A stretch of DNA of 64,000 nt from the IMG/VR virus record IMGVR_UViG_3300044971_004534. One strand, written 5' to 3'. The DNA is from a virus. A program made the translations under genes and the position numbers. The notes under the pieces were generated by a model. The model made no database searches. It was not told the DNA's origin and was given only the letters and a program-made list of their open reading frames with translations. Positions 1 through 64,000 of the stretch are shown here, piece after piece (positions within the stretch are counted from its first letter, which is position 1; the number at the start of each line of letters is the position of its first letter).

Positions 1-164
1 GGTCGATAGCATATTTCATAAAGGGTAAAGAAGGATATGATTTGATGTTTGTCGGAGATAGGCCGCTTGACTCCCGTGTAGATTGGAATCATTTCAGAGA
101 ACTTGTGGTTCTTGGTCAAAGGCTTGCAGATGAAAAGTGGCAGAATGAAGGAAACTACGAATGA
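1..164 (+). CDS. hypothetical protein, 5'-truncated at window edge (paralog of 4881..5186)
   Basis: Frame 3 open from window start to TGA 162-164; ...GKEGYDLMFVGDRPLDSRVDWNHFRELVVLGQRLADEKW aligns with C-terminus of 4881..5186 product; ATGA overlap with next start. Confidence 0.6.
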   Translation, partial: SIAYFIKGKEGYDLMFVGDRPLDSRVDWNHFRELVVLGQRLADEKWQNEGNYE

Positions 165-778
165 TTGAACCAACAGAAGGTGAAATTGTTGATGTTCTGA
201 ACAACTACCTCAACAGCGGTAACCGAGATACATTTCATCAGATTTTGATTGGTCGTGCCATTGCTGAGATCAAGCATCTCCGCATGCGTGTTGCCGATCT
301 CAAAAATGGATTTGAAGGTTCATGCACTGCATGTGAGCCTGTTGCTGAGATGAATAGAAAGTTGATGGAGGAGCGGGATGAAGCAAGGTGGGAAGTCTGT
401 GGTTTCCATCACCTGACTGGATTCCTTGCAGGAGATTACGCAATCTCCCGTGGTTGGAATTATTTCAATGATGAAAGAAAGTGGCCAAAGTTTCCACAAT
501 CGGTAACTGATTTCAAGCTGTTCCTTGAAGGTCAAGATAAGATTTTTCTTGAAAGTAATGATCGACTCCGCAAGGAACGGGACGAGGCGAGGCGGCTCCT
601 GAAGGCTGTCGTAGACATGATGCGCGACAACATGGCTCCCGATGCCACGCACCCGAAGCATGTGTGCGACTTCATTTACTGCCCCGAAATCGCTACATGC
701 ATGGTGTGCGAGAACTGGACTGACGCACTAGTGATGTGCTACCCCGATGATTTTCAGGACGAGGAGGAAACCAAATGA
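161..778 (+). CDS. ERDEAR/GW-motif family protein (two motif copies)
   Basis: ORF track; MEERDEARWEVC...AISRGWNYF and LRKERDEARRLL; ATGA junctions at both ends. Confidence 0.7.
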   Translation: MIEPTEGEIVDVLNNYLNSGNRDTFHQILIGRAIAEIKHLRMRVADLKNGFEGSCTACEPVAEMNRKLMEERDEARWEVCGFHHLTGFLAGDYAISRGWNYFNDERKWPKFPQSVTDFKLFLEGQDKIFLESNDRLRKERDEARRLLKAVVDMMRDNMAPDATHPKHVCDFIYCPEIATCMVCENWTDALVMCYPDDFQDEEETK

Positions 779-996
779 TTGAATACAAATGGAAAGAACT
801 AAAAGACAAGCGGCTACTGCTGACTGACAGGATCACAAGAATCAAACGCAGCGAATGGACGCTGCTTGAAATCTCTCCAAACAGCAAGGTGGGAAAGTTC
901 CGCAACGAACTTGCCGACACCTGTTTTTGGACTGACCTTGATGATCTCGTCGTGATGGATGTGCTTCACGACATGTACAAGGAGGAAACCAAGTGA
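775..996 (+). CDS. hypothetical protein
   Basis: ORF track; ATG in GGAGGAAACCAAATGA junction, stop overlaps next GTG. Confidence 0.6.
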   Translation: MIEYKWKELKDKRLLLTDRITRIKRSEWTLLEISPNSKVGKFRNELADTCFWTDLDDLVVMDVLHDMYKEETK

Positions 997-1229
997 ACGA
1001 ACACGATGCCATCGCAAGGATCAAGAGACTGTCTCACAGCATCAACTGTGCCGATGAGATCGCAGAAGTGATTGAGCGGCTAATCAAGGAGCGTGATGAG
1101 TTACGCTGCGAGGTTTGTGATTGGGTGGGCAACCACTTCAAGGAGCCACCGCAGGATGTAGCAAAGAGAAACGGCTGGGACTGCTTTGATACGGGTGTTT
1201 GGGATTGCTACAAGGAGAAAAGCAAGTGA
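993..1229 (+). CDS. ERDEAR/GWDCF family protein
   Basis: GTG start in GGAGGAAACCAAGTGA junction; IKERDELRCEVC...AKRNGWDCF. Confidence 0.7.
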   Translation: MNEHDAIARIKRLSHSINCADEIAEVIERLIKERDELRCEVCDWVGNHFKEPPQDVAKRNGWDCFDTGVWDCYKEKSK

Positions 1230-1597
1230 CCCCACACAATCTCAACATCTTGCTTGGACTTTCCACAGTCGGATTCGTCGTGGTGTCCCTGCTCTACATG
1301 ATTCACTTGCATGACACCAAGTGGAAACTCTTGAGCAAGGACAACAAGATTCGTCACCTTGAATCCGAGTTGCGCCACTACAGCAGTCTCTACTTTTCGG
1401 GATGCGCTTGCAAGAAGAGCCACGCACACACCGAGGAAGCGGAGAGCAAGCCCAATGAGAAGCACAGCAGCGGATGGTTCTCGTCCCTATTGAAAATGGG
1501 TATCTTGGCGGCGATTGCCTACCTTGCCTATTTCCTGTACAAGAAGTACAAGCAACGCTCAAAACCCGTTCCCGTCACAACAGAAGTAATCAACTGA
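1226..1597 (+). CDS. membrane protein
   Basis: GTG overlapping previous TGA (same frame as ORF-track 1199..1597); hydrophobic helices LLGLSTVGFVVVSLLYMI and GILAAIAYLAYFLY. Confidence 0.6.
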   Translation: MTPHNLNILLGLSTVGFVVVSLLYMIHLHDTKWKLLSKDNKIRHLESELRHYSSLYFSGCACKKSHAHTEEAESKPNEKHSSGWFSSLLKMGILAAIAYLAYFLYKKYKQRSKPVPVTTEVIN

Positions 1598-1617
1598 AAC
1601 ACAGAAAGGAGAAAGCC

Positions 1618-1719
1618 ATGAATAACTTTTGGAAGTACATCAAAGCCGCAGCCATCGTTGCTGGAGTGTCAATGGTGGCATACTACGGCTACAAAAAGAT
1701 CCGCAAGATGTTTGCTTGA
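1618..1719 (+). CDS. small membrane protein (33 aa)
   Basis: ATG after AAAGGAGAAAGCC; MNNFWKYIKAAAIVAGVSMVAYYGYKKIRKMFA; same frame as ORF-track 1474..1719. Confidence 0.45.
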   Translation: MNNFWKYIKAAAIVAGVSMVAYYGYKKIRKMFA

Positions 1720-1744
1720 CAGCACACCATTTACCTGCTATACT
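1716..1744 (+). promoter_or_regulatory. sigma70-type promoter TTGACA-N17-TATACT
   Basis: TTGACA 1716-1721, 17-nt spacer, TATACT 1739-1744, then AAGGAG and ATG 1766; near-identical twin at 2925. Confidence 0.65.
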
Positions 1745-1765
1745 CTAACAACAAGGAGACTGACA

Positions 1766-2047
1766 ATGACTAAGACTGCAACAAAGAACAAGACCAACAA
1801 GACCGTTACCACAAGTGCATCTGACCTCTACGACATCGCAAAGACGATGGAGGGTCTGTTCGCAAAGATTACTAAACTCAACAATAATGTCTCGTCACGC
1901 TCCATCAGCGGTCGTGATATTGAGAAGGCATGTGATGACATCTCAGAGGAGATGGGTGAGGCATTCGACACCCTGAAGACCATCCTCATTCAGAATGAAG
2001 TTGTCAGCGGACCTTCCTACCCCCTCACTCTGCCCAAGAAGATTTGA
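1766..2047 (+). CDS. hypothetical protein (MxKTATK N-terminus family)
   Basis: ATG 7 nt after AAGGAG, downstream of promoter; MTKTATKNKTNK...; in frame with ORF-track 1658..2047. Confidence 0.7.
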   Translation: MTKTATKNKTNKTVTTSASDLYDIAKTMEGLFAKITKLNNNVSSRSISGRDIEKACDDISEEMGEAFDTLKTILIQNEVVSGPSYPLTLPKKI

Positions 2048-2064
2048 TAACAAGGAGAACAACA

Positions 2065-2238
2065 ATGACTAACACCTGCGCCATGACACTCGCACAGAAG
2101 TCCGACCGCATCCTCGCGCAGACGCGAGGCTTGAGCGGAGCGACACCGAACGCCACGCAACTCATCGAAGAACTGCGGTGGGCGTTGGAGGAAAACATGA
2201 AGGAAGTGCAGCGGCTACGGAAGGAGGAAAGCAAGTGA
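2065..2238 (+). CDS. hypothetical protein
   Basis: ATG in CAAGGAGAACAACAATGACTAA junction (repeated at 3451); in frame with ORF-track 2044..2238. Confidence 0.6.
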   Translation: MTNTCAMTLAQKSDRILAQTRGLSGATPNATQLIEELRWALEENMKEVQRLRKEESK

Positions 2239-2357
2239 GCGACGATTTCGGAATCGGAGTGATTGTCGGCATCGTCCTGACGATGCTGTGTTGCCTCGCA
2301 GGGATCGGGATAAGCGTGCTGTTTCCAAGACGCCCGAAGAAGGAGGACGGCAAGTGA
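2235..2357 (+). CDS. small membrane protein (40 aa)
   Basis: GTGA overlaps at both ends, SD GGAAGGAGGAAAG upstream; VSDDFGIGVIVGIVLTMLCCLAGIGISVLFPRRPKKEDGK; too short for ORF track. Confidence 0.4.
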   Translation: MSDDFGIGVIVGIVLTMLCCLAGIGISVLFPRRPKKEDGK

Positions 2358-2599
2358 AGGACACAGACATCATTGCGGCGATTGCGCCCGATGCGGTATC
2401 GCTGATGGACAAGGCAATTGCGGAGATCAAGCGTCTGCGGCAGGAGAACGCAACCCTCACCGCCGAGCGAGATGAGGCACGACAGGAAGTGTGTTTTCTG
2501 TTGTCTCGTAATGTCACACAGGGATGTGACGGAGACACCCCAGAGTTTCATGCCACCGCCCGTGGGTGGTGCTACCTACTTGAGGAGGACGACGAATGA
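2354..2599 (+). CDS. ERDEAR family protein
   Basis: GTG after GAAGGAGGACGG, overlaps previous TGA; LTAERDEARQEVC...ATARGWCY; frame of ORF-track 2288..2599. Confidence 0.65.
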   Translation: MKDTDIIAAIAPDAVSLMDKAIAEIKRLRQENATLTAERDEARQEVCFLLSRNVTQGCDGDTPEFHATARGWCYLLEEDDE

Positions 2600-2928
2600 G
2601 CAACACCCAAACACCTCGCACCGACGCAGCAGAAACAAACTGGTGGAGTGAGGACGGTCTGCGGTCGGCGTTCATTGTTCGTGCAAATTTTGCCCGTGAA
2701 CTGGAGCGGGAGAACGCAATCCTCACCGCCGAGCGCGACGAGGCGAGGAGATATTCTTGCGATCTAGAAGCACGGATCATCGTGCTTGAGGAGGATCGTC
2801 GTGATACATCAAATAAATTTGGTACGAATCCCTGTTCAGAGATTATTCTGCCAGACTATCCTCTTGCAAGAGAGCCTAAAGAGATCGCAAAGCAAAAGGG
2901 CTGGGACTGCTTCAAAGATAACGCTTGA
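2596..2928 (+). CDS. ERDEAR/GWDCF family protein
   Basis: ORF track; ATGA overlap; LTAERDEARRYSC...AKQKGWDCFKDN. Confidence 0.7.
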   Translation: MSNTQTPRTDAAETNWWSEDGLRSAFIVRANFARELERENAILTAERDEARRYSCDLEARIIVLEEDRRDTSNKFGTNPCSEIILPDYPLAREPKEIAKQKGWDCFKDNA

Positions 2929-2953
2929 CAACACCCATAGACTGTACTATACT
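2925..2953 (+). promoter_or_regulatory. sigma70-type promoter TTGACA-N17-TATACT (twin of 1716)
   Basis: TTGACA 2925-2930 (overlaps stop of 2596..2928), 17-nt spacer, TATACT 2948-2953, AAGGAG, ATG 2975. Confidence 0.65.
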
Positions 2954-2974
2954 ATAACAACAAGGAGATTGACA

Positions 2975-3472
2975 ATGCCTAAGACTGCAACCAAGACCAA
3001 GAACATCACCGTTCATTCCGATGAGATCATTACCGCCTCATCTACCCGCCCCTCTCGCACCATCACCAACACCAACAACGATAGGAAGAACATGAGCATT
3101 GACAAGACCATCACCGTCACGGGCATCAAGTTTTGGAACTGGACGATCACGGCAAAGGTGATTGCAACCTTTGCGTACAATCCCAACACCAACACCTTCT
3201 CTCACACGCAGAACAGCATCGGAACCAACGATGGCGACATCTTTGGTCAGGGCAACGATTCGTCCGTTCCCAACATCTCGTTCAGCAACCATGTCAGCGT
3301 TGACGCTGTTCGTTGGGCAAAGATGAATGCCGATGCAGGAATGAACATCGGGCAGCAAGATGATTGGATTGATGCCATCTACACTTCTGCCGAGTTGAAC
3401 GCTGCTGTGACGGCAGAGTTGGAGTTGCTGAATACCGCTTCCACGATTGTCAAGGAGAACAACAATGACTAA
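2975..3472 (+). CDS. hypothetical protein (MxKTATK N-terminus family)
   Basis: ATG after AAGGAG downstream of promoter; MPKTATKTKNITV...; frame of ORF-track 2786..3472. Confidence 0.7.
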   Translation: MPKTATKTKNITVHSDEIITASSTRPSRTITNTNNDRKNMSIDKTITVTGIKFWNWTITAKVIATFAYNPNTNTFSHTQNSIGTNDGDIFGQGNDSSVPNISFSNHVSVDAVRWAKMNADAGMNIGQQDDWIDAIYTSAELNAAVTAELELLNTASTIVKENNND

Positions 3473-3830
3473 TCACAACAAGATCGCAGCAGATGAGTTT
3501 TGCAACAAGACGCACACTTCACCGATTGAGGCTTATGTCGCCAACAGAATCTATGAGTTGGAGACGCAGGTGAATCGGCTGAAGCAAGAGCGGGATGAAG
3601 CCCGTGCAGCCATTGAAATGCCTGCACAGAAGGCAAGCAAGTTCCGCAACCTGACTCAACAGGCCAACGATGTGCTTGACCTTGCCCGTGGCTATGACCC
3701 CAACTCCCTTGTAGGCAAGTTGGCTTCCCTTTTGGAGCAGACCACTTTCTACAAGGATCTCTACTACAACACGCTGACTCCTGCACAGCGTGAGAATCCG
3801 AATCTCGGTAGCATGGAGGACAGCAAGTGA
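3465..3830 (+). CDS. ERDEAR-motif protein
   Basis: ATG in CAAGGAGAACAACAATGACTAA junction; LKQERDEARAAIE; frame of ORF-track 3447..3830. Confidence 0.65.
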   Translation: MTNHNKIAADEFCNKTHTSPIEAYVANRIYELETQVNRLKQERDEARAAIEMPAQKASKFRNLTQQANDVLDLARGYDPNSLVGKLASLLEQTTFYKDLYYNTLTPAQRENPNLGSMEDSK

Positions 3831-4132
3831 GCAAGACCAAGAAGAAGACCAAGACCACCCGCATCACCAAGACGGAGCGTCTGTGTATTGCAGCAGAGAA
3901 GACCCGTCCAACGGGCATAACCGTTGCTGTGGGAAGACAGTACGAGGTGGAGATCGTCCCGATGTACGACCCCTTTACGCACAAGCGCATGACAGGGGTT
4001 CGTGCGGACCAGTGGGGCGACCCCGATGACACCGCCGCCCCCACCGTCTACATGGAAAGCCCGCATCAGTTGCGAATTCTTGCACAGGCTTTGAATCGGG
4101 CAGCAGATTGGATGGAGGAGGAGATCAAGTGA
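3827..4132 (+). CDS. hypothetical protein (Lys/Thr-rich N-terminus)
   Basis: ORF track; GTG in GGAGGACAGCAAGTGA junction. Confidence 0.6.
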   Translation: MSKTKKKTKTTRITKTERLCIAAEKTRPTGITVAVGRQYEVEIVPMYDPFTHKRMTGVRADQWGDPDDTAAPTVYMESPHQLRILAQALNRAADWMEEEIK

Positions 4133-4353
4133 GCGACATCACAGACATCGTTTCTCGCCTGCGTAGGACTGACGAGAACAGAGGAGTTGCAATCTGTTCA
4201 GAGGCAGCCGACACCATCGAACAACTCCGCAAAGAGCGTGACGAGGCGAGGCGGCTCTACTGCGTGATGCGCGATGGCGATGACGGTGCGAGTTGCGCGG
4301 ATTGGGCAAAGCGCAAGGGATGGGATTGCTTCAAGGAGAACACCAATGACTAA
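4129..4353 (+). CDS. ERDEAR/GWDCF family protein
   Basis: GTG in GGAGGAGGAGATCAAGTGA junction; LRKERDEARRLYC...AKRKGWDCFKEN; frame of ORF-track 4108..4353. Confidence 0.7.
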   Translation: MSDITDIVSRLRRTDENRGVAICSEAADTIEQLRKERDEARRLYCVMRDGDDGASCADWAKRKGWDCFKENTND

Positions 4354-4582
4354 AAATAAAACCATCAAGACTGATACCGAGACAATCACTAAGATTTCTG
4401 ACTTTGTTTGGGAACTCTCTACTGAGATGGATGCCATTAAGGATCAGATGGAGGTTTTGCAACTTCGTATGCTTTCTGTTCGCAAGATGCTACAGATAAT
4501 GGAAGACCCCAAGAACGGAACCGCACAAGACCATGCCACCCGACGCGGCTGGGACTGCTTCAAGGAAAACAACAATGATTGA
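4346..4582 (+). CDS. GWDCF-motif protein
   Basis: ATG after CAAGGAGAACACC; ...ATRRGWDCFKEN; frame of ORF-track 4274..4582. Confidence 0.65.
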   Translation: MTKNKTIKTDTETITKISDFVWELSTEMDAIKDQMEVLQLRMLSVRKMLQIMEDPKNGTAQDHATRRGWDCFKENNND

Positions 4583-4865
4583 CGACGACAAGAACGAAAC
4601 CATTACCTCTCTCCTACACACGATTGCTCTGATACGGGAAGCCGCAGGGGTCGGTGAGAAGCCCATGCTTTCGGAACTGCCCGATGTCATTCGGAAGTTG
4701 CGGAAGGAGCGTGACGAGGCGAGGCGTGAGTTGTGCAGGAATGAGGCAATCATCCGTTTGCAACGGCATCGTGTCCATAGAGACAGCGAAGATGTCGTGG
4801 GTCTGGCAAAGGAGATAGCGGTTGAGCGCGGATGGGACTGCTTCAAGGAGAACGCGGATGTTTGA
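4575..4865 (+). CDS. ERDEAR/GWDCF family protein
   Basis: ATG after CAAGGAAAACAAC; LRKERDEARRELC...AVERGWDCFKEN; frame of ORF-track 4533..4865. Confidence 0.7.
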   Translation: MIDDDKNETITSLLHTIALIREAAGVGEKPMLSELPDVIRKLRKERDEARRELCRNEAIIRLQRHRVHRDSEDVVGLAKEIAVERGWDCFKENADV

Positions 4866-4880
4866 AAGAGGAAACTACGA

Positions 4881-5186
4881 ATGAGCAATCTTTCAAAGCC
4901 TGTTAACACACGTTATTACAAGCCTCTAGAAAATCCAACTAGATACCCCCTTGAATTATGTTCGGATCACCACATCTGTCTTTGGTCAGAGGACGGAAAA
5001 TTTAAGTGGACGATAGCGTATTTCGTAAAGCATAAAGAAGGTTACGATTTGACGTTCATTGGAGATAGACCTCTTGACTCCCGCGTAAACTGGGATCATT
5101 TCAGAGAACTTGTAGTTATTGGTCAACAATTTGCAGATAAAGAGTGGGAAAACGAACACAAGGAAACTAAGAATGAACAATTATAA
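4881..5186 (+). CDS. hypothetical protein (paralog of truncated ORF 1..164)
   Basis: ORF track; start in AGGAAACTACGAATGA junction identical to 149-164. Confidence 0.65.
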   Translation: MSNLSKPVNTRYYKPLENPTRYPLELCSDHHICLWSEDGKFKWTIAYFVKHKEGYDLTFIGDRPLDSRVNWDHFRELVVIGQQFADKEWENEHKETKNEQL

Positions 5187-5367
5187 TAATTCAACGAGCA
5201 AGCAATTCAACTATGTTTTCATTTCAATTACTGTTTTGTTTTTGATGATGTTGGTCAATTGTGTTATTCTTTTTGGCATCATCAATATGTGTGATGGAAT
5301 GAATATGAGAATCAGTGAAATTGAGACACTAAACGGATTTGCAATTGATAAGGATCTTACGCAATGA
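5173..5367 (+). CDS. small membrane protein
   Basis: ATG in AGGAAACTAAGAATGA junction; FNYVFISITVLFLMMLVNCVILFGII helix; frame of ORF-track 5119..5367. Confidence 0.5.
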   Translation: MNNYNNSTSKQFNYVFISITVLFLMMLVNCVILFGIINMCDGMNMRISEIETLNGFAIDKDLTQ

Positions 5368-5543
5368 GTGACGATCAACCAAAGACCATTAAGGAAATGG
5401 TTACGGATGCACTGACAAGCGTTGTCACGGAGATGTGGCGGGAAGAAAACCCGTACCTAGATCCGCAGGATTATGCTTATGACTTTCAGCGATTCTGTGA
5501 GAGGAAGTTGTTTTGTGCCATGGGACTAAGAGGGAAGCAGTGA
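5364..5543 (+). CDS. hypothetical protein (59 aa)
   Basis: ATGA overlap at 5364, TGATG overlap at 5543; MSDDQPKTIKEMVTDALTSVV...; fills a gap left by the 60-aa ORF-track cutoff. Confidence 0.4.
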   Translation: MSDDQPKTIKEMVTDALTSVVTEMWREENPYLDPQDYAYDFQRFCERKLFCAMGLRGKQ

Positions 5544-6130
5544 TGGCATACAAACAGGCATGGCTCATTGGCTGCACCCATTTCGGTCACGATGCCATGT
5601 ATACGTTCAGGAGAAAAAACGGCGAGAAGGTTCGTCCATACCAAAACGCAGCGGAAGGCGATGAGGTGATGGTTGAGAACTGGAATCGTGTGGTAAAACC
5701 CGGTGACAAGGTGTACGTCCTTGGAGATGTCGCTTTCCGTCCTGAGCATCTTGCCGTGATGAATAGCCTGAACGGATCAAAGGTTCTCATCAAGGGAAAC
5801 CACGATGACTTGCAGATGTCTGTCTACGCGAAGTACTTCAGGGACATCCGTGCCACACATCAGTTGGAGAACGAAATACTTTCCCATATCCCGCTGCATC
5901 CGCAGTCTCTTTACAGGCACAAGACTGGCGGCTACTGGCTGAACATCCATGCACATCTTCATGCTGAAGCGGTGATGGAGGGAGATGAAGGATGCCCTGA
6001 TGACCTGATGCGACCGCACATGTCTGAAGATCCCAGGTATTTCTCCGTGTGTGTCGAGCGCATCGGCTACACTCCCATATCCATTGACGAGATCAGGAGC
6101 AGGCTTGACAGGACTGCGAAGGAATCATAA
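5543..6130 (+). CDS. calcineurin-like metallophosphoesterase
   Basis: CTHFGH, VLGDVAF, KGNHD, IPLHP, HAHLH motifs in MPP order; start moved to ATG 5543 within ORF-track 5513..6130. Confidence 0.8.
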   Translation: MAYKQAWLIGCTHFGHDAMYTFRRKNGEKVRPYQNAAEGDEVMVENWNRVVKPGDKVYVLGDVAFRPEHLAVMNSLNGSKVLIKGNHDDLQMSVYAKYFRDIRATHQLENEILSHIPLHPQSLYRHKTGGYWLNIHAHLHAEAVMEGDEGCPDDLMRPHMSEDPRYFSVCVERIGYTPISIDEIRSRLDRTAKES

Positions 6131-6131
6131 A

Positions 6132-6419
6132 ATGAACAGGCTGCAACGGATAGAAAAAGGCATCATCGACAGGATGGTTCCAGATGAGCAGTACGACTAC
6201 AATCAGATCATGTTCGCTGCTTCTGAGTACGTGTATGCTGGAGTCAATTCTGTTGAGGTGGATGAAGTTCTTCTTATCCTCATCAAGAGAGGAGTGATCA
6301 TGCCAGTGTCAAAGAAGGGCGGCAAATCTTCTCTTCGGCAAATACTCCATGACGAGTGCATGTTCGTTCTCAATCCGTTCGGAGAACTCCTTGAAAAGGC
6401 AAAAAGCTACAATGCGTGA
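6132..6419 (+). CDS. small wHTH-like protein (paralog set A)
   Basis: ATG 6132 in frame of ORF-track 6051..6419; C-terminus NPFGELLEKAKSYN shared with 6412 and 7048 products. Confidence 0.6.
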   Translation: MNRLQRIEKGIIDRMVPDEQYDYNQIMFAASEYVYAGVNSVEVDEVLLILIKRGVIMPVSKKGGKSSLRQILHDECMFVLNPFGELLEKAKSYNA

Positions 6420-6684
6420 AGGCAGCAAGAAACTCTGCGTTGTTGAAGAGGACATCTTGTCCAGCATCGTGTCTGCACGAAAGATTGAGTATCACGCCCT
6501 GTACAGGCGTGTGAAGAAAAAACACGGCAATTTCAACCTGAACGACTTCAGCGTTTATCTGTCGAATCTTTTGCGTGAGAACTACATCACGGAAGACAGG
6601 TTCAGGGACGCAATGGGAAGAGTGTCTTTTGTGGAAATTTCACCCACGCCGTTCTACGAATTGCTGAAAGCCGCCAAAAATTGA
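6412..6684 (+). CDS. small wHTH-like protein (paralog set A)
   Basis: ATG 6412 in frame of ORF-track 6349..6684; C-terminus TPFYELLKAAKN. Confidence 0.6.
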   Translation: MREGSKKLCVVEEDILSSIVSARKIEYHALYRRVKKKHGNFNLNDFSVYLSNLLRENYITEDRFRDAMGRVSFVEISPTPFYELLKAAKN

Positions 6685-6726
6685 AGTTTTCGTGGCGATA
6701 CGGCATATGTTCGGTTACTGGTTAGT

Positions 6727-6894
6727 ATGAGCCCTGAATTCGCCATGGTGTTGTCTTTTGTTGCCATTCCTGCCTTCATTGCGTTCCTTGGATACGCCAT
6801 GTACAACGAGGTCTGGCCTTTTGAGCCCAAAGTAAATTACCCCAAAAAGAATTTTGGAGCAAAGAACTATGTCTACCCCCAAAGAAAAGTCTGA
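6727..6894 (+). CDS. small membrane protein (55 aa)
   Basis: Hand-translated: MSPEFAMVLSFVAIPAFIAFLGYAMYNEV...; co-oriented with neighbours, preferred over antisense ORF 6715..7026. Confidence 0.35.
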   Translation: MSPEFAMVLSFVAIPAFIAFLGYAMYNEVWPFEPKVNYPKKNFGAKNYVYPQRKV

Positions 6895-7021
6895 ATACAT
6901 CACCGTTTCCGTTCCTGTCTCTGCGATCAAGTCTGTTGTCATTACTGCATTCACCGCTTGGGGCATCTGGATTCTGTACCTGATGGTGCAGATGATGGCA
7001 AGCATGCCCGTGAAAAAGTAA
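6869..7021 (+). CDS. small membrane protein (50 aa)
   Basis: Hand-translated: MSTPKEKSEYITVSVPVSAIKSVVITAFTAWGIWILYLMVQMMASMPVKK. Confidence 0.35.
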   Translation: MSTPKEKSEYITVSVPVSAIKSVVITAFTAWGIWILYLMVQMMASMPVKK

Positions 7022-7047
7022 TGCATCGTTCAGGAGGTGCGTGAGTA

Positions 7048-7344
7048 TTGAAGCGCTCCGTGAATCCATCCATAAAAGCGCTGGAAGAAAAGATACTTTT
7101 CTTCATCATGCACCATGACAGAACAAGGCCTGTTTCTTTTTTCGATATCTACACACACGCAGAAATTGAGTTCGGCGTTAACGCACTGGACCGCACCAAG
7201 AGGCACATGTTCTCTAACAGGGTGCATAATGCCGTGAACAGGCTTCAGCGCAAGGGTCGCATCTATACGGTGGGCGGAACTTTCACTCTTTTCATGGCGA
7301 ATCCTTTCAGCGAGATCATCGACATCGCCAAGAGCAAGAATTAA
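7048..7344 (+). CDS. small wHTH-like protein (paralog set A)
   Basis: ORF track (TTG start after AGGAGG); C-terminus NPFSEIIDIAKSKN. Confidence 0.6.
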   Translation: MKRSVNPSIKALEEKILFFIMHHDRTRPVSFFDIYTHAEIEFGVNALDRTKRHMFSNRVHNAVNRLQRKGRIYTVGGTFTLFMANPFSEIIDIAKSKN

Positions 7345-7349
7345 CTTAC

Positions 7350-7769
7350 ATGTTTATTCTTCCAGGGACAAAGCTTCGTGTGACCGTCTACCGAAACCTG
7401 CAAAAGCAGTGTTGGTCTGTAAAAGATAGGTACACGGGAAGAGTCATTGCCCATCTGCCTTCTCTTTGTCTTGAAGGTGAAGGGGGCTGCGTTTTCAAGG
7501 TGTCACAGTCAGGGCGCGAGCGCGTTCTTCGTGAGCGGGTAAAGAATGTCCATGCGGGAGTGTGGAGTGAGTGGACGGCAACCGATCACCCTTGGCAGTA
7601 CACGCCACTGAAAAAGGCAGTCAAAGTGTCTTACAATCCGTACAGAGCGCCCCACTTCGTCACTGTCCACAACAAGCCTGTCTTGAGTGCAAAAAGAGTG
7701 GAATTTCGTCCAGACGGGACAGCGTGGGCAGAAGATGTAATCTATGGGAAAGTAGCGTACATTCCTTGA
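7350..7769 (+). CDS. hypothetical protein
   Basis: ORF track, ATG start. Confidence 0.65.
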   Translation: MFILPGTKLRVTVYRNLQKQCWSVKDRYTGRVIAHLPSLCLEGEGGCVFKVSQSGRERVLRERVKNVHAGVWSEWTATDHPWQYTPLKKAVKVSYNPYRAPHFVTVHNKPVLSAKRVEFRPDGTAWAEDVIYGKVAYIP

Positions 7770-7794
7770 CGCGGGGACGCAGGGGGTGTACAAT
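7766..7794 (+). promoter_or_regulatory. sigma70-type promoter TTGACG-N17-TACAAT, probably leaderless
   Basis: TTGACG 7766-7771, 17-nt spacer, TACAAT 7789-7794; ATG 7801 lies 7 nt after the -10 with no SD. Confidence 0.5.
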
Positions 7795-7800
7795 CGTGTC

Positions 7801-7995
7801 ATGGCTACCAAATCCGCTATTCTTATCCCAAAAGAAGATTACAAAAAGTTACGTTCAATCCTGAAGGGCAGGAATCCAGAGGCTATTAGAAACTCTCGCA
7901 AGCGGACTGCGAGACTGTGCAAGTCCATTGCTGCACACCGATCTTCCATTCGTGCCAGTGTGCGCTCCCTCAAGTCTGCAAGAGACAGTCGTTGA
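7801..7995 (+). CDS. small basic protein (64 aa)
   Basis: ATG 7801 in frame of ORF-track 7786..7995; MATKSAILIPKEDYKKLRSILKGRNPEAIRNSRKR... Confidence 0.5.
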   Translation: MATKSAILIPKEDYKKLRSILKGRNPEAIRNSRKRTARLCKSIAAHRSSIRASVRSLKSARDSR

Positions 7996-7997
7996 GC

Positions 7998-8462
7998 ATG
8001 GAGCCGTTTGACTACGGGGTTGATTTCTCTTCCGTTGATTTCAGGAAGAATCCCCATCTGTACAAAGTGGGCAGGGGAGAACAGGGCGTTCTCCTTGTGG
8101 AGCCGTACAAGAGCGAGATTCTTCCCCATTGGCGTTTCAGGAATCCTGCCATTGCACGTGAGTCTGCCCAAAAGATTTACAGAATGTTCCTGTCGTACAT
8201 CTCGCAGGGAGATTTCGTTGGTGCTGACATGGCGAGAAAGTACCTGATGATGGGTTGGACTCGCGCAAGAAGGTACGCAAACTACTCCGGTGGTAAAAAG
8301 TACGGAAGTGACGGAAAGCTCAACGAGCGTCTTCCCGATCACGACACATCGGAAAAGGCTCAATCCGCCGCCGTATTCAAGGAGTACTACGAGATGGCAA
8401 AATCAAACAAAGAATATGGGCAGATGCTCATTTTTTGGGGGAAGACAAATGCTGTCTCCTGA
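7998..8462 (+). CDS. DUF4385-like protein
   Basis: DFRKNPHLYKVGRGEQGVLLVEPYKSEILPHWRF...TRARRYANYSGGKKY matches my memory of DUF4385; ATG 7998 in frame of ORF-track 7917..8462. Confidence 0.6.
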   Translation: MEPFDYGVDFSSVDFRKNPHLYKVGRGEQGVLLVEPYKSEILPHWRFRNPAIARESAQKIYRMFLSYISQGDFVGADMARKYLMMGWTRARRYANYSGGKKYGSDGKLNERLPDHDTSEKAQSAAVFKEYYEMAKSNKEYGQMLIFWGKTNAVS

Positions 8463-8754
8463 AGAAAAGGAAAAGCGTCTCCGAGCAATCCGGGAAGTCT
8501 ACGAGAGGGCGCGTGATGATTGGGAGCGTGAAGGCGGCTTTGAAGGAAGGCGTGGCTGGACTCACAGAGCACGCAGTTGCTATGAACACGCAAAGGCGCG
8601 TTATGAATGGGCTCTCAAGGGGTATTTTCATTGGGAGCCAGGTTACGGCTTGATGACAGAAGAACAGCGTCAAGAGAACGAAACCCGTCAAGAGAAGTGG
8701 ATGCAGAATTTTTTTGCAGAAGTAGACGAGTGGAAGAAGACGCGGGGCTTCTAA
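8449..8754 (+). CDS. hypothetical protein
   Basis: ATG 8449 in frame of ORF-track 8290..8754; 14-nt overlap with previous gene. Confidence 0.55.
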   Translation: MLSPEEKEKRLRAIREVYERARDDWEREGGFEGRRGWTHRARSCYEHAKARYEWALKGYFHWEPGYGLMTEEQRQENETRQEKWMQNFFAEVDEWKKTRGF

Positions 8755-8975
8755 AACTCCAATTCGCTCCTCCATAAGCAAAATCCACTTCATAAGAAAA
8801 TTCGGGGCAAGGAAAGTACACATCAACACTACTTATAGTATTTTTTCATTTACAATCCACTACCTATTGGTATTGCGTCTAAAATGCTACTTCTTTCCTT
8901 CCTTTTTTACACCCCAGTCTTTAAGCTTAAAAAGCTGCAAAATTATTCTTAAAACTTAAAAACCTTTCTCCTTGT

Positions 8976-9281
8976 ATGTCGTGTATGATGGAATACGTGG
9001 ACACAGACCGCCTGACTCCCCTACAGGTGGAGGCGATGAAGAGCGAGATGCTGTCTCTTGTGCATGATATCAGTCACGGAGGGTGGGTAAGCGTACAGTT
9101 GTTGTGGAGTGCGTGTGACACTTCCCTTTCCCCCAAGCAGCAGCAGTATTTCTACAAGGTGATGTACGAGTTGTTTGACGAGGGAAAGATCGAAAGCAGG
9201 AAGTCCACCAATCCCAAGGAGTGGGACATCAGGATCTGCCCCTTGTACTCCCTCCTCCTCTCTTCAAAAACACGTTCTTAA
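8976..9281 (+). CDS. hypothetical protein (possible wHTH)
   Basis: ORF track; stop lies in repeated TTCTTAAGAAAATTCGGG element. Confidence 0.55.
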   Translation: MSCMMEYVDTDRLTPLQVEAMKSEMLSLVHDISHGGWVSVQLLWSACDTSLSPKQQQYFYKVMYELFDEGKIESRKSTNPKEWDIRICPLYSLLLSSKTRS

Positions 9282-9300
9282 GAAAATTCGGGCAAACAAG

Positions 9301-9603
9301 ATGACCACCAATACTACCACGCAGAAACTACTAGAAGACCTGAAAAGCCCTGAACGGAATGTCCGCATGGATGCAGCAAGGAATCCCAATGCCACTCCCG
9401 AAGTACTTCTTATTGCGATGAAAGACGAGTATCAGTATGTCCGCCAAGTAGCAGCAGCCAATTCCAATGCCACTCCCCAAGTGCTTCTTATTGCCCTGAA
9501 AGACGAGGATTATTTTGTCCGCAGAGCAGCAAAATGGGCAATAGAAGAAAATCCCTTCTTAGCACTCCAAATCGCTGCTCTCCAAGGAAAAGCCTCTTCT
9601 TAA
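9301..9603 (+). CDS. HEAT / leucine-rich-repeat-variant (LRV) repeat protein
   Basis: Repeats VRMDAARNPNATPEVLLIAMKDE / VRQVAAANSNATPQVLLIALKDE / VRRAAKWAI; ATG 9301 in frame of ORF-track 9175..9603. Confidence 0.7.
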   Translation: MTTNTTTQKLLEDLKSPERNVRMDAARNPNATPEVLLIAMKDEYQYVRQVAAANSNATPQVLLIALKDEDYFVRRAAKWAIEENPFLALQIAALQGKASS

Positions 9604-9697
9604 GAAAATTCGGGGGAAAGGTATATCACTTCAAAAAAACAGAATATGACCAAAATTTCACCCCTCTTTCCCTCCCTTCCCATCCCGATAAAGCCGT

Positions 9698-10327
9698 ATG
9701 GCAGAAAAGGAAGAAGTACAAGACAGCTTGTTCTCCCATGTAACCCTTTGGGAAGAACTGAGAGCGTGTAGCAAATGCTCCTCCATGCACCCTCTTTCCC
9801 ACTACAAGTGCATAGATAAAAGGGATAAGAAAGGATACTACCTACGAGGGAAGTGCCGTTTGTGCAAAAAGATTGAGTTTGACCAAAAATACGAACGCAA
9901 GTTGGCAGCAAACTTGTTCCCAGACAAAAGGGAATGCATCGTATGCAAGAAGGAAAAGCACCGCAACCAGTTCAATGTTCACAAGAAAGCAAAGAGCGGA
10001 CTGTACGGTGTATGCAAATCATGTTATGTAAAAAAGAATTACTTTTTCCGCCACTCCCAATCCAATCCCACTCAAGAAGATTTTGAGCGCTATTGCAAAG
10101 CCACTTGCTGCGAATGCTGTGGAGAGCCATTCCAAAAACAGGGGAAAAGAAAAAAGTGTCAAGACCATGACCACGACACAAATGCACTCAGAGGCATCAT
10201 TTGCCAGCAATGCAACTGGGGTGAAGGCTTACTGAAGCATGGTTCAAAATGCATTTCTGAACATTCCCGTTCGTGTGTCTTGAAGTACATGGAGAAGTGG
10301 GGAATCACCCCCAAAGATCCCGCATGA
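9698..10327 (+). CDS. recombination endonuclease VII / HNH-type nuclease
   Basis: CQDHDHDTNALRGIICQQCNWGEG matches the Endo VII DHDH-x-TG-x2-RG-x-LC-x2-CN signature; several CxxC pairs upstream. Confidence 0.75.
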   Translation: MAEKEEVQDSLFSHVTLWEELRACSKCSSMHPLSHYKCIDKRDKKGYYLRGKCRLCKKIEFDQKYERKLAANLFPDKRECIVCKKEKHRNQFNVHKKAKSGLYGVCKSCYVKKNYFFRHSQSNPTQEDFERYCKATCCECCGEPFQKQGKRKKCQDHDHDTNALRGIICQQCNWGEGLLKHGSKCISEHSRSCVLKYMEKWGITPKDPA

Positions 10328-10450
10328 ATCCCATGTCCGATCAAGATGTGCCGCCCGAGTATTGGGTGTACTGGTGCGGTCTTCCAATCCTCGTAAGGGC
10401 GTGACAGCGTTTGGCTCAACGCAACTGCAGCAATAACCCTCATTCCGATC

Positions 10451-10590
10451 TCTGTAGCAAAAGGGGTTTATTAGAAATATACCCCCCTCATTTTCACTTC
10501 TGTAGCAAAAGGGGTTTATTAGAAATATACCCCCCTCATTTGGATCTCCGTAGCAAGGTTTATTAGAAATATACCCCCCTCATTTGGATC
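10451..10590 (+). repeat. 3 tandem copies of a 48-bp unit
   Basis: TCTGTAGCAAAAGGGGTTTATTAGAAATATACCCCCCTCATT at 10451-10492 and 10499-10540; third copy 10547-10584 lacks 4 nt; each unit has a GGGGT...ACCCC hairpin. Confidence 0.85.
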
Positions 10591-10733
10591 TCTACTTGCC
10601 GCCCATCTGCGCCATGGAATTTTCTTATATTAGATAATTCGCTGCCCCACTTCCCTCCACACTGCCCCACATTGCAACACACTTCATCACACTTCTTACA
10701 AAATTCACGGCCCACTGGGGGAGGTTTTCCCTC

Positions 10734-11432
10734 ATGTCCGATGAATATAAAATCATGAACTGGTATTCAATTATGAAATTAGCTGATGCTCTTACGGGCG
10801 ATGATGACGAGGCGTTGTGGCGGGAGATAGGGGAAGCTGGCCCTCGCCCGCTGGGTGGGTATGGCCGTGAAGACCTGAGCGGGGAATACTCCAGACGCCA
10901 ACAATTCACCCACCGTTATGGTTGGGCTGTTCCTTCACGTGGAGCACTGAAGAAGATGAAGGAATGGATTGGCGGTGGCAAGGTGATAGAGGTGGGAGGG
11001 GGTAGGGGTCTATGGAGTCGCTTGCTTCGTGGTATGGGGGTAACGGTTGAGGTGTCTGATGCGTATGGGGCAAAGGAGAATTTCTTCCTGAAGGACAGGT
11101 TCAAGGAGAAGGACGAGGGTTCTGACCACACGTGGACGGAGGTTCAGCAGATGAGTGGTGAGGACCATGCTGCTACGGGTGGACCGAACGACGTGTTGAT
11201 GATGATCTGGCCGTACATGGAAGACGAGGGTGCAAAGGGAGACTGGCAGGGTGAGGCACTGAGGCGCTTTGGGGGCAGGAAGTTCATCTACGTTGGGGAG
11301 AGTGAAGGTGGGGCCACTGGATCACCTGGTTTGTGGGCTGAGCTGAACAAGGGATGGCGTGTTGTGGGCGAGGTTGAAATTCCTCGTTGGTGGGGAATGC
11401 ACGACTGGGTGGTTTTTTACGAGAGGAATTGA
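10734..11432 (+). CDS. putative SAM-dependent methyltransferase-like protein
   Basis: ORF track; Rossmann motif-I-like KVIEVGGGRGLW followed by VEVSD; SD GGGGGAGG upstream. Confidence 0.5.
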   Translation: MSDEYKIMNWYSIMKLADALTGDDDEALWREIGEAGPRPLGGYGREDLSGEYSRRQQFTHRYGWAVPSRGALKKMKEWIGGGKVIEVGGGRGLWSRLLRGMGVTVEVSDAYGAKENFFLKDRFKEKDEGSDHTWTEVQQMSGEDHAATGGPNDVLMMIWPYMEDEGAKGDWQGEALRRFGGRKFIYVGESEGGATGSPGLWAELNKGWRVVGEVEIPRWWGMHDWVVFYERN

Positions 11433-11471
11433 TTTTTTTGGTCGTCTAGGTACGATAGATGGATATAGAAG

Positions 11472-11498
11472 TGAGTTCCCTTGGGGAACTCATCTTTG
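11472..11498 (+). terminator. rho-independent terminator
   Basis: GAGTTCCC-ttg-GGGAACTC stem followed by ATCTTT. Confidence 0.55.
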
Positions 11499-11526
11499 GT
11501 GCGGTGTGTGCTAGGATTAAAAAACT

Positions 11527-11601
11527 GGCCCTGTCGTCTAGCCTGGTCTAGGACACCTCCCTTTCACGGAGGTAACAGGGGTTCGAATCCCCTCAGGGTC
11601 A
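11527..11601 (+). tRNA. tRNA-Glu(UUC)
   Basis: Cloverleaf by eye; acceptor GGCCCTG/CAGGGTC, anticodon loop CTTTCAC, T-arm GGGGTTCGAATCCCC. Confidence 0.9.
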
Positions 11602-11620
11602 CTTTCTTAGGATTTTAAAC

Positions 11621-12325
11621 ATGATTAGGCGTCACATGGACGTGAGCAGAGTAACTCACGCAAGCTGGCAGTACGTGGCGTTCCATGAGAGCGCTGATGT
11701 ACGTGACAAGTGGGGGCTGCGCTCTAGTGAATACGGCATGCAGGCTGTGCGTCGTATGCGGTACATCTGGGGCTGGCATTTTCATTTCAAGTCTATGGGT
11801 GACATTGACTTGTTTGATCGGCTGGGAGCTCGCAAGCACCGTGAGTGGATGGAAAAGGGGGTTACGTTGACCCCTCGTGAGGAGTCTTTGCTGTGCCGTT
11901 GGGGTGATGAGGTCTTTGGGAGTTGGTGTGACGAGGAGGTTTGGGGGTGTGGGGCCATGCGGAAGCGGGTGAAGGCAAAGGGTCGTTGTCCTACTCCTGC
12001 GATGGTGTGGGTAACGACTGTTGTGGGGAGTAAATGGTGGACGGACAGAATGGGGGTGTCTGATTTTACTTTGCGCCCCAAAATGGTCCATGTTCCACCT
12101 GGTGCGAAGCGGTTCGTGAGGGTGAAGGACGATGAGTGCGATAAGTTTGTTCCCCCTTGGGGTATGAACGCGGTGGGGTTTGCGTTGGAATTATTGCGGG
12201 AAAAAAAAGACTCTCCCATTCCCGTCAAGCGCTTTGAGGCGTTTGCTCGCAGATTCTGGGGGGCAGAGCTGAGAGGTGGGGGAATTGAGAGAGTCCGTGA
12301 GCTGGGAGGGAAGGGTCTCTTGTAA
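11621..12325 (+). CDS. hypothetical protein (Trp/Arg-rich)
   Basis: ORF track; several antisense ORFs overlap, so strand choice rests on context only. Confidence 0.45.
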   Translation: MIRRHMDVSRVTHASWQYVAFHESADVRDKWGLRSSEYGMQAVRRMRYIWGWHFHFKSMGDIDLFDRLGARKHREWMEKGVTLTPREESLLCRWGDEVFGSWCDEEVWGCGAMRKRVKAKGRCPTPAMVWVTTVVGSKWWTDRMGVSDFTLRPKMVHVPPGAKRFVRVKDDECDKFVPPWGMNAVGFALELLREKKDSPIPVKRFEAFARRFWGAELRGGGIERVRELGGKGLL

Positions 12326-12398
12326 TTCCCTAGCGAGAAGGGAAAGCGCTCGAAAGCGGTGTCCAAGAGACCCTTATCACTCTCAGGGGGGTTTTTAT

Positions 12399-13430
12399 TT
12401 ATCGGCACGGATGGAGAAATTTAAGGAAGTCTTCAGATACTTTTTTCCATGTGTGACCGCTTGCGTGCCTGATTGCTCCTTGAGGGGAGCAGTGGATAAT
12501 GGCTAGCACTGTGGCGAGTTTCAGTGCTGGGAGTGAGCCATCAAAGGCGAGGTATCCGTTCTTCCCGTTCTGGACCCAGTCTTTTGGTCCTGTGACGGGG
12601 TATCCCACAACGGGGAGGCCGCATGCATTTGCTTCCAGCATGACGAGTCCAAAGGTGTCGTTTTTTGATGGGAACACGAAGATGTCGGCATTGCGCAGAG
12701 CTCTCCCCACACCTTCTGGTGGGAGTGGGCCACTGAAATGAACTTTGGGGTATTTCTTTTTAAGTGTATTAAGGTACGAGCCACCGCCTACAAAAGTGCA
12801 GTGGAACCCACTGTTGGAGAGTTCGCAGAAGTCGTCTAAGCCTTTCTCTGGGTGGGCTCTGGACACGCATATAAGGCGCTTGGAGTGAATCTTGAGGGCA
12901 TTACGCTTCCACGCAGGCGGGAAGAAGTAGGACTCGTCTACGCCCCTTCCCCAGACGGCAATGCGGTGGGCTGGTGCGAGTAGGTACGACTCGTTGACGA
13001 GCTCGCCCTTTGTGGAGCGTGTGGGTACGAGAATTTTCTTAGAAAGTTTGTGGAACCACTTGAGGTAGCACTGGGTCAAGGACTGGGGGATGCCGTACCA
13101 GTCGTTTAAGATATCGGGAAATTTAGTGTGGTATCCTGTTGTGAAATGGAGGCGGGAGCTCGAGCATGCTCTCCTAGCACTGAAGCCCAGAGGTCCTTCA
13201 GTGAAAATGTGTATATGATCAGGGTTAAAGTCTTTGATTTTTTTCTTTAGGAAGGGGAAGACGAGTTTGACGCCACCGGTGAATGGCAATTGTATTCCCC
13301 AGAAGAGACCTGGATGAAGAAGCAGCACTTCGTGACCCAGCTGGGTAAGTGCTGAAGCTGTATTTTTAACTGTGGTGTAGACGCCATTGATCTGGGGCTC
13401 CCAGGCGTCTGTGACAAGGATAATCCGCAT
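12399..13430 (-). CDS. GT4-family glycosyltransferase (Agt/SQD2-like)
   Basis: MRIILVTDAWEPQINGVYTTV N-terminus and EANACGLPVVGYPVTGPKDWVQNGKNGYL (EX7E region) are typical of GT4. Confidence 0.85.
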   Translation of the reverse strand: MRIILVTDAWEPQINGVYTTVKNTASALTQLGHEVLLLHPGLFWGIQLPFTGGVKLVFPFLKKKIKDFNPDHIHIFTEGPLGFSARRACSSSRLHFTTGYHTKFPDILNDWYGIPQSLTQCYLKWFHKLSKKILVPTRSTKGELVNESYLLAPAHRIAVWGRGVDESYFFPPAWKRNALKIHSKRLICVSRAHPEKGLDDFCELSNSGFHCTFVGGGSYLNTLKKKYPKVHFSGPLPPEGVGRALRNADIFVFPSKNDTFGLVMLEANACGLPVVGYPVTGPKDWVQNGKNGYLAFDGSLPALKLATVLAIIHCSPQGAIRHASGHTWKKVSEDFLKFLHPCR

Positions 13431-13449
13431 GGGTAAGACCCCTTTCTAA

Positions 13450-13477
13450 AATGAATTTCTATGTATAGAAATTCATT
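13450..13477. promoter_or_regulatory. 28-bp palindrome (operator-like), copy 1
   Basis: AATGAATTTCTAT-gt-ATAGAAATTCATT, perfect 13-nt arms, 19 nt upstream of the GT4 start on the minus strand. Confidence 0.6.
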
Positions 13478-13516
13478 CAAAAACGAGGTGTCTCCTTCTT
13501 ATTTCTGCCCCGATTT

Positions 13517-14269
13517 TTATAATTCTGTCCAGAAGACTAGTTTTATTTCGCCTTCTTCTGTTTCAACGAGGGCACTGAACGACTCAACCCAGTCGCCACA
13601 GTTGTAGTAGGAAATCCCGTTGAGGTCGCGCACTTCAGGCTTATGGATGTGTCCGCACACGACACCGTCGTATCCACGACGCTTTGTATATTCAGAGATG
13701 TGATGCTCAAAATGAAAAACGAAGTTTGTTGCCTGCTTAAAGTTCTGCTTAATGAACTTGGAGAACGACCAGTTCTTCTTGCCGAAAAGACGTAAAGCTT
13801 TTCCTACCAGTCGGTTAGATACAACAAGGAAGTCGTATGCCGTTGATCCCAGAGCACTGATCAGAGGGTTGAGGCGGACAGCAGAGTCAAAAACATCGCC
13901 ATGAAGAACAAGGATCTTCTTACCACCGAGGGTTGTGTGGGAAGCTTCGTTCTTGAACTTGATGTCTCCAAGGGTGATTTTTGTCGGTAGCCATAGACGG
14001 ATGAATTCATCGTGGTTTCCTGGAAGATAGGTAACGTGGGCACCCTGCTTTACCTTCTTCAGTATTTTACGGACAGTAGTGGAATTGGCATTAGGCCAGT
14101 GCCATCGTGATTTGAGGCGCCATCCGTCAATGATATCACCTACAAGATACAGGGAGTCGCAGGTGAATGAATCAAGAAAGTCGTTGACCTTATGAGGGTT
14201 GGCGCAGTCAGCTCCGAGGTGCAGGTCAGAGATCCAGACTGCTCTAAAGTGGTTTTTTGATTTTTTCAT
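13517..14269 (-). CDS. LpxH/YbbF/PlcP-like metallophosphoesterase
   Basis: ISDLHLG, VGDIIDGW, PGNHDEF, VLHGDVFD, CGHIHKPE in LpxH-family order; start moved to MKKSKNHFRAVW within ORF-track 13517..14395. Confidence 0.8.
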   Translation of the reverse strand: MKKSKNHFRAVWISDLHLGADCANPHKVNDFLDSFTCDSLYLVGDIIDGWRLKSRWHWPNANSTTVRKILKKVKQGAHVTYLPGNHDEFIRLWLPTKITLGDIKFKNEASHTTLGGKKILVLHGDVFDSAVRLNPLISALGSTAYDFLVVSNRLVGKALRLFGKKNWSFSKFIKQNFKQATNFVFHFEHHISEYTKRRGYDGVVCGHIHKPEVRDLNGISYYNCGDWVESFSALVETEEGEIKLVFWTEL

Positions 14270-14885
14270 TTGAAATAAGCTCTTGAGTGCGAAGGCCAGA
14301 TCGTCGAGCACTGTTCCATAGAAGATCAGCCCAGAGAGCGCCTGCCTGTATATCGGATGGGAAGTGGAGTCCGCCATCGACTCTGCTCTGGCCAACTAAA
14401 TCGGCCATCTTCATAAACGTACTTTCCTTGTGGGGGAAATTTTCAGCAAGGGCATGAGCCATGATTCGGGCGCATGCCATGTGTCCAGAGGGGTACGAGG
14501 GTGAATGGTCTGTATCTGATGTTGCTGGCTCAAAGTCCATCTGCAGGCGCTTTGCTACTTCTTTCGGCCTGGGACGATTGTGATAGATTTTTTCTTTTAG
14601 AACAAGGGTTTCTGTATCTGATGCGATGAGCTCGAGCAGCGGGCGAAATACTGGGCCTGAACCCTGAGGTAATAATCTTAAAAAGTCATCTACGAATGAA
14701 GTATCGAAGACTTGGACCAAGAGCACCCTTTCTGGGTCGTCTTGAGCATCTCGCATCTGCTGAACAACTTGAAGGAGTTCCGTAGCACTGTCTGGCGGAG
14801 ACGGAAGATGAGGTGGATTTTCCTTCAGTATGACTGTGGGTCTGTGGAGCGCGACGTGATGTTCTGGGGAGAGTGGGCGTGGCAT
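14244..14885 (-). CDS. PAP2-family (type 2 phosphatidic acid/acid) phosphatase
   Basis: Kx6RP (HNRPRPKE), PSGH (SYPSGHMA) and SRx5Hx3D (SRVDGGLHFPSDIQAG) motifs; start taken at MPRPLSPEH, alternative ATG 14921 lies inside the palindrome. Confidence 0.8.
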   Translation of the reverse strand: MPRPLSPEHHVALHRPTVILKENPPHLPSPPDSATELLQVVQQMRDAQDDPERVLLVQVFDTSFVDDFLRLLPQGSGPVFRPLLELIASDTETLVLKEKIYHNRPRPKEVAKRLQMDFEPATSDTDHSPSYPSGHMACARIMAHALAENFPHKESTFMKMADLVGQSRVDGGLHFPSDIQAGALWADLLWNSARRSGLRTQELISNEKIKKPL

Positions 14886-14890
14886 AGTAA

Positions 14891-14918
14891 AATGAATTTC
14901 TATACGTAGAAATTCATT
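14891..14918. promoter_or_regulatory. 28-bp palindrome (operator-like), copy 2
   Basis: AATGAATTTCTA-tacg-TAGAAATTCATT, 12-nt arms identical to copy 1, immediately upstream of the PAP2 gene. Confidence 0.6.
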
Positions 14919-14966
14919 CAAAAAGGGGCCATCTCCTCCCCAAAAAATTGTATTTGAGCGGTTTTT

Positions 14967-15368
14967 TCAACGACCCTGAGGTAAGGTCGTGTGACCGGTC
15001 AAGCGCTGGTACGCGTCAACGTAGGCAATGTTTTCGGTACCCACTGCGATGCGCAGCTTCTCGTACCACATGTCAGTTTCTGCTTTTGTCATCTTCCCTT
15101 CGTGGGAGTAGATAGACAGATCCCGAACAATCCCCTGACGAGCAAGCATGGCTTCTTCTGCGTTGTATCGAAGCTTGTCCGAGTTCATGGAGCACCGAAT
15201 GGACTCCACCAGATCGTCATGGTATTTAAACCACGTGACCATGATCCGCTCTTCACGTGATTGACGCGTCGCACCTGCGTTGGTGGCACTGTTTGGGGTG
15301 GTTTGGCATCCAGAAGAAAAAAGCGACAACGCAACAACTAAGCTCGTAAGGCCAATGCTTTTTTTCAT
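14967..15368 (-). CDS. putative lipoprotein
   Basis: ORF track; MKKSIGLTSLVVALSLFSSGC signal peptide with Cys lipobox-like end. Confidence 0.65.
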   Translation of the reverse strand: MKKSIGLTSLVVALSLFSSGCQTTPNSATNAGATRQSREERIMVTWFKYHDDLVESIRCSMNSDKLRYNAEEAMLARQGIVRDLSIYSHEGKMTKAETDMWYEKLRIAVGTENIAYVDAYQRLTGHTTLPQGR

Positions 15369-15650
15369 TTAGGATGCCCCAATCAGTTCTTGAGTGACGA
15401 CCTCGAGCTCACGAGACCGCACTGAAACGGTTGCGTGAAGATTGAGGTACAGATCGCTTGCGGTGCGGAAGTCATCATCTGACACGTGTCCCTCATGAAC
15501 GAGTGTCGCCATGCGGTCCATCGCAATGGCTCCAGCCCTGAGGATTCCCTCAAGTTCGATAGATGATGTCAGTTCGTCCACCGTATAGATGGCGTAACTG
15601 AAGAATCCAAGAAGTTTGTCGCCGTCAATAGCTTCGTCTTCTGAAAGCAC
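15369..15650 (-). CDS. hypothetical protein
   Basis: ORF track; GTG start 8 nt after AAGGAG; abuts the lipoprotein gene. Confidence 0.5.
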   Translation of the reverse strand: MLSEDEAIDGDKLLGFFSYAIYTVDELTSSIELEGILRAGAIAMDRMATLVHEGHVSDDDFRTASDLYLNLHATVSVRSRELEVVTQELIGAS

Positions 15651-15748
15651 GAGTCTGGTCTCCTTTTTTAATTCAGGGGACCAAACATCGCACTGCGGAC
15701 CCCACTTCGCGCACCGCTTGAAGGCGAGCGATACCTCTTAGTAACCAC

Positions 15749-16468
15749 TCATTCTTCAGACTGACCAACCAAATCCAGCTTTTCGACATTCGGTAGCACT
15801 GCGTCTGGCAAAGGGTGGAAGGGGCCTTTTTTCATCCAAACCTTGGTATACGTCTTCAGGTTCTCCCTCCACGCACCGCGCACCGAGTCGCATCTCCATA
15901 GGGGCATGGACCAACGAAGGCGCACTGCGTTCGTCATAAAGCGGCCTGTCATACCATTCAAATTAAAAAATGGGGAAAACGAGGCGATCCAGAACTGGCT
16001 GTGCCACGCCCAGAGAGCAATCTCCTTTTGGAGGGGGAGTGGAGAGAAGCCCCTTTCCAGATAGTCCAAGGCTTTGGCGTCATGGGCGGCAAACTGGCAT
16101 GCCCATTCCTCTACTAACTTCTCCCCTGGTGTGTGCTCGAAGTAGGTTTTTTTATCTACGATGTGGATAACGGGGTGATCTGGTGGCAGCCCCTCATCTG
16201 TAAGGCCCAGCTCTTCAGCTGCGCCCTTTCGAAGCATCTCGTTTACTTTTTGAGTTGTCTCCCATATCGAGACGGCTCCCTCAGCAGTTACGAAGTTCCA
16301 GATCTCATTGCAGCAGTTTGTCATGGCAAGGGCAAGTTGCCGAGGCGCAGGTGATGTCCTGACTCTGAGGAGCTCGTTCTCGCTCACCAGATAGTTGTCG
16401 ATCTCCGCTGAATTTGCTAAGAAAGATGTCCAATCGGCCATCTCCGGGATATGTATGTGACGGGGCAT
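15749..16468 (-). CDS. hypothetical protein
   Basis: ORF track, ATG start; first gene of the minus-strand block. Confidence 0.55.
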   Translation of the reverse strand: MPRHIHIPEMADWTSFLANSAEIDNYLVSENELLRVRTSPAPRQLALAMTNCCNEIWNFVTAEGAVSIWETTQKVNEMLRKGAAEELGLTDEGLPPDHPVIHIVDKKTYFEHTPGEKLVEEWACQFAAHDAKALDYLERGFSPLPLQKEIALWAWHSQFWIASFSPFFNLNGMTGRFMTNAVRLRWSMPLWRCDSVRGAWRENLKTYTKVWMKKGPFHPLPDAVLPNVEKLDLVGQSEE

Positions 16469-16507
16469 GTCTCTTTATCGGATTGCCATGTCATGGTTGG
16501 AAGTTCC

Positions 16508-16541
16508 CTCTTTTTCCCCCTCCCGAGGGGAGATTGGCGAA
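16508..16541 (+). promoter_or_regulatory. conserved intergenic cassette (candidate phage promoter) copy 1
   Basis: core CTCTTTTTCCCCC 16508-16520; TTG +14..16; A at +21; 57-nt leader to ATG 16598. Confidence 0.55.
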
Positions 16542-16597
16542 AAGCGGCAACGGTCGCTTCCACTACCCAAACTTTGATGTAATCTATCGGCAGTCCC

Positions 16598-17572
16598 ATG
16601 AGCGCAGACTTCAGCCTTCAAGACATCCCCTTTGAGTCACTACCCACGGAGACAGTTCGCAGTCTGTGCGAGATCGCCGTCCGTCACATGGGAAGCAATG
16701 TCCGTTACTACGACCACGGGCTGATTGCTCAGGTTGCCAAGATGGACTATCGCGTTCCTGCGACCATGCGTATCGCTCAGGGGTATGGGTATGGTTCTAC
16801 GAGCGCCGTATGGGGAGCCTTGAGCGAAAACAAGGAAGCGGTTATGACGCTTCTGAACGCTGTGCTTAGTGACCGCAAGGGTGGTTCACAGCGTCATACC
16901 ATGCTTGGCAAGAGCGATATCGCTCCGTCTGTCATCACGAACCCGGACATCTTGTCCTTTGTCTTGAGCGAATCGGACTTTGGCGGTGGTCGCAATGGAA
17001 GCGGCTGCATGGAAAGTCAGGTTTTCGTTCAGGTTACGGACAATCAATGGAACGGGCTTTTTGAGGATCATCCTGCGCTTGTCGCCAAGGCTTTTGCCTC
17101 TCGCCCGTTCCTTCTCAATCGTTTCGTCCGTAATCGTTCTATGCCGAAGGATCGCATCCTGCAAGTTGCAAAGACTGCGCTTGGCTTTACTCATGCGTTC
17201 GACATGGATGCTCCCACCACCCTGAGCCGTGAGGGGCTTTCGGATAGTTCTGTCCGCCCTGACATGGAGGAGATTTACGACGATCTTTTCATGCACATTT
17301 GCACGATCTGCCGCAAGGACAGGGAGAATATGCAGCGCATCAAGGGTGATCTTGACAACCACAGCGTTGGTGGCAAAAAGACCCGCCGCCGTGATGCTGG
17401 CTGGATGACTTCCTACCTGAACGGCAAGTGGGAAGGTGGTCACAAGGATTTCGTGATTCGTACCTGTCGCCTTATTCCGCCTTTTTTCAACCTGATGCAC
17501 AGCAGCGCAAAGGTTTCGGGTGAGATGCGAACCTTGAGGCGGATGTACCAACTAAGTGGAGATGCAAACTGA
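16598..17572 (+). CDS. hypothetical protein
   Basis: ORF track, ATG start. Confidence 0.6.
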   Translation: MSADFSLQDIPFESLPTETVRSLCEIAVRHMGSNVRYYDHGLIAQVAKMDYRVPATMRIAQGYGYGSTSAVWGALSENKEAVMTLLNAVLSDRKGGSQRHTMLGKSDIAPSVITNPDILSFVLSESDFGGGRNGSGCMESQVFVQVTDNQWNGLFEDHPALVAKAFASRPFLLNRFVRNRSMPKDRILQVAKTALGFTHAFDMDAPTTLSREGLSDSSVRPDMEEIYDDLFMHICTICRKDRENMQRIKGDLDNHSVGGKKTRRRDAGWMTSYLNGKWEGGHKDFVIRTCRLIPPFFNLMHSSAKVSGEMRTLRRMYQLSGDAN

Positions 17573-17611
17573 AAAAAGTTTGTAATCTATCAAAAAGCGG
17601 CAAGAATATGC

Positions 17612-17639
17612 TTGCACGATAGCATACACAGGCTATAAT
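17612..17639 (+). promoter_or_regulatory. sigma70-type promoter TTGCAC-N16-TATAAT
   Basis: TTGCAC 17612-17617, TATAAT 17634-17639, 17 nt before ATG 17657. Confidence 0.45.
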
Positions 17640-17656
17640 CACAGGTTGCACTTTTT

Positions 17657-18601
17657 ATGCCACGAACATCAATCCCAGTCGAAGGAATGCTTGGAAGCCT
17701 GAGTCTCAACCGTGAAGTTGAGTTCATGGTCCAAATGCTTGGTTGGAGTGAATCTCAGATTGTAAGCGCAGTCTTGAGCGCACACCCTGAACTGAAGTCA
17801 GATCAACAGTCCCTTATCAACCATATTCGCGTATGCCGTTCACGGTATCGCACAGATCAGAAAGAGAATGCAGAAGTGAGCGCACTTATTGGCGGTGGAA
17901 CGGTCACCTCACTTGACAAGATTGCAGACAAGAAACTTGTCCGCTTTGCTTGTGGTATCGACCACATTGATATGCTGTGGGGTTTTTCAGAAGATGGGAA
18001 GATCAAGGGATTTCCTCGCGGGCAAATCAGCCTGATTGCGGGAAGCCCCGGCGTGGGCAAGACTCGCGCCATGATCGCTGTCTGCGGCAAGATCAGCGCA
18101 CCGGACTATCGACCTGCACTCAAGGCACTTTATTGGCAAAATGAGTTTGCACTTGAGCAGTTCAAGACTGTATCAAAGTCTCAAATCAAGTCAGGCGCAC
18201 GGTTTAGGTGCGGAGACATCCGCTCTTTGAAGGAGCAGTTGAAGGTCGTTGACAAGGAGAAGCCCGATCTTGTCGTGGTTGACTCTATTCAGATGCTTGA
18301 AGAAGCAAAGAACAAGACAGGCATGGAACGCTGCATCGCGGCTTACAAGGCTGCTGCCGTGGAACACAACATCCATGTCGTTCTTGTCGGTCAGTTGAAC
18401 AAGCGCGAACAAGTCGCAGGAAGTCGTGTGTTGGAACATCTTGTGGACTCTGTATTTACGGCAGTTCGTGACCGTGATACGGGAGGATTCGCCATCCGTT
18501 GTACGAAAAACAGATGGGGAATGTCAGGTATCCAAGGTTGCTTCAAGCACACAGCAACGGGCATTGAGCCTGTCGGAGACATCACCCAATCGGAGGATTG
18601 A
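17657..18601 (+). CDS. RadA/Sms-like RecA-superfamily ATPase (no Zn-finger or Lon domain)
   Basis: Walker A GSPGVGKT, Walker B DLVVVDSIQ, RadA-type KNRWG (KNRFG) motif. Confidence 0.75.
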   Translation: MPRTSIPVEGMLGSLSLNREVEFMVQMLGWSESQIVSAVLSAHPELKSDQQSLINHIRVCRSRYRTDQKENAEVSALIGGGTVTSLDKIADKKLVRFACGIDHIDMLWGFSEDGKIKGFPRGQISLIAGSPGVGKTRAMIAVCGKISAPDYRPALKALYWQNEFALEQFKTVSKSQIKSGARFRCGDIRSLKEQLKVVDKEKPDLVVVDSIQMLEEAKNKTGMERCIAAYKAAAVEHNIHVVLVGQLNKREQVAGSRVLEHLVDSVFTAVRDRDTGGFAIRCTKNRWGMSGIQGCFKHTATGIEPVGDITQSED

Positions 18602-18603
18602 AC

Positions 18604-18882
18604 ATGAATAACGAAACAAGTTTGGTAAACAACAAGCCCACATTCAAGCCGCTTCCCATGTACAAGGTGATTGTTCACAACGATGATGTGAACACCTACA
18701 ATCACGTTATTGGGACTTTCATGGAAATCATCAAAATGGACAAGCAGACCGCCCTCCTCAAGACTGTTGAAGTCGATAAGGAAGGGATGTCCGTGGTGTC
18801 CGTGACGCACAAGGAACACGCTGAACTGTTACAGGATCAGTTGAAGTCCAAGGCTCTCACGGTCACTATTGAGCCGGATTGA
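18604..18882 (+). CDS. clpS: ClpS, ATP-dependent Clp protease adaptor
   Basis: PMYKVIVHNDDVNTYNHVIGTFMEI...AELLQDQL is the ClpS core; ATG 18604 6 nt after GGAGGA (ORF track lists TTG 18598). Confidence 0.85.
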   Translation: MNNETSLVNNKPTFKPLPMYKVIVHNDDVNTYNHVIGTFMEIIKMDKQTALLKTVEVDKEGMSVVSVTHKEHAELLQDQLKSKALTVTIEPD

Positions 18883-18894
18883 TTACAAAAGACT

Positions 18895-18966
18895 GCGGTT
18901 GTCGTATAATGGCTATTACGCGGGTTTTCCAAACCCGTCATGGGAGTTCGATCCTCCCCTACCGCA
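18895..18966 (+). tRNA. tRNA-Gly(UCC)
   Basis: Acceptor GCGGTTG/CTACCGC (one mismatch), anticodon stem CGGGT/ACCCG, loop TTTCCAA, T-arm GGGAGTTCGATCCTCCC. Confidence 0.8.
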
Positions 18967-18970
18967 TTCC

Positions 18971-19004
18971 CTCTTTTTCCCCCTCCGGTGGGGGATTTGA
19001 GGGC
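18971..19004 (+). promoter_or_regulatory. conserved intergenic cassette copy 2
   Basis: core CTCTTTTTCCCCC 18971-18983 directly after tRNA-Gly; TTG +14..16; leader with GGAG to ATG 19063. Confidence 0.55.
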
Positions 19005-19062
19005 GTTGGGACTCCAGCGGGGAGAACCATACAATCGTTTCTAAAGTTTGGAGCAATAACAA

Positions 19063-20085
19063 ATGAATCTCGTTGAGAAGATCAAGCGCAACCGCAAGAC
19101 GGGTGTTCCCACCTTCATCTTTGGTGCGCCCGGTGTTGGCAAGTCGCAGATGGTTCATCAGGCAGCGGACGGGGACACCGTGATTGATGTCCGTCTGTCC
19201 ATGCTTGATCCGGTTGACCTGCGTGGTCTGCCGACCGTCAAGCAGAACGGCGATGGTGAGTCCGTGGTTGAGTGGGCGCGTCCTGAGTTCATCCCGGCTG
19301 AAGGCAAGGGCATCATCTTCTTTGATGAGTTGAACACCGCCCCCGCTGCCGTGCAGAACGCTGCGCTTCAGATCATCCTTGATCGCAAGTGTGGTCCGCA
19401 TAAGTTGGGCGATGGTTGGTACATCGTGGCTGCGGGAAACAAGGCTTCCCACAAGGCTCATGTCAACCCGCTCTCCGCACCGCTCCGCAACCGCTTTGCC
19501 GTGGTTGAGTACGAGCCGTCCGTTGAGGCTTGGTCTGCGTGGGCGATGGGTGCGGGAGTTCACGACCATGTGATCGGCTTCCTCAACTTCCGCCCCGGTC
19601 TGCTCACGACCGATCCGAAGGACGAGTACGCCAACTTTGCCTCCCCCCGTTCGTGGGATCGCGTGTCGAAGTTCCTTCAGGCGGGTCTTGACGAGCAGGA
19701 GGACATGGAGCCTCTTGTCGGCAAGGGTGCTGCTGCGGAGTTCACGGCGTATCGGACGGAGATTCGGGATATGCCCGACATTGACGCTCTGATTGCGAAG
19801 AAGGCTGAGTTCAAGGAGAACCCCAAGAAGATCAGCATTTCCTACGCTGTGGCGATGGCTCTCGCTTCCCGCCTGTCCCGTGGTGACAAGAAGTTCGTGA
19901 CCACGAACGCGGATCGGTGCTGTGAGATCGTGTCTGCCCTGTCCCCGGAGATCGCGTGTCTGTTCTTTGTCCGTACTCTCACCTCCGATCCTCATGTCAA
20001 GACCGCTGTGTGTGAGAGCAAGTCTGCTCACAAGTGGGTGCTGACCCATGAGAAGTTGCTGACGAAGTACGGGATCAAGAAGTAA
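19063..20085 (+). CDS. MoxR/CbbQ-like AAA+ ATPase (AAA_5)
   Basis: Walker A GAPGVGKS, Walker B IIFFDELN, TAPAAVQNAALQIILDRK sensor region. Confidence 0.9.
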   Translation: MNLVEKIKRNRKTGVPTFIFGAPGVGKSQMVHQAADGDTVIDVRLSMLDPVDLRGLPTVKQNGDGESVVEWARPEFIPAEGKGIIFFDELNTAPAAVQNAALQIILDRKCGPHKLGDGWYIVAAGNKASHKAHVNPLSAPLRNRFAVVEYEPSVEAWSAWAMGAGVHDHVIGFLNFRPGLLTTDPKDEYANFASPRSWDRVSKFLQAGLDEQEDMEPLVGKGAAAEFTAYRTEIRDMPDIDALIAKKAEFKENPKKISISYAVAMALASRLSRGDKKFVTTNADRCCEIVSALSPEIACLFFVRTLTSDPHVKTAVCESKSAHKWVLTHEKLLTKYGIKK

Positions 20086-20132
20086 TCCCCCCGCAGGAGT
20101 GGGGGGAGGGCGGCAACGCTCTCCCCCTCTCC

Positions 20133-20166
20133 CTCTTTTTCCCCCTTCCCCGAAGGACTTGGGACA
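20133..20166 (+). promoter_or_regulatory. conserved intergenic cassette copy 3 (leaderless class)
   Basis: core 20133-20145; TTG +14..16; ATG 20166 at +21. Confidence 0.55.
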
Positions 20167-21416
20167 TGGCAAAGAAGAAGAACAACTCCACCGCAACCGC
20201 CGCTCCTGCTGCCGACAACGCTCAGGATGTCGGACTCACGCCTTCTGAACTCAACGAACTCCGTGAGCGCATGAAGGGCATCGTGTTCCGTATGTACCGC
20301 TTCTTTCCCTTTTGGGGACTGCTTGCGGAGAACTGCAAGGTGTCGATCAAGTCCGACAAGGATGTTCCGACCGCCTGTGTTGACCGATACGGCAACATCA
20401 GTTTCGGAGCAAAGTTCTTCAAGGACTTGACCGAAGATCAGGCGTTGTTCGTCCTCGCGCATGAGATCGGTCACGCTGCGTTCAGTCACATTGATCGCCG
20501 TCAGAGCCGTGATCCGCTGCTTTGGAATGTTGCGATTGACTACGCCATCAACCTCCTCCTGTCGGACAACTTCAACGATTCCAAGTATCTGCCGAAGGGT
20601 GTCCTGCTTGACAAGAAGTACGCGGGGATGTCCGCTGAGGAGATTTACGAAGATGTCATCCGCAACGCCAAGACCGTGAAGGTCTACACGCTTTCGGGCG
20701 ATGTTGACTACAGCGACAAGGGCGAGGATGGCGATGGCGATGGCGATGGCATCGTGATCCGTGATCGCCGTGCCGAAAAGAAGGGCAACGAGCAGGGTTG
20801 GGATCAGGCAATCGCCTTGAGCCATGCCCGTGCAAAGATGCAGGGCGATATGCCTGAGTCTCTTGATCGTGCCGTGTCGGAGAAGTTGGGCAGCAAGATT
20901 GATTGGCGCGAAGCACTCAAGCAGTACCTCCGCTTTGGCGTGACTCGCATCCTGCGGGATCACTACACCTTCATGCCCCCGAACCGCCGCTTTGTCCATC
21001 AGGGTCTTTACTTGCCGTCCATGTACGGCAACGATGCCCCGAAGATCGGCTTTGCCGTGGACACCTCCGGTTCGATTGGTGAGTCAGAGATGGCTCAGGC
21101 AATCGCTGAGATTGATGAGATTCGCCGTCAGTTCAACTGCCCTCTTTACCTTGTGGAGTGTGATGCGGAAGTCCATGACGGGCGTTGGATCAGTCCCGAT
21201 CAGTCCTGCCCAACGGCGTTCAAGGGCGGCGGCGGAACCGATTTCCGTCCCGTGTTTGACCACCTCAAGGAGCAGAAAGTCCCCGTGGACATTATGGTGT
21301 ACCTCACCGATGGCTACGGCGAGTTTGGAGATCAGCCCGAAGTCGATGTCCTTTGGGTCACGACCACGAATGTCAAGCCGCCTTATGGCGACCACATTCA
21401 AGTGGGTGTGGGCTAA
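20166..21416 (+). CDS. VWA-domain protein with N-terminal zincin-like domain (MoxR partner, DUF2201-like)
   Basis: HEIGHAAFSH (HExxH) and MIDAS DTSGSIG; immediately downstream of the MoxR ATPase. Confidence 0.85.
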   Translation: MAKKKNNSTATAAPAADNAQDVGLTPSELNELRERMKGIVFRMYRFFPFWGLLAENCKVSIKSDKDVPTACVDRYGNISFGAKFFKDLTEDQALFVLAHEIGHAAFSHIDRRQSRDPLLWNVAIDYAINLLLSDNFNDSKYLPKGVLLDKKYAGMSAEEIYEDVIRNAKTVKVYTLSGDVDYSDKGEDGDGDGDGIVIRDRRAEKKGNEQGWDQAIALSHARAKMQGDMPESLDRAVSEKLGSKIDWREALKQYLRFGVTRILRDHYTFMPPNRRFVHQGLYLPSMYGNDAPKIGFAVDTSGSIGESEMAQAIAEIDEIRRQFNCPLYLVECDAEVHDGRWISPDQSCPTAFKGGGGTDFRPVFDHLKEQKVPVDIMVYLTDGYGEFGDQPEVDVLWVTTTNVKPPYGDHIQVGVG

Positions 21417-21446
21417 TATGGGGGACAGGGGCGAAAGCCCCTCTCC

Positions 21447-21480
21447 CTCTTTTTCCCCCTCCGTGGGGGAAGTTGGAGAG
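21447..21480 (+). promoter_or_regulatory. conserved intergenic cassette copy 4
   Basis: core 21447-21459 after hairpin 21427-21442; TTG +14..16; leader with AAGGAG to ATG 21563. Confidence 0.55.
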
Positions 21481-21562
21481 TCAGCCGGATGTTCCGGTTG
21501 ACAGTAGCACTTGAGAGCCACAAACCAAGTCGCATGACTTGTTTAGGTGGCAAGGAGAAAAG

Positions 21563-22213
21563 ATGGCTAACACCATCAGCAACGCATCGGTCGTCGTCAG
21601 CAACGCTCAGGCTCACGCCCTGATCCGTACCTCCCTCGCTAAGAGCGGTTCGTGCAAGACGATGAAGGGTAACTCCACGGCTGACACCATGTTGGTGGAC
21701 AAGTCGCGTGGTGAGAAGTACGCCATTGACGCGACCGTTCGCATGACGGGAACGATCAGCGTGGAGCAGAACGGCACGATCAAGAAGCGTCTTGATCGGT
21801 TCAAGTTGTTCACTCAGGCTGTCATCAATCTGACTCGTCAGGGTGCGCCCATCAACAAGGCTCTCATCATCGGTGAGATGGATCGCCTGTGGACGCTTCA
21901 CAAGGACAACCGTGACCTCAAGCAGATCGACAGCGAGACTTTCGATTCTGTCCTTGGGGAACTCTTTGGACGGGATTTCTGCGACCGGATGTACGCTCCG
22001 GTTGACGAGTCCGCTCCGAAGGCGGGTGACTTCAGCGTGAGCGACCTCAGCATCGACATCCTCAACTCCATCGTTGGGGCTGTCGGGTCGGAGAATCCCG
22101 CTGTGTGGAACATCACTCCCACTCCGGTTGCAGCCGTCACTCATGCTGCGGGTGGACCGCAGAATGATGCGGATGCTAAGAACAGCAAGCCTGTTCGCAG
22201 GAAGCGGAAGTGA
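21563..22213 (+). CDS. hypothetical protein
   Basis: ATG 21563 after CAAGGAGAAAAG, frame of ORF-track 21539..22213. Confidence 0.6.
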   Translation: MANTISNASVVVSNAQAHALIRTSLAKSGSCKTMKGNSTADTMLVDKSRGEKYAIDATVRMTGTISVEQNGTIKKRLDRFKLFTQAVINLTRQGAPINKALIIGEMDRLWTLHKDNRDLKQIDSETFDSVLGELFGRDFCDRMYAPVDESAPKAGDFSVSDLSIDILNSIVGAVGSENPAVWNITPTPVAAVTHAAGGPQNDADAKNSKPVRRKRK

Positions 22214-22263
22214 CCAATAATCGGGCGGGGAGTGGGGGTAAAACCCCCTCCCCGTTCGATACG

Positions 22264-22297
22264 CTCGTTTTCCCCCTTCCCTCTTTAGGTTGGGGTA
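22264..22297 (+). promoter_or_regulatory. conserved intergenic cassette copy 5
   Basis: core CTCGTTTTCCCCC 22264-22276; TTG +14..16; A at +21. Confidence 0.5.
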
Positions 22298-22340
22298 TAA
22301 GAAAAATCAAGAATCTTCTTACATTTGTTACTAACATCAC

Positions 22341-22368
22341 TTGACACAAATAAGAAGCGTTCTATGAT
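22341..22368 (+). promoter_or_regulatory. sigma70-type promoter TTGACA-N16-TATGAT
   Basis: TTGACA 22341-22346, TATGAT 22363-22368, upstream of 22450. Confidence 0.45.
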
Positions 22369-22449
22369 TTGCTCATATTGATCCATCGCTGCCGAGGGTC
22401 AATCTGATTCATCCAATCGGCAGTTCTTACTAACAGGAGTTTCTTCAAA

Positions 22450-23121
22450 ATGAAGAACAGCAACACGGGCATGGTTCTTGCCCCGAACCCGGCTGACATC
22501 ATCAGCCGTCAGTTGAAGTTGGACCGCAACACTTTCCTTCAGGCTGTCAACCTCTACAACTCGCTGACGCAGTTGGATCAGTCAGCGACGGTTGCCGCCC
22601 CGAACGAAGGTGGCGAGGAGGACACGGGCAAGCGTGGTCCCGGTCGCCCGAAGGGGTCGAAGAACCGGAAGCCCGGTCGCCCGAAGGCGAAGCGTGGTCC
22701 CGGTCGCCCGAAGAAGAAGCGTGGTCCGGGTCGCCCCAAGGCGAAGAAGGGTCCGGGTCGCCCCGCTGCCAAGCGTGGTCCCGGTCGCCCGAAGGGGTCG
22801 GTTGCCAAGCGCAAGACGGTGAAGGGTGGCGCAACCGCCTCTCGCCGTGGTCGCAAGGCGAAGAACCCGAACGGCATGACCATGCGCGATGCGGTCACTA
22901 ACGCTCTCCGCAACGCCAATGGTCCGGTGAAGGCTCCTGCCATCGCTGAAACCCTCAAGGGTCAGGGCTTTACGAGCAAGTCGCTCAACACTCAGGTGGC
23001 TCAGGAGTTGAGCCGCATGGTGACTGATGGACTTGCCAGCCGCCCTGAGCGTGGTTCGTATGCTTGGTCGGGCAGCAACGCCCCGGCAGAGCAGACGGCT
23101 GAAGTCGCTCAGACCGCCTGA
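22450..23121 (+). CDS. AT-hook repeat DNA-binding protein with C-terminal H1/winged-helix-like domain
   Basis: Seven GRP cores: KRGPGRPKG, KPGRPKA, KRGPGRPKK, KRGPGRPKA, KKGPGRPAA, KRGPGRPKG...; nucleotide repeat GGTCCCGGTCGCCCGAAG. Confidence 0.8.
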   Translation: MKNSNTGMVLAPNPADIISRQLKLDRNTFLQAVNLYNSLTQLDQSATVAAPNEGGEEDTGKRGPGRPKGSKNRKPGRPKAKRGPGRPKKKRGPGRPKAKKGPGRPAAKRGPGRPKGSVAKRKTVKGGATASRRGRKAKNPNGMTMRDAVTNALRNANGPVKAPAIAETLKGQGFTSKSLNTQVAQELSRMVTDGLASRPERGSYAWSGSNAPAEQTAEVAQTA

Positions 23122-23140
23122 GTCTGATTGAAAAAGTTCC

Positions 23141-23184
23141 AACGGCGGGTCGCCCTAAAAAAGCGACTCGCCGTTGTGCTTTTG
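23141..23184 (+). terminator. rho-independent terminator
   Basis: AACGGCGGGTCGC / GCGACTCGCCGTT 13-bp stem (one mismatch) then TGCTTTTG. Confidence 0.7.
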
Positions 23185-23221
23185 TATCACTTGCGAGAAA
23201 TCTTGGATAGTACCCAATGAG

Positions 23222-23470
23222 ATGCCCGAACCTCGTATCAATCAGGCTACGCAAACCATTGGGAACGGAATCGCTTGGGACTCCATCAAGGGTCTTATCA
23301 CGCATTTTATTTCTAGTGACGGCAAGACCGTGTGTGGCAAAGATGTGAGTGGCGGCGCCTCTTACGGATGGTATCCAAGCAAGAAGGATGAAAAAACCAG
23401 GATTTGTCCTGACTGCGCTAAACGCAAAACTGTTCCCGTAGCTCAACTGGATAGAGCAGCCGCCTTCTAA
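23222..23470 (+). CDS. hypothetical Zn-ribbon-like protein (uncertain)
   Basis: ATG 23222 in frame of ORF-track 23174..23470; C...CPDC; last 39 nt overlap tRNA-Arg, which lowers confidence. Confidence 0.35.
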   Translation: MPEPRINQATQTIGNGIAWDSIKGLITHFISSDGKTVCGKDVSGGASYGWYPSKKDEKTRICPDCAKRKTVPVAQLDRAAAF

Positions 23471-23505
23471 GCGGCAGGTTACTGGTTCGAGCCCAGTCGG
23501 GAACG
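23432..23505 (+). tRNA. tRNA-Arg(UCU)
   Basis: Acceptor GTTCCCG/CGGGAAC, anticodon stem GCCGC/GCGGC, loop CTTCTAA, T-arm CTGGTTCGAGCCCAG. Confidence 0.9.
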
Positions 23506-23538
23506 CTTAGTCTCATAATAAAAGTGGACAGAATGGAC

Positions 23539-23567
23539 TTGACACTCCATTGAACCAACGCTATACT
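23539..23567 (+). promoter_or_regulatory. sigma70-type promoter TTGACA-N17-TATACT
   Basis: TTGACA 23539-23544, TATACT 23562-23567; AAAGGAG before ATG 23619. Confidence 0.6.
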
Positions 23568-23618
23568 ATGTATGTCTGAGTTTTATTCTTCATTTACCTT
23601 TTACAAAAGGAGTTCAAC

Positions 23619-23909
23619 ATGAGTCACATTTCTGTTCGCAGTTCGTCTATTCGTCTGACTGAAGAAAATGCAACACCTCGTCAGAGGCTTCATGGATGGG
23701 TGTTCCCTCCAAGTCCTGTCACGCAGGGAGTTCTTGTGGGCATGAACGATGCTCTTGCTGAGGAGATCATCGGCATGATCCGTGACTGCTGCTCTGATGA
23801 CAATGGCAACATGATTCTTGATGGATCAAATGCCGATCTGCTGACTTTTGCTAGCCGTCTTGAGCAGAACATTGCTCAGAAGGCGATGCGGAAAACAGAT
23901 CGTGAGTAA
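23619..23909 (+). CDS. hypothetical protein
   Basis: ORF track; SD AAAGGAG 7 nt upstream. Confidence 0.6.
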   Translation: MSHISVRSSSIRLTEENATPRQRLHGWVFPPSPVTQGVLVGMNDALAEEIIGMIRDCCSDDNGNMILDGSNADLLTFASRLEQNIAQKAMRKTDRE

Positions 23910-23947
23910 AGGACTTTTCCCAGTTCCATAGAAATATGGGCTGTGAA

Positions 23948-24302
23948 GGGGCTGAACTGGTTTCGATTGCTGAAGGACTATTCGATACTGCACGACGAGG
24001 CTGATGGGCAACTCGTAAAAAGCCGATCAAACAACAACCGCCAACGAATCGTTGATGGCTGTCGCTGCTTGATGCAGCAAAGTTCTTAGAAGTTGGACAC
24101 TTGCTTCTAAGAACTGTCTGAAGTGTCGATCAGCGTACTGCGAAGTTCCAACGCATAAGGCGCTGAAGTTAATATTATATGATTTGGAACTTTCAAAGGA
24201 CTCATGGTACGAGGACTCCTTTGATCGACGGACTCGTACCTAGCGTGGAGAAGGTGCGATAGGACTTTTGCCAACACAGGGGTTCGACTCCCCTCGGCTC
24301 CA
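23948..24302 (+). ncRNA. ssrA: tmRNA (SsrA), tag ADQTTTANESLMAVAA
   Basis: 5' GGGGCTGAACTGGTTTCGA; 3' T-arm GGGGTTCGACTCCCC plus acceptor CGGCTCC-A pairing with the 5' end incl. G3:U; tag ORF GCC 24022 to TGA 24072 after an A-rich tract; no encoded CCA. Confidence 0.8.
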
Positions 24303-24311
24303 TTCAGCAAG

Positions 24312-24345
24312 CCCTCGTTCAGAGAAATCTGGGCGAGGGATTTTC
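24312..24345 (+). terminator. rho-independent terminator after tmRNA
   Basis: CCCTCG ... CGAGGG stem followed by ATTTT. Confidence 0.5.
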
Positions 24346-24368
24346 TACTAAATACAGAAAGGGATTCA

Positions 24369-24611
24369 ATGGAAATGGTTTACGGGATCGGTATCGCTAT
24401 TTGCTCTGTGGCTTCCGCTTACTTTGGCTGGAAGTTCGGTTACGCTCAGGGAAACAAAGACGGACACAAAACCGGGTACGATCATGGGGTGACTGCTGCC
24501 ATTCACGCTAACAAAAACGCTATTTTCCGTCAGAGTAAGCCAAGGCTTATGTATGGCGCAAAAAAGATCGTGAATGAAAAAAGCAAGCAAGAAGAAGTCT
24601 GGATTGGTTGA
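24369..24611 (+). CDS. small membrane protein
   Basis: ORF track; N-terminal helix VYGIGIAICSVASAYFGW. Confidence 0.55.
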   Translation: MEMVYGIGIAICSVASAYFGWKFGYAQGNKDGHKTGYDHGVTAAIHANKNAIFRQSKPRLMYGAKKIVNEKSKQEEVWIG

Positions 24612-24651
24612 GATTCCGTATCACTTCTCTATCTGTTGGATATTACTAGGT

Positions 24652-24725
24652 GGGAGATTAGCTCAGCGGTCAAGAGCAGGCGACTCATAATCGCTTGGTC
24701 GTGGGTTCGAACCCCACATCTCCCA
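24652..24725 (+). tRNA. tRNA-Met(CAU) elongator or tRNA-Ile2(CAU, lysidine type)
   Basis: Acceptor GGGAGAT/ATCTCCC, anticodon loop CTCATAA, T-arm GTGGGTTCGAACCCCAC; lacks initiator GGG/CCC anticodon stem. Confidence 0.85.
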
Positions 24726-24799
24726 TTATGCCTAGACGGATAAAGCTTTTACCGTGGCGTATGCCTAGTCACTTTTACGAATATCAAGGAGAAGAAAAA

Positions 24800-25132
24800 A
24801 TGAACGAAAGAAACAAGACCTCTGTGATCCTTTTCAGCATCGGTGCAGGAATGCTGTTTGGTTCTGCTGCCACCATGAGTGCGCCGCAGTATTCCATGTA
24901 TTTTCTGTTTGGTTCGCAGTTCTTCATCATTGCTGGTGCAATCGCCAGTTCCGCTCACTTCACTCGTCGTTTTGATGAGATGAATGTTGAAACTGACAAC
25001 AATCGGCGTGATATGTACAATCACGTTAGTTCCGTTGAAGACAGCATCCAGAGAGATGTTGATGGAGTGCGCCGTGAACTGGCTCAGGTTGAGAGTCGCA
25101 TCTGCACGAACAAACAGAAAGACGCTCGCTGA
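24800..25132 (+). CDS. membrane protein
   Basis: ATG 24800 after CAAGGAGAAG; two helices (VILFSIGAGMLFGSAA, FLFGSQFFIIAGAIA); ORF-track 24695 start would overlap the tRNA. Confidence 0.6.
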   Translation: MNERNKTSVILFSIGAGMLFGSAATMSAPQYSMYFLFGSQFFIIAGAIASSAHFTRRFDEMNVETDNNRRDMYNHVSSVEDSIQRDVDGVRRELAQVESRICTNKQKDAR

Positions 25133-25449
25133 TGTCGCGCCGCCCAAGTAACTCCAAAGGTGGTCTTGACCGCCTTGCGGTTTTGAACGGAGATAGTGCA
25201 GGACAGTATGTTCGCGTTTGCGAAGATGCCGTCAGCACCGTTGAGTTCAAGCCAGGTGTCTACGCTCGCTCAGTCAACGACAACGGATGGGCTTGCCCCC
25301 GTGGTCTTGAGGAAGTGAAGACGCAGGGACTCATCAAGAGCGCTGCGTGGGCGATTCGGGCAATCAAGAGGCGCGCTGAGTCTGGCGATGCTGAAGCGCA
25401 GATCATCATTCAGAACTTGAACGAGATTATCGGACAAGCTTCTGCGTAA
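25132..25449 (+). CDS. hypothetical protein
   Basis: ORF track; TGATG overlap with previous gene. Confidence 0.6.
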   Translation: MSRRPSNSKGGLDRLAVLNGDSAGQYVRVCEDAVSTVEFKPGVYARSVNDNGWACPRGLEEVKTQGLIKSAAWAIRAIKRRAESGDAEAQIIIQNLNEIIGQASA

Positions 25450-25472
25450 GAGCCAAGGAGAGAGGGATGGGG

Positions 25473-25509
25473 TAGCCCCGATTGTCGGAGATCGGGGCTA
25501 TCTTTTTTT
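25473..25509 (+). terminator. rho-independent terminator
   Basis: TAGCCCCGAT / ATCGGGGCTA 10-bp stem followed by TCTTTTTTT. Confidence 0.8.
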
Positions 25510-25573
25510 AATCTACGATGGTCAACTTTCTTGGGAAAAATGGAGAGATTTCGTACCAAGAAGAATGTAGACT

Positions 25574-25582
25574 TGTATACTA
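25574..25582 (+). promoter_or_regulatory. possible extended -10 (TGTATACTA), leaderless
   Basis: -10-like element ends 6-7 nt before ATG 25589; weak -35. Confidence 0.3.
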
Positions 25583-25588
25583 ATAGAC

Positions 25589-25855
25589 ATGGAGCGCAAT
25601 CCTCTATACAGTAAGAGTCGAAAGACAAGCCGTATCATCAATCAGGTTGATAATACGCCGTCTTTGCCTCAGCCAATCCTCAGTCCGATGGTGCGAGTTG
25701 GACTGTACAACTTGGTAACTGGAAGGAATGCGAGTCCTGTTGCGGGTAGCGGTGCTTCATTGAACCAGTATTATGATTCTTTGGACGCTCAGGGTATTGC
25801 GTATCCTGAGTTCGGACCCAATCTTGTGAAACTCAATAAGCCCCCGGAAGGGTGA
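25589..25855 (+). CDS. hypothetical protein
   Basis: ORF track; followed by a strong hairpin. Confidence 0.45.
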   Translation: MERNPLYSKSRKTSRIINQVDNTPSLPQPILSPMVRVGLYNLVTGRNASPVAGSGASLNQYYDSLDAQGIAYPEFGPNLVKLNKPPEG

Positions 25856-25889
25856 GGGGTTGAGGGTTCGCCCTCCCCCTCACCTTTTT
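25851..25889 (+). terminator. rho-independent terminator fused to cassette copy 6
   Basis: GGTGAGGGG / CCCCTCACC 9-bp stem followed by TTTTT. Confidence 0.7.
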
Positions 25890-25923
25890 CTCTTTTTCCC
25901 CCACGATGGGGAAGGTTGTGGCA
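25890..25923 (+). promoter_or_regulatory. conserved intergenic cassette copy 6
   Basis: core 25890-25902; TTG +14..16; A 25923 at +21; 13-nt leader with AAGGA to ATG 25936. Confidence 0.55.
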
Positions 25924-25935
25924 GCAAGGACGATC

Positions 25936-26853
25936 ATGCCCATCCGACACCTCGGTTATGCCTGTCAGAATATGACCCTCGGGGAGACTAAGCCAGTCTC
26001 CAAGCGTGTCTTTACGGACAGAACGCTTCGGATGGACGGGTTTAGTCTGCGGCGAGTAAATGAACTTGCCCTGTCGAACTCCCGTGATCTGCTCAAGATC
26101 ATGTGGTGGAATGTTGAAAATAAAATCAACTTCTTCCGCATTGGTTCAGGGATGTTTCCGTTCATGGATCATCCCGAACTGAAGTACGGTCTTGATGACC
26201 TCGCTACTGCGTTCACGATCAAGGGCGTGTTTCAGAATGTCGGCAACCTTGCCCGTGAGCATGGTATCCGGCTGTCAATGCACCCCGGTCCATACACCTG
26301 TCTTGCATCCCCTGATGAGGCAGTTGTCGCTAAGTCCTTGCTGTGCGTGGAGATGCACTCAATGGTTGGCGATCTTCTTGGAATGGATGACTTCCCAATC
26401 AACATCCACATTGGTGGTGTGTATGACGGCAAGGAAGGGTGTGCAGAGCGGTTTGTCCACAACTTCTCCCGACTTTCTCCACGCGCTCAATCAAGGCTGA
26501 CGCTTGAAAACGATGACAAGGAGGGAATGTGGACGATTCGTGACCTTCTTCCGGTGCATGAAAAGACAGGTATTCCACTTGTTCTTGACATTCATCACCA
26601 CTCGCTCAACACAGGTGGAGATGAACTGACAGCCGTAGCAGACATCGCTCTTTCCACTTGGAACGGAAAAACTCCAAAAGTTCATTATAGTGAACCTAAA
26701 GAGGGTTGCCGTCCCCAAGCACATTCCGACTACATCGTGAATGAGATTCCCGAACTTTGTCCAGTCAGACAATACGATGTGATGATTGAGGCAAAGGCAA
26801 AGGAACTCGCTCTCCTCAAATACAGAAACCTCTTTTTCCCCCTCTCTCGGTGA
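25936..26853 (+). CDS. uvdE: UV damage endonuclease UvdE
   Basis: RHLGYACQN..., FFRIGSGMFPF, RLSMHPGPY, HIGGVY, RLTLENDD, LVLDIHHH, VMIEAKAKE are the UvdE TIM-barrel signature; start set by cassette geometry and SD. Confidence 0.9.
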   Translation: MPIRHLGYACQNMTLGETKPVSKRVFTDRTLRMDGFSLRRVNELALSNSRDLLKIMWWNVENKINFFRIGSGMFPFMDHPELKYGLDDLATAFTIKGVFQNVGNLAREHGIRLSMHPGPYTCLASPDEAVVAKSLLCVEMHSMVGDLLGMDDFPINIHIGGVYDGKEGCAERFVHNFSRLSPRAQSRLTLENDDKEGMWTIRDLLPVHEKTGIPLVLDIHHHSLNTGGDELTAVADIALSTWNGKTPKVHYSEPKEGCRPQAHSDYIVNEIPELCPVRQYDVMIEAKAKELALLKYRNLFFPLSR

Positions 26854-26863
26854 ACTTACGATA
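26830..26863 (+). promoter_or_regulatory. conserved intergenic cassette copy 7 (leaderless class)
   Basis: core 26830-26842 inside the uvdE 3' end; TTA +14..16; ATG 26863 at +21. Confidence 0.55.
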
Positions 26864-27975
26864 TGCCCGCACGCATCTACGACAATCTCTCTGTTGATTC
26901 GGTCAGCGTCAGCAACTCTCACTCTGCTGCCCTTATTGGTGACAGCATCCTTGGGTGGGGTAGCCGCGCCAAGAGCAAGTTGGACTTCCCGGTTGGCAAG
27001 TTCGTGAGCGCAGCCTGTGGCTTCTCTCACTCTGCCGCCGTTGACTCCAACGGCAGTCTTTTCACCATTGGCAACGCGCTTGGTGGCAAGTTGAACAGCG
27101 GCAATCTGAACAGTCGTGGCAAGTTCAAGACCGTTCGCTGCTCTCGCAACTACACCGCTGCGACCATTGAGTACGGTGACGGAAAGCATCGGATTGCCGT
27201 GTTTGGCGATCAGAAGCCGTACAGCGTTCTCCCGTCCACGATTTACTCCAAGACGGCTAAGGATGAAGGTGTGTTCACCTTTGACTCCAACATCGGAGAC
27301 TTTGACATTGATGACAACGGGACTCTCGTTGTTGATGATCTCAAGGGTTCGATCTCCGTCATTCGTGGCAGCATTTGCAGCCTGAGCGGACTTCCCGGTA
27401 AAGTTACCAAGGTTCGTTGCGGCGACCCCAACACCACGACCATTGCAATCGCCCATGTGAATGACAGGGCATATCTGCTCACCCGCACCCACACGGGAAC
27501 TCAGCAGATTGCGGAGATTGCGGGTGATGTCACCGATGTGATCTGTGCAAACAAGTTCTATGGATATGTTGTTTCCAAGCGTGAACTCGTTGTCGTTGGA
27601 GAGCATTTCGGAAACATTCGCCTTCCCGATGGTTGGTCGATTGAGAGCGCCGATGGCGGCAATAATGGTTATGCAATCTGTGTGAGCGACAATGAAGGCA
27701 GTCGCCATCTTGTCCTTGTTGGAGACAACACCAAGAACAAGGAACTTGTGATCGAAGGTCACGATCATCGTGAATGCCCCCGCAAGGACGGCATGATCTA
27801 TGAGATTCGTGAGGACAAGACCGCCAAGGCGAAGCCGATTGTCGTTGCCGCTGTCAGCGCGATCACCGATGATTGCGATGATTCCGACTACGAGTGTGAG
27901 CCGTGCAAGTTCCGCTTTGTCGCAAAGTCCCCTGTTTGCCCGATGTGTAAGGGCGAGGTGGCGGTCAATGTTTGA
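26863..27975 (+). CDS. RCC1-like beta-propeller repeat protein with C-terminal Zn-ribbon
   Basis: HSAALIGDSILGWGS, SHSAAVDSNGSLFTIGN repeats; C-terminal CEPC...CPMC; repeat assignment is weak. Confidence 0.55.
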   Translation: MPARIYDNLSVDSVSVSNSHSAALIGDSILGWGSRAKSKLDFPVGKFVSAACGFSHSAAVDSNGSLFTIGNALGGKLNSGNLNSRGKFKTVRCSRNYTAATIEYGDGKHRIAVFGDQKPYSVLPSTIYSKTAKDEGVFTFDSNIGDFDIDDNGTLVVDDLKGSISVIRGSICSLSGLPGKVTKVRCGDPNTTTIAIAHVNDRAYLLTRTHTGTQQIAEIAGDVTDVICANKFYGYVVSKRELVVVGEHFGNIRLPDGWSIESADGGNNGYAICVSDNEGSRHLVLVGDNTKNKELVIEGHDHRECPRKDGMIYEIREDKTAKAKPIVVAAVSAITDDCDDSDYECEPCKFRFVAKSPVCPMCKGEVAVNV

Positions 27976-28096
27976 ACGCAAGTGGTATTCCAACATTGAA
28001 CCGATCATGGATTGGTGGATCAGCAATACTCCAAAGTGGATGCAGCCTCATTTTGTTTGGACTGCCTACTTTTTTGCCATCGACCGATTTCCTTGA
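27968..28096 (+). CDS. small hypothetical protein (42 aa)
   Basis: ATG 27968 overlaps previous stop; frame of ORF-track 27800..28096; Trp-rich. Confidence 0.3.
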   Translation: MFERKWYSNIEPIMDWWISNTPKWMQPHFVWTAYFFAIDRFP

Positions 28097-28113
28097 ACCG
28101 ATAAATCGTTGAA

Positions 28114-28197
28114 GGCTCTGTGGCGGAACTGGCAGACGCAGCGGACTCAAAATCCGCCGCCGTAAAAAGCGTGTGGGTTCGACCCCCACCGGAGCCA
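28114..28197 (+). tRNA. tRNA-Leu(CAA)
   Basis: Acceptor GGCTCTG/CGGAGCC, anticodon stem GCGGA/TCCGC, loop CTCAAAA, long variable arm, T-arm GTGGGTTCGACCCCCAC. Confidence 0.85.
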
Positions 28198-28200
28198 TTC

Positions 28201-28285
28201 GGGACTGTGGCGGAATCGGCATACGCAGCAGACTTAAAATCTGCCGACCTCAAAAGTCTTGTGGGTTCAAGTCCCACCAGTCCCA
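28201..28285 (+). tRNA. tRNA-Leu(UAA)
   Basis: Acceptor GGGACTG/CAGTCCC, anticodon stem GCAGA/TCTGC, loop CTTAAAA, long variable arm, T-arm GTGGGTTCAAGTCCCAC. Confidence 0.9.
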
Positions 28286-28319
28286 CTCTTTTTCCCCCTC
28301 TCCCGGTAGGATTGCGGCA
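28286..28319 (+). promoter_or_regulatory. conserved intergenic cassette copy 8 (leaderless class)
   Basis: core 28286-28298 abuts tRNA-Leu 3' end; TTG +14..16; ATG 28319 at +21. Confidence 0.55.
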
Positions 28320-29029
28320 TGACCAAGGTTTTGGACAACGCATCCGTAGTGAAGGCTTACCGATCACTCCTCAAGGAGTCAAAGGATTGGGGGCATCGTT
28401 TCTCAACTCCCGCCGTTCGTGGCGTACTGAATCGACTTTTTGGTCTTGATGCACTGAGGCTTGATTATTCCAACGAGGAATATGCACTTGCCTTGATTCG
28501 CAGCGATCCCAACTCAATCTCTTGCATTCCTGAGCAAGTTTGGGAAAAGATCAAGGATGACGCAGACAACATCCTCACGCTTCAGCGTGTGGGTGGAGCG
28601 ATGCCTCACAACACGGAGGGTATTCAGTTTTGCCTTGTTGTTGACGAAGGATGGGAGTTGCTTGGGTGGCAACCTCTTGCCTTGATTCTCGCTGCCGGGG
28701 CAATCAAGATGGACATTTACACCATCGGCTCAGGCATTGATGGTGATGATTCCATTGACATCACCTTCTTCAAGGATGTGAACAAGCCGATTGATCTTGA
28801 CTACGAGACTTGGACTTGGGACATCAATGATTGGCTCATCAACTCGTATGCGTACAGGAATGTGGCAATCACCATCCATGTTGACATTCTCAAGTTGAAT
28901 GTCACCTGCGAGGGAGAGATGGCAGTTCGCAGAAGTTTCGCGGAAAAAATGAGTATTTCCAACAAGAACAATCTTGTTCAGTCAGTTGATGACATCTTGG
29001 TGTCAGTTGGCAAAAAACTGACTACTTGA
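28319..29029 (+). CDS. hypothetical protein
   Basis: ORF track. Confidence 0.6.
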   Translation: MTKVLDNASVVKAYRSLLKESKDWGHRFSTPAVRGVLNRLFGLDALRLDYSNEEYALALIRSDPNSISCIPEQVWEKIKDDADNILTLQRVGGAMPHNTEGIQFCLVVDEGWELLGWQPLALILAAGAIKMDIYTIGSGIDGDDSIDITFFKDVNKPIDLDYETWTWDINDWLINSYAYRNVAITIHVDILKLNVTCEGEMAVRRSFAEKMSISNKNNLVQSVDDILVSVGKKLTT

Positions 29030-29034
29030 CCCTT

Positions 29035-29068
29035 CTCGTTTTCCCCCTCTAGCCGTGGGTTTGAGGTA
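29035..29068 (+). promoter_or_regulatory. conserved intergenic cassette copy 9 (leaderless class)
   Basis: core 29035-29047; TTG +14..16; ATG 29068 at +21. Confidence 0.55.
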
Positions 29069-30270
29069 TGAGCATCAAGGTCGATTCTTTCTTCAGCGGA
29101 CACAGCGCCGCCGCATTCACCCTGAGTGATGGCAGCATTCGCATGGTCGGAGAAGCGGGTCGTGAGGGAGCCTTTGGCTTCTACTCCAAGGGGTGTCACT
29201 CGTACACGAAGATTTCTCCCAACGGAGTGATTGTCGGCAGCATCAGCAACAAGTATTTCCACGCTCCTCCTCAGCACATCGGTCACATCGTGAAGTGCGT
29301 GACCATGTGGGGAATGACTTTCGCCATTGATAACACGGGCAGACTGTACGCTTGGGGTACATTCAAGAAGCGTCAATGGGACTCTATCCCATTTGACCGT
29401 ACTTTCAAGAACATCATGTGCGTTGGATGGGGGACCATTCTCTTTACTCAAACGGATGGAACGAGCGTTCCCATGTTCTTGCGTGAAGAAGGTCCGTCAA
29501 CGACCATGTTCTTCCAACACGCTAAGTCATTTCCTGCAATCAAGTCTGCTGCGATTGCGCGAGACAGCGGGTACATGATGGGTGAAGATGGCAGTCTCCT
29601 TTACTATTGGGACAAGAACGGTTCAGATAGCGACAAGAGTTGTGACTGGAAGTGCAAGACCGTAAGTGATTGCATTTGGGCTTCATTCAGCGATGGAAGC
29701 CTGATCTATAGGGACGGAAGGGGTGTGCATATTGCCATGAGGGGCAACAACAAGTGGAGTACCTCCATGAGTATCGCTGCCGTTGAGGACAAGGAAAGCC
29801 CTATTCATCGTGCAGTTGCATCAGCGGATCATTTCACTAACGACAATCAGGCATTCTTGCTTGACGATAACTCCATTCTGCGTTGCATCAACGGCAGATT
29901 CCGTGGAGACAAGTGCGAAGGCAGCATCACTCCTGTGTTTGAGGATGGAGTGAAGCAGTTTGACTGCAACTTTGTCCTTACGAACAAAGGTGTAATCATC
30001 CCGATTTCTGATGAGGCTTGGAGTCGTACTGACATGGTTCTGTCAGCCTTTGACGAATGGGCTGATGACGAGGACATCGTGTACGGAATGTGCAAGATTG
30101 CCCCTCGCAACTTCCTGTGTGCCTCTAATCGTCTACGCAAGGATGTTGACTTCTGCAAGAAGATTGCACAACTTGGACCCCATGCGTATCAGTACATTGA
30201 TGGCATGGTCAGAAGGAATCGTGAACTGCGTCCATACAAGCATATGTATGCGATGGCAGGAGATCGGTAG
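29068..30270 (+). CDS. RCC1-like beta-propeller repeat protein
   Basis: GHSAAAFTLSDGSIRMVGE, TFAIDNTGRLYAWGTF repeats; weak. Confidence 0.55.
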   Translation: MSIKVDSFFSGHSAAAFTLSDGSIRMVGEAGREGAFGFYSKGCHSYTKISPNGVIVGSISNKYFHAPPQHIGHIVKCVTMWGMTFAIDNTGRLYAWGTFKKRQWDSIPFDRTFKNIMCVGWGTILFTQTDGTSVPMFLREEGPSTTMFFQHAKSFPAIKSAAIARDSGYMMGEDGSLLYYWDKNGSDSDKSCDWKCKTVSDCIWASFSDGSLIYRDGRGVHIAMRGNNKWSTSMSIAAVEDKESPIHRAVASADHFTNDNQAFLLDDNSILRCINGRFRGDKCEGSITPVFEDGVKQFDCNFVLTNKGVIIPISDEAWSRTDMVLSAFDEWADDEDIVYGMCKIAPRNFLCASNRLRKDVDFCKKIAQLGPHAYQYIDGMVRRNRELRPYKHMYAMAGDR

Positions 30271-30273
30271 ACC

Positions 30274-30307
30274 CTCGTTTTCCCCCACCGCACCGGAACT
30301 TACGACA
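30274..30307 (+). promoter_or_regulatory. conserved intergenic cassette copy 10 (leaderless class)
   Basis: core 30274-30286; TTA +14..16; ATG 30307 at +21. Confidence 0.55.
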
Positions 30308-30726
30308 TGAGCCACCCTTACTACCACGCCAAGAGTTCCGCCAAGAAGTTTGGTGGTCAGCCGGAAGATTACATCGCTCTACATGAATGGTTCGATCAGA
30401 CGAAGGCTCATCTTCCCGATGCGCGTCACCGCTCTGTTCTCCATTCGTCTTTCGGCATCTACATGGCGCAGCAAGTCTTTGGTGAGGTGATCGTTCGCAA
30501 GTCAGACGGCAAGCCTGTCCCCACCCGAATGCTTGGCGAACAGCACGTTCTTGAGGACATGGGTATGATTCCCACGCTTCAAGATTGGCTCAAGGAACTC
30601 CCCCTGCGTTCGTGGATGATCCGTGGCGCAAAGGCTTTGAGCAAGGAGCAAGACTCTGCTGAAGGCGGTATGTGTGAGCCGAATCAGCACGAAGTTATTG
30701 GACAGCCTGTGACTACAGAAAGTTGA
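30307..30726 (+). CDS. hypothetical protein
   Basis: ORF track; HAKSSAKKFGGQPEDYIALHEWFDQTK N-terminus recalls a widespread phage family I cannot name. Confidence 0.65.
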   Translation: MSHPYYHAKSSAKKFGGQPEDYIALHEWFDQTKAHLPDARHRSVLHSSFGIYMAQQVFGEVIVRKSDGKPVPTRMLGEQHVLEDMGMIPTLQDWLKELPLRSWMIRGAKALSKEQDSAEGGMCEPNQHEVIGQPVTTES

Positions 30727-30782
30727 CCTAAAAGTTGATATCCCGTATCAGATGAGTTTTGAAAGGGATATCAATAGGTAAC

Positions 30783-30855
30783 GAGACTGTAGCTCAGTTG
30801 GTAGAGCAATCGGCTTTTAACCGATTGGTCATGGGTTCAAGTCCCATCAGTCTCA
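30783..30855 (+). tRNA. tRNA-Lys(UUU)
   Basis: Acceptor GAGACTG/CAGTCTC, anticodon stem ATCGG/CCGAT, loop CTTTTAA, T-arm ATGGGTTCAAGTCCCAT. Confidence 0.9.
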
Positions 30856-30860
30856 TTCAA

Positions 30861-31106
30861 ATGAAAAAAGAACGATCCAACACCTTTGCTGTGGTGGATG
30901 GCGTTCTGTTCTTGGGCAAAAACGGTGATATTGTCGGGGTGGATAAATCGGGCAAGGAAACACAGCGGATTCCGCTAGACAACATTGCTGAATGTTGTAG
31001 ACTAGTATCCGCACATCCCGGCATATACAACATACTTCCGAAATCGCTTAGAAATAACAAAGAGATAAAGTCAACCTACCTGATAGCAAAGTTAGGTAAG
31101 GGCTGA
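30861..31106 (+). CDS. hypothetical protein
   Basis: ATG 30861 just after the tRNA; frame of ORF-track 30759..31106, whose N-terminus is tRNA sequence. Confidence 0.5.
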   Translation: MKKERSNTFAVVDGVLFLGKNGDIVGVDKSGKETQRIPLDNIAECCRLVSAHPGIYNILPKSLRNNKEIKSTYLIAKLGKG

Positions 31107-31140
31107 CTCGTTTTCCCCCTCCACGGCAGGACTTGAGACA
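31107..31140 (+). promoter_or_regulatory. conserved intergenic cassette copy 11 (leaderless class)
   Basis: core 31107-31119; TTG +14..16; ATG 31140 at +21. Confidence 0.55.
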
Positions 31141-31850
31141 TGGCAAAGAAGAAGGCTACCAAGACCGTCAAGACCGCATCCGAGTCCAAGTTTGATTGGC
31201 TTGCTCATTTCAACAAGCCGCAGACTCGCAAGACCATTGTTCGACTCATTAGCATTTGCTCTGATGAGGAAGTCAAGATTGACACGAACGCGAAGCCCGA
31301 GCAGTTCGCAGAGCAGATCATCTCGTACTCTCCGAACTCTTGGAAGTTCATGCCCAAGTCTCTTATTCCTGATACGGAGCGGCGCAAGGTTCTTGAGACT
31401 TTGAACAAGTTGGCTTCACCCGAAGGGGAAAAGTCTTGGTATCGCCGCGACAACGCGGCTATTCCTCCCGCGATCCTCGCTCTTATGTCGCGTGGCGTGA
31501 AGTCTCTTGACTTCCAATACAGCGGTGGTTGGGATGAAACTTCCTATGACGAAGGCGCTCCTACGGTCGATTTCTTCCCTGATGCCCTGTCGAAGGCTGA
31601 TGAAAAGCGACTCAACAGCAACAAGTGGGATACTTTGCAGAAGTTCTACGGTGAACTTTTTGATTGGCTGAAGAACGAAACGGGAGTCGAAGCACGGGAC
31701 ATTCTGTACGCTTTCCTTGATGACTCCGGCGCAGGAGATGGGAACACCTACTCGCAGATGATGAAGATTGACCTTGAGAAGTGGTCAGTTCACCTTCACG
31801 ACTACGAGCAGGATGAGTACGAAGATGACGAGGAGGAGAGCGAGGAGTGA
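31140..31850 (+). CDS. hypothetical protein with acidic C-terminal tail
   Basis: ORF track; ends YEQDEYEDDEEESEE. Confidence 0.65.
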   Translation: MAKKKATKTVKTASESKFDWLAHFNKPQTRKTIVRLISICSDEEVKIDTNAKPEQFAEQIISYSPNSWKFMPKSLIPDTERRKVLETLNKLASPEGEKSWYRRDNAAIPPAILALMSRGVKSLDFQYSGGWDETSYDEGAPTVDFFPDALSKADEKRLNSNKWDTLQKFYGELFDWLKNETGVEARDILYAFLDDSGAGDGNTYSQMMKIDLEKWSVHLHDYEQDEYEDDEEESEE

Positions 31851-31854
31851 TGTC

Positions 31855-31888
31855 CTCGTTTTCCCCCTACAAGCAAGAGGTTGCAGCA
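31855..31888 (+). promoter_or_regulatory. conserved intergenic cassette copy 12 (leaderless class)
   Basis: core 31855-31867; TTG +14..16; ATG 31888 at +21. Confidence 0.55.
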
Positions 31889-32217
31889 TGAAAGAGCCAG
31901 CGACAATCCAACATTCTCTTGATAAGGCAAAGGAAGCGTTCCTTGAGTGGCATCAGATCGCCACAGGAGAGTTTCCCGACATCAAGGATCGTGAGGAAAA
32001 GGCGGTTACCGCTGTCATGGCTCTATCTGATGTCATCAGTAGGGCTTCAATGAAGTCCTTTGGTGATCTCCTTACGGCTCCCGAACTGAAGGCTGTTCAT
32101 CAGTCGATGATGATGATTCGCACAAAGGAATCAGACGATGTATTCAAGAAGTCGCTCCACCATGCCGTGCAGCGTTTGCTTGAGAACTTCACGCAATCTT
32201 TGACAGACGAGAAATAA
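31888..32217 (+). CDS. hypothetical protein
   Basis: ATG 31888 in frame of ORF-track 31768..32217. Confidence 0.6.
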   Translation: MKEPATIQHSLDKAKEAFLEWHQIATGEFPDIKDREEKAVTAVMALSDVISRASMKSFGDLLTAPELKAVHQSMMMIRTKESDDVFKKSLHHAVQRLLENFTQSLTDEK

Positions 32218-32218
32218 A

Positions 32219-32506
32219 ATGCCACGATTTGAAAAGGTCGGATACATCGGTGTCGATAGCGGTCAAGTCATGCTCATCGACCCCTGCTACATCAAGAAGG
32301 ACTTTGAGAGTGAGTTTGGGGCAAAGCCTGACCTGAACTATGCGGGTGCTTGTGAAGTCACGCTTTCGCAGGATGGTTGCGGCAACTTTGGTGGCGATGG
32401 CATGGCTTTCGCAACGCGCACCGCTTTCGGAGATGGCACATATCCCGTCTATGTGAAGCGCGATTCACACGGCGCTATCATTGAAATGAAAATCAAGTTC
32501 GTATGA
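32219..32506 (+). CDS. hypothetical protein
   Basis: ORF track; GVDSGQVMLIDP...GDGTYPVY pattern. Confidence 0.6.
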   Translation: MPRFEKVGYIGVDSGQVMLIDPCYIKKDFESEFGAKPDLNYAGACEVTLSQDGCGNFGGDGMAFATRTAFGDGTYPVYVKRDSHGAIIEMKIKFV

Positions 32507-32805
32507 AAGCAGACATTGACAGGATCGCTGTCATCTCAACGGCGCACATCACGCCTGATGACAACGTTCTTTTCAAGAAAGTAACCACTTATCCGCTGAC
32601 CACCTTCCATTACGAAGGTGGGATTATCCTGCCACTTCTTGCTACCGAAGTGCTTACAGCAAGACAGCGGACTGAAGTGCTTGATTGGGGTTTCAGTCAG
32701 AGCGTAGTTGAGATCATTATGTGGGCGCATCACAACCGTTTTGCGGGTGTGCGTCTTGATCGTGATGGTCCGATTGTTTCTGAACTTGCCTCATACGATT
32801 GGTAA
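32503..32805 (+). CDS. hypothetical protein
   Basis: ORF track; ATGA overlap. Confidence 0.6.
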   Translation: MKADIDRIAVISTAHITPDDNVLFKKVTTYPLTTFHYEGGIILPLLATEVLTARQRTEVLDWGFSQSVVEIIMWAHHNRFAGVRLDRDGPIVSELASYDW

Positions 32806-32808
32806 AGC

Positions 32809-32842
32809 CTCGTTTTCCCCCACCGCACCGGGGTTTGAGCCA
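32809..32842 (+). promoter_or_regulatory. conserved intergenic cassette copy 13 (leaderless class)
   Basis: core 32809-32821; TTG +14..16; ATG 32842 at +21. Confidence 0.55.
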
Positions 32843-33090
32843 TGTCGCGGCGAAAGCAAGAAAAGGAAGCACAATGGCGTCTGAGATATGGCGATGCAGT
32901 TGATTCGGATGCAACCATTGAATGCTCAGAGTGCGGCGAGGTGTTACTTGGTGATGGACCGATCATCGAAGTGGTCTGCCTTACCTGTTGGATGAGGCAA
33001 GACCCGCTTGAAGAACTACTTGAGATTGCAGAGGATAAGGATGAGCAGCAGCGAAGAACTACTCAACAAGATGGCAACTGCCCATCTTGA
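32842..33090 (+). CDS. Zn-ribbon-like small protein
   Basis: ORF track; CSEC...CLTC. Confidence 0.55.
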   Translation: MSRRKQEKEAQWRLRYGDAVDSDATIECSECGEVLLGDGPIIEVVCLTCWMRQDPLEELLEIAEDKDEQQRRTTQQDGNCPS

Positions 33091-33337
33091 GCCTCACATC
33101 AAGTCCGAGGTTTACGACTTCCTCAAGCGTGAGGAGCGCGAACTTTGCATCGACATTGATGATGCTGTAGAGTCTGCTCGTCAGGCACTCATTCCCATTG
33201 TGCATGAGGCGAAGGTGTCTTTTGAGGACTGTCACCTGATGCGGCTGCTTATCAAACAGGCAGTTCAGGAAGTCGGCTACGATGCAAGTGAGCCGTTTTT
33301 TGAACGAGAAGAATCGGGGTACTACAACGATGAATAG
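33041..33337 (+). CDS. hypothetical protein
   Basis: ATG 33041 (alt. 33071) in frame of ORF-track 33008..33337; overlaps previous gene by 50 (or 20) nt. Confidence 0.5.
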   Translation: MSSSEELLNKMATAHLEPHIKSEVYDFLKREERELCIDIDDAVESARQALIPIVHEAKVSFEDCHLMRLLIKQAVQEVGYDASEPFFEREESGYYNDE

Positions 33338-33527
33338 CGAAATCAGGAACCGGTTGAAGGAACTGATCGAAGGCGAAAGCAACTCAGAGATCAAGGAACT
33401 GTCTGCCATGCTGTTCTTCTCCATGACTTGCATGGAGTATGTGGGGCAAGTCGATCCTGAACTGCACAAGCGAGCCACCGCATTCGCAGCAGAGACTCAC
33501 GGGCTTGAAGGAGTTGACTTCTCCTGA
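33330..33527 (+). CDS. hypothetical protein
   Basis: ATG 33330 in frame of ORF-track 33282..33527; 8-nt overlap. Confidence 0.5.
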   Translation: MNSEIRNRLKELIEGESNSEIKELSAMLFFSMTCMEYVGQVDPELHKRATAFAAETHGLEGVDFS

Positions 33528-33559
33528 CTTTTTCCCCCTTGCCGGGGGAGGTTGTGGCA
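33526..33559 (+). promoter_or_regulatory. conserved intergenic cassette copy 14 (leaderless class)
   Basis: core GACTTTTTCCCCC 33526-33538; TTG +14..16; ATG 33559 at +21. Confidence 0.55.
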
Positions 33560-34086
33560 TGGCACGGTACGGCTATCAAACGCCCGCGCAAAAGAAAATC
33601 CGCGCAAAGGCAAGTCGCATCCTCAGGAACAAGGTTCCTGATGGGTGGCGTTTGCGCTTGTCCTTCAAGCGTGCAGCAAACCCACGAATGTTCCGCAAGG
33701 GCTTGCCCATTGTCATAGACAAGTACGACAAGTACTGGGTGACTGCGACAAAGTACCTTGGACCAACAAAGTCGCACAAGGGGTATCCATACCTCAAGTT
33801 GTTCCTGTACCCAAACGGTGACCGTGTGTGGAGCCTGAGCAACTGGGCTGACCAAGGCACCGCATCTCATGTCAGCACTCAACTGGCACTGCTTGCTGCC
33901 ACCGAAATGGATCGTGTGTTTCAATGCCTTGAAGCACTCTACGCCATGTGCGACACCGACAATGGTGGAATGAACTTCCTGATTGGAGTAAGCAAGGTCA
34001 AGACTCTCTCTGACTGGGCAGACTCTTTTTCCCCCGCCAAGGAAGATGTTGCATCATGGACGACAACACCATCATCTCCGTCTTGA
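33559..34086 (+). CDS. hypothetical protein (paralog of 35995..36465)
   Basis: ATG 33559 in frame of ORF-track 33439..34086; IRAKASRILRNKVPDGWRLRL resembles AKRKVAKKLKGRLPKGWSYKI. Confidence 0.6.
   Translation: MARYGYQTPAQKKIRAKASRILRNKVPDGWRLRLSFKRAANPRMFRKGLPIVIDKYDKYWVTATKYLGPTKSHKGYPYLKLFLYPNGDRVWSLSNWADQGTASHVSTQLALLAATEMDRVFQCLEALYAMCDTDNGGMNFLIGVSKVKTLSDWADSFSPAKEDVASWTTTPSSPS
34023..34056 (+). promoter_or_regulatory. conserved intergenic cassette copy 15 (leaderless class, inside upstream CDS)
   Basis: core 34023-34035; TTG +14..16; ATG 34056 at +21. Confidence 0.55.
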
Positions 34087-34766
34087 ATCAGAACGGCAGC
34101 GACTTTGCCAAGTCTCTCGTTGCTTCTCACGGCAAGTGGGGGCGTTGGACTCCCAAGCAGAGAGCGTGTGCTGAGGAGATCGTTCGTGTCACTCAGGCAC
34201 CGAAGCAGGAGGTTGCTTCTGCGGCACTGAAGGGCATTGTTGATCTGTTTGCCCGTCCGATTTCTCGCGGTATGAAGCGACCGAAGTTGTCCTTCATCTT
34301 GGATACAAAGAAGTTGACCATCAGCATGGCTCCTGCCATGAAGGGCAGCAGTCCTCACCCCAACGCAGGGTGCTTCTACGTCAAGTACGAAGGCTTGTAT
34401 TGCGGCAAGATCACTCCAAGTGGACTCTTTCAGGGTCGCCACGGGTTCGTTCCTCAGAACGTCATGGACTTCATGGAAGTGTTTGCCAAGGACCCCCTGA
34501 CGGTTGGCTCTGAGTACGGCAGAAAGAGCGGCTGCTGCTGCTTCTGCGGGATGGGTCTGAGCGATGGCAGGTCGCTCATCAAGGGCTACGGACCCGTCTG
34601 CGCCAATCATTGGGAACTTCCTTGGGGCGATGAGAAGGAGGAGAACATGAAGCGGTCTGAGCAGTCAGACATCGCTCCCGATGTCCCGATTATTCAACTC
34701 AGACAGGCTGCTCATGGGATGTCTGAGGGCTGCCGTGAAGATGTCGTAGACATTCATCCTGATTGA
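34056..34766 (+). CDS. protein with DUF6011-like C-terminal Cys motif
   Basis: CCFCGMGLSDGRSLIKGYGPVC resembles the CxxCGRxLTDxxSxxxGxGPxC motif as I remember it. Confidence 0.55.
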   Translation: MDDNTIISVLNQNGSDFAKSLVASHGKWGRWTPKQRACAEEIVRVTQAPKQEVASAALKGIVDLFARPISRGMKRPKLSFILDTKKLTISMAPAMKGSSPHPNAGCFYVKYEGLYCGKITPSGLFQGRHGFVPQNVMDFMEVFAKDPLTVGSEYGRKSGCCCFCGMGLSDGRSLIKGYGPVCANHWELPWGDEKEENMKRSEQSDIAPDVPIIQLRQAAHGMSEGCREDVVDIHPD

Positions 34767-34825
34767 AAGAATCTGATATACTCTGTCTTGACAGTTTCGA
34801 GACAGGGGCTAAACTGCCTAGCCGC

Positions 34826-34859
34826 CTCGTTTTCCCCCTTCCCCGGTGGGGTTAGGGCA
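34826..34859 (+). promoter_or_regulatory. conserved intergenic cassette copy 16
   Basis: core 34826-34838; TTA +14..16; A 34859 at +21; 49-nt leader with AAAGGA to ATG 34908. Confidence 0.55.
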
Positions 34860-34907
34860 GACGGCTTGAATGGCAAGCCTGAACAAAAGTCATAACAAAG
34901 GACGAAT

Positions 34908-35927
34908 ATGGCACACAACATCGTGACTGACGGCGCTCTCCGCGACCGGATGCTGATTGAGGGCGACAAGGGTTGGCACGGGCTGGGCGAGGATCGCAAG
35001 TCGATCTCCGCGAAGGATGTCCGTGAGGCGTTCCCGTGGGATTGGCAGATGGACGATCTCCTGCTGCCCAACGGCAACAAGGTGGACGGCTTCAAGGCTG
35101 TGACGAGCGAGGGCAACGCCGTGGGCGTTGTCGGTGACTCCTACACCATGATCGGCATTGACGATGTGGTGTCTCTCGCGGAGGACATCATCCTTCAGCA
35201 CGGCACGGGTCGCATCGTGTCGGCAGGTACGCTTCACGGTCGGCAGGACTTCTTCCTTGACCTTGAGTTGGGCAAGGAGTTCCGCAACGGCGATGATGTG
35301 AACAAGCCGTACATCGGTCTGTCCAACAACGCGGTCGGGTCGCGTCACTTCATCGGTGGAGCGCATATGCACCGCATCGTCTGTGCGAACACGCTCAACC
35401 TGATGATCGGTGAGGCAAAGACTTCTCCGCGCTGCCTCAAGGTGCGCCACACGAAGTCCGCTTTCAACCGCCTGTCGGAAGCGAAGCGCATCCTTGGTAT
35501 CGCTTGTGCGGCGTTCGACAAGGCTGACGCAGAGATGCAGGCGATGATCGCCAAGTCTCTGACCGATGCAGAGGTCGAAGCGTACTACAACACGATCATG
35601 CCCGTGCAGGCAGTCCCCGGACTCTCTGCGGGCGAGAACGCGGAGCAGTACGAGGCGAAGGTCGAGAAGATCGAACGCGCTAACCGCAAGACGGAGCGTG
35701 TCCGCGATGTGTGGTGGGACACGCTGAACACGGAGCGTCAGATTCTCAAGTCTGCGTCGCCCAACCTGTGGCTCGCTATGAACAGCGTGACCAAGTGGGC
35801 GCAGCACGACCGCTCTGTGCGCGGCGAGTCCGATGATCCGATGATGCGCCTGTGGAGCAATCGGTTCAGCGATGGGTTCGACCGGACGAACGAGGCTCAC
35901 GATATCGCGGTGGCGATGCTCAAGTGA
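34908..35927 (+). CDS. DUF932 (phage/plasmid-like protein, TIGR03299-type)
   Basis: GWHGLG..., DSYTMIG, RIVCANTLN, LKVRHTKS motifs match my memory of DUF932. Confidence 0.8.
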   Translation: MAHNIVTDGALRDRMLIEGDKGWHGLGEDRKSISAKDVREAFPWDWQMDDLLLPNGNKVDGFKAVTSEGNAVGVVGDSYTMIGIDDVVSLAEDIILQHGTGRIVSAGTLHGRQDFFLDLELGKEFRNGDDVNKPYIGLSNNAVGSRHFIGGAHMHRIVCANTLNLMIGEAKTSPRCLKVRHTKSAFNRLSEAKRILGIACAAFDKADAEMQAMIAKSLTDAEVEAYYNTIMPVQAVPGLSAGENAEQYEAKVEKIERANRKTERVRDVWWDTLNTERQILKSASPNLWLAMNSVTKWAQHDRSVRGESDDPMMRLWSNRFSDGFDRTNEAHDIAVAMLK

Positions 35928-35934
35928 CCGGGAT

Positions 35935-35969
35935 GGGGAGGGGCGCAAGCCCCTCCCCTCTCTCGTTTT
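35935..35969 (+). terminator. rho-independent terminator fused to cassette copy 17
   Basis: GGGGAGGGGC-gcaa-GCCCCTCCCC stem, then TCTCTCGTTTT. Confidence 0.75.
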
Positions 35970-35995
35970 CCCCCTCAACCGGAGTGTTTGAGATA
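35962..35995 (+). promoter_or_regulatory. conserved intergenic cassette copy 17 (leaderless class)
   Basis: core 35962-35974; TTG +14..16; ATG 35995 at +21. Confidence 0.55.
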
Positions 35996-36465
35996 TGTCG
36001 CTAGTCAACTATCGAACGATGACCCCATACGAGTGGACCCCGGAGCAGGCGCGTAATGGGAAGTTTGAGACTGCCAAGCGCAAGGTCGCCAAGAAGTTGA
36101 AGGGCAGGCTTCCAAAGGGATGGTCTTACAAGATCATCGCTCCATACAACCACGGCAAGGTGCGGTGGGAGATCAAGATGGATTATGGTCCGCACCCGTG
36201 GATCACGATTCGTTGGCGTCCGTGCATGGCTGAAAAGGATTCCGTGCTTCACTATTGGATGGAAGTGAATGAGTCCAATCAAGGTTGTCCTGAGTTTGAC
36301 CCTTTGAGTGGTGCAAATGCGGTCATGCGTGATCTGCCGATCATCCTTGATGTGGTGCAGGACATCTTTGACGGACTGAATCCTGATCCGCTCATGCAAC
36401 TCCACGCGATGGCAAAGAAGGCAACTGCCTCGTTTTCCCCCTCATCCGTGCAGGTTGAGGCATGA
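35995..36465 (+). CDS. hypothetical protein (paralog of 33559..34086)
   Basis: ORF track. Confidence 0.6.
   Translation: MSLVNYRTMTPYEWTPEQARNGKFETAKRKVAKKLKGRLPKGWSYKIIAPYNHGKVRWEIKMDYGPHPWITIRWRPCMAEKDSVLHYWMEVNESNQGCPEFDPLSGANAVMRDLPIILDVVQDIFDGLNPDPLMQLHAMAKKATASFSPSSVQVEA
36429..36462 (+). promoter_or_regulatory. conserved intergenic cassette copy 18
   Basis: core 36429-36441; TTG +14..16; ATG 36462 at +21 opens only a doubtful 58-aa ORF. Confidence 0.45.
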
Positions 36466-36507
36466 GGAGCCTTTATTCCAAGTCGATAAAGACGAGCAGG
36501 CTGAAGT

Positions 36508-36541
36508 CTCTTTTTCCCCCTCCAACGGTACACCTGGTAAC
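36508..36541 (+). promoter_or_regulatory. conserved intergenic cassette copy 19
   Basis: core 36508-36520; CTG at +14..16 (variant); leader with GAAAGG to ATG 36589. Confidence 0.45.
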
Positions 36542-36588
36542 ACCAACGAGTCCGGTTTTTTCAACCACAACGCAGAAAGGCAAGAACA

Positions 36589-36981
36589 ATGGCGTACAAG
36601 TGCGTGGCTCATCTGGGCGGCAACGAGGGCGAAGGTAGTCACAGTTGGGAGTTCGACCTTCCCACCGTGGAGGAGTGTCTGGATCAGTTGTTCTACAACA
36701 TGAACCACGAGGAAACGACTCCTCTCAATGCTCGTTCCATGTCCGTTGGCGATTGCGCCAGCGTGTCAAACATGAGCAAGCATGTCTCTCTTACCCGTCA
36801 CTTCATCTGCCTTTCGGTGGGTTGGTGCGAGGTGACGGAGCATGTCCTGCACAAGTGGATGCGGCATGACTGGAACCGCAGGATGCTGCACCCGCTTGTT
36901 GGCGTGACCGATCCTCTACTGGCACTGCTTCATGTGCAGAAGATGGATGCGGGATTCATGCGGATGGGCGAGAAGGTTTAG
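36589..36981 (+). CDS. hypothetical protein
   Basis: ORF track; SD GAAAGG upstream. Confidence 0.6.
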   Translation: MAYKCVAHLGGNEGEGSHSWEFDLPTVEECLDQLFYNMNHEETTPLNARSMSVGDCASVSNMSKHVSLTRHFICLSVGWCEVTEHVLHKWMRHDWNRRMLHPLVGVTDPLLALLHVQKMDAGFMRMGEKV

Positions 36982-36989
36982 TCAGTCGC

Positions 36990-37023
36990 CTCGTTTTCCC
37001 CCTTAGATGGGGAGGTTGCAGCA
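36990..37023 (+). promoter_or_regulatory. conserved intergenic cassette copy 20 (leaderless class)
   Basis: core 36990-37002; TTG +14..16; ATG 37023 at +21. Confidence 0.55.
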
Positions 37024-37508
37024 TGGCTACACGAAGCATGATCGGAATGACCCTGACCAACGGCGAGATCAAGGCGATCTATTGCCATTGGGACGGGTAC
37101 ATCAGCAACAACGGCATGATTCTTTACAACTGCTACAACACGGTTGAGCAAGTTGAAGCCCTCATGTCTCTTGGCGACCTGTCAAGCCTCCGCGAAAAGT
37201 TGGGCGAGAAGCATGACATGACCGATCCTCTCAATAAGGTCGGAAGCGACAATGGATGGTGTACGGCTTTCGGGCGTGACCGTGGCGACGAGGGTTGTGA
37301 AGCGCGAATCCTCAAGGACAACCGGAAACTCAAGTCACTTGCCCAAAGTGTTTGGGCTGAATGGATTTACCTGTACGACTGCCACAACAAGGAGTGGCTT
37401 GTAAAGCCCACATCAGAAGGTCGTTACAGGAAGTTGTACGATGTTCTTCTTGAGGATGGGTTGATTGATCCCATTGATGAACTTCTAAATACGGCAAAGC
37501 AGGACTAA
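37023..37508 (+). CDS. hypothetical protein
   Basis: ORF track; SMIGMTLTNGEIKAIYCHWDGY N-terminus recalls a common phage family I cannot name. Confidence 0.65.
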   Translation: MATRSMIGMTLTNGEIKAIYCHWDGYISNNGMILYNCYNTVEQVEALMSLGDLSSLREKLGEKHDMTDPLNKVGSDNGWCTAFGRDRGDEGCEARILKDNRKLKSLAQSVWAEWIYLYDCHNKEWLVKPTSEGRYRKLYDVLLEDGLIDPIDELLNTAKQD

Positions 37509-37516
37509 GCAACTCC

Positions 37517-37550
37517 CTCGTTTTCCCCCTCCCCTGCCGGGTTTGGGGCA
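37517..37550 (+). promoter_or_regulatory. conserved intergenic cassette copy 21
   Basis: core 37517-37529; TTG +14..16; A 37550 at +21; leader with AAAGGA to ATG 37581. Confidence 0.55.
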
Positions 37551-37580
37551 GCACAGGTCATCAACACAAAGGAACTCACT

Positions 37581-37961
37581 ATGGGCGCATGGGGATACAA
37601 GGCATTCGACAACGATCACGCTCTTGATTGGGCTGGCATCGTGATCGACGACGCTTTTTGGGGCAAGGTCAAGAAGGGTCTTGAAGGCAATAATCACGAT
37701 GAGATTCGTGCTGCTGCCGGAATCACCATCGCGGTTCTCTCCGGTTGCCGTGGAGTTACTCCCTACGGCTTCAACATCCTGAAGATTGCATACGATGCGC
37801 TGAAGCGTGTCTTGAATGACAGCGAGTGGCTTGATTCGTGGGACAACCCCGAAGCGGTCAGAAAAGAAATCAAGCAGCAGATGAATGATCTAGCAAAGAT
37901 CAACCCTGCTACGACTCTTTCCGAAGTTCTTGCCGAATGTGACACGGAACTGTCACAGTAA
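37581..37961 (+). CDS. DUF4259-like protein
   Basis: MGAWGYKAFDNDHALDW N-terminus matches my memory of DUF4259. Confidence 0.65.
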   Translation: MGAWGYKAFDNDHALDWAGIVIDDAFWGKVKKGLEGNNHDEIRAAAGITIAVLSGCRGVTPYGFNILKIAYDALKRVLNDSEWLDSWDNPEAVRKEIKQQMNDLAKINPATTLSEVLAECDTELSQ

Positions 37962-37975
37962 ACGAAAGGAAACAC

Positions 37976-38332
37976 ATGAAGCCCAATGTCCCTGAGCGTC
38001 TTGCCATCGCTACCGTCCTGATCGGATGCGGGAGCCTCCGTGCTGCCCTCATCAAGATGAACGAGAAGGATCGCAAGTGGTGCAACTCTATCCGTACTCA
38101 CTTTGACAACATTCAGCAGTCCCTCACGGGTTCAGACATCTCCATGCGCGCTGCCGTCAATGCGTGGGACGAAGTGAAGCAGATTCTTGACGATGGTTTC
38201 AACGGAACCCCCTACAGCGCGGACGAGATTGACGATGTGATGTACCTGTTCGGTGCCGTGGACGAGACTTTCTACGCCATGCTTGACAAGGCTGGCGTTC
38301 CGTTTGAACCCGAAATCAATATGCAGGACTAA
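37976..38332 (+). CDS. hypothetical protein
   Basis: ORF track; SD GAAAGGAAACAC. Confidence 0.6.
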   Translation: MKPNVPERLAIATVLIGCGSLRAALIKMNEKDRKWCNSIRTHFDNIQQSLTGSDISMRAAVNAWDEVKQILDDGFNGTPYSADEIDDVMYLFGAVDETFYAMLDKAGVPFEPEINMQD

Positions 38333-38334
38333 CC

Positions 38335-38499
38335 ATGAACGACCCCTATTCCAACTTCCCGCTTCAGCAGAAGCAGATCACCTACTGCATGGCTTGCCCC
38401 GAAGGTAGGTATGTCGCCCATTCGTGGATCAGTCTTGGATGGGCAATCCTGCGGCACCGCATTTGGCACCTGTTCAAGCATGGCAGGTGGATGGACTGA
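38335..38499 (+). CDS. small hypothetical protein (54 aa)
   Basis: Hand-translated MNDPYSNFPLQQKQITYCMACPEGRYVAHSW...; fills the gap before cassette copy 22. Confidence 0.4.
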   Translation: MNDPYSNFPLQQKQITYCMACPEGRYVAHSWISLGWAILRHRIWHLFKHGRWMD

Positions 38500-38531
38500 C
38501 TTTTTCCCCCTGCCCGAAAGGACTTGAGGCA
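38498..38531 (+). promoter_or_regulatory. conserved intergenic cassette copy 22 (leaderless class)
   Basis: core GACTTTTTCCCCC 38498-38510; TTG +14..16; ATG 38531 at +21. Confidence 0.55.
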
Positions 38532-39118
38532 TGGCACACCGCACCCGAAGATTCGTCATTGATTGCGAAACTAACGCCATCAACTTTGATGCTTGGCACA
38601 AGGGTGACTTCAGTTCCCTGAAGTCCGTTCATTGTCTTGTCGCCATTGACGCAGACACGAACAAGGTGTATCGGTTCCGTGAGGAGCGAGTCCGTGACGG
38701 CATCATTTGGATCTTCAACCAAGCGAACGAAGTCATCGCTCATTACGCGAAGTTCGATGTGCAGGTGATTGAGTCCTACATTGGGGCAAAGTTCCCCAAA
38801 GAAGTTGTCATCACCTGTACGCAGAAGATGGCAAAGGAACTGTTCCCCAACGGGTACCGTGAGGATCGGGTTCCCGAAGGTCAGCGTGGTCGGCACAAGT
38901 TGGAGACTTGGGGATTCCGTTTGGGCATCCACAAGGGTTTGTTCAACAAGAAGACCAATCCGTTCTCGCAGTATTCCGATGAAATGATGGAGTATTGCGT
39001 CCGTGACTGCACCGTGACTCTTGCGCTGCACCGATTCTTGTCGCGCCGCAAGCGTTGGGGCAAGTTGGCTTCAATCTTTGACTACTTCTCTCCCATTGAG
39101 GAGCCGCAAGTGGCGTAA
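38531..39118 (+). CDS. DnaQ/DEDD-type 3'-5' exonuclease (Pol A exonuclease-domain-like)
   Basis: ExoI VIDCETN, ExoII HYAKFDVQVI, ExoIII EYCVRD in canonical order. Confidence 0.75.
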   Translation: MAHRTRRFVIDCETNAINFDAWHKGDFSSLKSVHCLVAIDADTNKVYRFREERVRDGIIWIFNQANEVIAHYAKFDVQVIESYIGAKFPKEVVITCTQKMAKELFPNGYREDRVPEGQRGRHKLETWGFRLGIHKGLFNKKTNPFSQYSDEMMEYCVRDCTVTLALHRFLSRRKRWGKLASIFDYFSPIEEPQVA

Positions 39119-39131
39119 AGAAGGCAACTGC

Positions 39132-39165
39132 CTCGTTTTCCCCCACCGCCCACCGCTTTGAGGCA
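39132..39165 (+). promoter_or_regulatory. conserved intergenic cassette copy 23
   Basis: core 39132-39144; TTG +14..16; A 39165 at +21; 13-nt leader GAAAGGAAACTC to ATG 39178. Confidence 0.55.
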
Positions 39166-39177
39166 GAAAGGAAACTC

Positions 39178-39723
39178 ATGCCAAACTGGTGTCTGAACAA
39201 GGTTCGTATCAAGGCAAAGCCCGCAACTCTCGCAGCGATCAAGGAAACGCTGAAGGGCAAGGAGTATGTTCGCCCCTTCAACTTTGAGAAGCGAGAGGAT
39301 GGCGAACTCACCTGTGTGGACAGCATCTTCTGCTTCCACAGCATCATTCCGCAGCCTGACGAGATTCTCGACCCGGAAGATCCGCGCCGCAAGGCAAAGA
39401 TGTCATCTGCGGAGATTCTTGAGCGTCTGTCCAAGAAGGAAGAGAAGGGTATGCCAGAGTGGTGGAACTGGCGTGTCAACAACTGGGGCACGAAGTGGTC
39501 GGTGAACGGAGAGGACATCGGATTTGAGGAGAAGAAGGGTTCAATGATCTACTCCTTTGATACCGCATGGGCACCTCCTGAACCCGTGATCCAAAAACTG
39601 TCGGAGATGTTCCCCGATGCGAACATCCTGCTCTCGTTTTACGAGCCGGGGTGTATCGGTCGCGGAAGCGTCACCTACAAGGATGGCGAAATCATCAAGA
39701 CAACCGGAGTGGGCGTTGACTGA
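39178..39723 (+). CDS. DUF1281 / Api92-like ferredoxin-fold protein
   Basis: MPNWCLNKVRI start and NNWGTKW motif match my memory of DUF1281. Confidence 0.6.
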   Translation: MPNWCLNKVRIKAKPATLAAIKETLKGKEYVRPFNFEKREDGELTCVDSIFCFHSIIPQPDEILDPEDPRRKAKMSSAEILERLSKKEEKGMPEWWNWRVNNWGTKWSVNGEDIGFEEKKGSMIYSFDTAWAPPEPVIQKLSEMFPDANILLSFYEPGCIGRGSVTYKDGEIIKTTGVGVD

Positions 39724-39761
39724 CGACGGAATGGGGTGGCGGGATGAAATACTCCCGCCGC

Positions 39762-39795
39762 CTCGTTTTCCCCCTGCCCGAAAGGACTTGGAGCA
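39762..39795 (+). promoter_or_regulatory. conserved intergenic cassette copy 24 (leaderless class)
   Basis: core 39762-39774 after hairpin 39738-39759; TTG +14..16; ATG 39795 at +21. Confidence 0.55.
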
Positions 39796-40229
39796 TGAGC
39801 AACTCAACCTACGAGCGCGAAACGGACATCATCCTCAACGGTATCTCCCTGAAGTCCGCACCGGGCTGGAAGATCGACCTGACCCTGAAGGTCAAGTACG
39901 AGTGGGTGCGTGGCGGCATCGGAGCCTACGAGTTCTGGGGAGCGCGTGGTGTGGACATCGGTGGCGGATGGGAGTGGGTGGAGTACGGCGTTGAAGGCAT
40001 CAAGGCTTCCAACGACAGCGGAACCGTACTGACCGCTACCAACAGCCAACAGTTCAACCCGGATTTCGTCAGCGGTGTTCTCTCTGACTACGGGATCAAC
40101 CTGTACGAATGGCTGAACGAGATCAACGACAGCGAGATCATCCAAGACATGATTATCGACAAGTGTCCTGATTGGACTGACCCCCGCTATGACGGGATGC
40201 CCGATGACAACTCACCTGATGGAGACTGA
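39795..40229 (+). CDS. hypothetical protein
   Basis: ATG 39795 in frame of ORF-track 39744..40229. Confidence 0.6.
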   Translation: MSNSTYERETDIILNGISLKSAPGWKIDLTLKVKYEWVRGGIGAYEFWGARGVDIGGGWEWVEYGVEGIKASNDSGTVLTATNSQQFNPDFVSGVLSDYGINLYEWLNEINDSEIIQDMIIDKCPDWTDPRYDGMPDDNSPDGD

Positions 40230-40230
40230 T

Positions 40231-40431
40231 ATGGAACCCAAGTACCCAAACATCACCGTGCAACTGGTTGGACAGGACGGCAACGCTTTCGCCATTCTTG
40301 GTCGCGTTCAGAGGGAAATGAAGCGTGGCGGCGTTCCTCGCAACGAGATCGACAACTTCATGTCAGAGGCAACGAAGGGCAACTACGATGAACTTCTTGT
40401 CACCGTTATGAAGTGGGTGGAAGTGGAGTAA
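40231..40431 (+). CDS. small hypothetical protein (66 aa)
   Basis: ATG 40231 after GGAG, abuts previous stop; frame of ORF-track 40189..40431. Confidence 0.6.
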   Translation: MEPKYPNITVQLVGQDGNAFAILGRVQREMKRGGVPRNEIDNFMSEATKGNYDELLVTVMKWVEVE

Positions 40432-40440
40432 GGCAACTGC

Positions 40441-40474
40441 CTCGTTTTCCCCCACCGAAGGAGGTGTTGCATCG
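40441..40474 (+). promoter_or_regulatory. conserved intergenic cassette copy 25 (leaderless class, GTG)
   Basis: core 40441-40453; TTG +14..16; GTG 40474 at +21. Confidence 0.5.
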
Positions 40475-40872
40475 TGGACGCAAAGCACCCGATCAGAAAC
40501 TTGGTATACGAACGCATGACAACTCTCGCATCGTGCACCGTAGGAACGATTGATGTCCTCAACGAGATGCTCCCATCTCTTGAGAATGACGAGATCGACC
40601 CAAACGCGATTGCGTTTCAGACGGATGAGTTCCGTGCGATGATGAAGGAGACCTACAGCGGTCAGCACATTGCTATGGTTCTGTATCCGAACGGACAGAC
40701 CATGCACCGCAGGTTCTACTGTTGGTATGTCAGCACCGAACACAACAAGAGCGGAAATGCGTGGATGATCCTCACCCACCGACATCCCGACTTGTTCACG
40801 AAGGGCAAGATCATGCGACCTGATGACTTCACAAAGAGCATGGCACTGCTTCAGACGATGGAAACCAAGTGA
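40474..40872 (+). CDS. hypothetical protein
   Basis: ORF track (GTG start). Confidence 0.55.
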   Translation: MDAKHPIRNLVYERMTTLASCTVGTIDVLNEMLPSLENDEIDPNAIAFQTDEFRAMMKETYSGQHIAMVLYPNGQTMHRRFYCWYVSTEHNKSGNAWMILTHRHPDLFTKGKIMRPDDFTKSMALLQTMETK

Positions 40873-40881
40873 GGCACCGCA

Positions 40882-41187
40882 ATGAAGATCAAGAAGGCAA
40901 TCGCTGAACTCAAGCGTTTGGAGAAGGAGTTTGGAGGAGATCAGCACATCTGCTGCTTCTATGTGTGTCCAAACTTTGTAATCGACTCTGCAAGTCATCA
41001 AGACAAGTCCATTACCGCAGAAATCGCGGGAAAGATTCTGAAGGAAGTGATGGCAGAGGAGGAGCGCGAAGGACATATGTTCCGCGTGTTCTCCGATCTT
41101 GTCGATGCCTACATCGCTGATTACGACCCTGACCCCCTTGACGATCTCGTAGACGCAGCAAAGTCCAAGAAGAAAGGCAAGAAATGA
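40882..41187 (+). CDS. hypothetical protein
   Basis: ORF track. Confidence 0.6.
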   Translation: MKIKKAIAELKRLEKEFGGDQHICCFYVCPNFVIDSASHQDKSITAEIAGKILKEVMAEEEREGHMFRVFSDLVDAYIADYDPDPLDDLVDAAKSKKKGKK

Positions 41188-41447
41188 CGCATCCTGCAAA
41201 CAAGCAAACCGCTGATTTCCTCCTCAAGCAGCAGCGGCGTGTGTTCACCATCGACCTAACTGCCCTTGATGTCGCTGACCATCTTGGTTGCAGCGAGGAG
41301 CGCGCAGAGCGTGTCATTGAAGATATGTCTCACAACTGCGATGCTCTGTTTGACTACATCTGGAACCTTGTTGACGAGTGTGCAACGGGGATTCCTGAAG
41401 ATCCAATCGCTGACCTGATGGATGCGGCGAAGAAGGACGAGAAGTAA
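41184..41447 (+). CDS. hypothetical protein
   Basis: ORF track; ATGA overlap; C-terminus DPIADLMDAAKK resembles DPLDDLVDAAKSKK of the previous product. Confidence 0.6.
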   Translation: MTHPANKQTADFLLKQQRRVFTIDLTALDVADHLGCSEERAERVIEDMSHNCDALFDYIWNLVDECATGIPEDPIADLMDAAKKDEK

Positions 41448-41455
41448 GCAGCCGC

Positions 41456-41489
41456 CTCGTTTTCCCCCTTCCCCGGTGGGGTTGCGGTG
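41456..41489 (+). promoter_or_regulatory. conserved intergenic cassette copy 26
   Basis: core 41456-41468; TTG +14..16; leader with GAAAGGA to ATG 41532. Confidence 0.55.
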
Positions 41490-41531
41490 TTGCCCGCCGT
41501 GGGCAGCAGACGCAACAAGAAAGGACGAACG

Positions 41532-41960
41532 ATGACGATGACGAAGATCAGCCTCGATGTGAAGTCGAAGGGTGCTGCGGAGATCGTGAAGGAACTCCTC
41601 AACCTCCCCGAAGGCTTCACCTCCGGTCGCGTGGAAGTGGCGTTCAACTTCACCGCCGACAAGGGTGCGGACGAGACTTACACCGCCGTGCAGGAACTCT
41701 GCCCGTGGACGCTCGTGGCGGTTCTCATGTCCAAGATCAACGGGGTTACGCAGGATGCCGTGATCGACTGCATCCCCACGATCATGGAGATGAACGACAA
41801 GCAGCGCAAGGTGCTGCGCGAGTCGCTGAAGGAGTCCACCACGAAGCGGCTTGAGGAGATGGGCGCATTCGTGCAGAAGGTGCGCTCCGGCAAGACGCGC
41901 ATCGAAGTGGCGGGCGATGCCACCGTGACGGGGGATAACCTCCCGGTCGCAACCGCCTAA
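41532..41960 (+). CDS. hypothetical protein
   Basis: ATG 41532 in frame of ORF-track 41487..41960. Confidence 0.6.
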   Translation: MTMTKISLDVKSKGAAEIVKELLNLPEGFTSGRVEVAFNFTADKGADETYTAVQELCPWTLVAVLMSKINGVTQDAVIDCIPTIMEMNDKQRKVLRESLKESTTKRLEEMGAFVQKVRSGKTRIEVAGDATVTGDNLPVATA

Positions 41961-42001
41961 CAGACCCCCGGAACGGAGGGGAGGCAAGTAGTGCGCCTCC
42001 C

Positions 42002-42035
42002 CTCTTTTTCCCCCTCAACCGGAGTATTTGCGGCA
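42002..42035 (+). promoter_or_regulatory. conserved intergenic cassette copy 27 (leaderless class)
   Basis: core 42002-42014 overlapping hairpin 41976-42004; TTG +14..16; ATG 42035 at +21. Confidence 0.55.
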
Positions 42036-42148
42036 TGGACACAATCATCCTCATGCTCATCGGATCGAACCTTGCCTTGATTGGCTACCTGTGCCACAAG
42101 GACATGAAGGGCAAGCGCAGCAAGTCGCGCAGGAAGGCAACGGCGTGA
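42035..42148 (+). CDS. small membrane protein (37 aa)
   Basis: Hand-translated MDTIILMLIGSNLALIGYLCHKDMKGKRSKSRRKATA; start fixed by cassette geometry; GTGA overlap with next gene. Confidence 0.4.
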   Translation: MDTIILMLIGSNLALIGYLCHKDMKGKRSKSRRKATA

Positions 42149-42456
42149 AGTCGAACCCTTACATTCAGATGCTTGAACCTCTCATCGGTGGAACGATCAC
42201 GAAGATCATCTACGATGAAAGCGACCCGCATGGTGATCCGTTCTGCGGCTTCATCGTGACGCGACCCGAAGCCGTGTATCAGGTGATTGCCTTGCGTGAT
42301 CCCGAAGGCAACGGAGCCGGGTTCGTGGAAGTGACGAAGGTAAGAACTTGGCTGAAGGACACTTGCGACAAGTGTGGCGGACTGATCAACGGGATTGACA
42401 AGTTCCCCGCAGTTGGTACAATGGGCGTACCGATCTGCACAGATTGCGACAACTAA
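42145..42456 (+). CDS. hypothetical protein
   Basis: GTG 42145 after AGGAAGG, frame of ORF-track 42028..42456. Confidence 0.5.
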   Translation: MKSNPYIQMLEPLIGGTITKIIYDESDPHGDPFCGFIVTRPEAVYQVIALRDPEGNGAGFVEVTKVRTWLKDTCDKCGGLINGIDKFPAVGTMGVPICTDCDN

Positions 42457-42502
42457 TCCTTTCTGCGAAGGGAGTGCGTTCCGAAGTGAATGCGCTCCCT
42501 TC

Positions 42503-42536
42503 CTCTTTTTCCCCCTGTTCCCCGCCTCTTGGGTTG
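42503..42536 (+). promoter_or_regulatory. conserved intergenic cassette copy 28
   Basis: core 42503-42515 after hairpin 42467-42502; TTG +14..16; leader with AAAGGAG to ATG 42554. Confidence 0.55.
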
Positions 42537-42553
42537 TCGAAAGGAGACAACGA

Positions 42554-42805
42554 ATGGGTTACAAGCAGATTGGTCGCCTCATCGTTTCGCAAGATGAGAG
42601 CGAGTGGATTGACATCAAGCGTCCGTGTGTCGTGACGGGTGAACCGTACAGCGTCAGCGTTCGCCGCACCGATTGGGATGCGTGGAAGGGCGGCAAGTTG
42701 GCGCAACTTGCGTTCCCTTACCTCTCCCGCGAGGATCGTGAGTTCATCATCAGCGGAACCAGCCCGCAAGGTTGGGAGGAGTTGTTTGGAGGTAACGATG
42801 AGTGA
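42554..42805 (+). CDS. hypothetical protein
   Basis: ATG 42554 in frame of ORF-track 42395..42805. Confidence 0.6.
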   Translation: MGYKQIGRLIVSQDESEWIDIKRPCVVTGEPYSVSVRRTDWDAWKGGKLAQLAFPYLSREDREFIISGTSPQGWEELFGGNDE

Positions 42806-42938
42806 TCCATCGCTAGACCCCTCTGACGAGGACAACTACGACGGCGGCGAGTTCTTCTACGAGGAGCCGTCTGACGAGCCAATGTGGGAGCCAAACGAGT
42901 TCTACACCGATCCCATGTACGGGTCGGAAACTTTCTAA
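42798..42938 (+). CDS. small acidic protein (46 aa)
   Basis: ATG 42798, 8-nt overlap; MSDPSLDPSDEDNYDGGEFFYEEPSDEP...; frame of ORF-track 42639..42938. Confidence 0.4.
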   Translation: MSDPSLDPSDEDNYDGGEFFYEEPSDEPMWEPNEFYTDPMYGSETF

Positions 42939-42986
42939 TCTTCTTGCGTCCTGCGGGGCGGGGTACTTCCTTTCCCCCGCCCCGCT

Positions 42987-43020
42987 ATCTTTTTCCCCCT
43001 TTGCCGACAAACTTCTAGCA
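42987..43020 (+). promoter_or_regulatory. conserved intergenic cassette copy 29 (leaderless class)
   Basis: core ATCTTTTTCCCCC 42987-42999 after hairpin 42953-42985; TTC at +14..16 (variant); ATG 43020 at +21. Confidence 0.5.
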
Positions 43021-43244
43021 TGGACAAGAGAACTTCCCCCATCAACGGTCTGTACCTCCACGATGTCTACACCGATGCTGCCCGCATCAAGTCGTGCTTC
43101 CCGTGGGCTGATGTGAAGCCCGGAATGGAGATGGAGTGCTGGTCTACTCCGTTCAACTTCCCGTCGCCCACCGATTTCAACATCCTCATGCTGCGAGACA
43201 TGAACGGCGAACTGATCGCCACGAAGCGCGAGGAGGGTTACTAA
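43020..43244 (+). CDS. hypothetical protein
   Basis: ORF track. Confidence 0.55.
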   Translation: MDKRTSPINGLYLHDVYTDAARIKSCFPWADVKPGMEMECWSTPFNFPSPTDFNILMLRDMNGELIATKREEGY

Positions 43245-43247
43245 ACC

Positions 43248-43281
43248 CTCTTTTTCCCCCACCGTGGTAGACTTTTGGGCA
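43248..43281 (+). promoter_or_regulatory. conserved intergenic cassette copy 30
   Basis: core 43248-43260 after hairpin 43233-43250; TTG +15..17; A 43281 at +21; GAAAGGA leader to ATG 43299. Confidence 0.5.
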
Positions 43282-43298
43282 GAAAGGAACTTCCCCCA

Positions 43299-43487
43299 AT
43301 GGCTGAACTGCGAGTCACGATCAACCTGAACAACGACGCCTTCCATGTGGACGAGTTCAACGAGGTGTCCCGCGTCTTTGAGAGTCTTGCGCGCAAGGTG
43401 GCGCGAGGCGACATGAGGAACCACGCCATCATGGACTCCAACGGCAACACGGTCGGTTCGTTCACCGTGATTGACGAGGATGCGTGA
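43299..43487 (+). CDS. hypothetical protein
   Basis: ATG 43299 in frame of ORF-track 43275..43487. Confidence 0.55.
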   Translation: MAELRVTINLNNDAFHVDEFNEVSRVFESLARKVARGDMRNHAIMDSNGNTVGSFTVIDEDA

Positions 43488-43708
43488 TGGAGTATCCCAA
43501 CAAGTGCATCAAGTGCGGAGAGGTTCACCAAGACCCCAACGCAGGACGATGGACGGAATGCAGGGAGTGCGAGGCTCGTAGCCCAAGAGTCATCACCCCT
43601 TCCTACTTCCATTTCGTGACGGGAATGACAGACGAACAACTGGAGGCAACCTATGAAGCCCAACGACAACTCGTCCTCAACCACAAGCGGAACAAAGTGC
43701 GGATGTGA
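43487..43708 (+). CDS. Zn-ribbon small protein
   Basis: ATG 43487 (TGATG overlap; ORF track lists GTG 43484); CIKC...CREC. Confidence 0.55.
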   Translation: MEYPNKCIKCGEVHQDPNAGRWTECRECEARSPRVITPSYFHFVTGMTDEQLEATYEAQRQLVLNHKRNKVRM

Positions 43709-43826
43709 CGGGTGTGACGGGTCATTCGATCCCGATGCCCTCACGGAGTGCAGGTACGACTATCCCGATGAATCGTGGGAGTGGTTCAAGTTCTGCCCCG
43801 ATTGCCTCAAGGCTGACGCATTCTAG
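43653..43826 (+). CDS. Zn-ribbon small protein (57 aa), overlaps previous gene by 56 nt
   Basis: Hand-translated MKPNDNSSSTTSGTKCGCDGCDGSFDPDALTECRYDYPDESWEWFKFCPDCLKADAF; GGAGG 6 nt before the ATG. Confidence 0.4.
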   Translation: MKPNDNSSSTTSGTKCGCDGCDGSFDPDALTECRYDYPDESWEWFKFCPDCLKADAF

Positions 43827-43834
43827 GCAGCCGC

Positions 43835-43868
43835 CTCGTTTTCCCCCTGCCTCGCACCGCTTGGGGCA
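43835..43868 (+). promoter_or_regulatory. conserved intergenic cassette copy 31
   Basis: core 43835-43847; TTG +14..16; A 43868 at +21; leader GAAAGGAAACTC to ATG 43881. Confidence 0.55.
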
Positions 43869-43880
43869 GAAAGGAAACTC

Positions 43881-44198
43881 ATGCAGCCCAAGTATGTGAA
43901 CCTCACCGACAAGCCCGCTGACTACTCCGACAACAACGGTCACGGTCAGCCCACCCACCTCCAGTCGCGTAGCACCGGAAGGTGGATCAAGACTCCCGAT
44001 GGCTACTGCCGTCGTGACGATGGCATCATCTCCCACAAGTACCTCAAGAACGAGGAAGGCGAGTGGGAGTGGTTCCCCGTCCCGTCTACGGAGGAACTCA
44101 ACTTCATGGCGTTCGACTCCGTGTGCCAAACGCCGTGGGGCGACGATGTGGAACCCGATCACCCCAAGTCGTGGCTCCGCATCTTGGGAATGATCTGA
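43881..44198 (+). CDS. hypothetical protein
   Basis: ORF track. Confidence 0.6.
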   Translation: MQPKYVNLTDKPADYSDNNGHGQPTHLQSRSTGRWIKTPDGYCRRDDGIISHKYLKNEEGEWEWFPVPSTEELNFMAFDSVCQTPWGDDVEPDHPKSWLRILGMI

Positions 44199-44250
44199 AC
44201 CCCCGGAAGGGATGGGGGAGTTGATGGCAACATCCTCCCCTGTCCTTCCT

Positions 44251-44284
44251 CTCGTTTTCCCCCAGTCGGGTAGTTTTTCGGGCA
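44251..44284 (+). promoter_or_regulatory. conserved intergenic cassette copy 32
   Basis: core 44251-44263; TTC at +14..16 (variant); A 44284 at +21; GAAAGG leader to ATG 44302. Confidence 0.5.
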
Positions 44285-44301
44285 ACAAGAAAGGTACTTC
44301 A

Positions 44302-44523
44302 ATGAACGACACCCTCCTCAGCATCTTCATGGCTTGCGACACGATCAAGGCGACCATCCTTGAGAACGCTCAACTCAAGGAGGAGAATGCTCAACTCCGT
44401 GAGCGCATCAAGGCGGCTGACGCTGCGCGTGATGAGGGATTCCGTTCTGCGGAGCGGTATCACGAGGAGATGGTGAAGTCCCTGCTCAGCGGGGAACTCA
44501 TCGTCAACAGGGGAGGAAACTAG
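44302..44523 (+). CDS. hypothetical coiled-coil protein
   Basis: ATG 44302 in frame of ORF-track 44212..44523. Confidence 0.55.
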   Translation: MNDTLLSIFMACDTIKATILENAQLKEENAQLRERIKAADAARDEGFRSAERYHEEMVKSLLSGELIVNRGGN

Positions 44524-44531
44524 GCAACCGC

Positions 44532-44565
44532 CTCGTTTTCCCCCTTCCCCGCTCCCGTTAGGACA
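44532..44565 (+). promoter_or_regulatory. conserved intergenic cassette copy 33
   Basis: core 44532-44544; TTA +14..16; A 44565 at +21; leader hairpin GCCCC-aaa-GGGGC plus GAAAGGA to ATG 44596. Confidence 0.55.
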
Positions 44566-44595
44566 CAGCCCCAAAGGGGCAGAAAGGATCGCAAG

Positions 44596-44958
44596 ATGAA
44601 GAAGATGCTCGTTATCAAGATGAACGGTCAGGTGGAGGAGCGCGAGAACACGGGTCTGGAGTCCCTCCAGTCGGGTGTCGGTGGCTGGATCGAAGGCATC
44701 GACTTGGGCAACGGCGCGATGATGTACTGCAACGAGGAGGGCAAGTGCAACGGTCTGCCCGCTAACCTCGTCGCTACGCGCCTCTACGAGAACGCATTCG
44801 GCAAGGGCATCGACATCGTCGTGGGCGATGTGGTCATCGTCGGCTACATCTCCCCCTCCGGTGAGAACGACGGCGAGGACTACGACTACCCCGCGTGGGT
44901 GTCGGACGCAGCACGCAAGGAAGCGGAAGCGTTCGCACCGCGCTGCACGGTGTCGTGA
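44596..44958 (+). CDS. DUF3846-like protein
   Basis: LQSGVGGWIEGIDL...YCNEEGKCNGLPAN matches my memory of DUF3846. Confidence 0.65.
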   Translation: MKKMLVIKMNGQVEERENTGLESLQSGVGGWIEGIDLGNGAMMYCNEEGKCNGLPANLVATRLYENAFGKGIDIVVGDVVIVGYISPSGENDGEDYDYPAWVSDAARKEAEAFAPRCTVS

Positions 44959-44995
44959 ACAAGAGAAGGGGAGGGAGTCGAAAGGCTCCCTCCCT

Positions 44996-45029
44996 CTCTT
45001 TTTCCCCTCGCACCGCACTGCTTGGGGCA
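44996..45029 (+). promoter_or_regulatory. conserved intergenic cassette copy 34
   Basis: core CTCTTTTTCCCCT 44996-45008 after hairpin 44968-44995; TTG +14..16; A 45029 at +21; GAAAGGA leader to ATG 45047. Confidence 0.55.
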
Positions 45030-45046
45030 GAAAGGAAAGCAACAGA

Positions 45047-45217
45047 ATGGGTAAGGGAATGATTCGAATCGCCGTAGTGATCTGTGTGGCGTTCACCGTG
45101 TCTGCCGCCATCATGTGGGCATTCATCAACTGGCTAGACGCCAATCCCGTAGTGGTGGCTGGGTTCCTTGGAATGGGCTACGCAAGCAACCATTTCTTCA
45201 ACCCACCGCGCCGCTAG
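45047..45217 (+). CDS. small membrane protein (56 aa)
   Basis: ATG 45047 in frame of ORF-track 44828..45217; IRIAVVICVAFTVSAAIMWAF helix. Confidence 0.45.
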   Translation: MGKGMIRIAVVICVAFTVSAAIMWAFINWLDANPVVVAGFLGMGYASNHFFNPPRR

Positions 45218-45277
45218 CACCGAAGCACCGCACCGCGCACCGCTTTTCGCGGGGAAGGGAATCTAGGGGAACAAATC

Positions 45278-45311
45278 CTCTTTTTCCCCTCCCCGCCAAG
45301 CCGTTGGAACA
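45278..45311 (+). promoter_or_regulatory. conserved intergenic cassette copy 35
   Basis: core CTCTTTTTCCCCT 45278-45290; TTG +14..16; A 45311 at +21; GAAAGGA leader to ATG 45325. Confidence 0.55.
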
Positions 45312-45324
45312 GAAAGGAACCCCC

Positions 45325-45552
45325 ATGAACGAAGAATGGTGGAAGAACACCAAGCCAGACCCGGTCAGGAGTGGCTACAGCGTGGTCGATACGGTCACGC
45401 TGGAGGAACGCGAACTCTCCGTACATGACGCAAACCACCGCTTGCAGCAGGAATGCAACTCCCTGCGGGCGAAACTGCGAAACATGGAGGAGCAGATCAA
45501 GAAGTTGCAGATCGAACGCGACCTGCTCATGCAGATCGTTCTCAAGAAGTAA
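45325..45552 (+). CDS. hypothetical coiled-coil protein
   Basis: ATG 45325 in frame of ORF-track 45115..45552. Confidence 0.55.
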   Translation: MNEEWWKNTKPDPVRSGYSVVDTVTLEERELSVHDANHRLQQECNSLRAKLRNMEEQIKKLQIERDLLMQIVLKK

Positions 45553-45580
45553 GCCACATACGGCTCACTTCCACCTGTGG

Positions 45581-45614
45581 CTCGTTTTCCCCCTCTCCCT
45601 CCCCTCTTGGGGAG
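45581..45614 (+). promoter_or_regulatory. conserved intergenic cassette copy 36
   Basis: core 45581-45593 after hairpin 45553-45581; TTG +14..16; GAAAGGA leader to ATG 45633. Confidence 0.55.
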
Positions 45615-45632
45615 CAGAAAGGAAGAAACGCC

Positions 45633-45791
45633 ATGAAGTCAGTCGTAGACATCGCTCGCAAGATCGCGTGGGAGACTCGCAGGGACGAGATCGCTGCGGG
45701 TCGTCGCGTCCGCTCCAAGACTTGGGGCAAGAAGTCGCGTGATCCCCGCAAGGCACGACGCGAAAGCAGGCGCGAACTCTCGCGTATGTAG
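45633..45791 (+). CDS. small basic protein (52 aa)
   Basis: ATG 45633 in frame of ORF-track 45453..45791. Confidence 0.45.
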   Translation: MKSVVDIARKIAWETRRDEIAAGRRVRSKTWGKKSRDPRKARRESRRELSRM

Positions 45792-45810
45792 AGCGCGCCC
45801 AAGCAGCCGC

Positions 45811-45844
45811 CTCGTTTTCCCCCTGCCCCGCTCCCGTTGGGTCA
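45811..45844 (+). promoter_or_regulatory. conserved intergenic cassette copy 37
   Basis: core 45811-45823; TTG +14..16; A 45844 at +21; leader hairpin plus GAAAGGA to ATG 45875. Confidence 0.55.
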
Positions 45845-45874
45845 GCCCCAAAGGGGCAGAAAGGACGCTGCAAC

Positions 45875-46078
45875 ATGAAGAAGCAGCACGACGCGGGTTT
45901 CGGGTGCATGGGGGACACGGTGGAGGTGGAGGCGCGTGTGACCGGCAAGGGCGGGCGGTCGTGGACGAGCCTCGACCGCAAGGTGGAGGCGGAGGGGCAG
46001 AGCCTCGCCTACATGGGTCGCCTGTGGTTCTGCGGCAAGGTCTGGGAATGCCCGACCCCTGAAACCGCCCTCGCCTGA
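45875..46078 (+). CDS. hypothetical protein
   Basis: ORF track. Confidence 0.55.
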   Translation: MKKQHDAGFGCMGDTVEVEARVTGKGGRSWTSLDRKVEAEGQSLAYMGRLWFCGKVWECPTPETALA

Positions 46079-46149
46079 AGCGGCGGAACCGTCCCCGAAG
46101 GGGAGCCGAAAGCGGCTCCCCTTCCTCATTTGGTGAACTAGGCAGCCGT

Positions 46150-46183
46150 ATCGTTTTCCCCCTGCCTCGCTCCCGTTGTGGTG
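46150..46183 (+). promoter_or_regulatory. conserved intergenic cassette copy 38
   Basis: core ATCGTTTTCCCCC 46150-46162; TTG +14..16; leader hairpin GCCCC-aac-GGGGC plus GAAAGGA to ATG 46216. Confidence 0.55.
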
Positions 46184-46215
46184 TAGCCCCAACGGGGCAG
46201 AAAGGATACGCAAGA

Positions 46216-46698
46216 ATGGACAAGCAGCAGAAGATGTCGGCTCTCGCGCAGATCATCGGGAGCAACCCGCAGAAGGCGGAGTTCGCGGCGAGCCTCCTGG
46301 GTGCGCTGGCGAAGGGCAACCCGACCCCCAAGCAGGCGGAGTGGATCGACCGCCTCATCAACGAGGAAGCGAACCCCGTCCCGTCGCTCACGCTCGCCCC
46401 GCTCGTGGAGGCGTTCCGCGCAGCGGCGCAGGCGGTCAAGTTCCCGAAGGTCGTCGTGGAGGCTGACGGCGTGGAGTGGACGCTCTCGTACACTCGCCCC
46501 GACTCCGACAAGGCGAAGCCCGAGAACAAGGACACGGTGGGCATCGCATCGGGCAAGTGGGGCGACCCCGCCGCGAAGTGGGCAGGGCGCATCCTCGCGG
46601 ATGGCACGGTGAAGTGGGGCAAGGACGCGACCCCCGCTCTCGCGGACGCCATCGCCGCCATCCCGACCGCTCCGCTCCCCCTCAAGACGCGGAAGTGA
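46216..46698 (+). CDS. hypothetical protein
   Basis: ORF track. Confidence 0.6.
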   Translation: MDKQQKMSALAQIIGSNPQKAEFAASLLGALAKGNPTPKQAEWIDRLINEEANPVPSLTLAPLVEAFRAAAQAVKFPKVVVEADGVEWTLSYTRPDSDKAKPENKDTVGIASGKWGDPAAKWAGRILADGTVKWGKDATPALADAIAAIPTAPLPLKTRK

Positions 46699-46733
46699 AC
46701 AGCGGAGGGGCGGGAGTCGAAAGGCTCCCGCCC

Positions 46734-46767
46734 CTCGTTTTCCCCCTGCACCGCACCCGTTGTGGTG
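46734..46767 (+). promoter_or_regulatory. conserved intergenic cassette copy 39
   Basis: core 46734-46746 after hairpin 46707-46734; TTG +14..16; same leader as copy 38 to ATG 46798. Confidence 0.55.
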
Positions 46768-46797
46768 TAGCCCCAACGGGGCAGAAAGGATCGAACG

Positions 46798-47061
46798 ATG
46801 CCCAAGTGGATCGTCGGAACGCAGTACATGGAGAACTACGGCGACAGCGAGAAGCCGTACTGGAAGGCGAAGGGCGGCAGCGACTACGCCGTGGAAGCCG
46901 CAACCGCCGCCGATGCGGAGCGCGTGGTGCAGGAGAAGAAGTGCCACAAGACCGACTACTCCGAGGAGTACATCATCGGCACCACGATCCCCTACGAGCA
47001 GTTCGTGCAGGAGTGCCGCGACCACCCGTGGATGATCGAAGGGGTCGAAACAGTCGCCTAA
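46798..47061 (+). CDS. hypothetical protein
   Basis: ORF track; last gene of the GC-rich block. Confidence 0.6.
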   Translation: MPKWIVGTQYMENYGDSEKPYWKAKGGSDYAVEAATAADAERVVQEKKCHKTDYSEEYIIGTTIPYEQFVQECRDHPWMIEGVETVA

Positions 47062-47066
47062 TCAAC

Positions 47067-47133
47067 GGGAGCCACACGGCTCCCCATCCTTTCCGCCCTG
47101 TCCCCCTAAAGGAGGACGGGGCGTGTTTCTTTG
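47067..47133 (+). terminator. two tandem hairpins, second with U-tract
   Basis: GGGAGCC-acac-GGCTCCC (47067-47084), then CGCCCTGTCC...GGACGGGGCG (47094-47123) followed by TGTTTCTTT. Confidence 0.65.
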
Positions 47134-47144
47134 CATAGGCAGAA

Positions 47145-47258
47145 AGCCGGTATGGAAGAAAGCAGCGAACAGAGACAGCCGGTATCGAAAGAGTTTGCAG
47201 AATCGGACAGCCGGTATGGAAGCATCCAAACCAACGGTCTGAATCCATCCAAACCAAC
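47145..47258 (+). repeat. short direct repeats in a non-coding junction
   Basis: AGCCGGTATGGAAG 47145 and 47209, AGCCGGTATCGAAA 47177 (about 32-nt period); CATCCAAACCAAC at 47223 and 47246. Confidence 0.8.
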
Positions 47259-47341
47259 TGGGCAGCATGGCAGGTAGCCAAAGGGTCGTACACTATACCC
47301 CCCACCCGGGGGTGCTTATATAGGGGTGATTTGGCTGGAGG

Positions 47342-47377
47342 GGGATACCTTAGCCCCTCTTCTCTTTTTTGTAATAA
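47342..47377 (+). promoter_or_regulatory. GGGATACCTTAG motif plus TGTAATAA (-10-like), copy 1
   Basis: motif 47342-47353; TAATAA 47372-47377, 18 nt after CCTTAG. Confidence 0.35.
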
Positions 47378-47434
47378 ATCCTGGTTTAAAAAATAGGGGC
47401 ATAAAAATATAAGATTTATGATTTTGAAAAAAGG

Positions 47435-47469
47435 GGGATACCTTAGCGGGAGTGTATGAATGGTAATAT
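47435..47469 (+). promoter_or_regulatory. GGGATACCTTAG motif plus TGGTAATAT (extended -10), copy 2
   Basis: motif 47435-47446; TAATAT 47464-47469, 17 nt after CCTTAG; ATG 47494 downstream. Confidence 0.4.
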
Positions 47470-47493
47470 TTTATTTTTACGGGGGGTGTGTAA

Positions 47494-47856
47494 ATGCAGG
47501 AACAGACTGATGTTATACACAAGCAGCTTGTGGGTTACGGGATAGAGATAGGGCTTCTTATTTCAGGTTTCTTTGGGGCTTTGCTCCTTGTTTCGAAGAA
47601 CGCATCGCAGCGCATGGGGGCAACGGTTGCGTCGCTTCTTGCGGGAACTGCGTGTGCAAACTACCTGACGCCTGTGGTCCTGAACTTTCTTCCTGAATCC
47701 ATCAGGGCTCAAGGAAAGTACGCTGCTGCCTTCATGATGGGATTCATGGGGTTAAAGGGCTTGGAGCTGATGATAGACAAATTTGTTAAAAAGGAAGAGG
47801 AGGGCGGGAAGAAGAATCGTTCCCGTTCATCCACTAAGAGAAAGGGCAAGTCATGA
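47494..47856 (+). CDS. membrane protein, holin-like (3 predicted helices, basic tail)
   Basis: ORF track; helices GIEIGLLISGFFGALLLV, ATVASLLAGTACANYL, AAFMMGFMGLKGL; tail KKNRSRSSTKRKGKS; the function is a guess. Confidence 0.5.
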   Translation: MQEQTDVIHKQLVGYGIEIGLLISGFFGALLLVSKNASQRMGATVASLLAGTACANYLTPVVLNFLPESIRAQGKYAAAFMMGFMGLKGLELMIDKFVKKEEEGGKKNRSRSSTKRKGKS

Positions 47857-48179
47857 ACGTGATTTCTGTGATAAACGCTGTTGTCAACGGGGTAATGGCG
47901 CTTGGTTTTAGTGCATTTCTGGTGTTCCTGTTTGGAAGAGAGAATTCCCTTATTCATAAATTGGGTAATATGAATGTTATTTTCGTGAAGATCATCCTGA
48001 GCATGTGTGCTTCTGGGGCTCTTTACAATGCGTGCATACTCCACGAGCCAGCGCCTTCGGAGCTGTTGCTTAATGCGGGTGTTGCCGCGCTGTTTTGCTG
48101 GGCTTCCGTATTCCATTACATGCGATTCGTGAAGCCAATTAAGAAAAAAGCGGCAAAGAAAAAAAGACGCACAAAGTGA
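47853..48179 (+). CDS. membrane protein (3 predicted helices, basic tail)
   Basis: ORF track; ATGA overlap; tail KKKAAKKKRRTK. Confidence 0.5.
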   Translation: MNVISVINAVVNGVMALGFSAFLVFLFGRENSLIHKLGNMNVIFVKIILSMCASGALYNACILHEPAPSELLLNAGVAALFCWASVFHYMRFVKPIKKKAAKKKRRTK

Positions 48180-48228
48180 TTACTTAAACAAGGAATGCTA
48201 GCGCAGACAGTTCACTTTTTTGTAAAAA

Positions 48229-48262
48229 GGGATACCTTAGTGAATTGGGGCAATAGTAAGAT
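48229..48262 (+). promoter_or_regulatory. GGGATACCTTAG motif plus TAAGAT, copy 3
   Basis: motif 48229-48240; TAAGAT 48257-48262, 16 nt after CCTTAG; ATG 48281 downstream. Confidence 0.35.
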
Positions 48263-48280
48263 TTGGAGGAAGTATTACGC

Positions 48281-49102
48281 ATGCATACGATTATCAATAC
48301 GCTAAGGGGTCGCTTCGTGCACGGGAAGGACGAGAGCGAGTACTACGAATCAATCATAAAAAACGTCCATACGGGAATGGATCACACGTTCTGCTTTTCC
48401 GTATGCAACACTGAATTGCCAGAGATTCCTCCGGGAACAATTGTATTTTCTACATCTGACGAACACCACAGGCAGCCCATACCGAACCACTTGCAGGAAA
48501 ACGTTGGGATACTTTTGAAGACTTTTTTCCCCAAGGAAGGGGTGACTGACCATCGTGTGCTGCCGTTTCCTCTGGGTTATTTCACGGATTTTGGGGGCCA
48601 TGCGCTTACTCCTATTGCGGAGAGAGGTCTTGACTACTCGTTCTACGGTGCTCACAACGACAATGGTCGTGACAAGCTGCACGGATGGCTAAGGAAGCGA
48701 AAGGGGGACGGATGCAAGAAGGAGTGGGGTTTTTACGAAGGTTGGGGCAAGGGAAAGGGGATGTGGGACTACGGTTCGCTGCTGACGAAGACAAAGATCG
48801 CTCTTTGTCCTCCTGGATACGTGAGTCCTGAATGCGCAAGGCTTCCAGAAGCTGCTCGCTGCGGTTGCGTCCTTCTAGTCCCGAATGACTTGCCCACGCA
48901 TCTATGGTATTTCCAGGGGTTTCCTGGGATAAAGATTGAAGACTGGTCGAACCTGAAGATTGTTGACGAACTGCTTGCAGATCCTAAAAGGATGCAGGAC
49001 ATCAGCGACGAAACAGTGAAATGGTACAACAGGTGCATTGATCCAAAAGCCGTGGGTGCATGGCTTACGGAAAGGATCAAGGAAAGAATCCAAAAGGCAT
49101 AA
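48281..49102 (+). CDS. exostosin (GT47)-like glycosyltransferase
   Basis: ALCPPGYVSPECARLPEAARCGCVLLV resembles the exostosin C-terminal motif; ATG 48281 10 nt after GGAGGA (ORF track lists TTG 48263). Confidence 0.5.
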   Translation: MHTIINTLRGRFVHGKDESEYYESIIKNVHTGMDHTFCFSVCNTELPEIPPGTIVFSTSDEHHRQPIPNHLQENVGILLKTFFPKEGVTDHRVLPFPLGYFTDFGGHALTPIAERGLDYSFYGAHNDNGRDKLHGWLRKRKGDGCKKEWGFYEGWGKGKGMWDYGSLLTKTKIALCPPGYVSPECARLPEAARCGCVLLVPNDLPTHLWYFQGFPGIKIEDWSNLKIVDELLADPKRMQDISDETVKWYNRCIDPKAVGAWLTERIKERIQKA

Positions 49103-49105
49103 ACT

Positions 49106-49591
49106 ATGCAGTACAAATTATCTAAAAGCGAATGGCTCAAAATAGGCGAACAAGCTGGATGGCTGAGGATCAGCGGGGAACAGGCAGTCCTGACGAAGCA
49201 GGGGAAATCAAATGTTGCTGGTGCGGTCTTTCAGGTGATGCGTAAACCCGAGATAGCAAAGAGGATCATTGAACTTTCTAAAATCTGGAATTCCAATTCA
49301 AGCGAGTTTAGCAAGAAGCTTCAAGATCTGGAGCAAGAGATCGTTGTTGACTATCATAATTTTTTGGACACAGGAGCATCAGAAGATTTGTTCATTGACC
49401 GAATCGAGTTACGGAGTATCATTGAAAAAATCATCTATAAAATGCTTGAAGTTGGCGACTTGGGAGTTCGGGAAGCAGGCGAACAAGCTGGATGGCTGAA
49501 GGAAGCCAAGTGCTGGAAGGGCTACAAAGCCGTTGGCATGAAGAAGAAAAAGGGCAAGACCGTTCCCAATTGCGTCCGCAAGGAGAGCTGA
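49106..49591 (+). CDS. QYKLSK-domain protein (module 1, gene A)
   Basis: MQYKLSKSEWLKIGEQAGWLRI N-terminus; C-terminus GEQAGWLKEAKCWKGYKAVGMKKKKGKTVPNCV; internal 22-nt exact repeat 49145/49478. Confidence 0.65.
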   Translation: MQYKLSKSEWLKIGEQAGWLRISGEQAVLTKQGKSNVAGAVFQVMRKPEIAKRIIELSKIWNSNSSEFSKKLQDLEQEIVVDYHNFLDTGASEDLFIDRIELRSIIEKIIYKMLEVGDLGVREAGEQAGWLKEAKCWKGYKAVGMKKKKGKTVPNCVRKES

Positions 49592-50437
49592 ATGGGTTGG
49601 CTCAAGGCGGCGCAGACAAGTGCATGGGGCCAGAACACGAGCAGGGGTGCAAGGGAAATCTACACCGCATTGCGTGAACGTGCCAATCCCCACAGGAGCA
49701 GCGCTGAGCTGAATAAAAAATGGGGGGAGGAAATAGTGAAGATACCGGGTTACGTGTCCCGTTGGTCCGGTGGCAGCTGGGCATACGTGGACTACGACCC
49801 CCAGAAGCGAAAGAACACCGACAGGATGAATCCACTTGCCCACAAGGGAATGGAGTGGAAGCTGTACTTTACCGTCAATCCAAAGGACGGGGGCGCGGAG
49901 AGCATGGGAAACACCCTTGAGGCGTTGAAAGACCTTCCGAGACAGCTGGAGGCAAACCTTGGTCCTCATGGCGTCGCCCTTCTCTACAAGATCCCTGGAA
50001 CCTGGAGTGGATTTTTGCGGGAGAACGACACAGTCGTGATGTATCACCCGTTCGAGCCTCGCAGCAGGTGGACGGACTTCATCTCTTCCGTTGTTCGTGG
50101 CTGGATGGGCAAATGGGGACTGGAGGAAGGGAAGCGTTCGTACAACGAGGGCTTTGACTGGCACGAGCAGACGGAGTACAGGGACGGAACGCAGGTGGAG
50201 CACAAGGAGATGACGGACAGGCTGGGATGGCTGAAGCCAGAGGGATTCATTGCCATGGGGCTGGAAAGGGGTGGTGGATCATTTGGCACTACATTGGCCC
50301 GCTTCATGGAACTTGTTGGCAAGAACCCTGATGACCCGCGCTGGAAGGGCTTGGTGAAGGGGGGAGAGATCAGTATGAAGGAAGCAGCAGACTGGCTTAT
50401 TGGGCACGGCAAAGAGGTAGCACAGGAACTGATGTGA
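49592..50437 (+). CDS. GW-K N-terminus protein (module 1, gene B)
   Basis: MGWLKAAQ start; AAGGAG SD; noticeably more GC-rich than its neighbours. Confidence 0.65.
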   Translation: MGWLKAAQTSAWGQNTSRGAREIYTALRERANPHRSSAELNKKWGEEIVKIPGYVSRWSGGSWAYVDYDPQKRKNTDRMNPLAHKGMEWKLYFTVNPKDGGAESMGNTLEALKDLPRQLEANLGPHGVALLYKIPGTWSGFLRENDTVVMYHPFEPRSRWTDFISSVVRGWMGKWGLEEGKRSYNEGFDWHEQTEYRDGTQVEHKEMTDRLGWLKPEGFIAMGLERGGGSFGTTLARFMELVGKNPDDPRWKGLVKGGEISMKEAADWLIGHGKEVAQELM

Positions 50438-50460
50438 CGAACACCTGTTTTGTTTTTTGT

Positions 50461-50492
50461 ATCCCCCGAAAAATTATGGAGGGGGATTTTTA
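50461..50492 (+). terminator. rho-independent terminator
   Basis: ATCCCCC ... GGGGGAT stem followed by TTTTTATT. Confidence 0.6.
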
Positions 50493-50662
50493 TTATATTG
50501 TTCTGGTTGAAAAAACATCGACCTGTTGAGATGCCCCTAAAAAAATTTTTGGCGCGTTAATACTGGGTTACTGATGGAGGGGGCGGAAATTTTTATAATC
50601 ATCATAAGACCAAAAGGGAAAGACTATTAATCAAAGCAATATAATAAATAGGGAGACTCAAT

Positions 50663-51181
50663 ATGCAATACAAACTATCTAAAGAACAGTGGTTGGAGAT
50701 CGGGCAAAAGGCTGGTTGGTTCAAAATTGCACAGCAAGAAGAGAAAGGACGTGCATTCTTCGTCACTGCTTCAGAAGAAGAAATAAAAAAATATATAGAC
50801 AGCATAGAAGAGTCGTCTGCGCAGGATCTTGCCGACAACCTTGCGGGCGAAAGAGACATGATGAGGGAGAGTGCAAATGGGGCTCGTAGGGCTGCGATGT
50901 CAGCTGATGCAGGCGGAGACGCTGATGACTACAGATTCCAGCTCAAGTTAGAAAAGCAAAAAATTGAAGTTGCAGACAAGTTTGCAAAAGCACTGGCAAT
51001 GCTTACGGTAAGATTTCCGAATGTAAAAACTCCAGAACCAGCCAAGCTCATGGACATGGCAGATTCAATGGAGACACTTTCTCAAAAAGAACATGAGCAA
51101 TCCCGAAGCCAAAGCACCTTACAGGGAGATGCAGAAAAAAGACTGAGACTACCTGGCCTGGGAGCAAACACCCCAAGATAA
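50663..51181 (+). CDS. QYKLSK-domain protein (module 2, gene A)
   Basis: MQYKLSKEQWLEIGQKAGWFKIAQQ; GGGAG SD. Confidence 0.65.
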   Translation: MQYKLSKEQWLEIGQKAGWFKIAQQEEKGRAFFVTASEEEIKKYIDSIEESSAQDLADNLAGERDMMRESANGARRAAMSADAGGDADDYRFQLKLEKQKIEVADKFAKALAMLTVRFPNVKTPEPAKLMDMADSMETLSQKEHEQSRSQSTLQGDAEKRLRLPGLGANTPR

Positions 51182-51199
51182 AAATTATAAGGAAAACAC

Positions 51200-51514
51200 A
51201 TGAACTGGTACAAAAGCGCAAGAAAAAGATACGGATCATTCCATTATGACTTTGACGGAATAGAGCTTATTAATCCCATTTGCTTTTGCTCTGGAACTGC
51301 AAATGTGGAATTTTCAATAGAAAGAGATCCAGGTGACAGATATGAGCCTCCGACCACAGATGTTGATCTCAATGTGACAGTTGAGTCACTTTACTGCACA
51401 GACGCAGAGGGTGAAGAAATTCCAGTCACGAATGAAATGGTTAGGGAGGTTGAGGCCATACTCAGAGATGAAGAACATTTGCGAGAAAAAGCCTTTGACC
51501 ACGAATTTGATTAA
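51200..51514 (+). CDS. NWYK N-terminus protein (module 2, gene B)
   Basis: MNWYKSARKRYG start; ORF track. Confidence 0.6.
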   Translation: MNWYKSARKRYGSFHYDFDGIELINPICFCSGTANVEFSIERDPGDRYEPPTTDVDLNVTVESLYCTDAEGEEIPVTNEMVREVEAILRDEEHLREKAFDHEFD

Positions 51515-51601
51515 TTTGAAATAATTTTTAAAAATTACAGAACATTTTAAATTCATAATCGTACAAATGATGACATCATTTATCACAGGAGATTATGTCC
51601 A

Positions 51602-53059
51602 ATGAAAATACTACTCGCAATTTTAGTAAGTGCTCTTATCGTAAACGGTTCTGAATTTAAGAAAAATACAACAAACAAGAACGTCGTAACCGCCACGGAA
51701 ACCCAGGTGAATACGGCGTTTGTCGGTTTTAATGACGGCGTTTCTCTGGAGGACAAACAGAGGACTATTGCATCTCTTGGGAACATGATTGAGTCTGCAC
51801 ATTATTATGAAAATATCCCCAATTTGGCACTTGTCGTTGTTTCGAGTAACTTTATAACTAACATAGCAGACGTGTCAAGTGCACTTGAAGGAAATGAGAC
51901 TGTTTCATTCTTTGAAATGGACAGAAGATTTACCGCAACATACAGCGAAGTGATTCCAAACGATGCCGGATTCTCACAATGCTGGGGTCACAGAAATACC
52001 GGAGCTTCTGGTGGACTGGTAAACTTTGATATGAATACAACAAATGCATGGTCTATTACTCAAGGACAGCCAACGGTAAAAATACTTGTCTTTGAGACAG
52101 GAATACAGCAAGATCATCCAGATATAAATCAACTGCCAGGAAGAGACTTCACAACAGGTGCAGTGAACGGAGTAAGCGGCGGTGGACCAAGCAACTCTTG
52201 TGACAATCACGGGACTGCCGTTGCAGGATGCATTACAGGCATTATCAACAATTCAATAGGAACCGTGGGAACTGCACCAAATTGCAAAGTCATTTCCGCA
52301 AAAGTTGGCACAGCAATCACTCCATGCAATGGGTCGTGGCAGGGGCAAACATCATGGACTGTAAATGCTATTAACTGGGCAATCGGCAATGGAGTAAGGG
52401 TAACAAACAACAGCAATGATTACGGCACAGCTTCTACGGCAATGTCAAATGCATATTCTGCCGCAAAAAATGCTGGAATAGTTAATTTTGCAAGTTCTGG
52501 AAATTCTGGAAACACTTCTATTGGTTTCCCAGCAAGTGCTTCTGCGGTGAACGCAGTTGGTGCAAGCAGCAGAAACGGACAGAAAGCTTCTTTTTCGTCA
52601 TACGGCACAAAGCTCGCTTTTGTTGCTGCTGGCCAATCGGTTTACACCACAGACAGGACGGGATCAAATGGATACTCTTCAGGTGACTATTCACTTATTG
52701 ACGGAACTTCTTTTTCTTCCCCATATGCCGCTGGTGTCGCAGCACTTATCATTTCAGTGAACCCATCACTTTCTGCAGCACAGGTTGAGTCCATTATGCA
52801 AACAACATGCAAGGACATGGGAGCAGTAGGATTTGACACTCTTACTGGATGGGGAATGCTGAATGCAGAAGCTGCCGTGCTTCTTGCTCGCCCTGTTCCA
52901 TGCCCAGCAGATTTAAATGGAGACAGGTCTGTCAATGGAAGCGATCTTGGTCAATTGTTGTCTTCATGGGGTTCATCTGGATCTGACCTTACTGGAGATT
53001 CAGTCGTCAATGGCGAAGATTTAGGCGTTCTTCTTTCTGCATGGGGGCCTTGTCCGTAA
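51602..53059 (+). CDS. secreted subtilisin-like (S8) serine protease with C-terminal dockerin-like repeats
   Basis: Signal peptide MKILLAILVSALIVNG; catalytic D (VFETGIQQDHPD), H (NHGTAVAG), S (GTSFSSPYAAG); tail DLNGDRSVNGSDLGQLLSSWG / DLTGDSVVNGEDLGVLLSAWG. Confidence 0.9.
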   Translation: MKILLAILVSALIVNGSEFKKNTTNKNVVTATETQVNTAFVGFNDGVSLEDKQRTIASLGNMIESAHYYENIPNLALVVVSSNFITNIADVSSALEGNETVSFFEMDRRFTATYSEVIPNDAGFSQCWGHRNTGASGGLVNFDMNTTNAWSITQGQPTVKILVFETGIQQDHPDINQLPGRDFTTGAVNGVSGGGPSNSCDNHGTAVAGCITGIINNSIGTVGTAPNCKVISAKVGTAITPCNGSWQGQTSWTVNAINWAIGNGVRVTNNSNDYGTASTAMSNAYSAAKNAGIVNFASSGNSGNTSIGFPASASAVNAVGASSRNGQKASFSSYGTKLAFVAAGQSVYTTDRTGSNGYSSGDYSLIDGTSFSSPYAAGVAALIISVNPSLSAAQVESIMQTTCKDMGAVGFDTLTGWGMLNAEAAVLLARPVPCPADLNGDRSVNGSDLGQLLSSWGSSGSDLTGDSVVNGEDLGVLLSAWGPCP

Positions 53060-53068
53060 GGTTGCTGT

Positions 53069-53587
53069 ATGAAAGAACATCCGTATACTCCATTTGATGA
53101 TTTTTTTGCAGAGTTTAGATGGTATCAGAAAAGAGGGATAGCTCCTGATATATCAAAAAGTCAGCTTAAAAAAATATGGAATGAATCTCCTGTAGTATTG
53201 CTTGAACCAAAGAATTTTGATTCATTCAGAAACTTCTCTCCATATCGTGAAAAGCTGAATGGCACAATGGAGAACAGAATAAGAAAACTGCTTGAGATAT
53301 CTGCAACGGAAGATAGAGATGAAGTGTTTGACACCAAGTGGGAATTGAAAAGAAAAAAGAATCCACAAAAATACATTATCAATTTAGCTCAACTTGTGTG
53401 GAACAAAGATGGATACGATCCAGTAAATGTAGTGGACATAAATGGTAAAAGACAATTTATCACAGGTGGCAGAACTCGTGCAGCAATCGGAAAAGCACTG
53501 GGAGTTCCCGTGCTGACTCGCATTGTTTGCCTGGAACATAAGGGAAAATGGTCTAAGCGAGCTCGTGAGCTTATGAATGGAAAATGA
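53069..53587 (+). CDS. hypothetical protein, possible ParB/Srx-like nuclease fold
   Basis: VVDINGKRQFITGGRTRAAIGKALGVPVL resembles the ParB N-terminal GxRRxxAA..LG box; weak. Confidence 0.45.
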   Translation: MKEHPYTPFDDFFAEFRWYQKRGIAPDISKSQLKKIWNESPVVLLEPKNFDSFRNFSPYREKLNGTMENRIRKLLEISATEDRDEVFDTKWELKRKKNPQKYIINLAQLVWNKDGYDPVNVVDINGKRQFITGGRTRAAIGKALGVPVLTRIVCLEHKGKWSKRARELMNGK

Positions 53588-53640
53588 CGCGTTGCAGGTA
53601 ATCATCTGTTAGCGTTGAATATATTTCAATGGAGAATTAT

Positions 53641-54096
53641 ATGCAATATAAATTATCAAAGTCAGAGTGGGAATCTATAGGCGTCAATGCTGGGTGGATG
53701 AAAATTGCTGGACCTGGCGGAAGATTTCAGGCTTCCATGAGTGCAGCAGAGCAAAAGTTGTGGGCAAGCCTAAATCAGCAACAAAAAAATAATTATGCAA
53801 CATTGGATGCTGCCAATAGAGCAAGGGTTGCAGCACTGCCATTGCAGCAAGCACAACAATACCTGAACAGCATAATGCCACCAGCTGGAGGTAAAGTCCC
53901 AACAGCTTCATTTGATAATGAAATAAAGACGGCTCTTAAATTAAATGACAAAACTGATGAAAAAACACCAGAGCAGTATAAGGAAGAGTTTATAGAAAGA
54001 ATGAAGTCCATCGGGATGACAGATGAAGAAATCGAGCGTGCACTAAAATCTGGATATTTAGAAAGAATCATGAAAGGCAGAAAGAATAAAGAATGA
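53641..54096 (+). CDS. QYKLSK-domain protein (module 3, gene A)
   Basis: MQYKLSKSEWESIGVNAGWMKIAG; ATG 53641 6 nt after GGAG (ORF track lists 53629). Confidence 0.65.
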   Translation: MQYKLSKSEWESIGVNAGWMKIAGPGGRFQASMSAAEQKLWASLNQQQKNNYATLDAANRARVAALPLQQAQQYLNSIMPPAGGKVPTASFDNEIKTALKLNDKTDEKTPEQYKEEFIERMKSIGMTDEEIERALKSGYLERIMKGRKNKE

Positions 54097-54860
54097 ACTG
54101 GTATAAGCTGGCTCAAAATAGGTCTTTTTCTTGGGCCAATGTAGAGGGTATTTTATACACACCAGAGGCCATGAGAGACTTGAAAGATTTTAAGAAGTCT
54201 CAGGAAGGAAGAAGTGCTAAGGAAATTAGCATGCTTATTAAAGACGTTATTGATAGAAGACAAATTAATTTACGGAATGTAGAATCCAGGTCTGCTGCAA
54301 ATCCTTACATTCCAAACGGACCAAAAGAAAAAATAAAGATTCACGTATTTGAGCCAAGAGGTGTTGGACTCGCTGAAGGTCCCGGAAAGGCTTACAGAAT
54401 AGGAGCACAACTATGTTCTTTAGGAGGAGAAACTTCAGAATCATCAGACAAATACATTCGAGAGCAAGAATTTGAAAGAACTGGACGTAAATTTTTAATT
54501 ATCAAGAGAGTATTTGAAAATCATGATGAAGATTATTTGCCATGGATTAGTCTATATAATTCTTCTCACGTAGATGATTGTCCAAAATACACATTTCAAA
54601 TTCAAAGAAAAGAAAACCAAGAAAAAATAGTAGATCTCAATCCTCAAAACCCTTTTGACTGGTTAGTAAATTCTGTAAAGATGATACGCGATAGAAATAT
54701 TGAAGGCATCAGCATTCATAAAAGAATGCTTGAAGGAAAATCAGAAGAAGAAATTTTTAGTATTTTAGAATTTATGACAAAAAATCAGGCTAGATTCCCA
54801 TCTAATATATTAAAAGATATAGGCAGGTGGATCGAGGAATACGTGGACAGAACAGGGTAA
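54093..54860 (+). CDS. NWYK N-terminus protein (module 3, gene B)
   Basis: MNWYKLAQNRSF start; ATGA overlap. Confidence 0.6.
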   Translation: MNWYKLAQNRSFSWANVEGILYTPEAMRDLKDFKKSQEGRSAKEISMLIKDVIDRRQINLRNVESRSAANPYIPNGPKEKIKIHVFEPRGVGLAEGPGKAYRIGAQLCSLGGETSESSDKYIREQEFERTGRKFLIIKRVFENHDEDYLPWISLYNSSHVDDCPKYTFQIQRKENQEKIVDLNPQNPFDWLVNSVKMIRDRNIEGISIHKRMLEGKSEEEIFSILEFMTKNQARFPSNILKDIGRWIEEYVDRTG

Positions 54861-54880
54861 TACATCTTTGGAAAACACAC

Positions 54881-55336
54881 ATGAACTATTCTGAATTTTA
54901 TGGAACTGGAGATGACGCAAAAAGGCTTAAGCTTATTCTTATGTCTTACGATGAAGAGTATGCACGTCAAATGAAAACATATCCAGAGCAAAAAAATGCT
55001 TTAACAACTCAGTTTAAGTCATATTCAAATCTAGTTATTAATCAACTTAATAGCTACACAGAATCAGGAGAAAGCGCTCCAAGTGGAGTCAGAATGCTTG
55101 GAATTGTTTTCAAAAAGAATTTAAATGTTGCCGCTAAGTACGAGCTTATTAATCCTGTAGAATTTTCTACATATACTGACGCAGCAAAATCTTTCTATGT
55201 CAGTCAAAACTTAGACGTAAGTGAATACTTTGATAATTCAGAAAATTCAACAGAACTGTTTAATAGAATTAATACTAGTCAGGATAATCCTACAGGTATA
55301 ACATACTTAGATTCATCAGGTTCATTAGTGAGGTAA
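54881..55336 (+). CDS. hypothetical protein
   Basis: ATG 54881 in frame of ORF-track 54827..55336. Confidence 0.55.
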   Translation: MNYSEFYGTGDDAKRLKLILMSYDEEYARQMKTYPEQKNALTTQFKSYSNLVINQLNSYTESGESAPSGVRMLGIVFKKNLNVAAKYELINPVEFSTYTDAAKSFYVSQNLDVSEYFDNSENSTELFNRINTSQDNPTGITYLDSSGSLVR

Positions 55337-55341
55337 TAAAG

Positions 55342-55620
55342 ATGTCTTTTAGAGAAAAAATCGGATTTGAAAAACAAGGCGACCAATGGGTTCGCACCCA
55401 GGCAGCGCTAAACGCTGCTGCTCCTAAAGCTATAAGTAGAATTGAAAAACTTATATATTCTGCTGATACTGCTGCAGGTATTGGAGACATGAACGGAGCT
55501 GCGTTTCATGCGAATTGGGCCAGAATTGTCATACAGAGTGCACTAGACAATGGTTTTATTACTCAAAATCAGCACTCAACATACATGTCTCAAATTAACG
55601 CTATTTCTCCGCCAGAATAA
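55342..55620 (+). CDS. hypothetical protein
   Basis: ORF track; SD GTGAGG. Confidence 0.55.
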   Translation: MSFREKIGFEKQGDQWVRTQAALNAAAPKAISRIEKLIYSADTAAGIGDMNGAAFHANWARIVIQSALDNGFITQNQHSTYMSQINAISPPE

Positions 55621-55639
55621 TAGAGATATTAGATACAAC

Positions 55640-55663
55640 AAAGGGGAGCTTTTGGCTCCCCTT
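55640..55663. terminator. bidirectional rho-independent terminator
   Basis: AAAGGGGAGC-tttt-GCTCCCCTTT between convergent genes. Confidence 0.8.
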
Positions 55664-55689
55664 TGTTGTATTATAAAATGTAAAAATAA

Positions 55690-56328
55690 TTATTTACGCT
55701 TACGTTGACTAAAGCTGCAAAGACCTGCAATACCAATAAGAGATACTGCTCCTGGTGCAGGAATTGCGTTTACTCCAAAGCCACAGTAGTCAATAAAGTT
55801 TCCCTGAGTAGATCCGCCTGTGGCGCTAACTGCCTGAAATGCGAATCTTGTCAGATTTCCTATACTAACTATAGATCCTGAATGAAATTGCCAAGCAGTT
55901 TCATCTGCAGTAAAGTTGCCCTGATACAGAACAGTGTCATCTCCGTTGCCATACAGCTGATCTGCGCCAAGATCAATTATTGAAAGCTGCATGACATCAA
56001 CTCCGTATCTGCCTCTGTGAGCAAAATGCCAATTAATTGTATTGAAATCTCCTAAGCCATTGACGTGCTGATACAAAGTAGAATCGTAGTTTGCATTGAG
56101 TTCAGCGAATGAACTTCCCTCATATGCAGGCACTCCAAGAAATCCATCTGACCAAATCTCCAAATTGTTGTCTGGTGCTGTGGTTGCCCAGTTCAAAGTT
56201 GGGTCAGAACCAGAAAAGAAACCATAACCCCAGGTCTGAAAATCTTCAAAACCACCGTTTACAAGATCTGCCATACAACTTGTAGAAATAACTAAAGTAG
56301 ACAAAAATGCACAAGCGTATTTAACCAT
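55690..56328 (-). CDS. secreted PEP-CTERM protein with DUF642-like domain
   Basis: Signal peptide, then DLVNGGFE; C-terminus IPAPGAVSLIGIAGLCSFSQRKRK (PEP-CTERM variant: PxPG, helix, basic cluster); SD AAGGAGGG. Confidence 0.75.
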   Translation of the reverse strand: MVKYACAFLSTLVISTSCMADLVNGGFEDFQTWGYGFFSGSDPTLNWATTAPDNNLEIWSDGFLGVPAYEGSSFAELNANYDSTLYQHVNGLGDFNTINWHFAHRGRYGVDVMQLSIIDLGADQLYGNGDDTVLYQGNFTADETAWQFHSGSIVSIGNLTRFAFQAVSATGGSTQGNFIDYCGFGVNAIPAPGAVSLIGIAGLCSFSQRKRK

Positions 56329-56369
56329 TTAATAAACCCTCCTTATTAAAATTGGTAATGGTGTAAAAA

Positions 56370-57164
56370 TTATATTCTTTTACGATTATGAAAAAATTGA
56401 CTAAAAGCAACTACAGTAAAAGCTCCAGGTGATGGAACGGACGGTGGCACATAGTATCCACCAGTGTCTATACCATAGTACTCTCCAAATCCATAGTTAG
56501 TTCCAAGAGCAAGTGTAGTGCTATAGACATCAAATGGCAGCAAACTAGGAGTAAAAAAGGCTGCGTATGGATCTGCAAATCCTGTTTGAGCTGCCAAAGA
56601 GGTAACCGGGGCTAAATTAATATCTGTCGCCAAAGCTGCCTGCACAATTTGCTTTGTCAATTTATTTTGCTCATTAGTAACAACAAGTGGAGCTTCAACT
56701 GGCTTATCTCCACCAATTTTATTTTCTTTGGGAAATCTAGCAAGTTCATCTGAGATCTGATAGCCACGAGTCTGTTCTTTGTTGTCAATTTTGAATGGTT
56801 TCTGCCAGTGCCCTTGATAAGGTTGGCCAAACAAAGCGGAATTTGACTGCTTATTACTATTATTGTCTTTTTGTTCTTGATTTTTTGGAGCGTCTGCTTT
56901 CCCAATATCAGAAGCTGCAGTTATGGCAGAATTCATGCCATTAATCGCTGACATAAGAGACTGTACTCCACGTTCACCAAGCAATGTGATTGCAGAAGTA
57001 CATACGATGGTCATAACGTAAACTTTTTTCTCTAAGCTTTTAACCTTAGATTTTGCTTCTTCACACATTCTGGCACATGAAGAGCATCCCCCAGAAATGC
57101 TCTCAACATGCGAGTGTGAAACTGGCGTAGGCGCAGGCTGCTGAATGTCTTTTTTAATCCCCAT
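56370..57164 (-). CDS. PEP-CTERM-like membrane/secreted protein
   Basis: C-terminus VPSPGAFTVVAFSQFFHNRKRI; internal helix VYVMTIVCTSAITLL. Confidence 0.55.
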   Translation of the reverse strand: MGIKKDIQQPAPTPVSHSHVESISGGCSSCARMCEEAKSKVKSLEKKVYVMTIVCTSAITLLGERGVQSLMSAINGMNSAITAASDIGKADAPKNQEQKDNNSNKQSNSALFGQPYQGHWQKPFKIDNKEQTRGYQISDELARFPKENKIGGDKPVEAPLVVTNEQNKLTKQIVQAALATDINLAPVTSLAAQTGFADPYAAFFTPSLLPFDVYSTTLALGTNYGFGEYYGIDTGGYYVPPSVPSPGAFTVVAFSQFFHNRKRI

Positions 57165-57304
57165 TTGTACCCCCCGATACTTTGAAGTTGCGAATATACT
57201 TAATTTAAAAATACGATATATTATTTCATTTTCCTTTTGTAATAAGCACTCATCTTATTTGATAATAGTCAGAAAGGTAATGGATTTATTTTTAGTAATA
57301 TTTT

Positions 57305-60004
57305 ATGTATTTAAAGTATTTTATGAATATAGAAAAAACTGCACAACTTAATTGGTTTCGAGGAATAAGGGATCGCATTCGTGGCAACAAGCCAGATGAA
57401 AGCGGTCAAGAATTGTCATTTAATGAACAAGAACTGCGTGGGCTTGAAGAAATAGAAAGAAGAAAGACTGAAGAAGAAAGAAAAAGAGTTGATAAGCTGG
57501 TCCAAGAATCAAAAGAAAGAGCTGAAAGCTTTGGTAGACCTGACAATATTCCCGGAAAATTTGAATTAAGTAGATCTAGTATTCAAAATATATTGTCTAT
57601 GGACAGAGATACTTTATGGCATAAGCTTTGTGCATCTTTTGAGAATTGTTCTCCTTATGTTTCTGAAACTACGGCACAAAGGGGAAGAATAATAAGATAT
57701 CTTGTAGACACTAGGCAAGGCGATTATCGAGGTGGCTGGGGAAGTGTGCTTAGGAGCATAGATTTTCTACTGCAAGGATTAGAATTAGATATACGTAATG
57801 CAGGCAATAATAGTAAAGCGGCAATATCTCATAATAATATGCAAGAAATTTTTACCAATAGAGATTGGCTCATGGCAAATAAAGATGGAATTCAACGAGC
57901 CTATGCACAAGCATCTCCAGACTCTATTAATAAAGAAGTTTTAAATAAATTTTTAACAAATAAACAATCGTATTATGCTCGACGTGATGCAGCTATAGAA
58001 GTATGGGCATCATTTTTAAAAAATAAATATCAATATTACTATGGAAATACATTAAGTGATCAGTATTTTTATAATATTCATCTGTATGCGGATAGGTTAT
58101 GGGAAGATTTTAAATTATATTTTCGATTGATGTCAGGTAATCTATTCCACAACATAGGCATTCAATTAGGTAAAAAATACTTACCAGAAGATATGCAATC
58201 AATTTCTGATGGTGTTCATGCAATAGATGTAAGTATGTTCGACATAGCAAAGCCAGCTAATTTAATGCAATCACGCAGTAATGCAAGGGGTGAAAATGAT
58301 ATCTTTTATAATTGGACCGTGAATAAATGGAAAGAATTTGTAGAAGATACACATTTAATGCTAAGCGTCTTTGGATTTAATTTAAAAGGTGTGTCAAATA
58401 TTAATAATATAAATGGAGAAAATTTATATTACAATATGATGCAAAAAATAATTATGATAGAAAATATTGTTAATAGAGATCCTTTTATAAGTCATATTTT
58501 TAATAACAGTAGATTAGATTTAGGAGATAGCTATTATATATATGCACAAATTAAAGACAAAATGAGTGCTGATCATAATCCAAATAGAGAAGAATATTTA
58601 GTTTCTATATTAAATCAAATTTATGTTAATCAGCATGGAGGGTACTCAAGAGCAATATCTGAAGCTTCAGATGAAAGTTTGAGATCGGCGGCAGATAGGG
58701 TGCCATTTGCAGTAGAACATATTTTATTGCATTTAGAATTTGGTGAAAATATGTATAATGTTATTAATAATTTTGACCAATATCAATCTGCTCTAAATTC
58801 ATACAGAGAAAAACAGCATTCAGCATTAAAAAAAGTAAGAAACGTTCTAGCCAATCCTGATTTAACACAGATGTCTCCCGAAGAGGCAAGACAGTATTTT
58901 GTAGAAAAACTTAATAGACTAGCGAATAGGGAGTTTGAAGGTAGCAATATCGAAAAGGCAAAGCAAGAGCAAATTCTTGATTCTCCATTTGAGCACACAT
59001 CAGTGATAAGACCGTCTACCTTTCCTGGTCAAGCAGCATTTAATAGCAACTCCTTGCCTGAATTGCAAGGAACTCCAATTTCTTTTAATATAGCAATTTA
59101 TCCAAAAAAGAAAGAAAATGACCCGGAAAACTTTGCACAAGTTCTTGCTCCAGGTGGGCACGCACAAGATGGACTAAACTTTCATCATCAGAATATTCCG
59201 TCATTAGAAAATAAGAAATATTATAGTCATATACTTGGCTGGATAGGTGGATGGGTTGACGTAGTAGGCTCGAACATGTATATAGCAGAAATTCAAAGCG
59301 ACGTTATGCAACATACGTCTTACATGAAAGATCCAGAAAAGTCAAAAACAAAATTGAACGAAGAACTTAAAAAGCAAATGCAAGAATTGCAAAAAGAAAA
59401 AGACAATCTTGCTAAACAATCTACAGAAGGTATAGAAAAATTCTATGATAAAAGAATTGAAGAGTTAGAAAAAAAGAGAGATAGCGCAAATAATGAGGCA
59501 ATGAAGCAGCAAATGGATACTGCAATAAAAAAATTAACAGAACAAAAAAACGCTAAAGAAGATCCGTGGGTTAAACTAAGAAAAAAAATAAAAGACATAG
59601 AAAATGTTATTGTTGAAATTAAAAATCAAATTCAAGAGCTTATTGATTATGAAAGAAACACTAACGATCAATGGAGAAAAAGGCCGCAGTTTGCTGATGT
59701 AAAGTCAAAAATAGAAAATAGATTTTCTGAATATGTCGATGTTTTTTATAATGAAGCAATTTACTATTGTGCTCAACTCAAAATTAAAGGTTTATGGATA
59801 GTGCATTCAGATCTTTTAGCTGCAGTCTGGCGACATTTTGCAACGGCTGATACCGTAGAAATGTATAAGAAAATATACGACAAACGAGCGATGGAGATGG
59901 GAGCAGAAAAGAAGGGCAACTGGTGGCACTTAGATCTTACCAAGAAAATGCCTAAGTATGCAAGCACAAATTGGTATCAAAGGACTAAAAATGGGATGGT
60001 ATAA
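57305..60004 (+). CDS. large hypothetical protein (899 aa), paralog 1
   Basis: ORF track (alt. start ATG 57323, MNIEKTAQLNWFRG); C-terminal ~350 aa colinear with the next gene incl. IAEIQSDVMQ and ENRF motifs; ends STNWYQRTKNGMV. Confidence 0.7.
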   Translation: MYLKYFMNIEKTAQLNWFRGIRDRIRGNKPDESGQELSFNEQELRGLEEIERRKTEEERKRVDKLVQESKERAESFGRPDNIPGKFELSRSSIQNILSMDRDTLWHKLCASFENCSPYVSETTAQRGRIIRYLVDTRQGDYRGGWGSVLRSIDFLLQGLELDIRNAGNNSKAAISHNNMQEIFTNRDWLMANKDGIQRAYAQASPDSINKEVLNKFLTNKQSYYARRDAAIEVWASFLKNKYQYYYGNTLSDQYFYNIHLYADRLWEDFKLYFRLMSGNLFHNIGIQLGKKYLPEDMQSISDGVHAIDVSMFDIAKPANLMQSRSNARGENDIFYNWTVNKWKEFVEDTHLMLSVFGFNLKGVSNINNINGENLYYNMMQKIIMIENIVNRDPFISHIFNNSRLDLGDSYYIYAQIKDKMSADHNPNREEYLVSILNQIYVNQHGGYSRAISEASDESLRSAADRVPFAVEHILLHLEFGENMYNVINNFDQYQSALNSYREKQHSALKKVRNVLANPDLTQMSPEEARQYFVEKLNRLANREFEGSNIEKAKQEQILDSPFEHTSVIRPSTFPGQAAFNSNSLPELQGTPISFNIAIYPKKKENDPENFAQVLAPGGHAQDGLNFHHQNIPSLENKKYYSHILGWIGGWVDVVGSNMYIAEIQSDVMQHTSYMKDPEKSKTKLNEELKKQMQELQKEKDNLAKQSTEGIEKFYDKRIEELEKKRDSANNEAMKQQMDTAIKKLTEQKNAKEDPWVKLRKKIKDIENVIVEIKNQIQELIDYERNTNDQWRKRPQFADVKSKIENRFSEYVDVFYNEAIYYCAQLKIKGLWIVHSDLLAAVWRHFATADTVEMYKKIYDKRAMEMGAEKKGNWWHLDLTKKMPKYASTNWYQRTKNGMV

Positions 60005-63000
60005 GTTTGCACAACTTCATGCAATGAAGTGCTCTCCAGTAAACTTGAAAAAGTTACTGCAATTTGCACACACTCCAGGACAGGCTTATTTGTTCGAGAT
60101 GGGCGAAGAACATTCTGCTATGCAAAAACACATAGAAAGACTTGGCGGAAAAAGATATAAAATTCAATTTTTACTCAACACGTTTGATGCAATGCTTACC
60201 GATCTAGATAACACAAAATTAGATTTTGAAGTAGATCAAGATAGGATTGCAAATCGCATAGATTCCGACTATGTAGAAGAATCATATGGTTATATTTTTG
60301 ATGAAGATGACACTAAGTTTTGGGAAAACATAGATGGCATAAATGATCAAGTTTTAGAATTTATTGAAGAATCTTGGGATGTTTCTGAAGATGACTTTGA
60401 GAGTCGCTTATTTCATTATCCAGTAAGTAGTCGTGAACCAAATAATTCAAAAGAACTCGTTAGTCTCAAAGACATTTCAGAAGAACTGTCTAGTTTTGCG
60501 TATTTTGGAGATATGATTTCTTGCATAGGCAATTTGAAACATGATAAATATGTAGCTCGTGATATCATGAGAGAAATAGCGGATATAGATATTGATTTAA
60601 GGTCAATGGGAGAATCAGCAACCGGCATTCATGTTCATACGTGGGCTAAAAATAAAGGCATTGATCTGACGCTTGCTGTGGTTCAAAAAGCAGCAGGTGG
60701 AGAACAAAATGTTGAGATCGCAAAATACGATCCAGATTCAGCAAAACAAATAGCACAAAAAGCTTACTCTAATGTTGCAAATTCTTGGGTTGACAGTATA
60801 GAAAAATTACCACATTCTAAAACAGATTTAGAAGAAGCAATTGAAGAAGCATTCAGAGATCAGGTAAAAGAATCATGGTGGGAGTCTAACAAACAACGCT
60901 TTATGGAAGATGCAGTTGATAATGAAATTGAAAGTACTGCGGATTCATTTAATTATGATGATAGAAGATGGGCTAAAAACACATTGCCCGCAGAATCAGT
61001 AGACCCAAACGTCAGACATCATGTAAGTAAAACTTTTACGGAAGCATTAAAGGAGCACAGCTGGCTAGATAGAGACGAAGATTCTGGTCATGTACAGGTT
61101 GAAGCTAGTAGCTATTTTGCAAACTTAGGAGTTAAAGATTGGAGTAAAATAGCGGATGATATACAGGAAATGGCGGATGACCACGCAATGACTGGTTACG
61201 AAGATTATGTAAAAGAAATAAGATCATATACATCTATGATTAATTGGATTGTAGCAAGTGATCCAGACTTGTCTGCAATCTTTTCTGATGAAGACGCAGA
61301 CCCGACAACACTTACGCAGACTGCTACGGATTTGGGGCAAATAGTTAAAACTTCATATGAGGTTATATCTCTTATGCCTCAGGACGATGCAAGACGCATG
61401 GAGCAAAGCATAACTGCAGAAAATCCAGAGATTGAAGACTGGATTAAAGCCTTAAGAGAAAGAGAAGAAGTAGAAAGACAGGCGAGAGAAACTCAAGCTG
61501 CCATGCTTGCGGAAGAAGAGGCAAGAAAAGCTATACAAAGATCAAATAGAGAAAGAATTGAAAAAGAAGTTTCTGAAGAGTCTAAAAAAATTAATGATCC
61601 AAATATCGGCTCAAGGTCTTTCACAGAAGAGCAAAAGCAGCAGGCAAAAACTCAAAACATTATTGGTAAACCATTTGAGCACATGTCAACATTGCGGGTT
61701 GATCAAAAATACCCTGGAGTGAGCGCCTTTGTGTTAAAGCCAGTACCTATGGAAAGTGAAGTTCCTTATAAGACTTTCCATATTGCTATATATCCAAAAA
61801 AGGAGCAAAGCGATCCGACAAGACTGCATGATGTCTTTGATAGAAGTGCGGGTTTAAATTTTCATGGATTTAGTTTTCCTGAACATGTGAATGAAAATTA
61901 TTACGATCTTATTGGATGGGTTGGCGGCACTATTGACCTTTATAATAAGATAATGTACGTCACAGAAATACAAAGTGATGTAATGCAAAATACCCCTCGC
62001 ATGAAAGATGTTTCCAAGAGCATTGTTGCTTTGAACGAGGGAAAAAATAGCTTATTAGCTGAAGCTGAAAAAATAAAAACATATATTACCACAAATGATA
62101 TCAATGCATATTATGACAAGAGAATACAAGATTTAAAATTAAAAATTCAATCCATGAGTGACAGTCCTGCTGCAATGCAAATGCAGCAAGCTGTTTTAAA
62201 ATTAGAAGAGTTAAAGAATAAGGGTGTAGACCCTTTTGAAAAAGAAAGACAAAAACTACACGATATTGACAATAAACTTAAAGAGATTAATAGGCAAATA
62301 AATGATATAGAAGAATTTGATAAGAAACCTTCTGCCAAACTAAATAAACCTCATCTTTCAGAATTAAGATCTCGAATAGAAAATAGATTTACTGATTGGG
62401 TAGATACCTTCTATAATGAAATATTTATGTATTGTTCTCGCTTAGGAATAAAACATTTATATATAGCAGCTTCTTCTTATTTGTATCTAACATGGAGACA
62501 GTATGCCAAGGCATCTACACTAGAATTGTATAAAAAGATATATGATACAAAGGCTGAGAAGTACGGAATGCGTAAAGTACATTATAAGGGTGTCACGTAT
62601 TGGCATTTAGATCTATCAGAAAACATGCCAAAGTTTGCGAGCAAAGAAAGGTTACAAATGTCTAAAAATAATTGGTATAGGCAAATTAAAACTGCAATGG
62701 ATTTTAGCAGTATTTACATTGATGATATAAAAAGAAAATTTTCTAATGGAGAGATTACGGAAGAGCAAATGCAAGCGCAGATACGTGAAAGATATATGGA
62801 ACACACACAAGATCCAACTACTCGTGACCCAAAACTGTTTATTATAGAAGCAAAAACTTTCTTTGATACGATTAAGCATATTGAAGGCAGAGAAAGGGGT
62901 GGAGAAGATTCTGAGTTTTCAAAAGCTCAATTTATGAGGGAAGCATTGGGTCAGTTTTTAGAATTTAATGGTAAGAAATATACAGACAGAGACGGCAAGC

Positions 63001-63086
63001 TAGAAGAGCCATTTAAATCAATACTTCAAAGATTGCTTATACAGAAATTTAATTACGACATGGATTTAGATGAAATGGTAGAGTGA
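59991..63086 (+). CDS. large hypothetical protein (1031 aa), paralog 2
   Basis: ATG 59991 (MGWYKFAQL) in frame of ORF-track 59958..63086; VTEIQSDVMQ, ENRF, NNWYRQIK motifs. Confidence 0.7.
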   Translation: MGWYKFAQLHAMKCSPVNLKKLLQFAHTPGQAYLFEMGEEHSAMQKHIERLGGKRYKIQFLLNTFDAMLTDLDNTKLDFEVDQDRIANRIDSDYVEESYGYIFDEDDTKFWENIDGINDQVLEFIEESWDVSEDDFESRLFHYPVSSREPNNSKELVSLKDISEELSSFAYFGDMISCIGNLKHDKYVARDIMREIADIDIDLRSMGESATGIHVHTWAKNKGIDLTLAVVQKAAGGEQNVEIAKYDPDSAKQIAQKAYSNVANSWVDSIEKLPHSKTDLEEAIEEAFRDQVKESWWESNKQRFMEDAVDNEIESTADSFNYDDRRWAKNTLPAESVDPNVRHHVSKTFTEALKEHSWLDRDEDSGHVQVEASSYFANLGVKDWSKIADDIQEMADDHAMTGYEDYVKEIRSYTSMINWIVASDPDLSAIFSDEDADPTTLTQTATDLGQIVKTSYEVISLMPQDDARRMEQSITAENPEIEDWIKALREREEVERQARETQAAMLAEEEARKAIQRSNRERIEKEVSEESKKINDPNIGSRSFTEEQKQQAKTQNIIGKPFEHMSTLRVDQKYPGVSAFVLKPVPMESEVPYKTFHIAIYPKKEQSDPTRLHDVFDRSAGLNFHGFSFPEHVNENYYDLIGWVGGTIDLYNKIMYVTEIQSDVMQNTPRMKDVSKSIVALNEGKNSLLAEAEKIKTYITTNDINAYYDKRIQDLKLKIQSMSDSPAAMQMQQAVLKLEELKNKGVDPFEKERQKLHDIDNKLKEINRQINDIEEFDKKPSAKLNKPHLSELRSRIENRFTDWVDTFYNEIFMYCSRLGIKHLYIAASSYLYLTWRQYAKASTLELYKKIYDTKAEKYGMRKVHYKGVTYWHLDLSENMPKFASKERLQMSKNNWYRQIKTAMDFSSIYIDDIKRKFSNGEITEEQMQAQIRERYMEHTQDPTTRDPKLFIIEAKTFFDTIKHIEGRERGGEDSEFSKAQFMREALGQFLEFNGKKYTDRDGKLEEPFKSILQRLLIQKFNYDMDLDEMVE

Positions 63087-63130
63087 TTTCTACGACAAAT
63101 AAGTAAAAGCTCTATCATAGGAGAACTTAC

Positions 63131-63274
63131 ATGGGAAAAAATGTTAGAAATAATTACAGCGACAATGGCATGACTAGAAGAAACTGGAAGGCAAAAATGA
63201 TGAAGAAAAAGCATGACCGAATAAGAAATCTTGAAGGCTGCAATGCAAGAAAGCAAGCCGAAAACCCTCAGTAA
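63131..63274 (+). CDS. small basic protein (47 aa)
   Basis: Hand-translated MGKNVRNNYSDNGMTRRNWKAKMMKKKHDRIRNLEGCNARKQAENPQ; AGGAG upstream; terminator overlaps the stop. Confidence 0.4.
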   Translation: MGKNVRNNYSDNGMTRRNWKAKMMKKKHDRIRNLEGCNARKQAENPQ

Positions 63275-63286
63275 TGAGGGTTTTTT
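63261..63286 (+). terminator. rho-independent terminator
   Basis: AAAACCCTCA-gtaa-TGAGGGTTTT followed by TT. Confidence 0.8.
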
Positions 63287-63309
63287 AATTAAAGCTTGTA
63301 ATATATTAC

Positions 63310-63762
63310 ATGTTTAAAGTAAATGATATTAAAATATCAAAATATGACTGGATCAATATCGGCATACATGCTGGTTGGATCAAGACATCTCATATGGGGC
63401 ACGCTCCAAATGTCTACGATATGACTGCGCATATGTTGCATTACAGAAGCTTGTACGAAGAACACATCAGTCCTGTTATAAAAAAATTGGCAGTTCATTT
63501 GCAAAAAGGTCTTTTTAATAAAGAAATGGCTTTGGCTTCTTTTGAAAGAATTGCTCATAAAGGAATAGAAATGTATATTAAGGAGCATGGTGAAATAGAC
63601 GTGACTCCAATGATTGTAAGATCTATAGCTGAAAACTTATTAGACAACTACATGGAAGAGATAACAGATGAGCTTTTGACTATAAGTGACGAAAATATTG
63701 TGTCGAAAAATAAGGATGAGAAGAAAAAAGCTCCCAATAAACGCAGAGACCGTAATCCATAG
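63310..63762 (+). CDS. QYKLSK-domain-related protein (divergent)
   Basis: MFKVNDIKISKYDWINIGIHAGWIKTSH N-terminus. Confidence 0.6.
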   Translation: MFKVNDIKISKYDWINIGIHAGWIKTSHMGHAPNVYDMTAHMLHYRSLYEEHISPVIKKLAVHLQKGLFNKEMALASFERIAHKGIEMYIKEHGEIDVTPMIVRSIAENLLDNYMEEITDELLTISDENIVSKNKDEKKKAPNKRRDRNP

Positions 63763-64000
63763 CAGATACGGTCAACCTAGATACATAACAAGAGTTTCTA
63801 AAAAAGAATACCTCATACGTGGGGTGTCTAGTTTTATTAGAATGGGATACTCTGATGACTTAAAAGCTGAGTATGAATTTGTGGACTTTGACGGCGGACC
63901 TTTCCTTCAGGTTGGCGACATACTGCTTATGAATGTGCAGTATCAAGAAAATAAAAAAATAGTATCGCTTAAGCCAAGTGATAGCCCTCAAGAAGGCGAT
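63716..64000 (+). CDS. hypothetical protein, 3'-truncated at window edge
   Basis: Frame open from ATG 63716 to the window end; MRRKKLPINAETVIHSRYGQPRYITRVSKKEYLIRGV...; 47-nt overlap with previous gene. Confidence 0.45.
   Translation, partial: MRRKKLPINAETVIHSRYGQPRYITRVSKKEYLIRGVSSFIRMGYSDDLKAEYEFVDFDGGPFLQVGDILLMNVQYQENKKIVSLKPSDSPQEGD

Follow-up and report, generated by a model that had tools for sequence, protein, structure and literature searches.

A cluster of eight paralogous small genes with putative module exchange at conserved motifs in a viral contig

Eight small related genes lie at 161–4865 of the window, by which we mean the whole 64,000-nt stretch analyzed (IMG/VR record IMGVR_UViG_3300044971_004534). 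An earlier note described them as a tandem array of paralogues of 75–125 codons. The eight members are indeed clustered, but the array is not pure, since eight non-family or fragment genes (775, 1226, 1618, 1766, 2065, 2235, 2975, and 3827) are interspersed, and the length range does not hold for the 161 product (Table 1; genes and products are called by their start positions). The array is bracketed by a direct repeat (D1; 1–149 versus 5008–5156, 81% identity). The gene ending at 164 sits in the upstream copy, and the 4575 gene is inside the downstream copy from its ERDEAR motif on. A ninth family member is located just upstream of the window (L001 9360–9698), and L001 9539–9980 matches 4706–5147 of the window (91%).

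Table 1 Features of the array and its flanks
Feature	Position	Strand	Remarks
3′ part of 96-aa flanking gene	42..164	+	Paralogue of 4881–5186
Family member, 205 aa, two units	161..778	+	HMM E 3e-13
Interspersed 73-aa gene, non-family	775..996	+	ATGA overlap coupling; HMM, no match
Family member, 78 aa	993..1229	+	ERDELR, Cys, GWDCF, then second VWDCY; HMM E 2.9e-16
Two interspersed non-family genes	1226..1719	+	1226–1597 (123 aa), 1618–1719 (33 aa)
Predicted sigma-70-type promoter TTGACA-17-TATACT	1716..1744	+	11/12 consensus matches
Leading gene of transcription unit 2, 93 aa, MTKTATK..., non-family	1766..2047	+	
Stand-alone N-terminal module, 57 aa	2065..2238	+	Homologues P0109, P0250
Interspersed 40-aa peptide, hydrophobic core	2235..2357	+	Coupled through GTGA overlaps
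Family member, 81 aa	2354..2599	+	ERDEAR, Cys, shifted anchor RGWCYL; HMM E 1.4e-13
Family member, 110 aa, long middle module	2596..2928	+	HMM E 1.4e-14
Predicted sigma-70-type promoter cassette, second copy	2925..2953	+	Repeat and consensus match
Leading gene of transcription unit 3, 165 aa, MPKTATK..., non-family	2975..3472	+	
Divergent family member, 121 aa	3465..3830	+	HMM E 1.2e-6
Interspersed basic 101-aa gene, non-family	3827..4132	+	
Minimal canonical family member, 74 aa	4129..4353	+	HMM E 2.2e-21
Family member, 78 aa, C-terminal anchor only	4346..4582	+	HMM E 6e-10
Canonical family member, 96 aa	4575..4865	+	HMM E 3.8e-19
101-aa paralogue of gene ending at 164	4881..5186	+	End of flanking direct repeat 4706–5147

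A six-frame regular-expression scan of the 64 kb found eight occurrences of ERDE[AL]R (371, 575, 1089, 2465, 2731, 3588, 4234, and 4707) and seven of GW[DNC][CY][FLY] (449, 1170, 2561, 2896, 4315, 4544, and 4827), all on the + strand, and neither pattern outside 161–4865 on either strand. A profile HMM was trained on 54 distant representatives; no sequence among them shares ≥50% identity over ≥35 aa with any member in the window. Among 653 ORFs of the window it recovered exactly the eight genes named in the earlier note (E 2.2e-21 to 1.2e-6), the best non-member having E 0.46. Pairwise BLASTP between members gives E values as low as 5e-14. A GGAG-type Shine-Dalgarno sequence is placed 7–10 nt upstream of all eight starts, and full-length database homologues agree with those at 161, 2354 (P0066 and P0133), 2596, 3465, and 4575. 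The idea that these ORFs are no family and resemble each other by chance or as low-complexity coiled coils draws on the weak matches, which come from coiled-coil families only (e.g., "L-x-KERDEAR" in Prp19, E about 1e-3). We give it almost no weight. The independent profile reaches 2e-21 with a clear gap to 0.46, the GWDCF anchor is conserved yet non-helical, and the same architecture is found in thousands of homologues; motif confinement, homologue numbers, and the profile E values rule out such chance similarity. Sequence comparison confirms the eight ORFs as a true paralogous family, which is large and has no name in existing libraries.

The earlier note did not recognize the family, and no credible match was found in Pfam, NCBIfam, PHROGs, PADLOC, PDB, or BFVD. 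A search of GenBank phages with one member gave no credible match either. Neither homology to a known anti-defense, regulator, or toxin family nor an informative domain fusion was found for the members. The family itself is large: 1253 clusters match when sequences are grouped at 90% identity, as do 2133 representatives at the 50% level, 409 of the latter at E ≤ 1e-10. It is essentially viral, being found in at least 199 IMG/VR viral contigs versus five contigs among 185,579 species genomes. One to eight copies per locus are clustered on the same strand, and a genome of roughly 406 kb also carries the family. The likeness to the Prp19 coiled coil (PF08606; PDB 8xi2, 3jb9) is a local L-x-K-E-R-D-E-A-R stretch (E 9e-4) of about 10 helix residues; Prp19 lacks the GWDCF anchor, and its domain architecture is unrelated. 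The Pfam score is below threshold (14.9 versus 22.7 bits), and we treat the similarity as convergent helix chemistry.

A family unit starts with a long N-terminal helix that closes with L-x-x-E-R-D-E-A-R-x-x-x-C; after it come a variable middle of about 15–50 residues and a terminal anchor, A-x-x-(R/K)-G-W-D-C-(F/Y). In 87 diverse members, Arg37, Arg41, Cys45, and Trp65 are invariant, and Leu33, Glu36, Asp38, Glu39, Ala40, Ala60, Gly64, Asp66, and Cys67 are at least 90% conserved. All members are small (70–200 aa) and acidic (pI 4.4–5.7), and no signal peptide is apparent in their sequences. The minimal 4129 product shows DIVxRLR, ERDEAR, Cys, a 15-residue segment, and KRKGWDCFKENTND, in this order. 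The 161 product carries the first motif twice, as the earlier note stated: unit 1 has ERDEAR at residues 71–76, Cys at +4, and RGWNYF, and unit 2 has ERDEAR at residues 139–144 followed by a Cys-rich tail in place of GWDCF. The 3465 product has ERDEAR without Cys, a degenerate anchor (ARGYD), and a long tail; a profile built without it finds it at E 5e-12. In the 4346 product, the anchor RRGWDCFKENNND is kept but STEMDAIK stands at the position of ERDEAR; BLASTP relates it to the 4129 product (7.5e-11). The 2065 product ends with LRKEESK, where ERDEAR would start, and this module is fused to a full family member in other contigs (P0109 and P0250). The products of 1226–1597 and 1618–1719 look like small membrane proteins, judging by eye from their hydrophobic stretches.

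The positions of the cysteines should be noted. The Cys said to follow ERDEAR shortly is found at +4 in six of the eight motif copies but is missing from unit 2 of the 161 product and from the 3465 product. Among 411 units, 359 have both cysteines, coupled loss of the two is not significant (p = 0.06), and one large subgroup has Tyr instead of the second Cys. An obligatory disulfide or metal-binding Cys pair in all members is therefore unsupported. The AlphaFold2 models are helical monomers of moderate confidence (mean pLDDT 72 and 75); that of the 161 product is all-helical (75), and that of the 4129 product has helices at 2–48 and 56–63. The long helix would be a coiled coil with Glu, Arg, Ala, and Arg at heptad positions g, a, d, and e. 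The two anchors may pack together, so that the variable segment would be displayed at the end of a stalk. We put this whole picture, the coiled coil included, somewhat short of an even chance. Both this packing and dimerization go beyond the models, which are monomeric, of moderate confidence, and without coordinates.

Three copies of the predicted sigma-70-type promoter are found in the window (0.14 expected). Two predicted promoters at 1716 and 2925, each with 11 of 12 consensus positions, mark off at least three transcription units in the region; no stem-loop terminator is found beside them. The −35 box of the former contains the stop codon of the preceding gene, and this promoter stands at the head of a 62-nt regulatory cassette that recurs at 2947 (repeat family D7). 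The leader and N terminus of 1766–2047 are common to 2975–3472 (89% over 62 nt). Past GWDCF, the codons read AAGGAG plus a spacer, and this stretch serves as ribosome-binding site for the overlapping gene that follows. Of 118 distinct gene ends, 100 have an ORF of ≥40 aa in another frame that starts ≤30 nt past the Phe/Tyr codon, mostly at 13–17 nt, and AAGGAG is exact there in 57%. The 2596 product instead terminates in KDNA, and its gene end lacks a Shine-Dalgarno sequence, since what follows is a promoter and not a coupled gene. In the second motif of the earlier note, the (K/D)(E/D)N part coincides with the next ribosome-binding site; the "KEN" tail is largely that site for a translationally coupled gene.

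Identifiable neighbors of the family elsewhere include RusA, DNA polymerase A, Gp157, DnaB, T7-type primase-helicase, ERF, RecT, and DNA methylases. A T7-like RNA polymerase is present within the flanks retrieved for 10 loci and, in the related viral contig L093, directly downstream of the array. The near-consensus promoters, together with a neighborhood of replication/recombination or RNA polymerase genes in other viral contigs, suggest early expression, and it is plausible that the array consists of early genes. These would be read early by host RNA polymerase from the strong predicted promoters and translated as coupled chains, which we consider likely.

The variable N termini on a shared core anticipated by the earlier note are borne out, and the middle is even more variable. 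The N-terminal and middle modules reassort almost independently between genes and contigs, with junctions on the ERDEAR codons. One N-module precedes 10 different middle modules, and one middle module follows 18 different N-modules. L093 is 94–98% identical to the window over shared segments, and between the two, three breakpoints fall on ERDEA codons; in L093, a methyltransferase N terminus is also fused at ERDEAR to a family C-module. Array content differs even between contigs at this identity. When shared DNA (≥120 nt at ≥90% identity) was mapped, the 3′ end fell in a window of roughly 45–60 nt around the motif in 33% of cases and the 5′ start in 48%, versus about 13% of gene positions inside a 45-nt window, though this clustering is partly inflated because the motif is a conserved island and HSP counts are non-independent events. 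The data are also consistent with a second crossover peak at the GWDCF end. The rapid diversification proposed earlier is supported, with recombination swapping modules at the motifs as the main route seen here. Three features, namely the hypervariable middle, the motifs as module junctions, and the tail as Shine-Dalgarno sequence, were absent from the earlier note.

The motif DNA should also be noted. The last Arg of ERDEAR is AGG in 71% of copies and the Ala is GCG in 76%, whereas in the rest of these genes AGG makes up 11.6% of Arg codons and GCG 27% of Ala codons; the motif DNA thus looks homogenized, more uniform than protein selection requires. Such uniformity, far above what synonymous codon choice predicts, and the exact AAGGAG at the KE codons in 57% of gene ends would fit motifs that are mainly DNA or RNA elements for recombination, ribosome binding, or pausing, with the protein motif as a by-product. 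We consider this improbable. There are 39 distinct DNA versions of ERDEAR and 19 of GWDCF that keep the amino acids, which points to selection on the protein; the invariant residues match one helical face; and the motif is retained without a downstream gene and across 2133 clusters at 50% identity. A DNA-level role therefore adds to the protein-level constraint and does not replace it, except in the KEN tail.

In hyperplastic regions of T4-type phages, small non-essential genes are shuffled by way of PeSL regulatory cassettes (Arbiol et al. 2010, PMC2839356; PMC4122927). The present cluster resembles them in its small genes without known function, in its repeated strong sigma-70-like promoter cassettes, the promoter-plus-leader cassette being repeated at 1716 and 2925, and in content that differs between very close relatives via recombination at short conserved sequences. 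However, modules here are joined mainly within coding sequence, at a protein motif, which means an in-frame exchange of protein halves and not of whole genes; in addition, the promoters have no stem-loop terminator, and the genes are paralogues, not unrelated ORFans. Polymorphic toxin and CDI/Rhs cassettes carry a conserved motif where the constant part meets the variable one (PMC3482391). Here too, a short conserved peptide marks the exchange point of variable modules with neighboring cassettes, and stand-alone fragments adjoin full genes (the N-only 2065 and anchor-only 4346 products). Unlike those systems, the members are small (70–200 aa), acidic, and cytoplasmic, both halves vary, and secretion or toxin domains (no polymorphic-toxin domain by Pfam) and an immunity-gene partner are absent. 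Pilin likewise has a hypervariable segment between two short conserved segments, each encoding Cys, that also provide the conserved DNA at which sequence is exchanged between copies. This likeness is one of design, not homology: pilin is a secreted fiber subunit with a proven disulfide and dedicated gene conversion from silent donor copies, whereas all copies here look expressible, no signal peptide is apparent in the sequences, and the Cys pair is not universal.

Early gene blocks for host takeover or anti-defense in lytic phages include the T7 class I genes upstream of RNA polymerase and the SPO1 host-takeover module. The array shares with them chains of small genes, strong host-type promoters (predicted here), strong ribosome-binding sites, and placement beside phage RNA polymerase or replication genes. 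No member matches Ocr, Gp0.7, Gp2, or known takeover proteins.

The replication/recombination neighborhood would be just as compatible with proteins that serve the phage's own DNA metabolism. The proteins could be coiled-coil adaptors or regulators of neighboring recombinases, helicases, and nucleases, given that RusA, DNA polymerase A, Gp157, DnaB, and T7-type primase-helicase, with ERF, RecT, and 5′–3′ exonuclease, are the commonest identifiable neighbors in 80 viral loci. Core replication accessory proteins are, however, normally single-copy and conserved, whereas copies here number 1–8 with a hypervariable middle, the array differs between contigs 94–98% identical over shared segments, and the family accompanies widely differing replication modules and is also present in the roughly 406-kb genome; we regard this role as unlikely. 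Slightly less likely still is one in competition between phages or mobile elements (e.g., superinfection exclusion) or as antitoxin-like neutralizers of host abortive-infection toxins by mimicry. Combinatorial variability fits a conflict system, and one homologue neighborhood encodes a fusion of an N-module of this type (DIVxRLR...EIERLR) with a segment resembling the TacA antitoxin (PF08681, 26.3 bits versus a gathering score of 21), but this single case is on a 1.7-kb contig and may be a read-through artifact; the window has no toxin partner, and PADLOC gives only scattered coiled-coil noise.

The best explanation, to which we give an even chance, is a shuffled cluster of early paralogues, each a scaffold bearing a variable binder segment. 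The small acidic proteins would bind or inhibit host proteins, and an anti-defense or host-takeover role is plausible. The variable segment would supply target specificity, and recombination among tandem copies would supply new module combinations. This reading of the function is a tentative proposal, slightly short of even odds.

Regular expressions for the two motifs, applied to all six frames of the whole window, find ERDE[AL]R eight times and GW[DNC][CY][FLY] seven times. Every copy of both motifs lies on the + strand within 161-4865, and neither occurs outside this region on either strand of the 64 kb, bearing out the concentration of motif-bearing genes there that the earlier note had described. 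A non-circular profile, built from 54 distant cluster representatives, none of which has ≥50% identity over ≥35 aa to any window member, picks exactly the eight ORFs among the 653 in the window, with E values of 2.2e-21 to 1.2e-6; the best non-member ORF is at 0.46. The motifs are significant in this profile comparison, and therefore the family, which the earlier note had made dependent on such significance, stands. Similarity by chance has practically no probability.

A GGAG-type Shine-Dalgarno sequence precedes each of the eight starts by 7-10 nt, and the majority of the starts overlap the preceding stop codon as ATGA, GTGA, or ATGAnTAA. The starts at 161, 2354, 2596, 3465, and 4575 agree with full-length database homologues. 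The tandem array of paralogues holds for the eight members, but eight unrelated or fragment genes are interspersed among them. The size of 75-125 codons given for the genes fails for the 161 product (205 aa), and only six of the eight motif copies have the Cys described after ERDEAR. The 2065 gene encodes an N-terminal module by itself, which on other contigs (P0109 and P0250) is fused to complete members, and a ninth family member lies immediately upstream of the window on the JGI contig L001. In the second unit of the 161 product, a Cys-rich tail (C-x4-C-x5-C-x2-C...C) takes the place of the middle module and the anchor; this tail, where the AlphaFold2 confidence is <50, may be a module that binds metal.

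This is a genuine and large family, which is essentially viral and has no name. Profile searches give 1253 clusters at 90% identity, and 2133 representatives at 50% identity with E ≤ 1e-3, 409 of them with E ≤ 1e-10. The homologues are nearly all 60-200 aa long, are annotated "hypothetical", and are encoded on at least 199 IMG/VR viral contigs, in one to eight copies per locus clustered on the same strand. In genomes of 185,579 species, the family is found on five short metagenome-assembled contigs only. The earlier note had not recognized the family, and rightly so, since curated libraries and structure databases return only noise. Pfam gives only coiled-coil matches, all sub-threshold, NCBIfam none below 0.03, and PHROGs v4 a best match of 0.0036 for a canonical member. 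Over 24 residues, the divergent 3465 product matches phrog_5915, of unknown function, at 6.7e-5; of 87 members, two at most matched any one PHROG. PADLOC, whose models describe defence systems and not inhibitors, gives scattered single matches to coiled-coil ATPases. A profile search of the PDB has its best hit, at an E of 9e-4, in a Prp19 helix alone; this weak match to the L-x-KERDEAR helix of Prp19 recurs, but a relationship was rejected in favor of convergence, the overlap being about 10 helical residues. The Foldseek search proposed in the earlier note, made with two AlphaFold2 models of moderate confidence against PDB and BFVD, yields no known fold at E ≤ 0.001. The Ead/Ea22-like lambdoid early coiled-coil proteins, which we took to be a candidate identity, are absent from the Pfam matches at E ≤ 1 of all eight members and were rejected. 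GenBank phages contain no cultured or annotated relative detectable by megablast with window 1-6000 or by tblastn with the two-unit homologue P0003, and a full-text literature search with the motif strings found no relevant paper.

The family has a two-anchor architecture, in which a variable middle module stands between an N-module ending in ERDEAR and a closing GWDCF anchor. In the numbering of the 4129 product, R37, R41, C45, and W65 are invariant in 87 diverse members, and L33, E36, D38, E39, A40, A60, G64, D66, and C67 are at least 90% conserved. The AlphaFold2 model of this 74-aa product (pLDDT 72) consists of a helix at residues 2-48 and a short helix at 56-63, while that of the 161 product is all-helical with pLDDT >90 on the second long helix. 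In a heptad reading, L33, R37, A40, and V44 occupy core positions and E36 and R41 the g/e positions, so that ERDEAR resembles a register element of a coiled coil. A coiled-coil stalk that would display the variable segment between packed anchors is a tentative reading, to which we give less than an even chance. All members are acidic (pI 4.4-5.7). Both cysteines are present in 359 of 411 units, and Tyr replaces the second one in a large subgroup (WEVCGFHH...GWNYF). Their coupled loss is not significant (Fisher p = 0.06) and anchor detection is noisy, so that it was no longer taken to indicate a disulphide or a pair of metal ligands. Zinc ribbons and zinc fingers, which have four metal ligands per domain, were also rejected, judging from the two conserved Cys residues of the core, C45 and C67; a metal site may be shared between two subunits.

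The codons following GWDC(F/Y) should be noted. Among 118 distinct family gene ends, the two codons are exactly AAGGAG in 57%, and an out-of-frame ORF of at least 40 aa begins within 30 nt in 85%, mostly at 13-17 nt, that is, 7-11 nt past AAGGAG. The gene at 2596, the sole window member followed by a promoter and not by a coupled gene, ends in KDNA without a Shine-Dalgarno sequence. With starts overlapping and a Shine-Dalgarno sequence in the last codons of the upstream gene, the genes are, as judged from their sequence, laid out for translational coupling. The second motif is properly A-x-x-(R/K)-G-W-D-C-(F/Y): the GWDCF core proposed earlier stands, whereas the (K/D)(E/D)N tail does not, since the dual-coded K-E-N is largely the ribosome-binding site of the next gene. 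In some homologues, GWDCF is followed by either of two recurrent C-terminal extensions, one ending in "..LDEEMGL(L/ND)" (P0024, P0026, P0033, P0107, P0131, P0145, and P0245) and the other reading "NTPE..LNGV.VDGGKA.PPKYEDI" (P0005, P0019, P0041, P0102, P0170, and P0202). Both have the appearance of docking peptides or of short added modules.

The motifs mark the joints between modules, and it is at these anchors that modules are exchanged. When 180 units were cut at the motifs and the pieces clustered at 70% identity, the N-module MNEHDAIARIKRLSHSINCADEIAEVIERLIK of the 993 product was paired with 10 different middle modules, and the middle module WEVCGFHHLTGFLAGDYAISR of the 161 product with 18 different N-modules. 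Database proteins combine pieces of different window members: P0042 has the N-module of the 2596 product and the middle module of the 4575 product, P0066 those of 2354 and 2596, respectively, and P0071 those of 993 and 4129. On the related 65.5-kb IMG/VR contig L093, whose shared segments have 94-98% identity to the window, the array is rearranged, and three of the breakpoints fall, at nucleotide resolution, on ERDEA codons. On the same contig, a DNA-methyltransferase N-terminus (DPPY motif) is joined at ERDEAR to a family C-module. In an all-vs-all comparison of 164 family genes (segments shared with ≥90% identity over ≥120 nt), 33% of internal 3' ends lie at 0 to +44 nt and 48% of internal 5' starts at -45 to +17 nt from the motif start, against about 13% of gene positions covered by a 45-nt window; this enrichment is an upper estimate, because the counts are non-independent and the motif is a conserved island. 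A second peak of segment ends, 90-135 nt downstream, is consistent with the position that the GWDCF motif or the gene end has when the middle module is short. Alignment of the members is confined to the anchors (about 15 codons); elsewhere they differ through module replacement, so that the codon alignment required for the dN/dS proposed in the earlier note would be meaningless outside these codons. The middle modules (15-50 aa) differ across their entire sequence, and no second copy of any is present in the array region. Hypervariation by a diversity-generating retroelement, in which the length is fixed and only adenine-templated positions vary, was rejected, as the modules vary in length and throughout.

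The motif is under protein-level selection, since ERDEAR is encoded by 39 synonymous DNA versions and GWDCF by 19. Nevertheless, the motif DNA is far more uniform than expected from codon usage, being homogenized to GAGCGCGACGAGGCGAGG and GGCTGGGACTGCTTCAAGGAG; the dominant ERDEAR form family-wide is GAGCGCGACGAGGCGAGG(CGG). In ERDEAR, the last Arg is AGG in 71% (11.6% elsewhere in the same genes), Ala is GCG in 76% (27% elsewhere), and the two Glu are GAG in 85% and 93% (52% elsewhere). Such uniformity would be expected of repeated exchange through the motif or of selection for a shared joint. Because the dominant ERDEAR form contains two GAGG strings, it may also act at the RNA level, for example by making ribosomes pause. 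That the motifs are chiefly DNA-level elements is very improbable, and holds for the tail only. As protein, the motifs would be a structural clasp closing the displayed variable segment on the coiled-coil stalk; as DNA, they would be in-frame recombination joints, through which phage recombinases could reshuffle N-modules and middle modules among tandem copies. This double role might amount to a cassette-based combinatorial diversification of a phage counter-defence or host-targeting repertoire, an idea that we regard as speculative and somewhat unlikely.

Coordinates of features in the window and on related contigs
Feature	Sequence	Position	Remark
ERDE[AL]R	Window, + strand	371, 575, 1089, 2465, 2731, 3588, 4234, 4707
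GW[DNC][CY][FLY]	Window, + strand	449, 1170, 2561, 2896, 4315, 4544, 4827
Dominant ERDEAR DNA form	Window	575-595, 4234-4254, 4707-4727
Cys-rich tail in second unit of 161 product	Window	650-778	Cys-rich
Predicted promoters	Window	1716, 2925	TTGACA-17-TATACT
Third exact promoter copy	Window	23539-23567	Between tRNA-Arg and tmRNA gene
Member followed by promoter	Window	2596-2928
Ninth family member	L001	9360-9698
Direct repeat	Window; L001	4706-5147; 9539-9980	About 440 bp, 91% identity
Flank gene	Window	4881-5186	In direct repeat
End of L001 and L002	Window equivalent	4832	Within GWDCF codons
tRNA and tmRNA genes	Window	11527-30855	Seven tRNAs, one tmRNA
tmRNA	Window	23948-24305	Tag peptide ANESLMAVAA
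ORF directly 3' of array region	Window	5513-6130	GHD...GD...GNHD
MoxR-like AAA ATPase and DUF2201 protein	Window	19063-21416	phrog_1297 (ATPase)
AT-rich block	Window	48000-64000	GC falling from about 0.55-0.60 to 0.32-0.37
Giant ORFs of AT-rich block	Window	57305-60004, 59958-63086	899 aa, 1042 aa
Methyltransferase/C-module fusion	L093, reverse complement	3111-3593
T7-like RNA polymerase	L093, reverse complement	6404-8881	825 aa, single-subunit

Contigs as long as 406,100 bp also encode the 161 product, and one of them, a JGI contig of 406,003 bp, terminates inside the array. The size of this source contig, together with the tRNAs and tmRNA, points to the window being part of a very large phage genome with translation-related RNAs. 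The direct repeat, containing a family gene from ERDEAR to its end and the flank gene of about 100 aa, brackets the array, and both JGI contigs L001 and L002 end at the same position, inside the GWDCF codons. The GC content drops in the last part of the window, where the two giant ORFs have no Pfam or PHROG match; this strong heterogeneity suggests that the contig is of mosaic origin or was assembled as a chimera. The ORF directly 3' of the array region has, by eye, calcineurin-like metallophosphoesterase signatures and no Pfam match at 1e-3. Elsewhere in the window, a MoxR-like AAA ATPase adjoins a DUF2201 metallopeptidase/VWA protein; an AAA_5 ATPase is near a family member in two related contigs (L091 and L092), the latter also having a subtilase there. 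An Rfam scan of 1-5400 found no RNA family.

Both predicted promoters in the array match 11 of 12 consensus positions, and have the stop codon of the previous gene within the -35 box. They share the leader and first codons (MxKTATK) that come next, and the whole makes up a regulatory cassette, ≥62 nt long, that is repeated. The window holds three copies of the promoter pattern against 0.14 expected. Neighbours sampled in other viral contigs include RusA, DNA polymerase A, Gp157, DnaB, a T7-type primase-helicase, ERF, RecT, and orphan DNA methylases, with one S-AdoMet lyase. A T7-like RNA polymerase is within the fetched flanks of ten loci, and on L093 lies directly 3' of the shortened array; the window has none. 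The promoters and the neighbourhood fit, rather than prove, early or middle expression, and transcription is probably early and by host RNA polymerase. Beside such neighbours, the members might serve as adaptors for replication or recombination proteins of the phage itself, which we consider unlikely.

We put at a little under even the chance that the members bind or inhibit host proteins, as part of anti-defence or of host takeover. Inter-element competition or antitoxin mimicry is a still more doubtful role than that of adaptors. It draws on P0122, a protein from a 1.7-kb Logan contig, in which an N-module (DIVxRLR...EIERLR) is joined to a segment resembling the antitoxin TacA (PF08681, scoring above the gathering threshold), immediately before a copy of the 161 gene. 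However, this fusion in one distant contig is the only hint of such mimicry and the only toxin-antitoxin link, is the only informative domain fusion in longer homologues, and may alternatively be a read-through artefact. A type II toxin-antitoxin pair was rejected, as the eight members, the 775 product, and the flank gene at 4881 contain no toxin domain.

The array behaves like the hyperplastic regions of T4-type phages shuffled at PeSL promoter cassettes (PMC2839356) and like polymorphic-toxin cassettes with a motif-marked junction (PMC3482391), but it is a member of neither, having none of their defining domains. Pilin variation and polymorphic toxins share a similar design, whereas the proteins of the array are small, acidic, intracellular, phage-encoded, and, as read from the sequences, without a signal peptide. 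We place the array with the variable families of small genes known from the early regions of phages; its unusual feature is that the shuffling is in frame and anchored on motifs.

The evolutionary mode of the family is clear. The dual coding of the KE codons with the Shine-Dalgarno sequence and the homogenized motif codons make a clean case of boundary signals and recombination shaping small phage proteins, and a warning that conserved C-terminal residues do not always reflect a protein-level constraint. With more than 2000 clusters at 50% identity and no entry in Pfam, NCBIfam, or PHROGs, the family is viral "dark matter" that can be named and modelled. Two anchors around a variable segment, exchange at the anchor points, and strain-level array turnover have the look of molecular arms-race families, and the members are therefore a reasonable candidate set for screens of anti-defence or host-takeover activity.

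What the first reader, a model, noticed from the sequence alone, without database searches (positions are those of the whole stretch)
12399..14921. PAP2 + PlcP/LpxH-like phosphoesterase + GT4: candidate phospholipid-to-glycolipid remodelling cassette
Seen: three consecutive minus-strand genes, opposite to almost everything else in the window. The first is a PAP2 phosphatase with KxxxxxxRP, PSGH and SRxxxxxHxxxD motifs. The second is a metallophosphoesterase with the full LpxH/YbbF motif series (DLHLG, GDIIDGW, GNHD, HGD, GHIH). The third is a GT4 glycosyltransferase. Established: the PlcP (LpxH-family phospholipase C) plus Agt (GT4) pair, described in Sinorhizobium meliloti and in marine heterotrophs such as SAR11, converts phospholipids to diacylglycerol and then to glycolipids under phosphate limitation. 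PAP2 enzymes make diacylglycerol from phosphatidate. Inference: this is an auxiliary metabolic module that frees phosphate from host membrane lipids, or remodels lipid A or the envelope, during infection. I am not aware of this three-gene combination being described on a phage.
Basis: partly seen in the sequence, partly recalled or inferred. Interest (0 to 1): 0.75.

Follow-up and report, generated by a model that had tools for sequence, protein, structure and literature searches.

The report
Phage-borne phospholipid-to-glycolipid remodelling cassette
A very large phage (over 280 kb) carries bacterial-type genes that should cut the phosphate head off membrane phospholipids and put a sugar in its place, next to a soluble phosphatase, so the phage may mine its host's membrane for phosphate during infection.

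Summary
The three genes are real and intact, and they evolve under purifying selection. The metallophosphoesterase (13517-14269, -) is a PlcP-type phospholipase C, not LpxH. It scores 197 bits against an ortholog of the genetically validated MED193 PlcP and 35 bits against E. coli LpxH. It fails both NCBIfam LpxH models. It has the PlcP motifs GNHD/GHIH rather than LpxH's GNRD/GHTH.

The GT4 (12399-13430, -) belongs to the Agt diacylglycerol-glycosyltransferase clade. It is 35-40% identical over its full length to the GT4 genes directly downstream of plcP in bacteria. It keeps every residue shown by mutagenesis to be essential in SAR11 GTcp.

The PAP2 (14244-14885, -) is not a membrane phosphatidate phosphatase. 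It has no signal peptide and no transmembrane helix, and its fold is that of a class A acid phosphatase.

The cassette lies in a conserved six-gene minus-strand block on a jumbo phage. A conserved 30-nt palindrome flanks the PAP2-PlcP pair.

PlcP alone (Pelagibacter phage Mosig, Synechococcus phage S-SRM01) and PlcP-GT4 pairs occur on other phages, where they are annotated as LpxH. The triple occurs only in this phage clade. I found no paper describing phage-encoded PlcP/Agt.

A phosphate-scavenging role is inferred, not shown.

The parts
12399..13430 (-). Agt-like GT4 glycosyltransferase (343 aa), predicted diacylglycerol glycosyltransferase
   Evidence: Pfam Glycos_transf_1 and Glyco_transf_4. 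It is 40% and 35% identical over its full length to the GT4 directly downstream of plcP in Motiliproteus and Acidisphaera. The residues essential in SAR11 GTcp (PMC8231724) are present as G16, G79/G82, H101, R162, R191, K196, D258, T259, F260, G261, E266 and W328, and are invariant or nearly so across the family alignment. dN/dS is 0.14.
13449..13478 (.). Copy 2 of a 30-nt palindrome (GAATGAATTTCTA-loop-TAGAAATTCATTT), directly upstream of the GT4 start
   Evidence: Exactly two copies occur in 64 kb, with none expected by chance. The arms are identical in relatives that are about 77% identical overall, while the loop varies. As RNA it folds into a 13-bp hairpin.
13517..14269 (-). PlcP-type metallophospholipase C (250 aa)
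   Evidence: Metallophos domain. 40% identity and 197 bits against an ortholog 98% identical to MED193_17359 over its available N-terminal 135 residues. Only 35 bits against E. coli LpxH. NCBIfam LpxH models score 32 and 40 bits against cut-offs of 190 and 134, whereas E. coli LpxH scores 389 and 364. Motifs are GNHD and GHIH as in PlcP; LpxH has GNRD and GHTH. dN/dS is 0.05.
14244..14885 (-). Soluble PAP2-fold phosphatase without a signal peptide, class A acid phosphatase-like (213 aa); overlaps the PlcP start by 26 nt
   Evidence: Pfam PAP2. The three catalytic motifs are invariant. No transmembrane or signal segment (maximum KD19 1.27). AlphaFold2 model pLDDT 88.7. The best structural matches are the P. 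aeruginosa, E. blattae, PhoN and PhoC acid phosphatases (TM-score 0.62-0.72); PgpB, LPP1 and LpxE reach 0.39-0.51. dN/dS is 0.05.
14890..14919 (.). Copy 1 of the 30-nt palindrome, directly upstream of the PAP2 start
14967..15368 (-). Small protein with a lipoprotein-like signal (MKKSIGLTSLVVALSLFSSGC); same strand block; function unknown
   Evidence: Translation. Conserved in relatives at about 60-62% identity. No Pfam, NCBIfam or PHROG match. Some relatives' gene calls give a 91-aa version.
15369..15650 (-). 93-aa protein of unknown function; same strand block
   Evidence: Conserved in relatives at about 70% identity. No family match.
15749..16468 (-). First gene of the block: 239-aa protein with a divergent Fic-like fold
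   Evidence: Only 7 relatives among 1.8 billion representative proteins. AlphaFold2 pLDDT 76.6. The top 47 PDB matches are all Fic-domain proteins, but they are weak (E >= 1e-3, TM-score 0.45-0.55). The Fic-like stretch reads SPFFNLNGMTGR, with Ser where the catalytic His would be.

Best explanation
A jumbo phage carries a bacterial plcP-agt lipid-renovation operon, captured as a unit, and has joined a soluble phosphatase to it.

Shown by homology: PlcP is a Mn/metal-dependent phospholipase C that cleaves membrane glycerophospholipids (PE, PG, PC) into diacylglycerol and a phospho-headgroup. The Agt-type GT4 then transfers a hexose or glucuronate from a UDP-sugar onto the diacylglycerol, giving a phosphorus-free glycolipid (MGDG or GADG type). 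The bilayer is therefore rebuilt rather than destroyed.

Inferred: the class A acid phosphatase-like PAP2 has no signal peptide, so it should stay in the cytoplasm. It is translationally coupled to PlcP. It may hydrolyse the released phospho-headgroups, or other soluble phosphomonoesters, to free orthophosphate.

Inferred net effect: membrane phosphorus becomes available for phage DNA synthesis, which matters for a genome over 280 kb, while the host cell stays intact until lysis.

The PAP2-PlcP pair and the GT4 each sit behind an identical conserved palindrome. This suggests, but does not show, that they are regulated together by a phage-specific signal rather than by host PhoB.
For: PlcP identity. 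The window protein scores 197 bits at 40% identity against an ortholog of the genetically validated MED193 PlcP, and 35 bits against E. coli LpxH. Controls with the NCBIfam LpxH models separate true LpxH (389/364 bits) from validated-type PlcP (46/50) and the window protein (32/40). In a neighbour-joining tree the window protein lies inside the PlcP family, with LpxH on a long branch, and it has GNHD/GHIH rather than GNRD/GHTH.

Operon capture. Bacterial homologs at 46-50% identity in Motiliproteus and Acidisphaera have a 343/340-aa GT4 directly downstream. That GT4 is 40%/35% identical to the window's 343-aa GT4. This matches the 'type 2' plcP-agt arrangement of Sebastian et al. (PMC4796936).

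Agt identity. All GTcp residues whose mutation abolished activity are conserved, including the clade-specific Asp in FPSxxDTFG and the DAG-contacting His, Arg and Trp (PMC8231724; alignment).

PAP2. It is soluble, has intact catalytic motifs and has the class A acid phosphatase fold. It overlaps PlcP by 26 nt in the window and in relatives.

Maintenance. The same six-gene block occurs in two phage lineages and in many samples. dN/dS is 0.05-0.14.

Phage origin. The region is flanked by endonuclease VII, a DnaB-like helicase, MoxR/vWA, DNA polymerase fragments, 7 tRNAs and a tmRNA. The phage assembles into contigs of up to 280 kb.

Link to phosphate stress in other phages. The PlcP of Pelagibacter phage Mosig lies next to pstS, and viral contig L019 has PlcP-GT4 near phoH.
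Against: No enzyme activity, lipid data or expression data exist for these genes.

I could not obtain the sequence of an experimentally validated Agt (Atu2297, PA3218, PB7211_960). Agt membership therefore rests on published residue positions and on synteny, not on a direct alignment.

The donor-binding motif is altered: SRAHPEKG in place of GRVAxEKN.

No Pho box lies near the cassette; matches in the window are at chance level and none falls within 12-17 kb. No pstS or phoH is in the 64-kb window.

The host and environment are unknown, so phosphate limitation is assumed.

The link between PAP2 and PlcP is weak beyond co-transcription. At least 579 other viral-contig stretches encode related PAP2 domains. 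The 80 I inspected have no signal peptide and no transmembrane helix, and none has PlcP or Agt within 5 kb. Some are fused to HD or cytidylyltransferase-like domains, which points to nucleotide rather than lipid chemistry.
Confidence: 0.6

Rival explanations
1. The same biochemistry (phospholipid to DAG to glycolipid) serves envelope remodelling for host takeover rather than phosphate supply. The changed membrane or outer-membrane composition could block superinfecting phages, alter receptors or porins, or resist cationic peptides.
For: The cassette shares a strand block with a Fic-like protein and a lipoprotein-like protein, both typical of host-takeover or exclusion 'moron' regions. There is no Pho box and no pstS or phoH nearby. 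Published work shows that PlcP-Agt remodelling changes the membrane proteome, polymyxin resistance and possibly phage receptors in P. aeruginosa (PMC8528852, PMC9804370).
Against: In other phages PlcP sits with phosphate-stress genes (pstS in Mosig, phoH in L019). A phosphatase coupled to PlcP fits phosphate release better than exclusion.
Confidence: 0.2
2. The PAP2 is functionally unrelated to the lipid genes. It is a member of a widespread viral family of cytoplasmic PAP2 phosphomonoesterases that act on nucleotides or other soluble metabolites, and it merely shares a transcription unit with PlcP. Only PlcP-Agt forms a pathway.
For: More than 579 related PAP2 stretches lie on viral contigs. 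None of the 80 examined has PlcP or Agt within 5 kb, and all 80 lack signal peptides and transmembrane helices. Some are fused to HD or cytidylyltransferase-like domains. Class A acid phosphatases are broad-specificity enzymes (established knowledge).
Against: The 26-nt overlap with PlcP and the flanking palindromes are conserved across diverged relatives. The PlcP reaction produces exactly the kind of phosphomonoester that such enzymes hydrolyse.
Confidence: 0.3
3. The phosphoesterase is an LpxH, and the cassette modifies lipid A or LPS: LpxH plus an LpxE-like lipid A phosphatase plus an LPS-core GT4.
For: Databases name the homologs 'UDP-2,3-diacylglucosamine diphosphatase'. LpxH is the only PDB sequence match to the phosphoesterase (E 5e-4). 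LpxE is a weak PDB match to the PAP2.
Against: The protein fails both curated LpxH models by a wide margin, while E. coli LpxH passes them. It scores 35 bits against LpxH and 197 bits against PlcP. It has GNHD, not GNRD. The PAP2 has no membrane helices, unlike LpxE. The GT4 matches plcP-linked Agt-type enzymes and reaches none of the NCBIfam model cut-offs.
Confidence: 0.03
4. PlcP is a lysis or membrane-disruption factor that degrades host phospholipids late in infection.
For: A phospholipase C could weaken the inner membrane. A lipoprotein-like gene lies nearby.
Against: The conserved, intact Agt directly downstream re-uses the DAG to make bilayer-forming glycolipid. This argues for remodelling, not destruction. 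No holin, endolysin or spanin signatures were detected in the block.
Confidence: 0.05

Closest known systems
PlcP-Agt lipid renovation pathway of bacteria. PlcP: S. meliloti SMc00171, Phaeobacter sp. MED193 MED193_17359, SAR11 HTCC7211 PB7211_983, P. aeruginosa PA3219. Agt: A. tumefaciens Atu2297, PB7211_960/GTcp, PA3218/PA0842.
   Same: The two enzyme families are the same. The gene order is the same, with the GT4 directly downstream ('type 2' arrangement). Protein lengths are similar. Catalytic and substrate-binding residues are conserved. Identity to bacterial members is 35-50%, which is within the 46-47% range seen between validated PlcPs.
   Different: The cassette is encoded by a jumbo phage. 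No Pho box was detected. It is preceded by a phage-specific palindrome. A class A acid phosphatase-like PAP2 without a signal peptide is coupled to PlcP; the two bacterial loci examined (L002, L003) have no PAP2 next to plcP. The donor-binding motif varies (SRAHPEKG, FPSKNDTFG), and the phage clade's GT4 has two short insertions.
PlcP homologs already present in deposited phage genomes: Pelagibacter phage Mosig EXVC030M (Mosig_00120) and Synechococcus phage S-SRM01 (QPX48289.1)
   Same: They belong to the same PlcP family, at 38% and 31% identity with GNHD/GHIH motifs. They sit among auxiliary metabolic genes, next to pstS in Mosig and near psbA in S-SRM01.
   Different: They are single genes with no Agt and no PAP2. 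They are annotated as UDP-2,3-diacylglucosamine hydrolase/diphosphatase. I found no paper recognising them as PlcP.
LpxH (UDP-2,3-diacylglucosamine diphosphatase, lipid A pathway)
   Same: Both are calcineurin-like metallophosphoesterases with an inserted lipid-binding cap region, and they are distant homologs. This is why databases give the LpxH name.
   Different: About 26% identity over the N-terminal half only. The score is 32-40 bits against model cut-offs of 134-190. The motif is GNHD rather than LpxH's GNRD. The genomic context is different.
Class A non-specific acid phosphatases (P. aeruginosa acid phosphatase 7F17, E. blattae 1D2T, Salmonella PhoN, PhoC)
   Same: The soluble all-helical PAP2 fold is the same (TM-score up to 0.72), as are the KX6RP / PSGH / SRX5HX3D catalytic motifs.
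   Different: The bacterial enzymes are secreted and have signal peptides. The phage protein has none, so it should act in the cytoplasm. Sequence identity is only 19-26%.
Phosphate-stress auxiliary metabolic genes of marine phages (pstS, phoH, phoA)
   Same: The proposed logic is the same: the phage boosts phosphorus supply for its own replication.
   Different: Those genes act on uptake or on dissolved organic phosphorus. This cassette would draw on the host's own membrane. This comparison rests on established knowledge plus inference; nothing here tests it.

Membership tests
PlcP (LpxH-related metallophospholipase C) | Calcineurin-like metallophosphoesterase with the full metal-binding motif set (DxHxG, GDxxD, GNHD, HGD, GHxH) | tested here: met
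   Pfam Metallophos. DLHLG, GDIIDGW, GNHD, HGD and GHIH are present and shared with all PlcP-family members examined.
PlcP (LpxH-related metallophospholipase C) | Operational criterion used in the literature: BLASTP E < 1e-40 against MED193_17359 (PMC4796936) | tested here: met
   197 bits, pairwise E 2e-67 and 40% identity over 241 aa against L007. L007 differs from MED193_17359 at 2 of the 135 N-terminal residues I could retrieve. Caveat: the full MED193 gene was cut off at the end of the locus, so a near-identical ortholog was used.
PlcP (LpxH-related metallophospholipase C) | Distinct from bona fide LpxH | tested here: met
   NCBIfam TIGR01854 and PRK05340 score 32 and 40 bits against cut-offs of 190 and 134. 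The E. coli LpxH control scores 389 and 364. MED193-type PlcP scores 46 and 50.
PlcP (LpxH-related metallophospholipase C) | Genomic linkage to a gene for synthesis of a phosphorus-free lipid (agt, btaAB, sqd) | tested here: met
   An Agt-type GT4 lies 86 nt downstream, as in Motiliproteus and Acidisphaera.
PlcP (LpxH-related metallophospholipase C) | Phospholipase C activity on PC/PE/PG that yields diacylglycerol | not testable with these tools
   Needs an enzyme assay or lipidomics.
PlcP-Agt system as a PhoB-regulated phosphate-stress response | Pho box upstream of the operon | tested here: not met
   A scan with the CTGTCATNNNNCTGTCAT consensus found 10 matches at up to 3 mismatches, against 6.4 expected by chance, and none between 12 and 17 kb. 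The host's Pho box may differ from this consensus.
Agt clade of GT4 (diacylglycerol glucosyl/glucuronosyl transferase) | GT-B GT4 architecture | tested here: met
   Glyco_transf_4 at the N-terminus plus Glycos_transf_1 at the C-terminus.
Agt clade of GT4 (diacylglycerol glucosyl/glucuronosyl transferase) | Catalytic dyad His104-Asp256 (Asp in place of the usual GT4 Glu) and the DAG-contacting Arg163 and Trp320 of GTcp | tested here: met
   H101, D258, R162 and W328 are at the corresponding positions. They are invariant or nearly invariant across 14 family members. The mapping uses the published numbering and motif context, not an alignment to GTcp itself.
Agt clade of GT4 (diacylglycerol glucosyl/glucuronosyl transferase) | UDP-sugar motifs GRVAxEKN and FPSxTDTFG | tested here: inconclusive
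   The window has SRAHPEKG and FPSKNDTFG. The residues validated by mutagenesis (Arg, Lys, Asp, Thr, Phe, Gly) are kept, but four other motif positions differ.
Agt clade of GT4 (diacylglycerol glucosyl/glucuronosyl transferase) | 46-58% identity to GTcp/Agt and clustering with them in a GT4 phylogeny | not tested
   No validated Agt sequence could be retrieved with the tools. The window GT4 is 35-46% identical to plcP-linked bacterial GT4s. Its PDB matches to other GT4 enzymes are weak (best E 6e-12) and cover mainly the C-terminal domain.
Agt clade of GT4 (diacylglycerol glucosyl/glucuronosyl transferase) | Synthesis of MGDG/GADG from DAG and UDP-sugar | not testable with these tools
   Needs heterologous expression and LC-MS.
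LpxH | Score above the curated equivalog cut-off; GNRD motif | tested here: not met
Membrane PAP2 lipid phosphate phosphatases (PgpB, LpxE, phosphatidate phosphatase) | Integral membrane protein with about six transmembrane helices around the PAP2 core | tested here: not met
   The maximum 19-residue Kyte-Doolittle hydropathy is 1.27, so no transmembrane segment is predicted. Structural similarity to PgpB, LPP1 and LpxE is low (TM-score 0.39-0.51).
Class A non-specific acid phosphatase | Soluble PAP2 fold with KX6RP, PSGH and SRX5HX3D | tested here: met
Class A non-specific acid phosphatase | Secreted or periplasmic, with an N-terminal signal peptide | tested here: not met
   No hydrophobic N-terminus. 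Bacterial relatives P0127, P0128 and P0130 have one; the phage clade does not.
Fic domain (for the first gene of the block, 15749-16468) | Fic fold with the HPFx[D/E]GNGRxxR motif | tested here: inconclusive
   The top 47 structural matches are all Fic proteins, but the scores are weak. The motif region reads SPFFNLNGMTGR, without the catalytic His. There is no Pfam match.

The most novel reading that the evidence does not exclude
A jumbo phage carries a self-contained 'membrane phosphorus mining' pathway. PlcP strips phospho-headgroups from host phospholipids. A cytoplasmic acid phosphatase-type PAP2 converts those headgroups to orthophosphate for phage DNA synthesis. Agt caps the resulting diacylglycerol with sugar so that the cell stays intact. 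This would be a new class of auxiliary metabolic function, virus-driven lipid renovation. Related single-gene versions are widespread in marine phages, where they are mis-annotated as LpxH.
Probability: 0.35. Interest if true: 0.75.

Novelty: new variant of a known kind. Interest (0 to 1): 0.62.

Why it matters
Known phage phosphate-stress genes (pstS, phoH, phoA) act on uptake. A phage-encoded PlcP-Agt pathway would instead make the host membrane a phosphorus reserve that viruses tap.

It also has a practical consequence for annotation. Viral 'lpxH' genes, including those counted as LPS-biosynthesis auxiliary genes in surface waters of the phosphate-poor Eastern Mediterranean (PMC10653327), may in fact be PlcP. 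I did not examine those sequences.

The hypothesis can be tested directly by heterologous expression and lipidomics.

Tried and rejected
(1) A megablast of the cassette against GenBank phages found nothing. A tblastn of the PAP2 against the same collection also found nothing.

(2) I tried to retrieve MED193 plcP by searching genome contigs with its published RT-PCR primer. The locus ended 290 nt after the primer, so only 135 residues were recovered. I used a syntenic ortholog (L007) that is 98% identical over that stretch.

(3) I could not get a validated Agt sequence. Papers give accession numbers only. The published primers are for codon-optimised genes. The homolog search returned no named reference organisms.

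(4) A Pho box scan gave only chance-level matches.

(5) The sigma-70 promoter and intrinsic terminator scan of the block found nothing above shuffled controls.

(6) A search for pstS or phoH in the window found none.

(7) Sample accession numbers were not found in any paper, so the environment and host remain unknown.

(8) I considered that the GC drop after about 54 kb marks an assembly chimera and rejected it. The same junction is assembled in independent samples on contigs of up to 280 kb.

(9) I considered LpxE-like lipid A phosphatase and membrane phosphatidate phosphatase roles for the PAP2 and rejected both on hydropathy and fold.

(10) The three upstream genes gave no Pfam, NCBIfam or PHROG match. 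Only the first yielded a weak Fic-like fold.

Full report
**Observation**

The window has three back-to-back minus-strand ORFs at 12399-13430, 13517-14395 and 14244-14921. Pfam assigns them GT4 domains (Glycos_transf_1, E 9e-22; Glyco_transf_4, E 5e-17), Metallophos (E 7e-11) and PAP2 (E 1e-11).

Two starts need correcting. Close homologs of the phosphoesterase are 247-251 aa, and gene callers give 250 aa, so the gene is 13517-14269. The PAP2 most likely begins at the ATG at 14885. The 'MNEFL.IEIHF' N-termini on two of the longest ORFs are the translation of a 30-nt palindrome that occurs exactly twice in the window, with none expected by chance.

The minus-strand block is six genes long (12399-16468). 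The same six genes, in the same order, are found in a related phage lineage (about 77% nucleotide identity) and in many independent assemblies. Against that relative, dN/dS is 0.05 (PlcP), 0.05 (PAP2) and 0.14 (GT4), so all three genes are maintained by selection. dS is near saturation, so these values are approximate.

**Is it a phage?**

- The region is flanked on the opposite strand by endonuclease VII, a DnaB-like helicase, a MoxR ATPase with a vWA partner, ClpS, HNH endonucleases and DNA polymerase fragments.
- The window holds 7 tRNAs and a tmRNA.
- Relatives are classed as viral in IMG/VR.
- Proteins identical to the window's lie on contigs of up to 280,008 bp, and a 71%-identical GT4 lies on a 210,909-bp contig.

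This is a jumbo phage. It has no close relative among deposited phage genomes.

**PlcP or LpxH?**

The protein database holds thousands of homologs at 42-51% identity, most of them named 'UDP-2,3-diacylglucosamine diphosphatase'. To obtain a validated reference I searched genome contigs with the published MED193 plcP RT-PCR primer (PMC4796936 supplement; search). The MED193 locus was cut off after 135 residues. A syntenic Roseobacter metagenome-assembled genome has the same upstream histidine kinase and the same downstream btaA/btaB-type genes. It encodes a protein that differs from MED193_17359 at 2 of those 135 residues.

| Test | Window protein | MED193-type PlcP | E. coli LpxH |
|---|---|---|---|
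| BLASTP against MED193-type PlcP | 40% identity, 197 bits | - | 43 bits |
| BLASTP against E. coli LpxH | 34.7 bits | 43 bits | - |
| NCBIfam TIGR01854 (cut-off 190) | 32 | 46 | 389 |
| NCBIfam PRK05340 (cut-off 134) | 40 | 50 | 364 |
| Motifs | GNHD, GHIH | GNHD, GHIH | GNRD, GHTH |

All 35 PlcP-family sequences I aligned have GNHD, and all but one (GHVH in L023) have GHIH. The neighbour-joining tree puts the window protein in its own phage clade inside the PlcP family, with LpxH on a long branch.

**GT4**

In Motiliproteus and Acidisphaera the PlcP homolog is followed directly by a GT4 of 343 and 340 aa. The window GT4, also 343 aa, is 40% and 35% identical to them over its full length. This is the commonest plcP neighbourhood described by Sebastian et al., plcP followed by agt.

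I could not retrieve a validated Agt sequence. Instead I used the residue-level definition from the biochemical study of SAR11 GTcp (PMC8231724):

- catalytic His104 and Asp256, where the Asp replaces the usual GT4 Glu and cannot be exchanged for it;
- DAG-contacting Arg163 and Trp320;
- donor-binding Gly16, Gly82, Gly85, Arg190, Lys195, Thr257, Phe258, Gly259 and Glu264.

The window has H101, D258, R162, W328, G16, G79, G82, R191, K196, T259, F260, G261 and E266 in the same motif contexts. These positions are invariant or nearly so across 14 family members. The motif GRVAxEKN reads SRAHPEKG here, so the motif test is only partly met. No curated NCBIfam model is reached. Several of the best sub-threshold matches are glycolipid synthases.

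**PAP2**

The three catalytic motifs are intact and invariant. The protein has no hydrophobic N-terminus and no transmembrane helix. An AlphaFold2 model (pLDDT 88.7) matches soluble class A acid phosphatases over its whole length (P. aeruginosa 7F17, E. blattae, PhoN, PhoC; TM-score 0.62-0.72). It matches PgpB, LPP1 and LpxE much less well (0.39-0.51).

Bacterial relatives carry signal peptides and the phage clade does not.

Its stop overlaps the PlcP start by 26 nt in all relatives.

A profile search of IMG/VR found at least 579 viral stretches with related PAP2 domains. All 80 that I examined lack signal peptides and transmembrane segments, and none has PlcP or Agt within 5 kb. Some are domains of 470-1670-aa proteins with weak, sub-threshold matches to HD or cytidylyltransferase-like domains. 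Physical coupling supports a functional link between PAP2 and PlcP in this phage, but the wider distribution of the family does not.

**Precedents and literature**

tblastn against deposited phages found PlcP homologs in Pelagibacter phage Mosig (38%, divergent from pstS) and in Synechococcus phage S-SRM01 (31%, near psbA). Both are annotated as LpxH-type enzymes. IMG/VR holds 24 PlcP loci. Four of them (L019 with phoH, L021 and L029 with ribonucleotide reductase, L022) also have the Agt-type GT4 adjacent. I did not verify that those four are true phages.

The PAP2-PlcP-Agt triple is confined to the window's clade. Full-text searches found no paper describing phage-encoded PlcP or Agt. One virome study lists 'lpxH' as a surface-water viral LPS gene in the phosphate-poor Eastern Mediterranean. 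The literature library does not include most subscription journals, so absence there is not proof of novelty.

**Mechanism**

- Shown by homology: PlcP converts phospholipid to diacylglycerol plus a phospho-headgroup, and Agt converts diacylglycerol plus UDP-sugar to a glycolipid.
- Inferred: the cytoplasmic PAP2 releases orthophosphate from the headgroups. The net purpose is to supply phosphorus to a phage with a very large genome while keeping the membrane intact.
- Against the phosphate-stress reading: there is no Pho box, there is no pstS or phoH in the window, and the environment is unknown.
- The block also encodes a weakly Fic-like protein and a lipoprotein-like protein. An envelope-remodelling or host-takeover role is therefore a serious rival.
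- The identical palindrome ahead of PAP2-PlcP and ahead of the GT4 keeps its arms unchanged while the loop and flanks diverge. It can form a 13-bp hairpin. This suggests common phage-specific control, but its mode of action is unknown.

**Verdict**

The PAP2 role needs revising, and the novelty claim holds only for the full combination. This is a new phage-borne variant of a known bacterial system. It is of moderate to high interest because it would add membrane lipid renovation to the auxiliary functions known in phages, and because it suggests a recurrent mis-annotation of viral 'LpxH' genes.

Noticed in passing
window 13449-13478 and 14890-14919: A 30-nt near-perfect palindrome (GAATGAATTTCTA-loop-TAGAAATTCATTT) occurs exactly twice. 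One copy lies just upstream of the PAP2 start and the other just upstream of the GT4 start, so the two copies bracket the PAP2-PlcP pair. The arms are identical in relatives that are about 77% identical overall, while the loop length varies from 4 to 5 nt. Each copy is preceded by a G+C-rich hairpin and a T-run. It could be an operator, a phage promoter or an RNA processing hairpin; this is unresolved.
   Followed up: partly
window 15749-16468 (-): The first gene of the minus-strand block has only 7 relatives among 1.8 billion representative proteins. Its model matches only Fic-domain proteins, and weakly. The Fic-like motif reads SPFFNLNGMTGR, with Ser in place of the catalytic His. It may be a divergent or inactive Fic-type host-modifying protein.
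   Followed up: partly
window 14967-15368 (-): A 133-aa ORF has a lipoprotein-like signal (MKKSIGLTSLVVALSLFSSGC) and sits directly upstream of the PAP2. Some relatives' gene calls start later and give a 91-aa product without the signal.
   Followed up: no
window 23948-24305, plus tRNAs at 11527, 18894, 23432, 24651, 28114, 28201 and 30783: The phage encodes a tmRNA (tag ANESLMAVAA; Rfam 85.9 bits) and seven scattered tRNAs (Glu, Gly, Arg, Met, Leu x2, Lys).
   Followed up: no
window about 54000-64000: G+C content falls from about 50-60% to 32-37%. This region holds two very large ORFs (899 and 1042 aa) with no PHROG match. The junction is assembled identically in independent samples on contigs of up to 280 kb. 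It is therefore real compositional heterogeneity within the phage genome and not a chimera.
   Followed up: partly
L040-L119 (IMG/VR contigs): At least 579 viral-contig stretches encode related PAP2 domains. In the 80 examined, none has a signal peptide, a transmembrane helix or a nearby PlcP/Agt. Most are proteins of about 215-250 aa. Some are embedded in proteins of 470-1670 aa with HD, DUF5824 or cytidylyltransferase-like regions. This looks like an uncharacterised viral family of cytoplasmic PAP2 phosphatases.
   Followed up: partly
L009 (Pelagibacter phage Mosig, Mosig_00120) and L039 (Synechococcus phage S-SRM01, QPX48289.1): Both cultured phages carry PlcP-family genes annotated as UDP-2,3-diacylglucosamine hydrolase/diphosphatase. 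In Mosig the gene is divergent from pstS. These are likely mis-annotated lipid-remodelling phospholipases.
   Followed up: partly
P0139 (50%-identical GT4 homolog, alignment A4): This member of the phage-like GT4 series has Tyr in place of the catalytic His and Asn in place of the catalytic Asp. It may be an inactivated or repurposed copy.
   Followed up: no
window 17657-21416 (+): Next to the block lie a DnaB-like/RecA-like ATPase, a ClpS-like adaptor (called in relatives), a MoxR-type AAA ATPase and a DUF2201/vWA partner. This is an unusual set of proteostasis-type genes for a phage.
   Followed up: no
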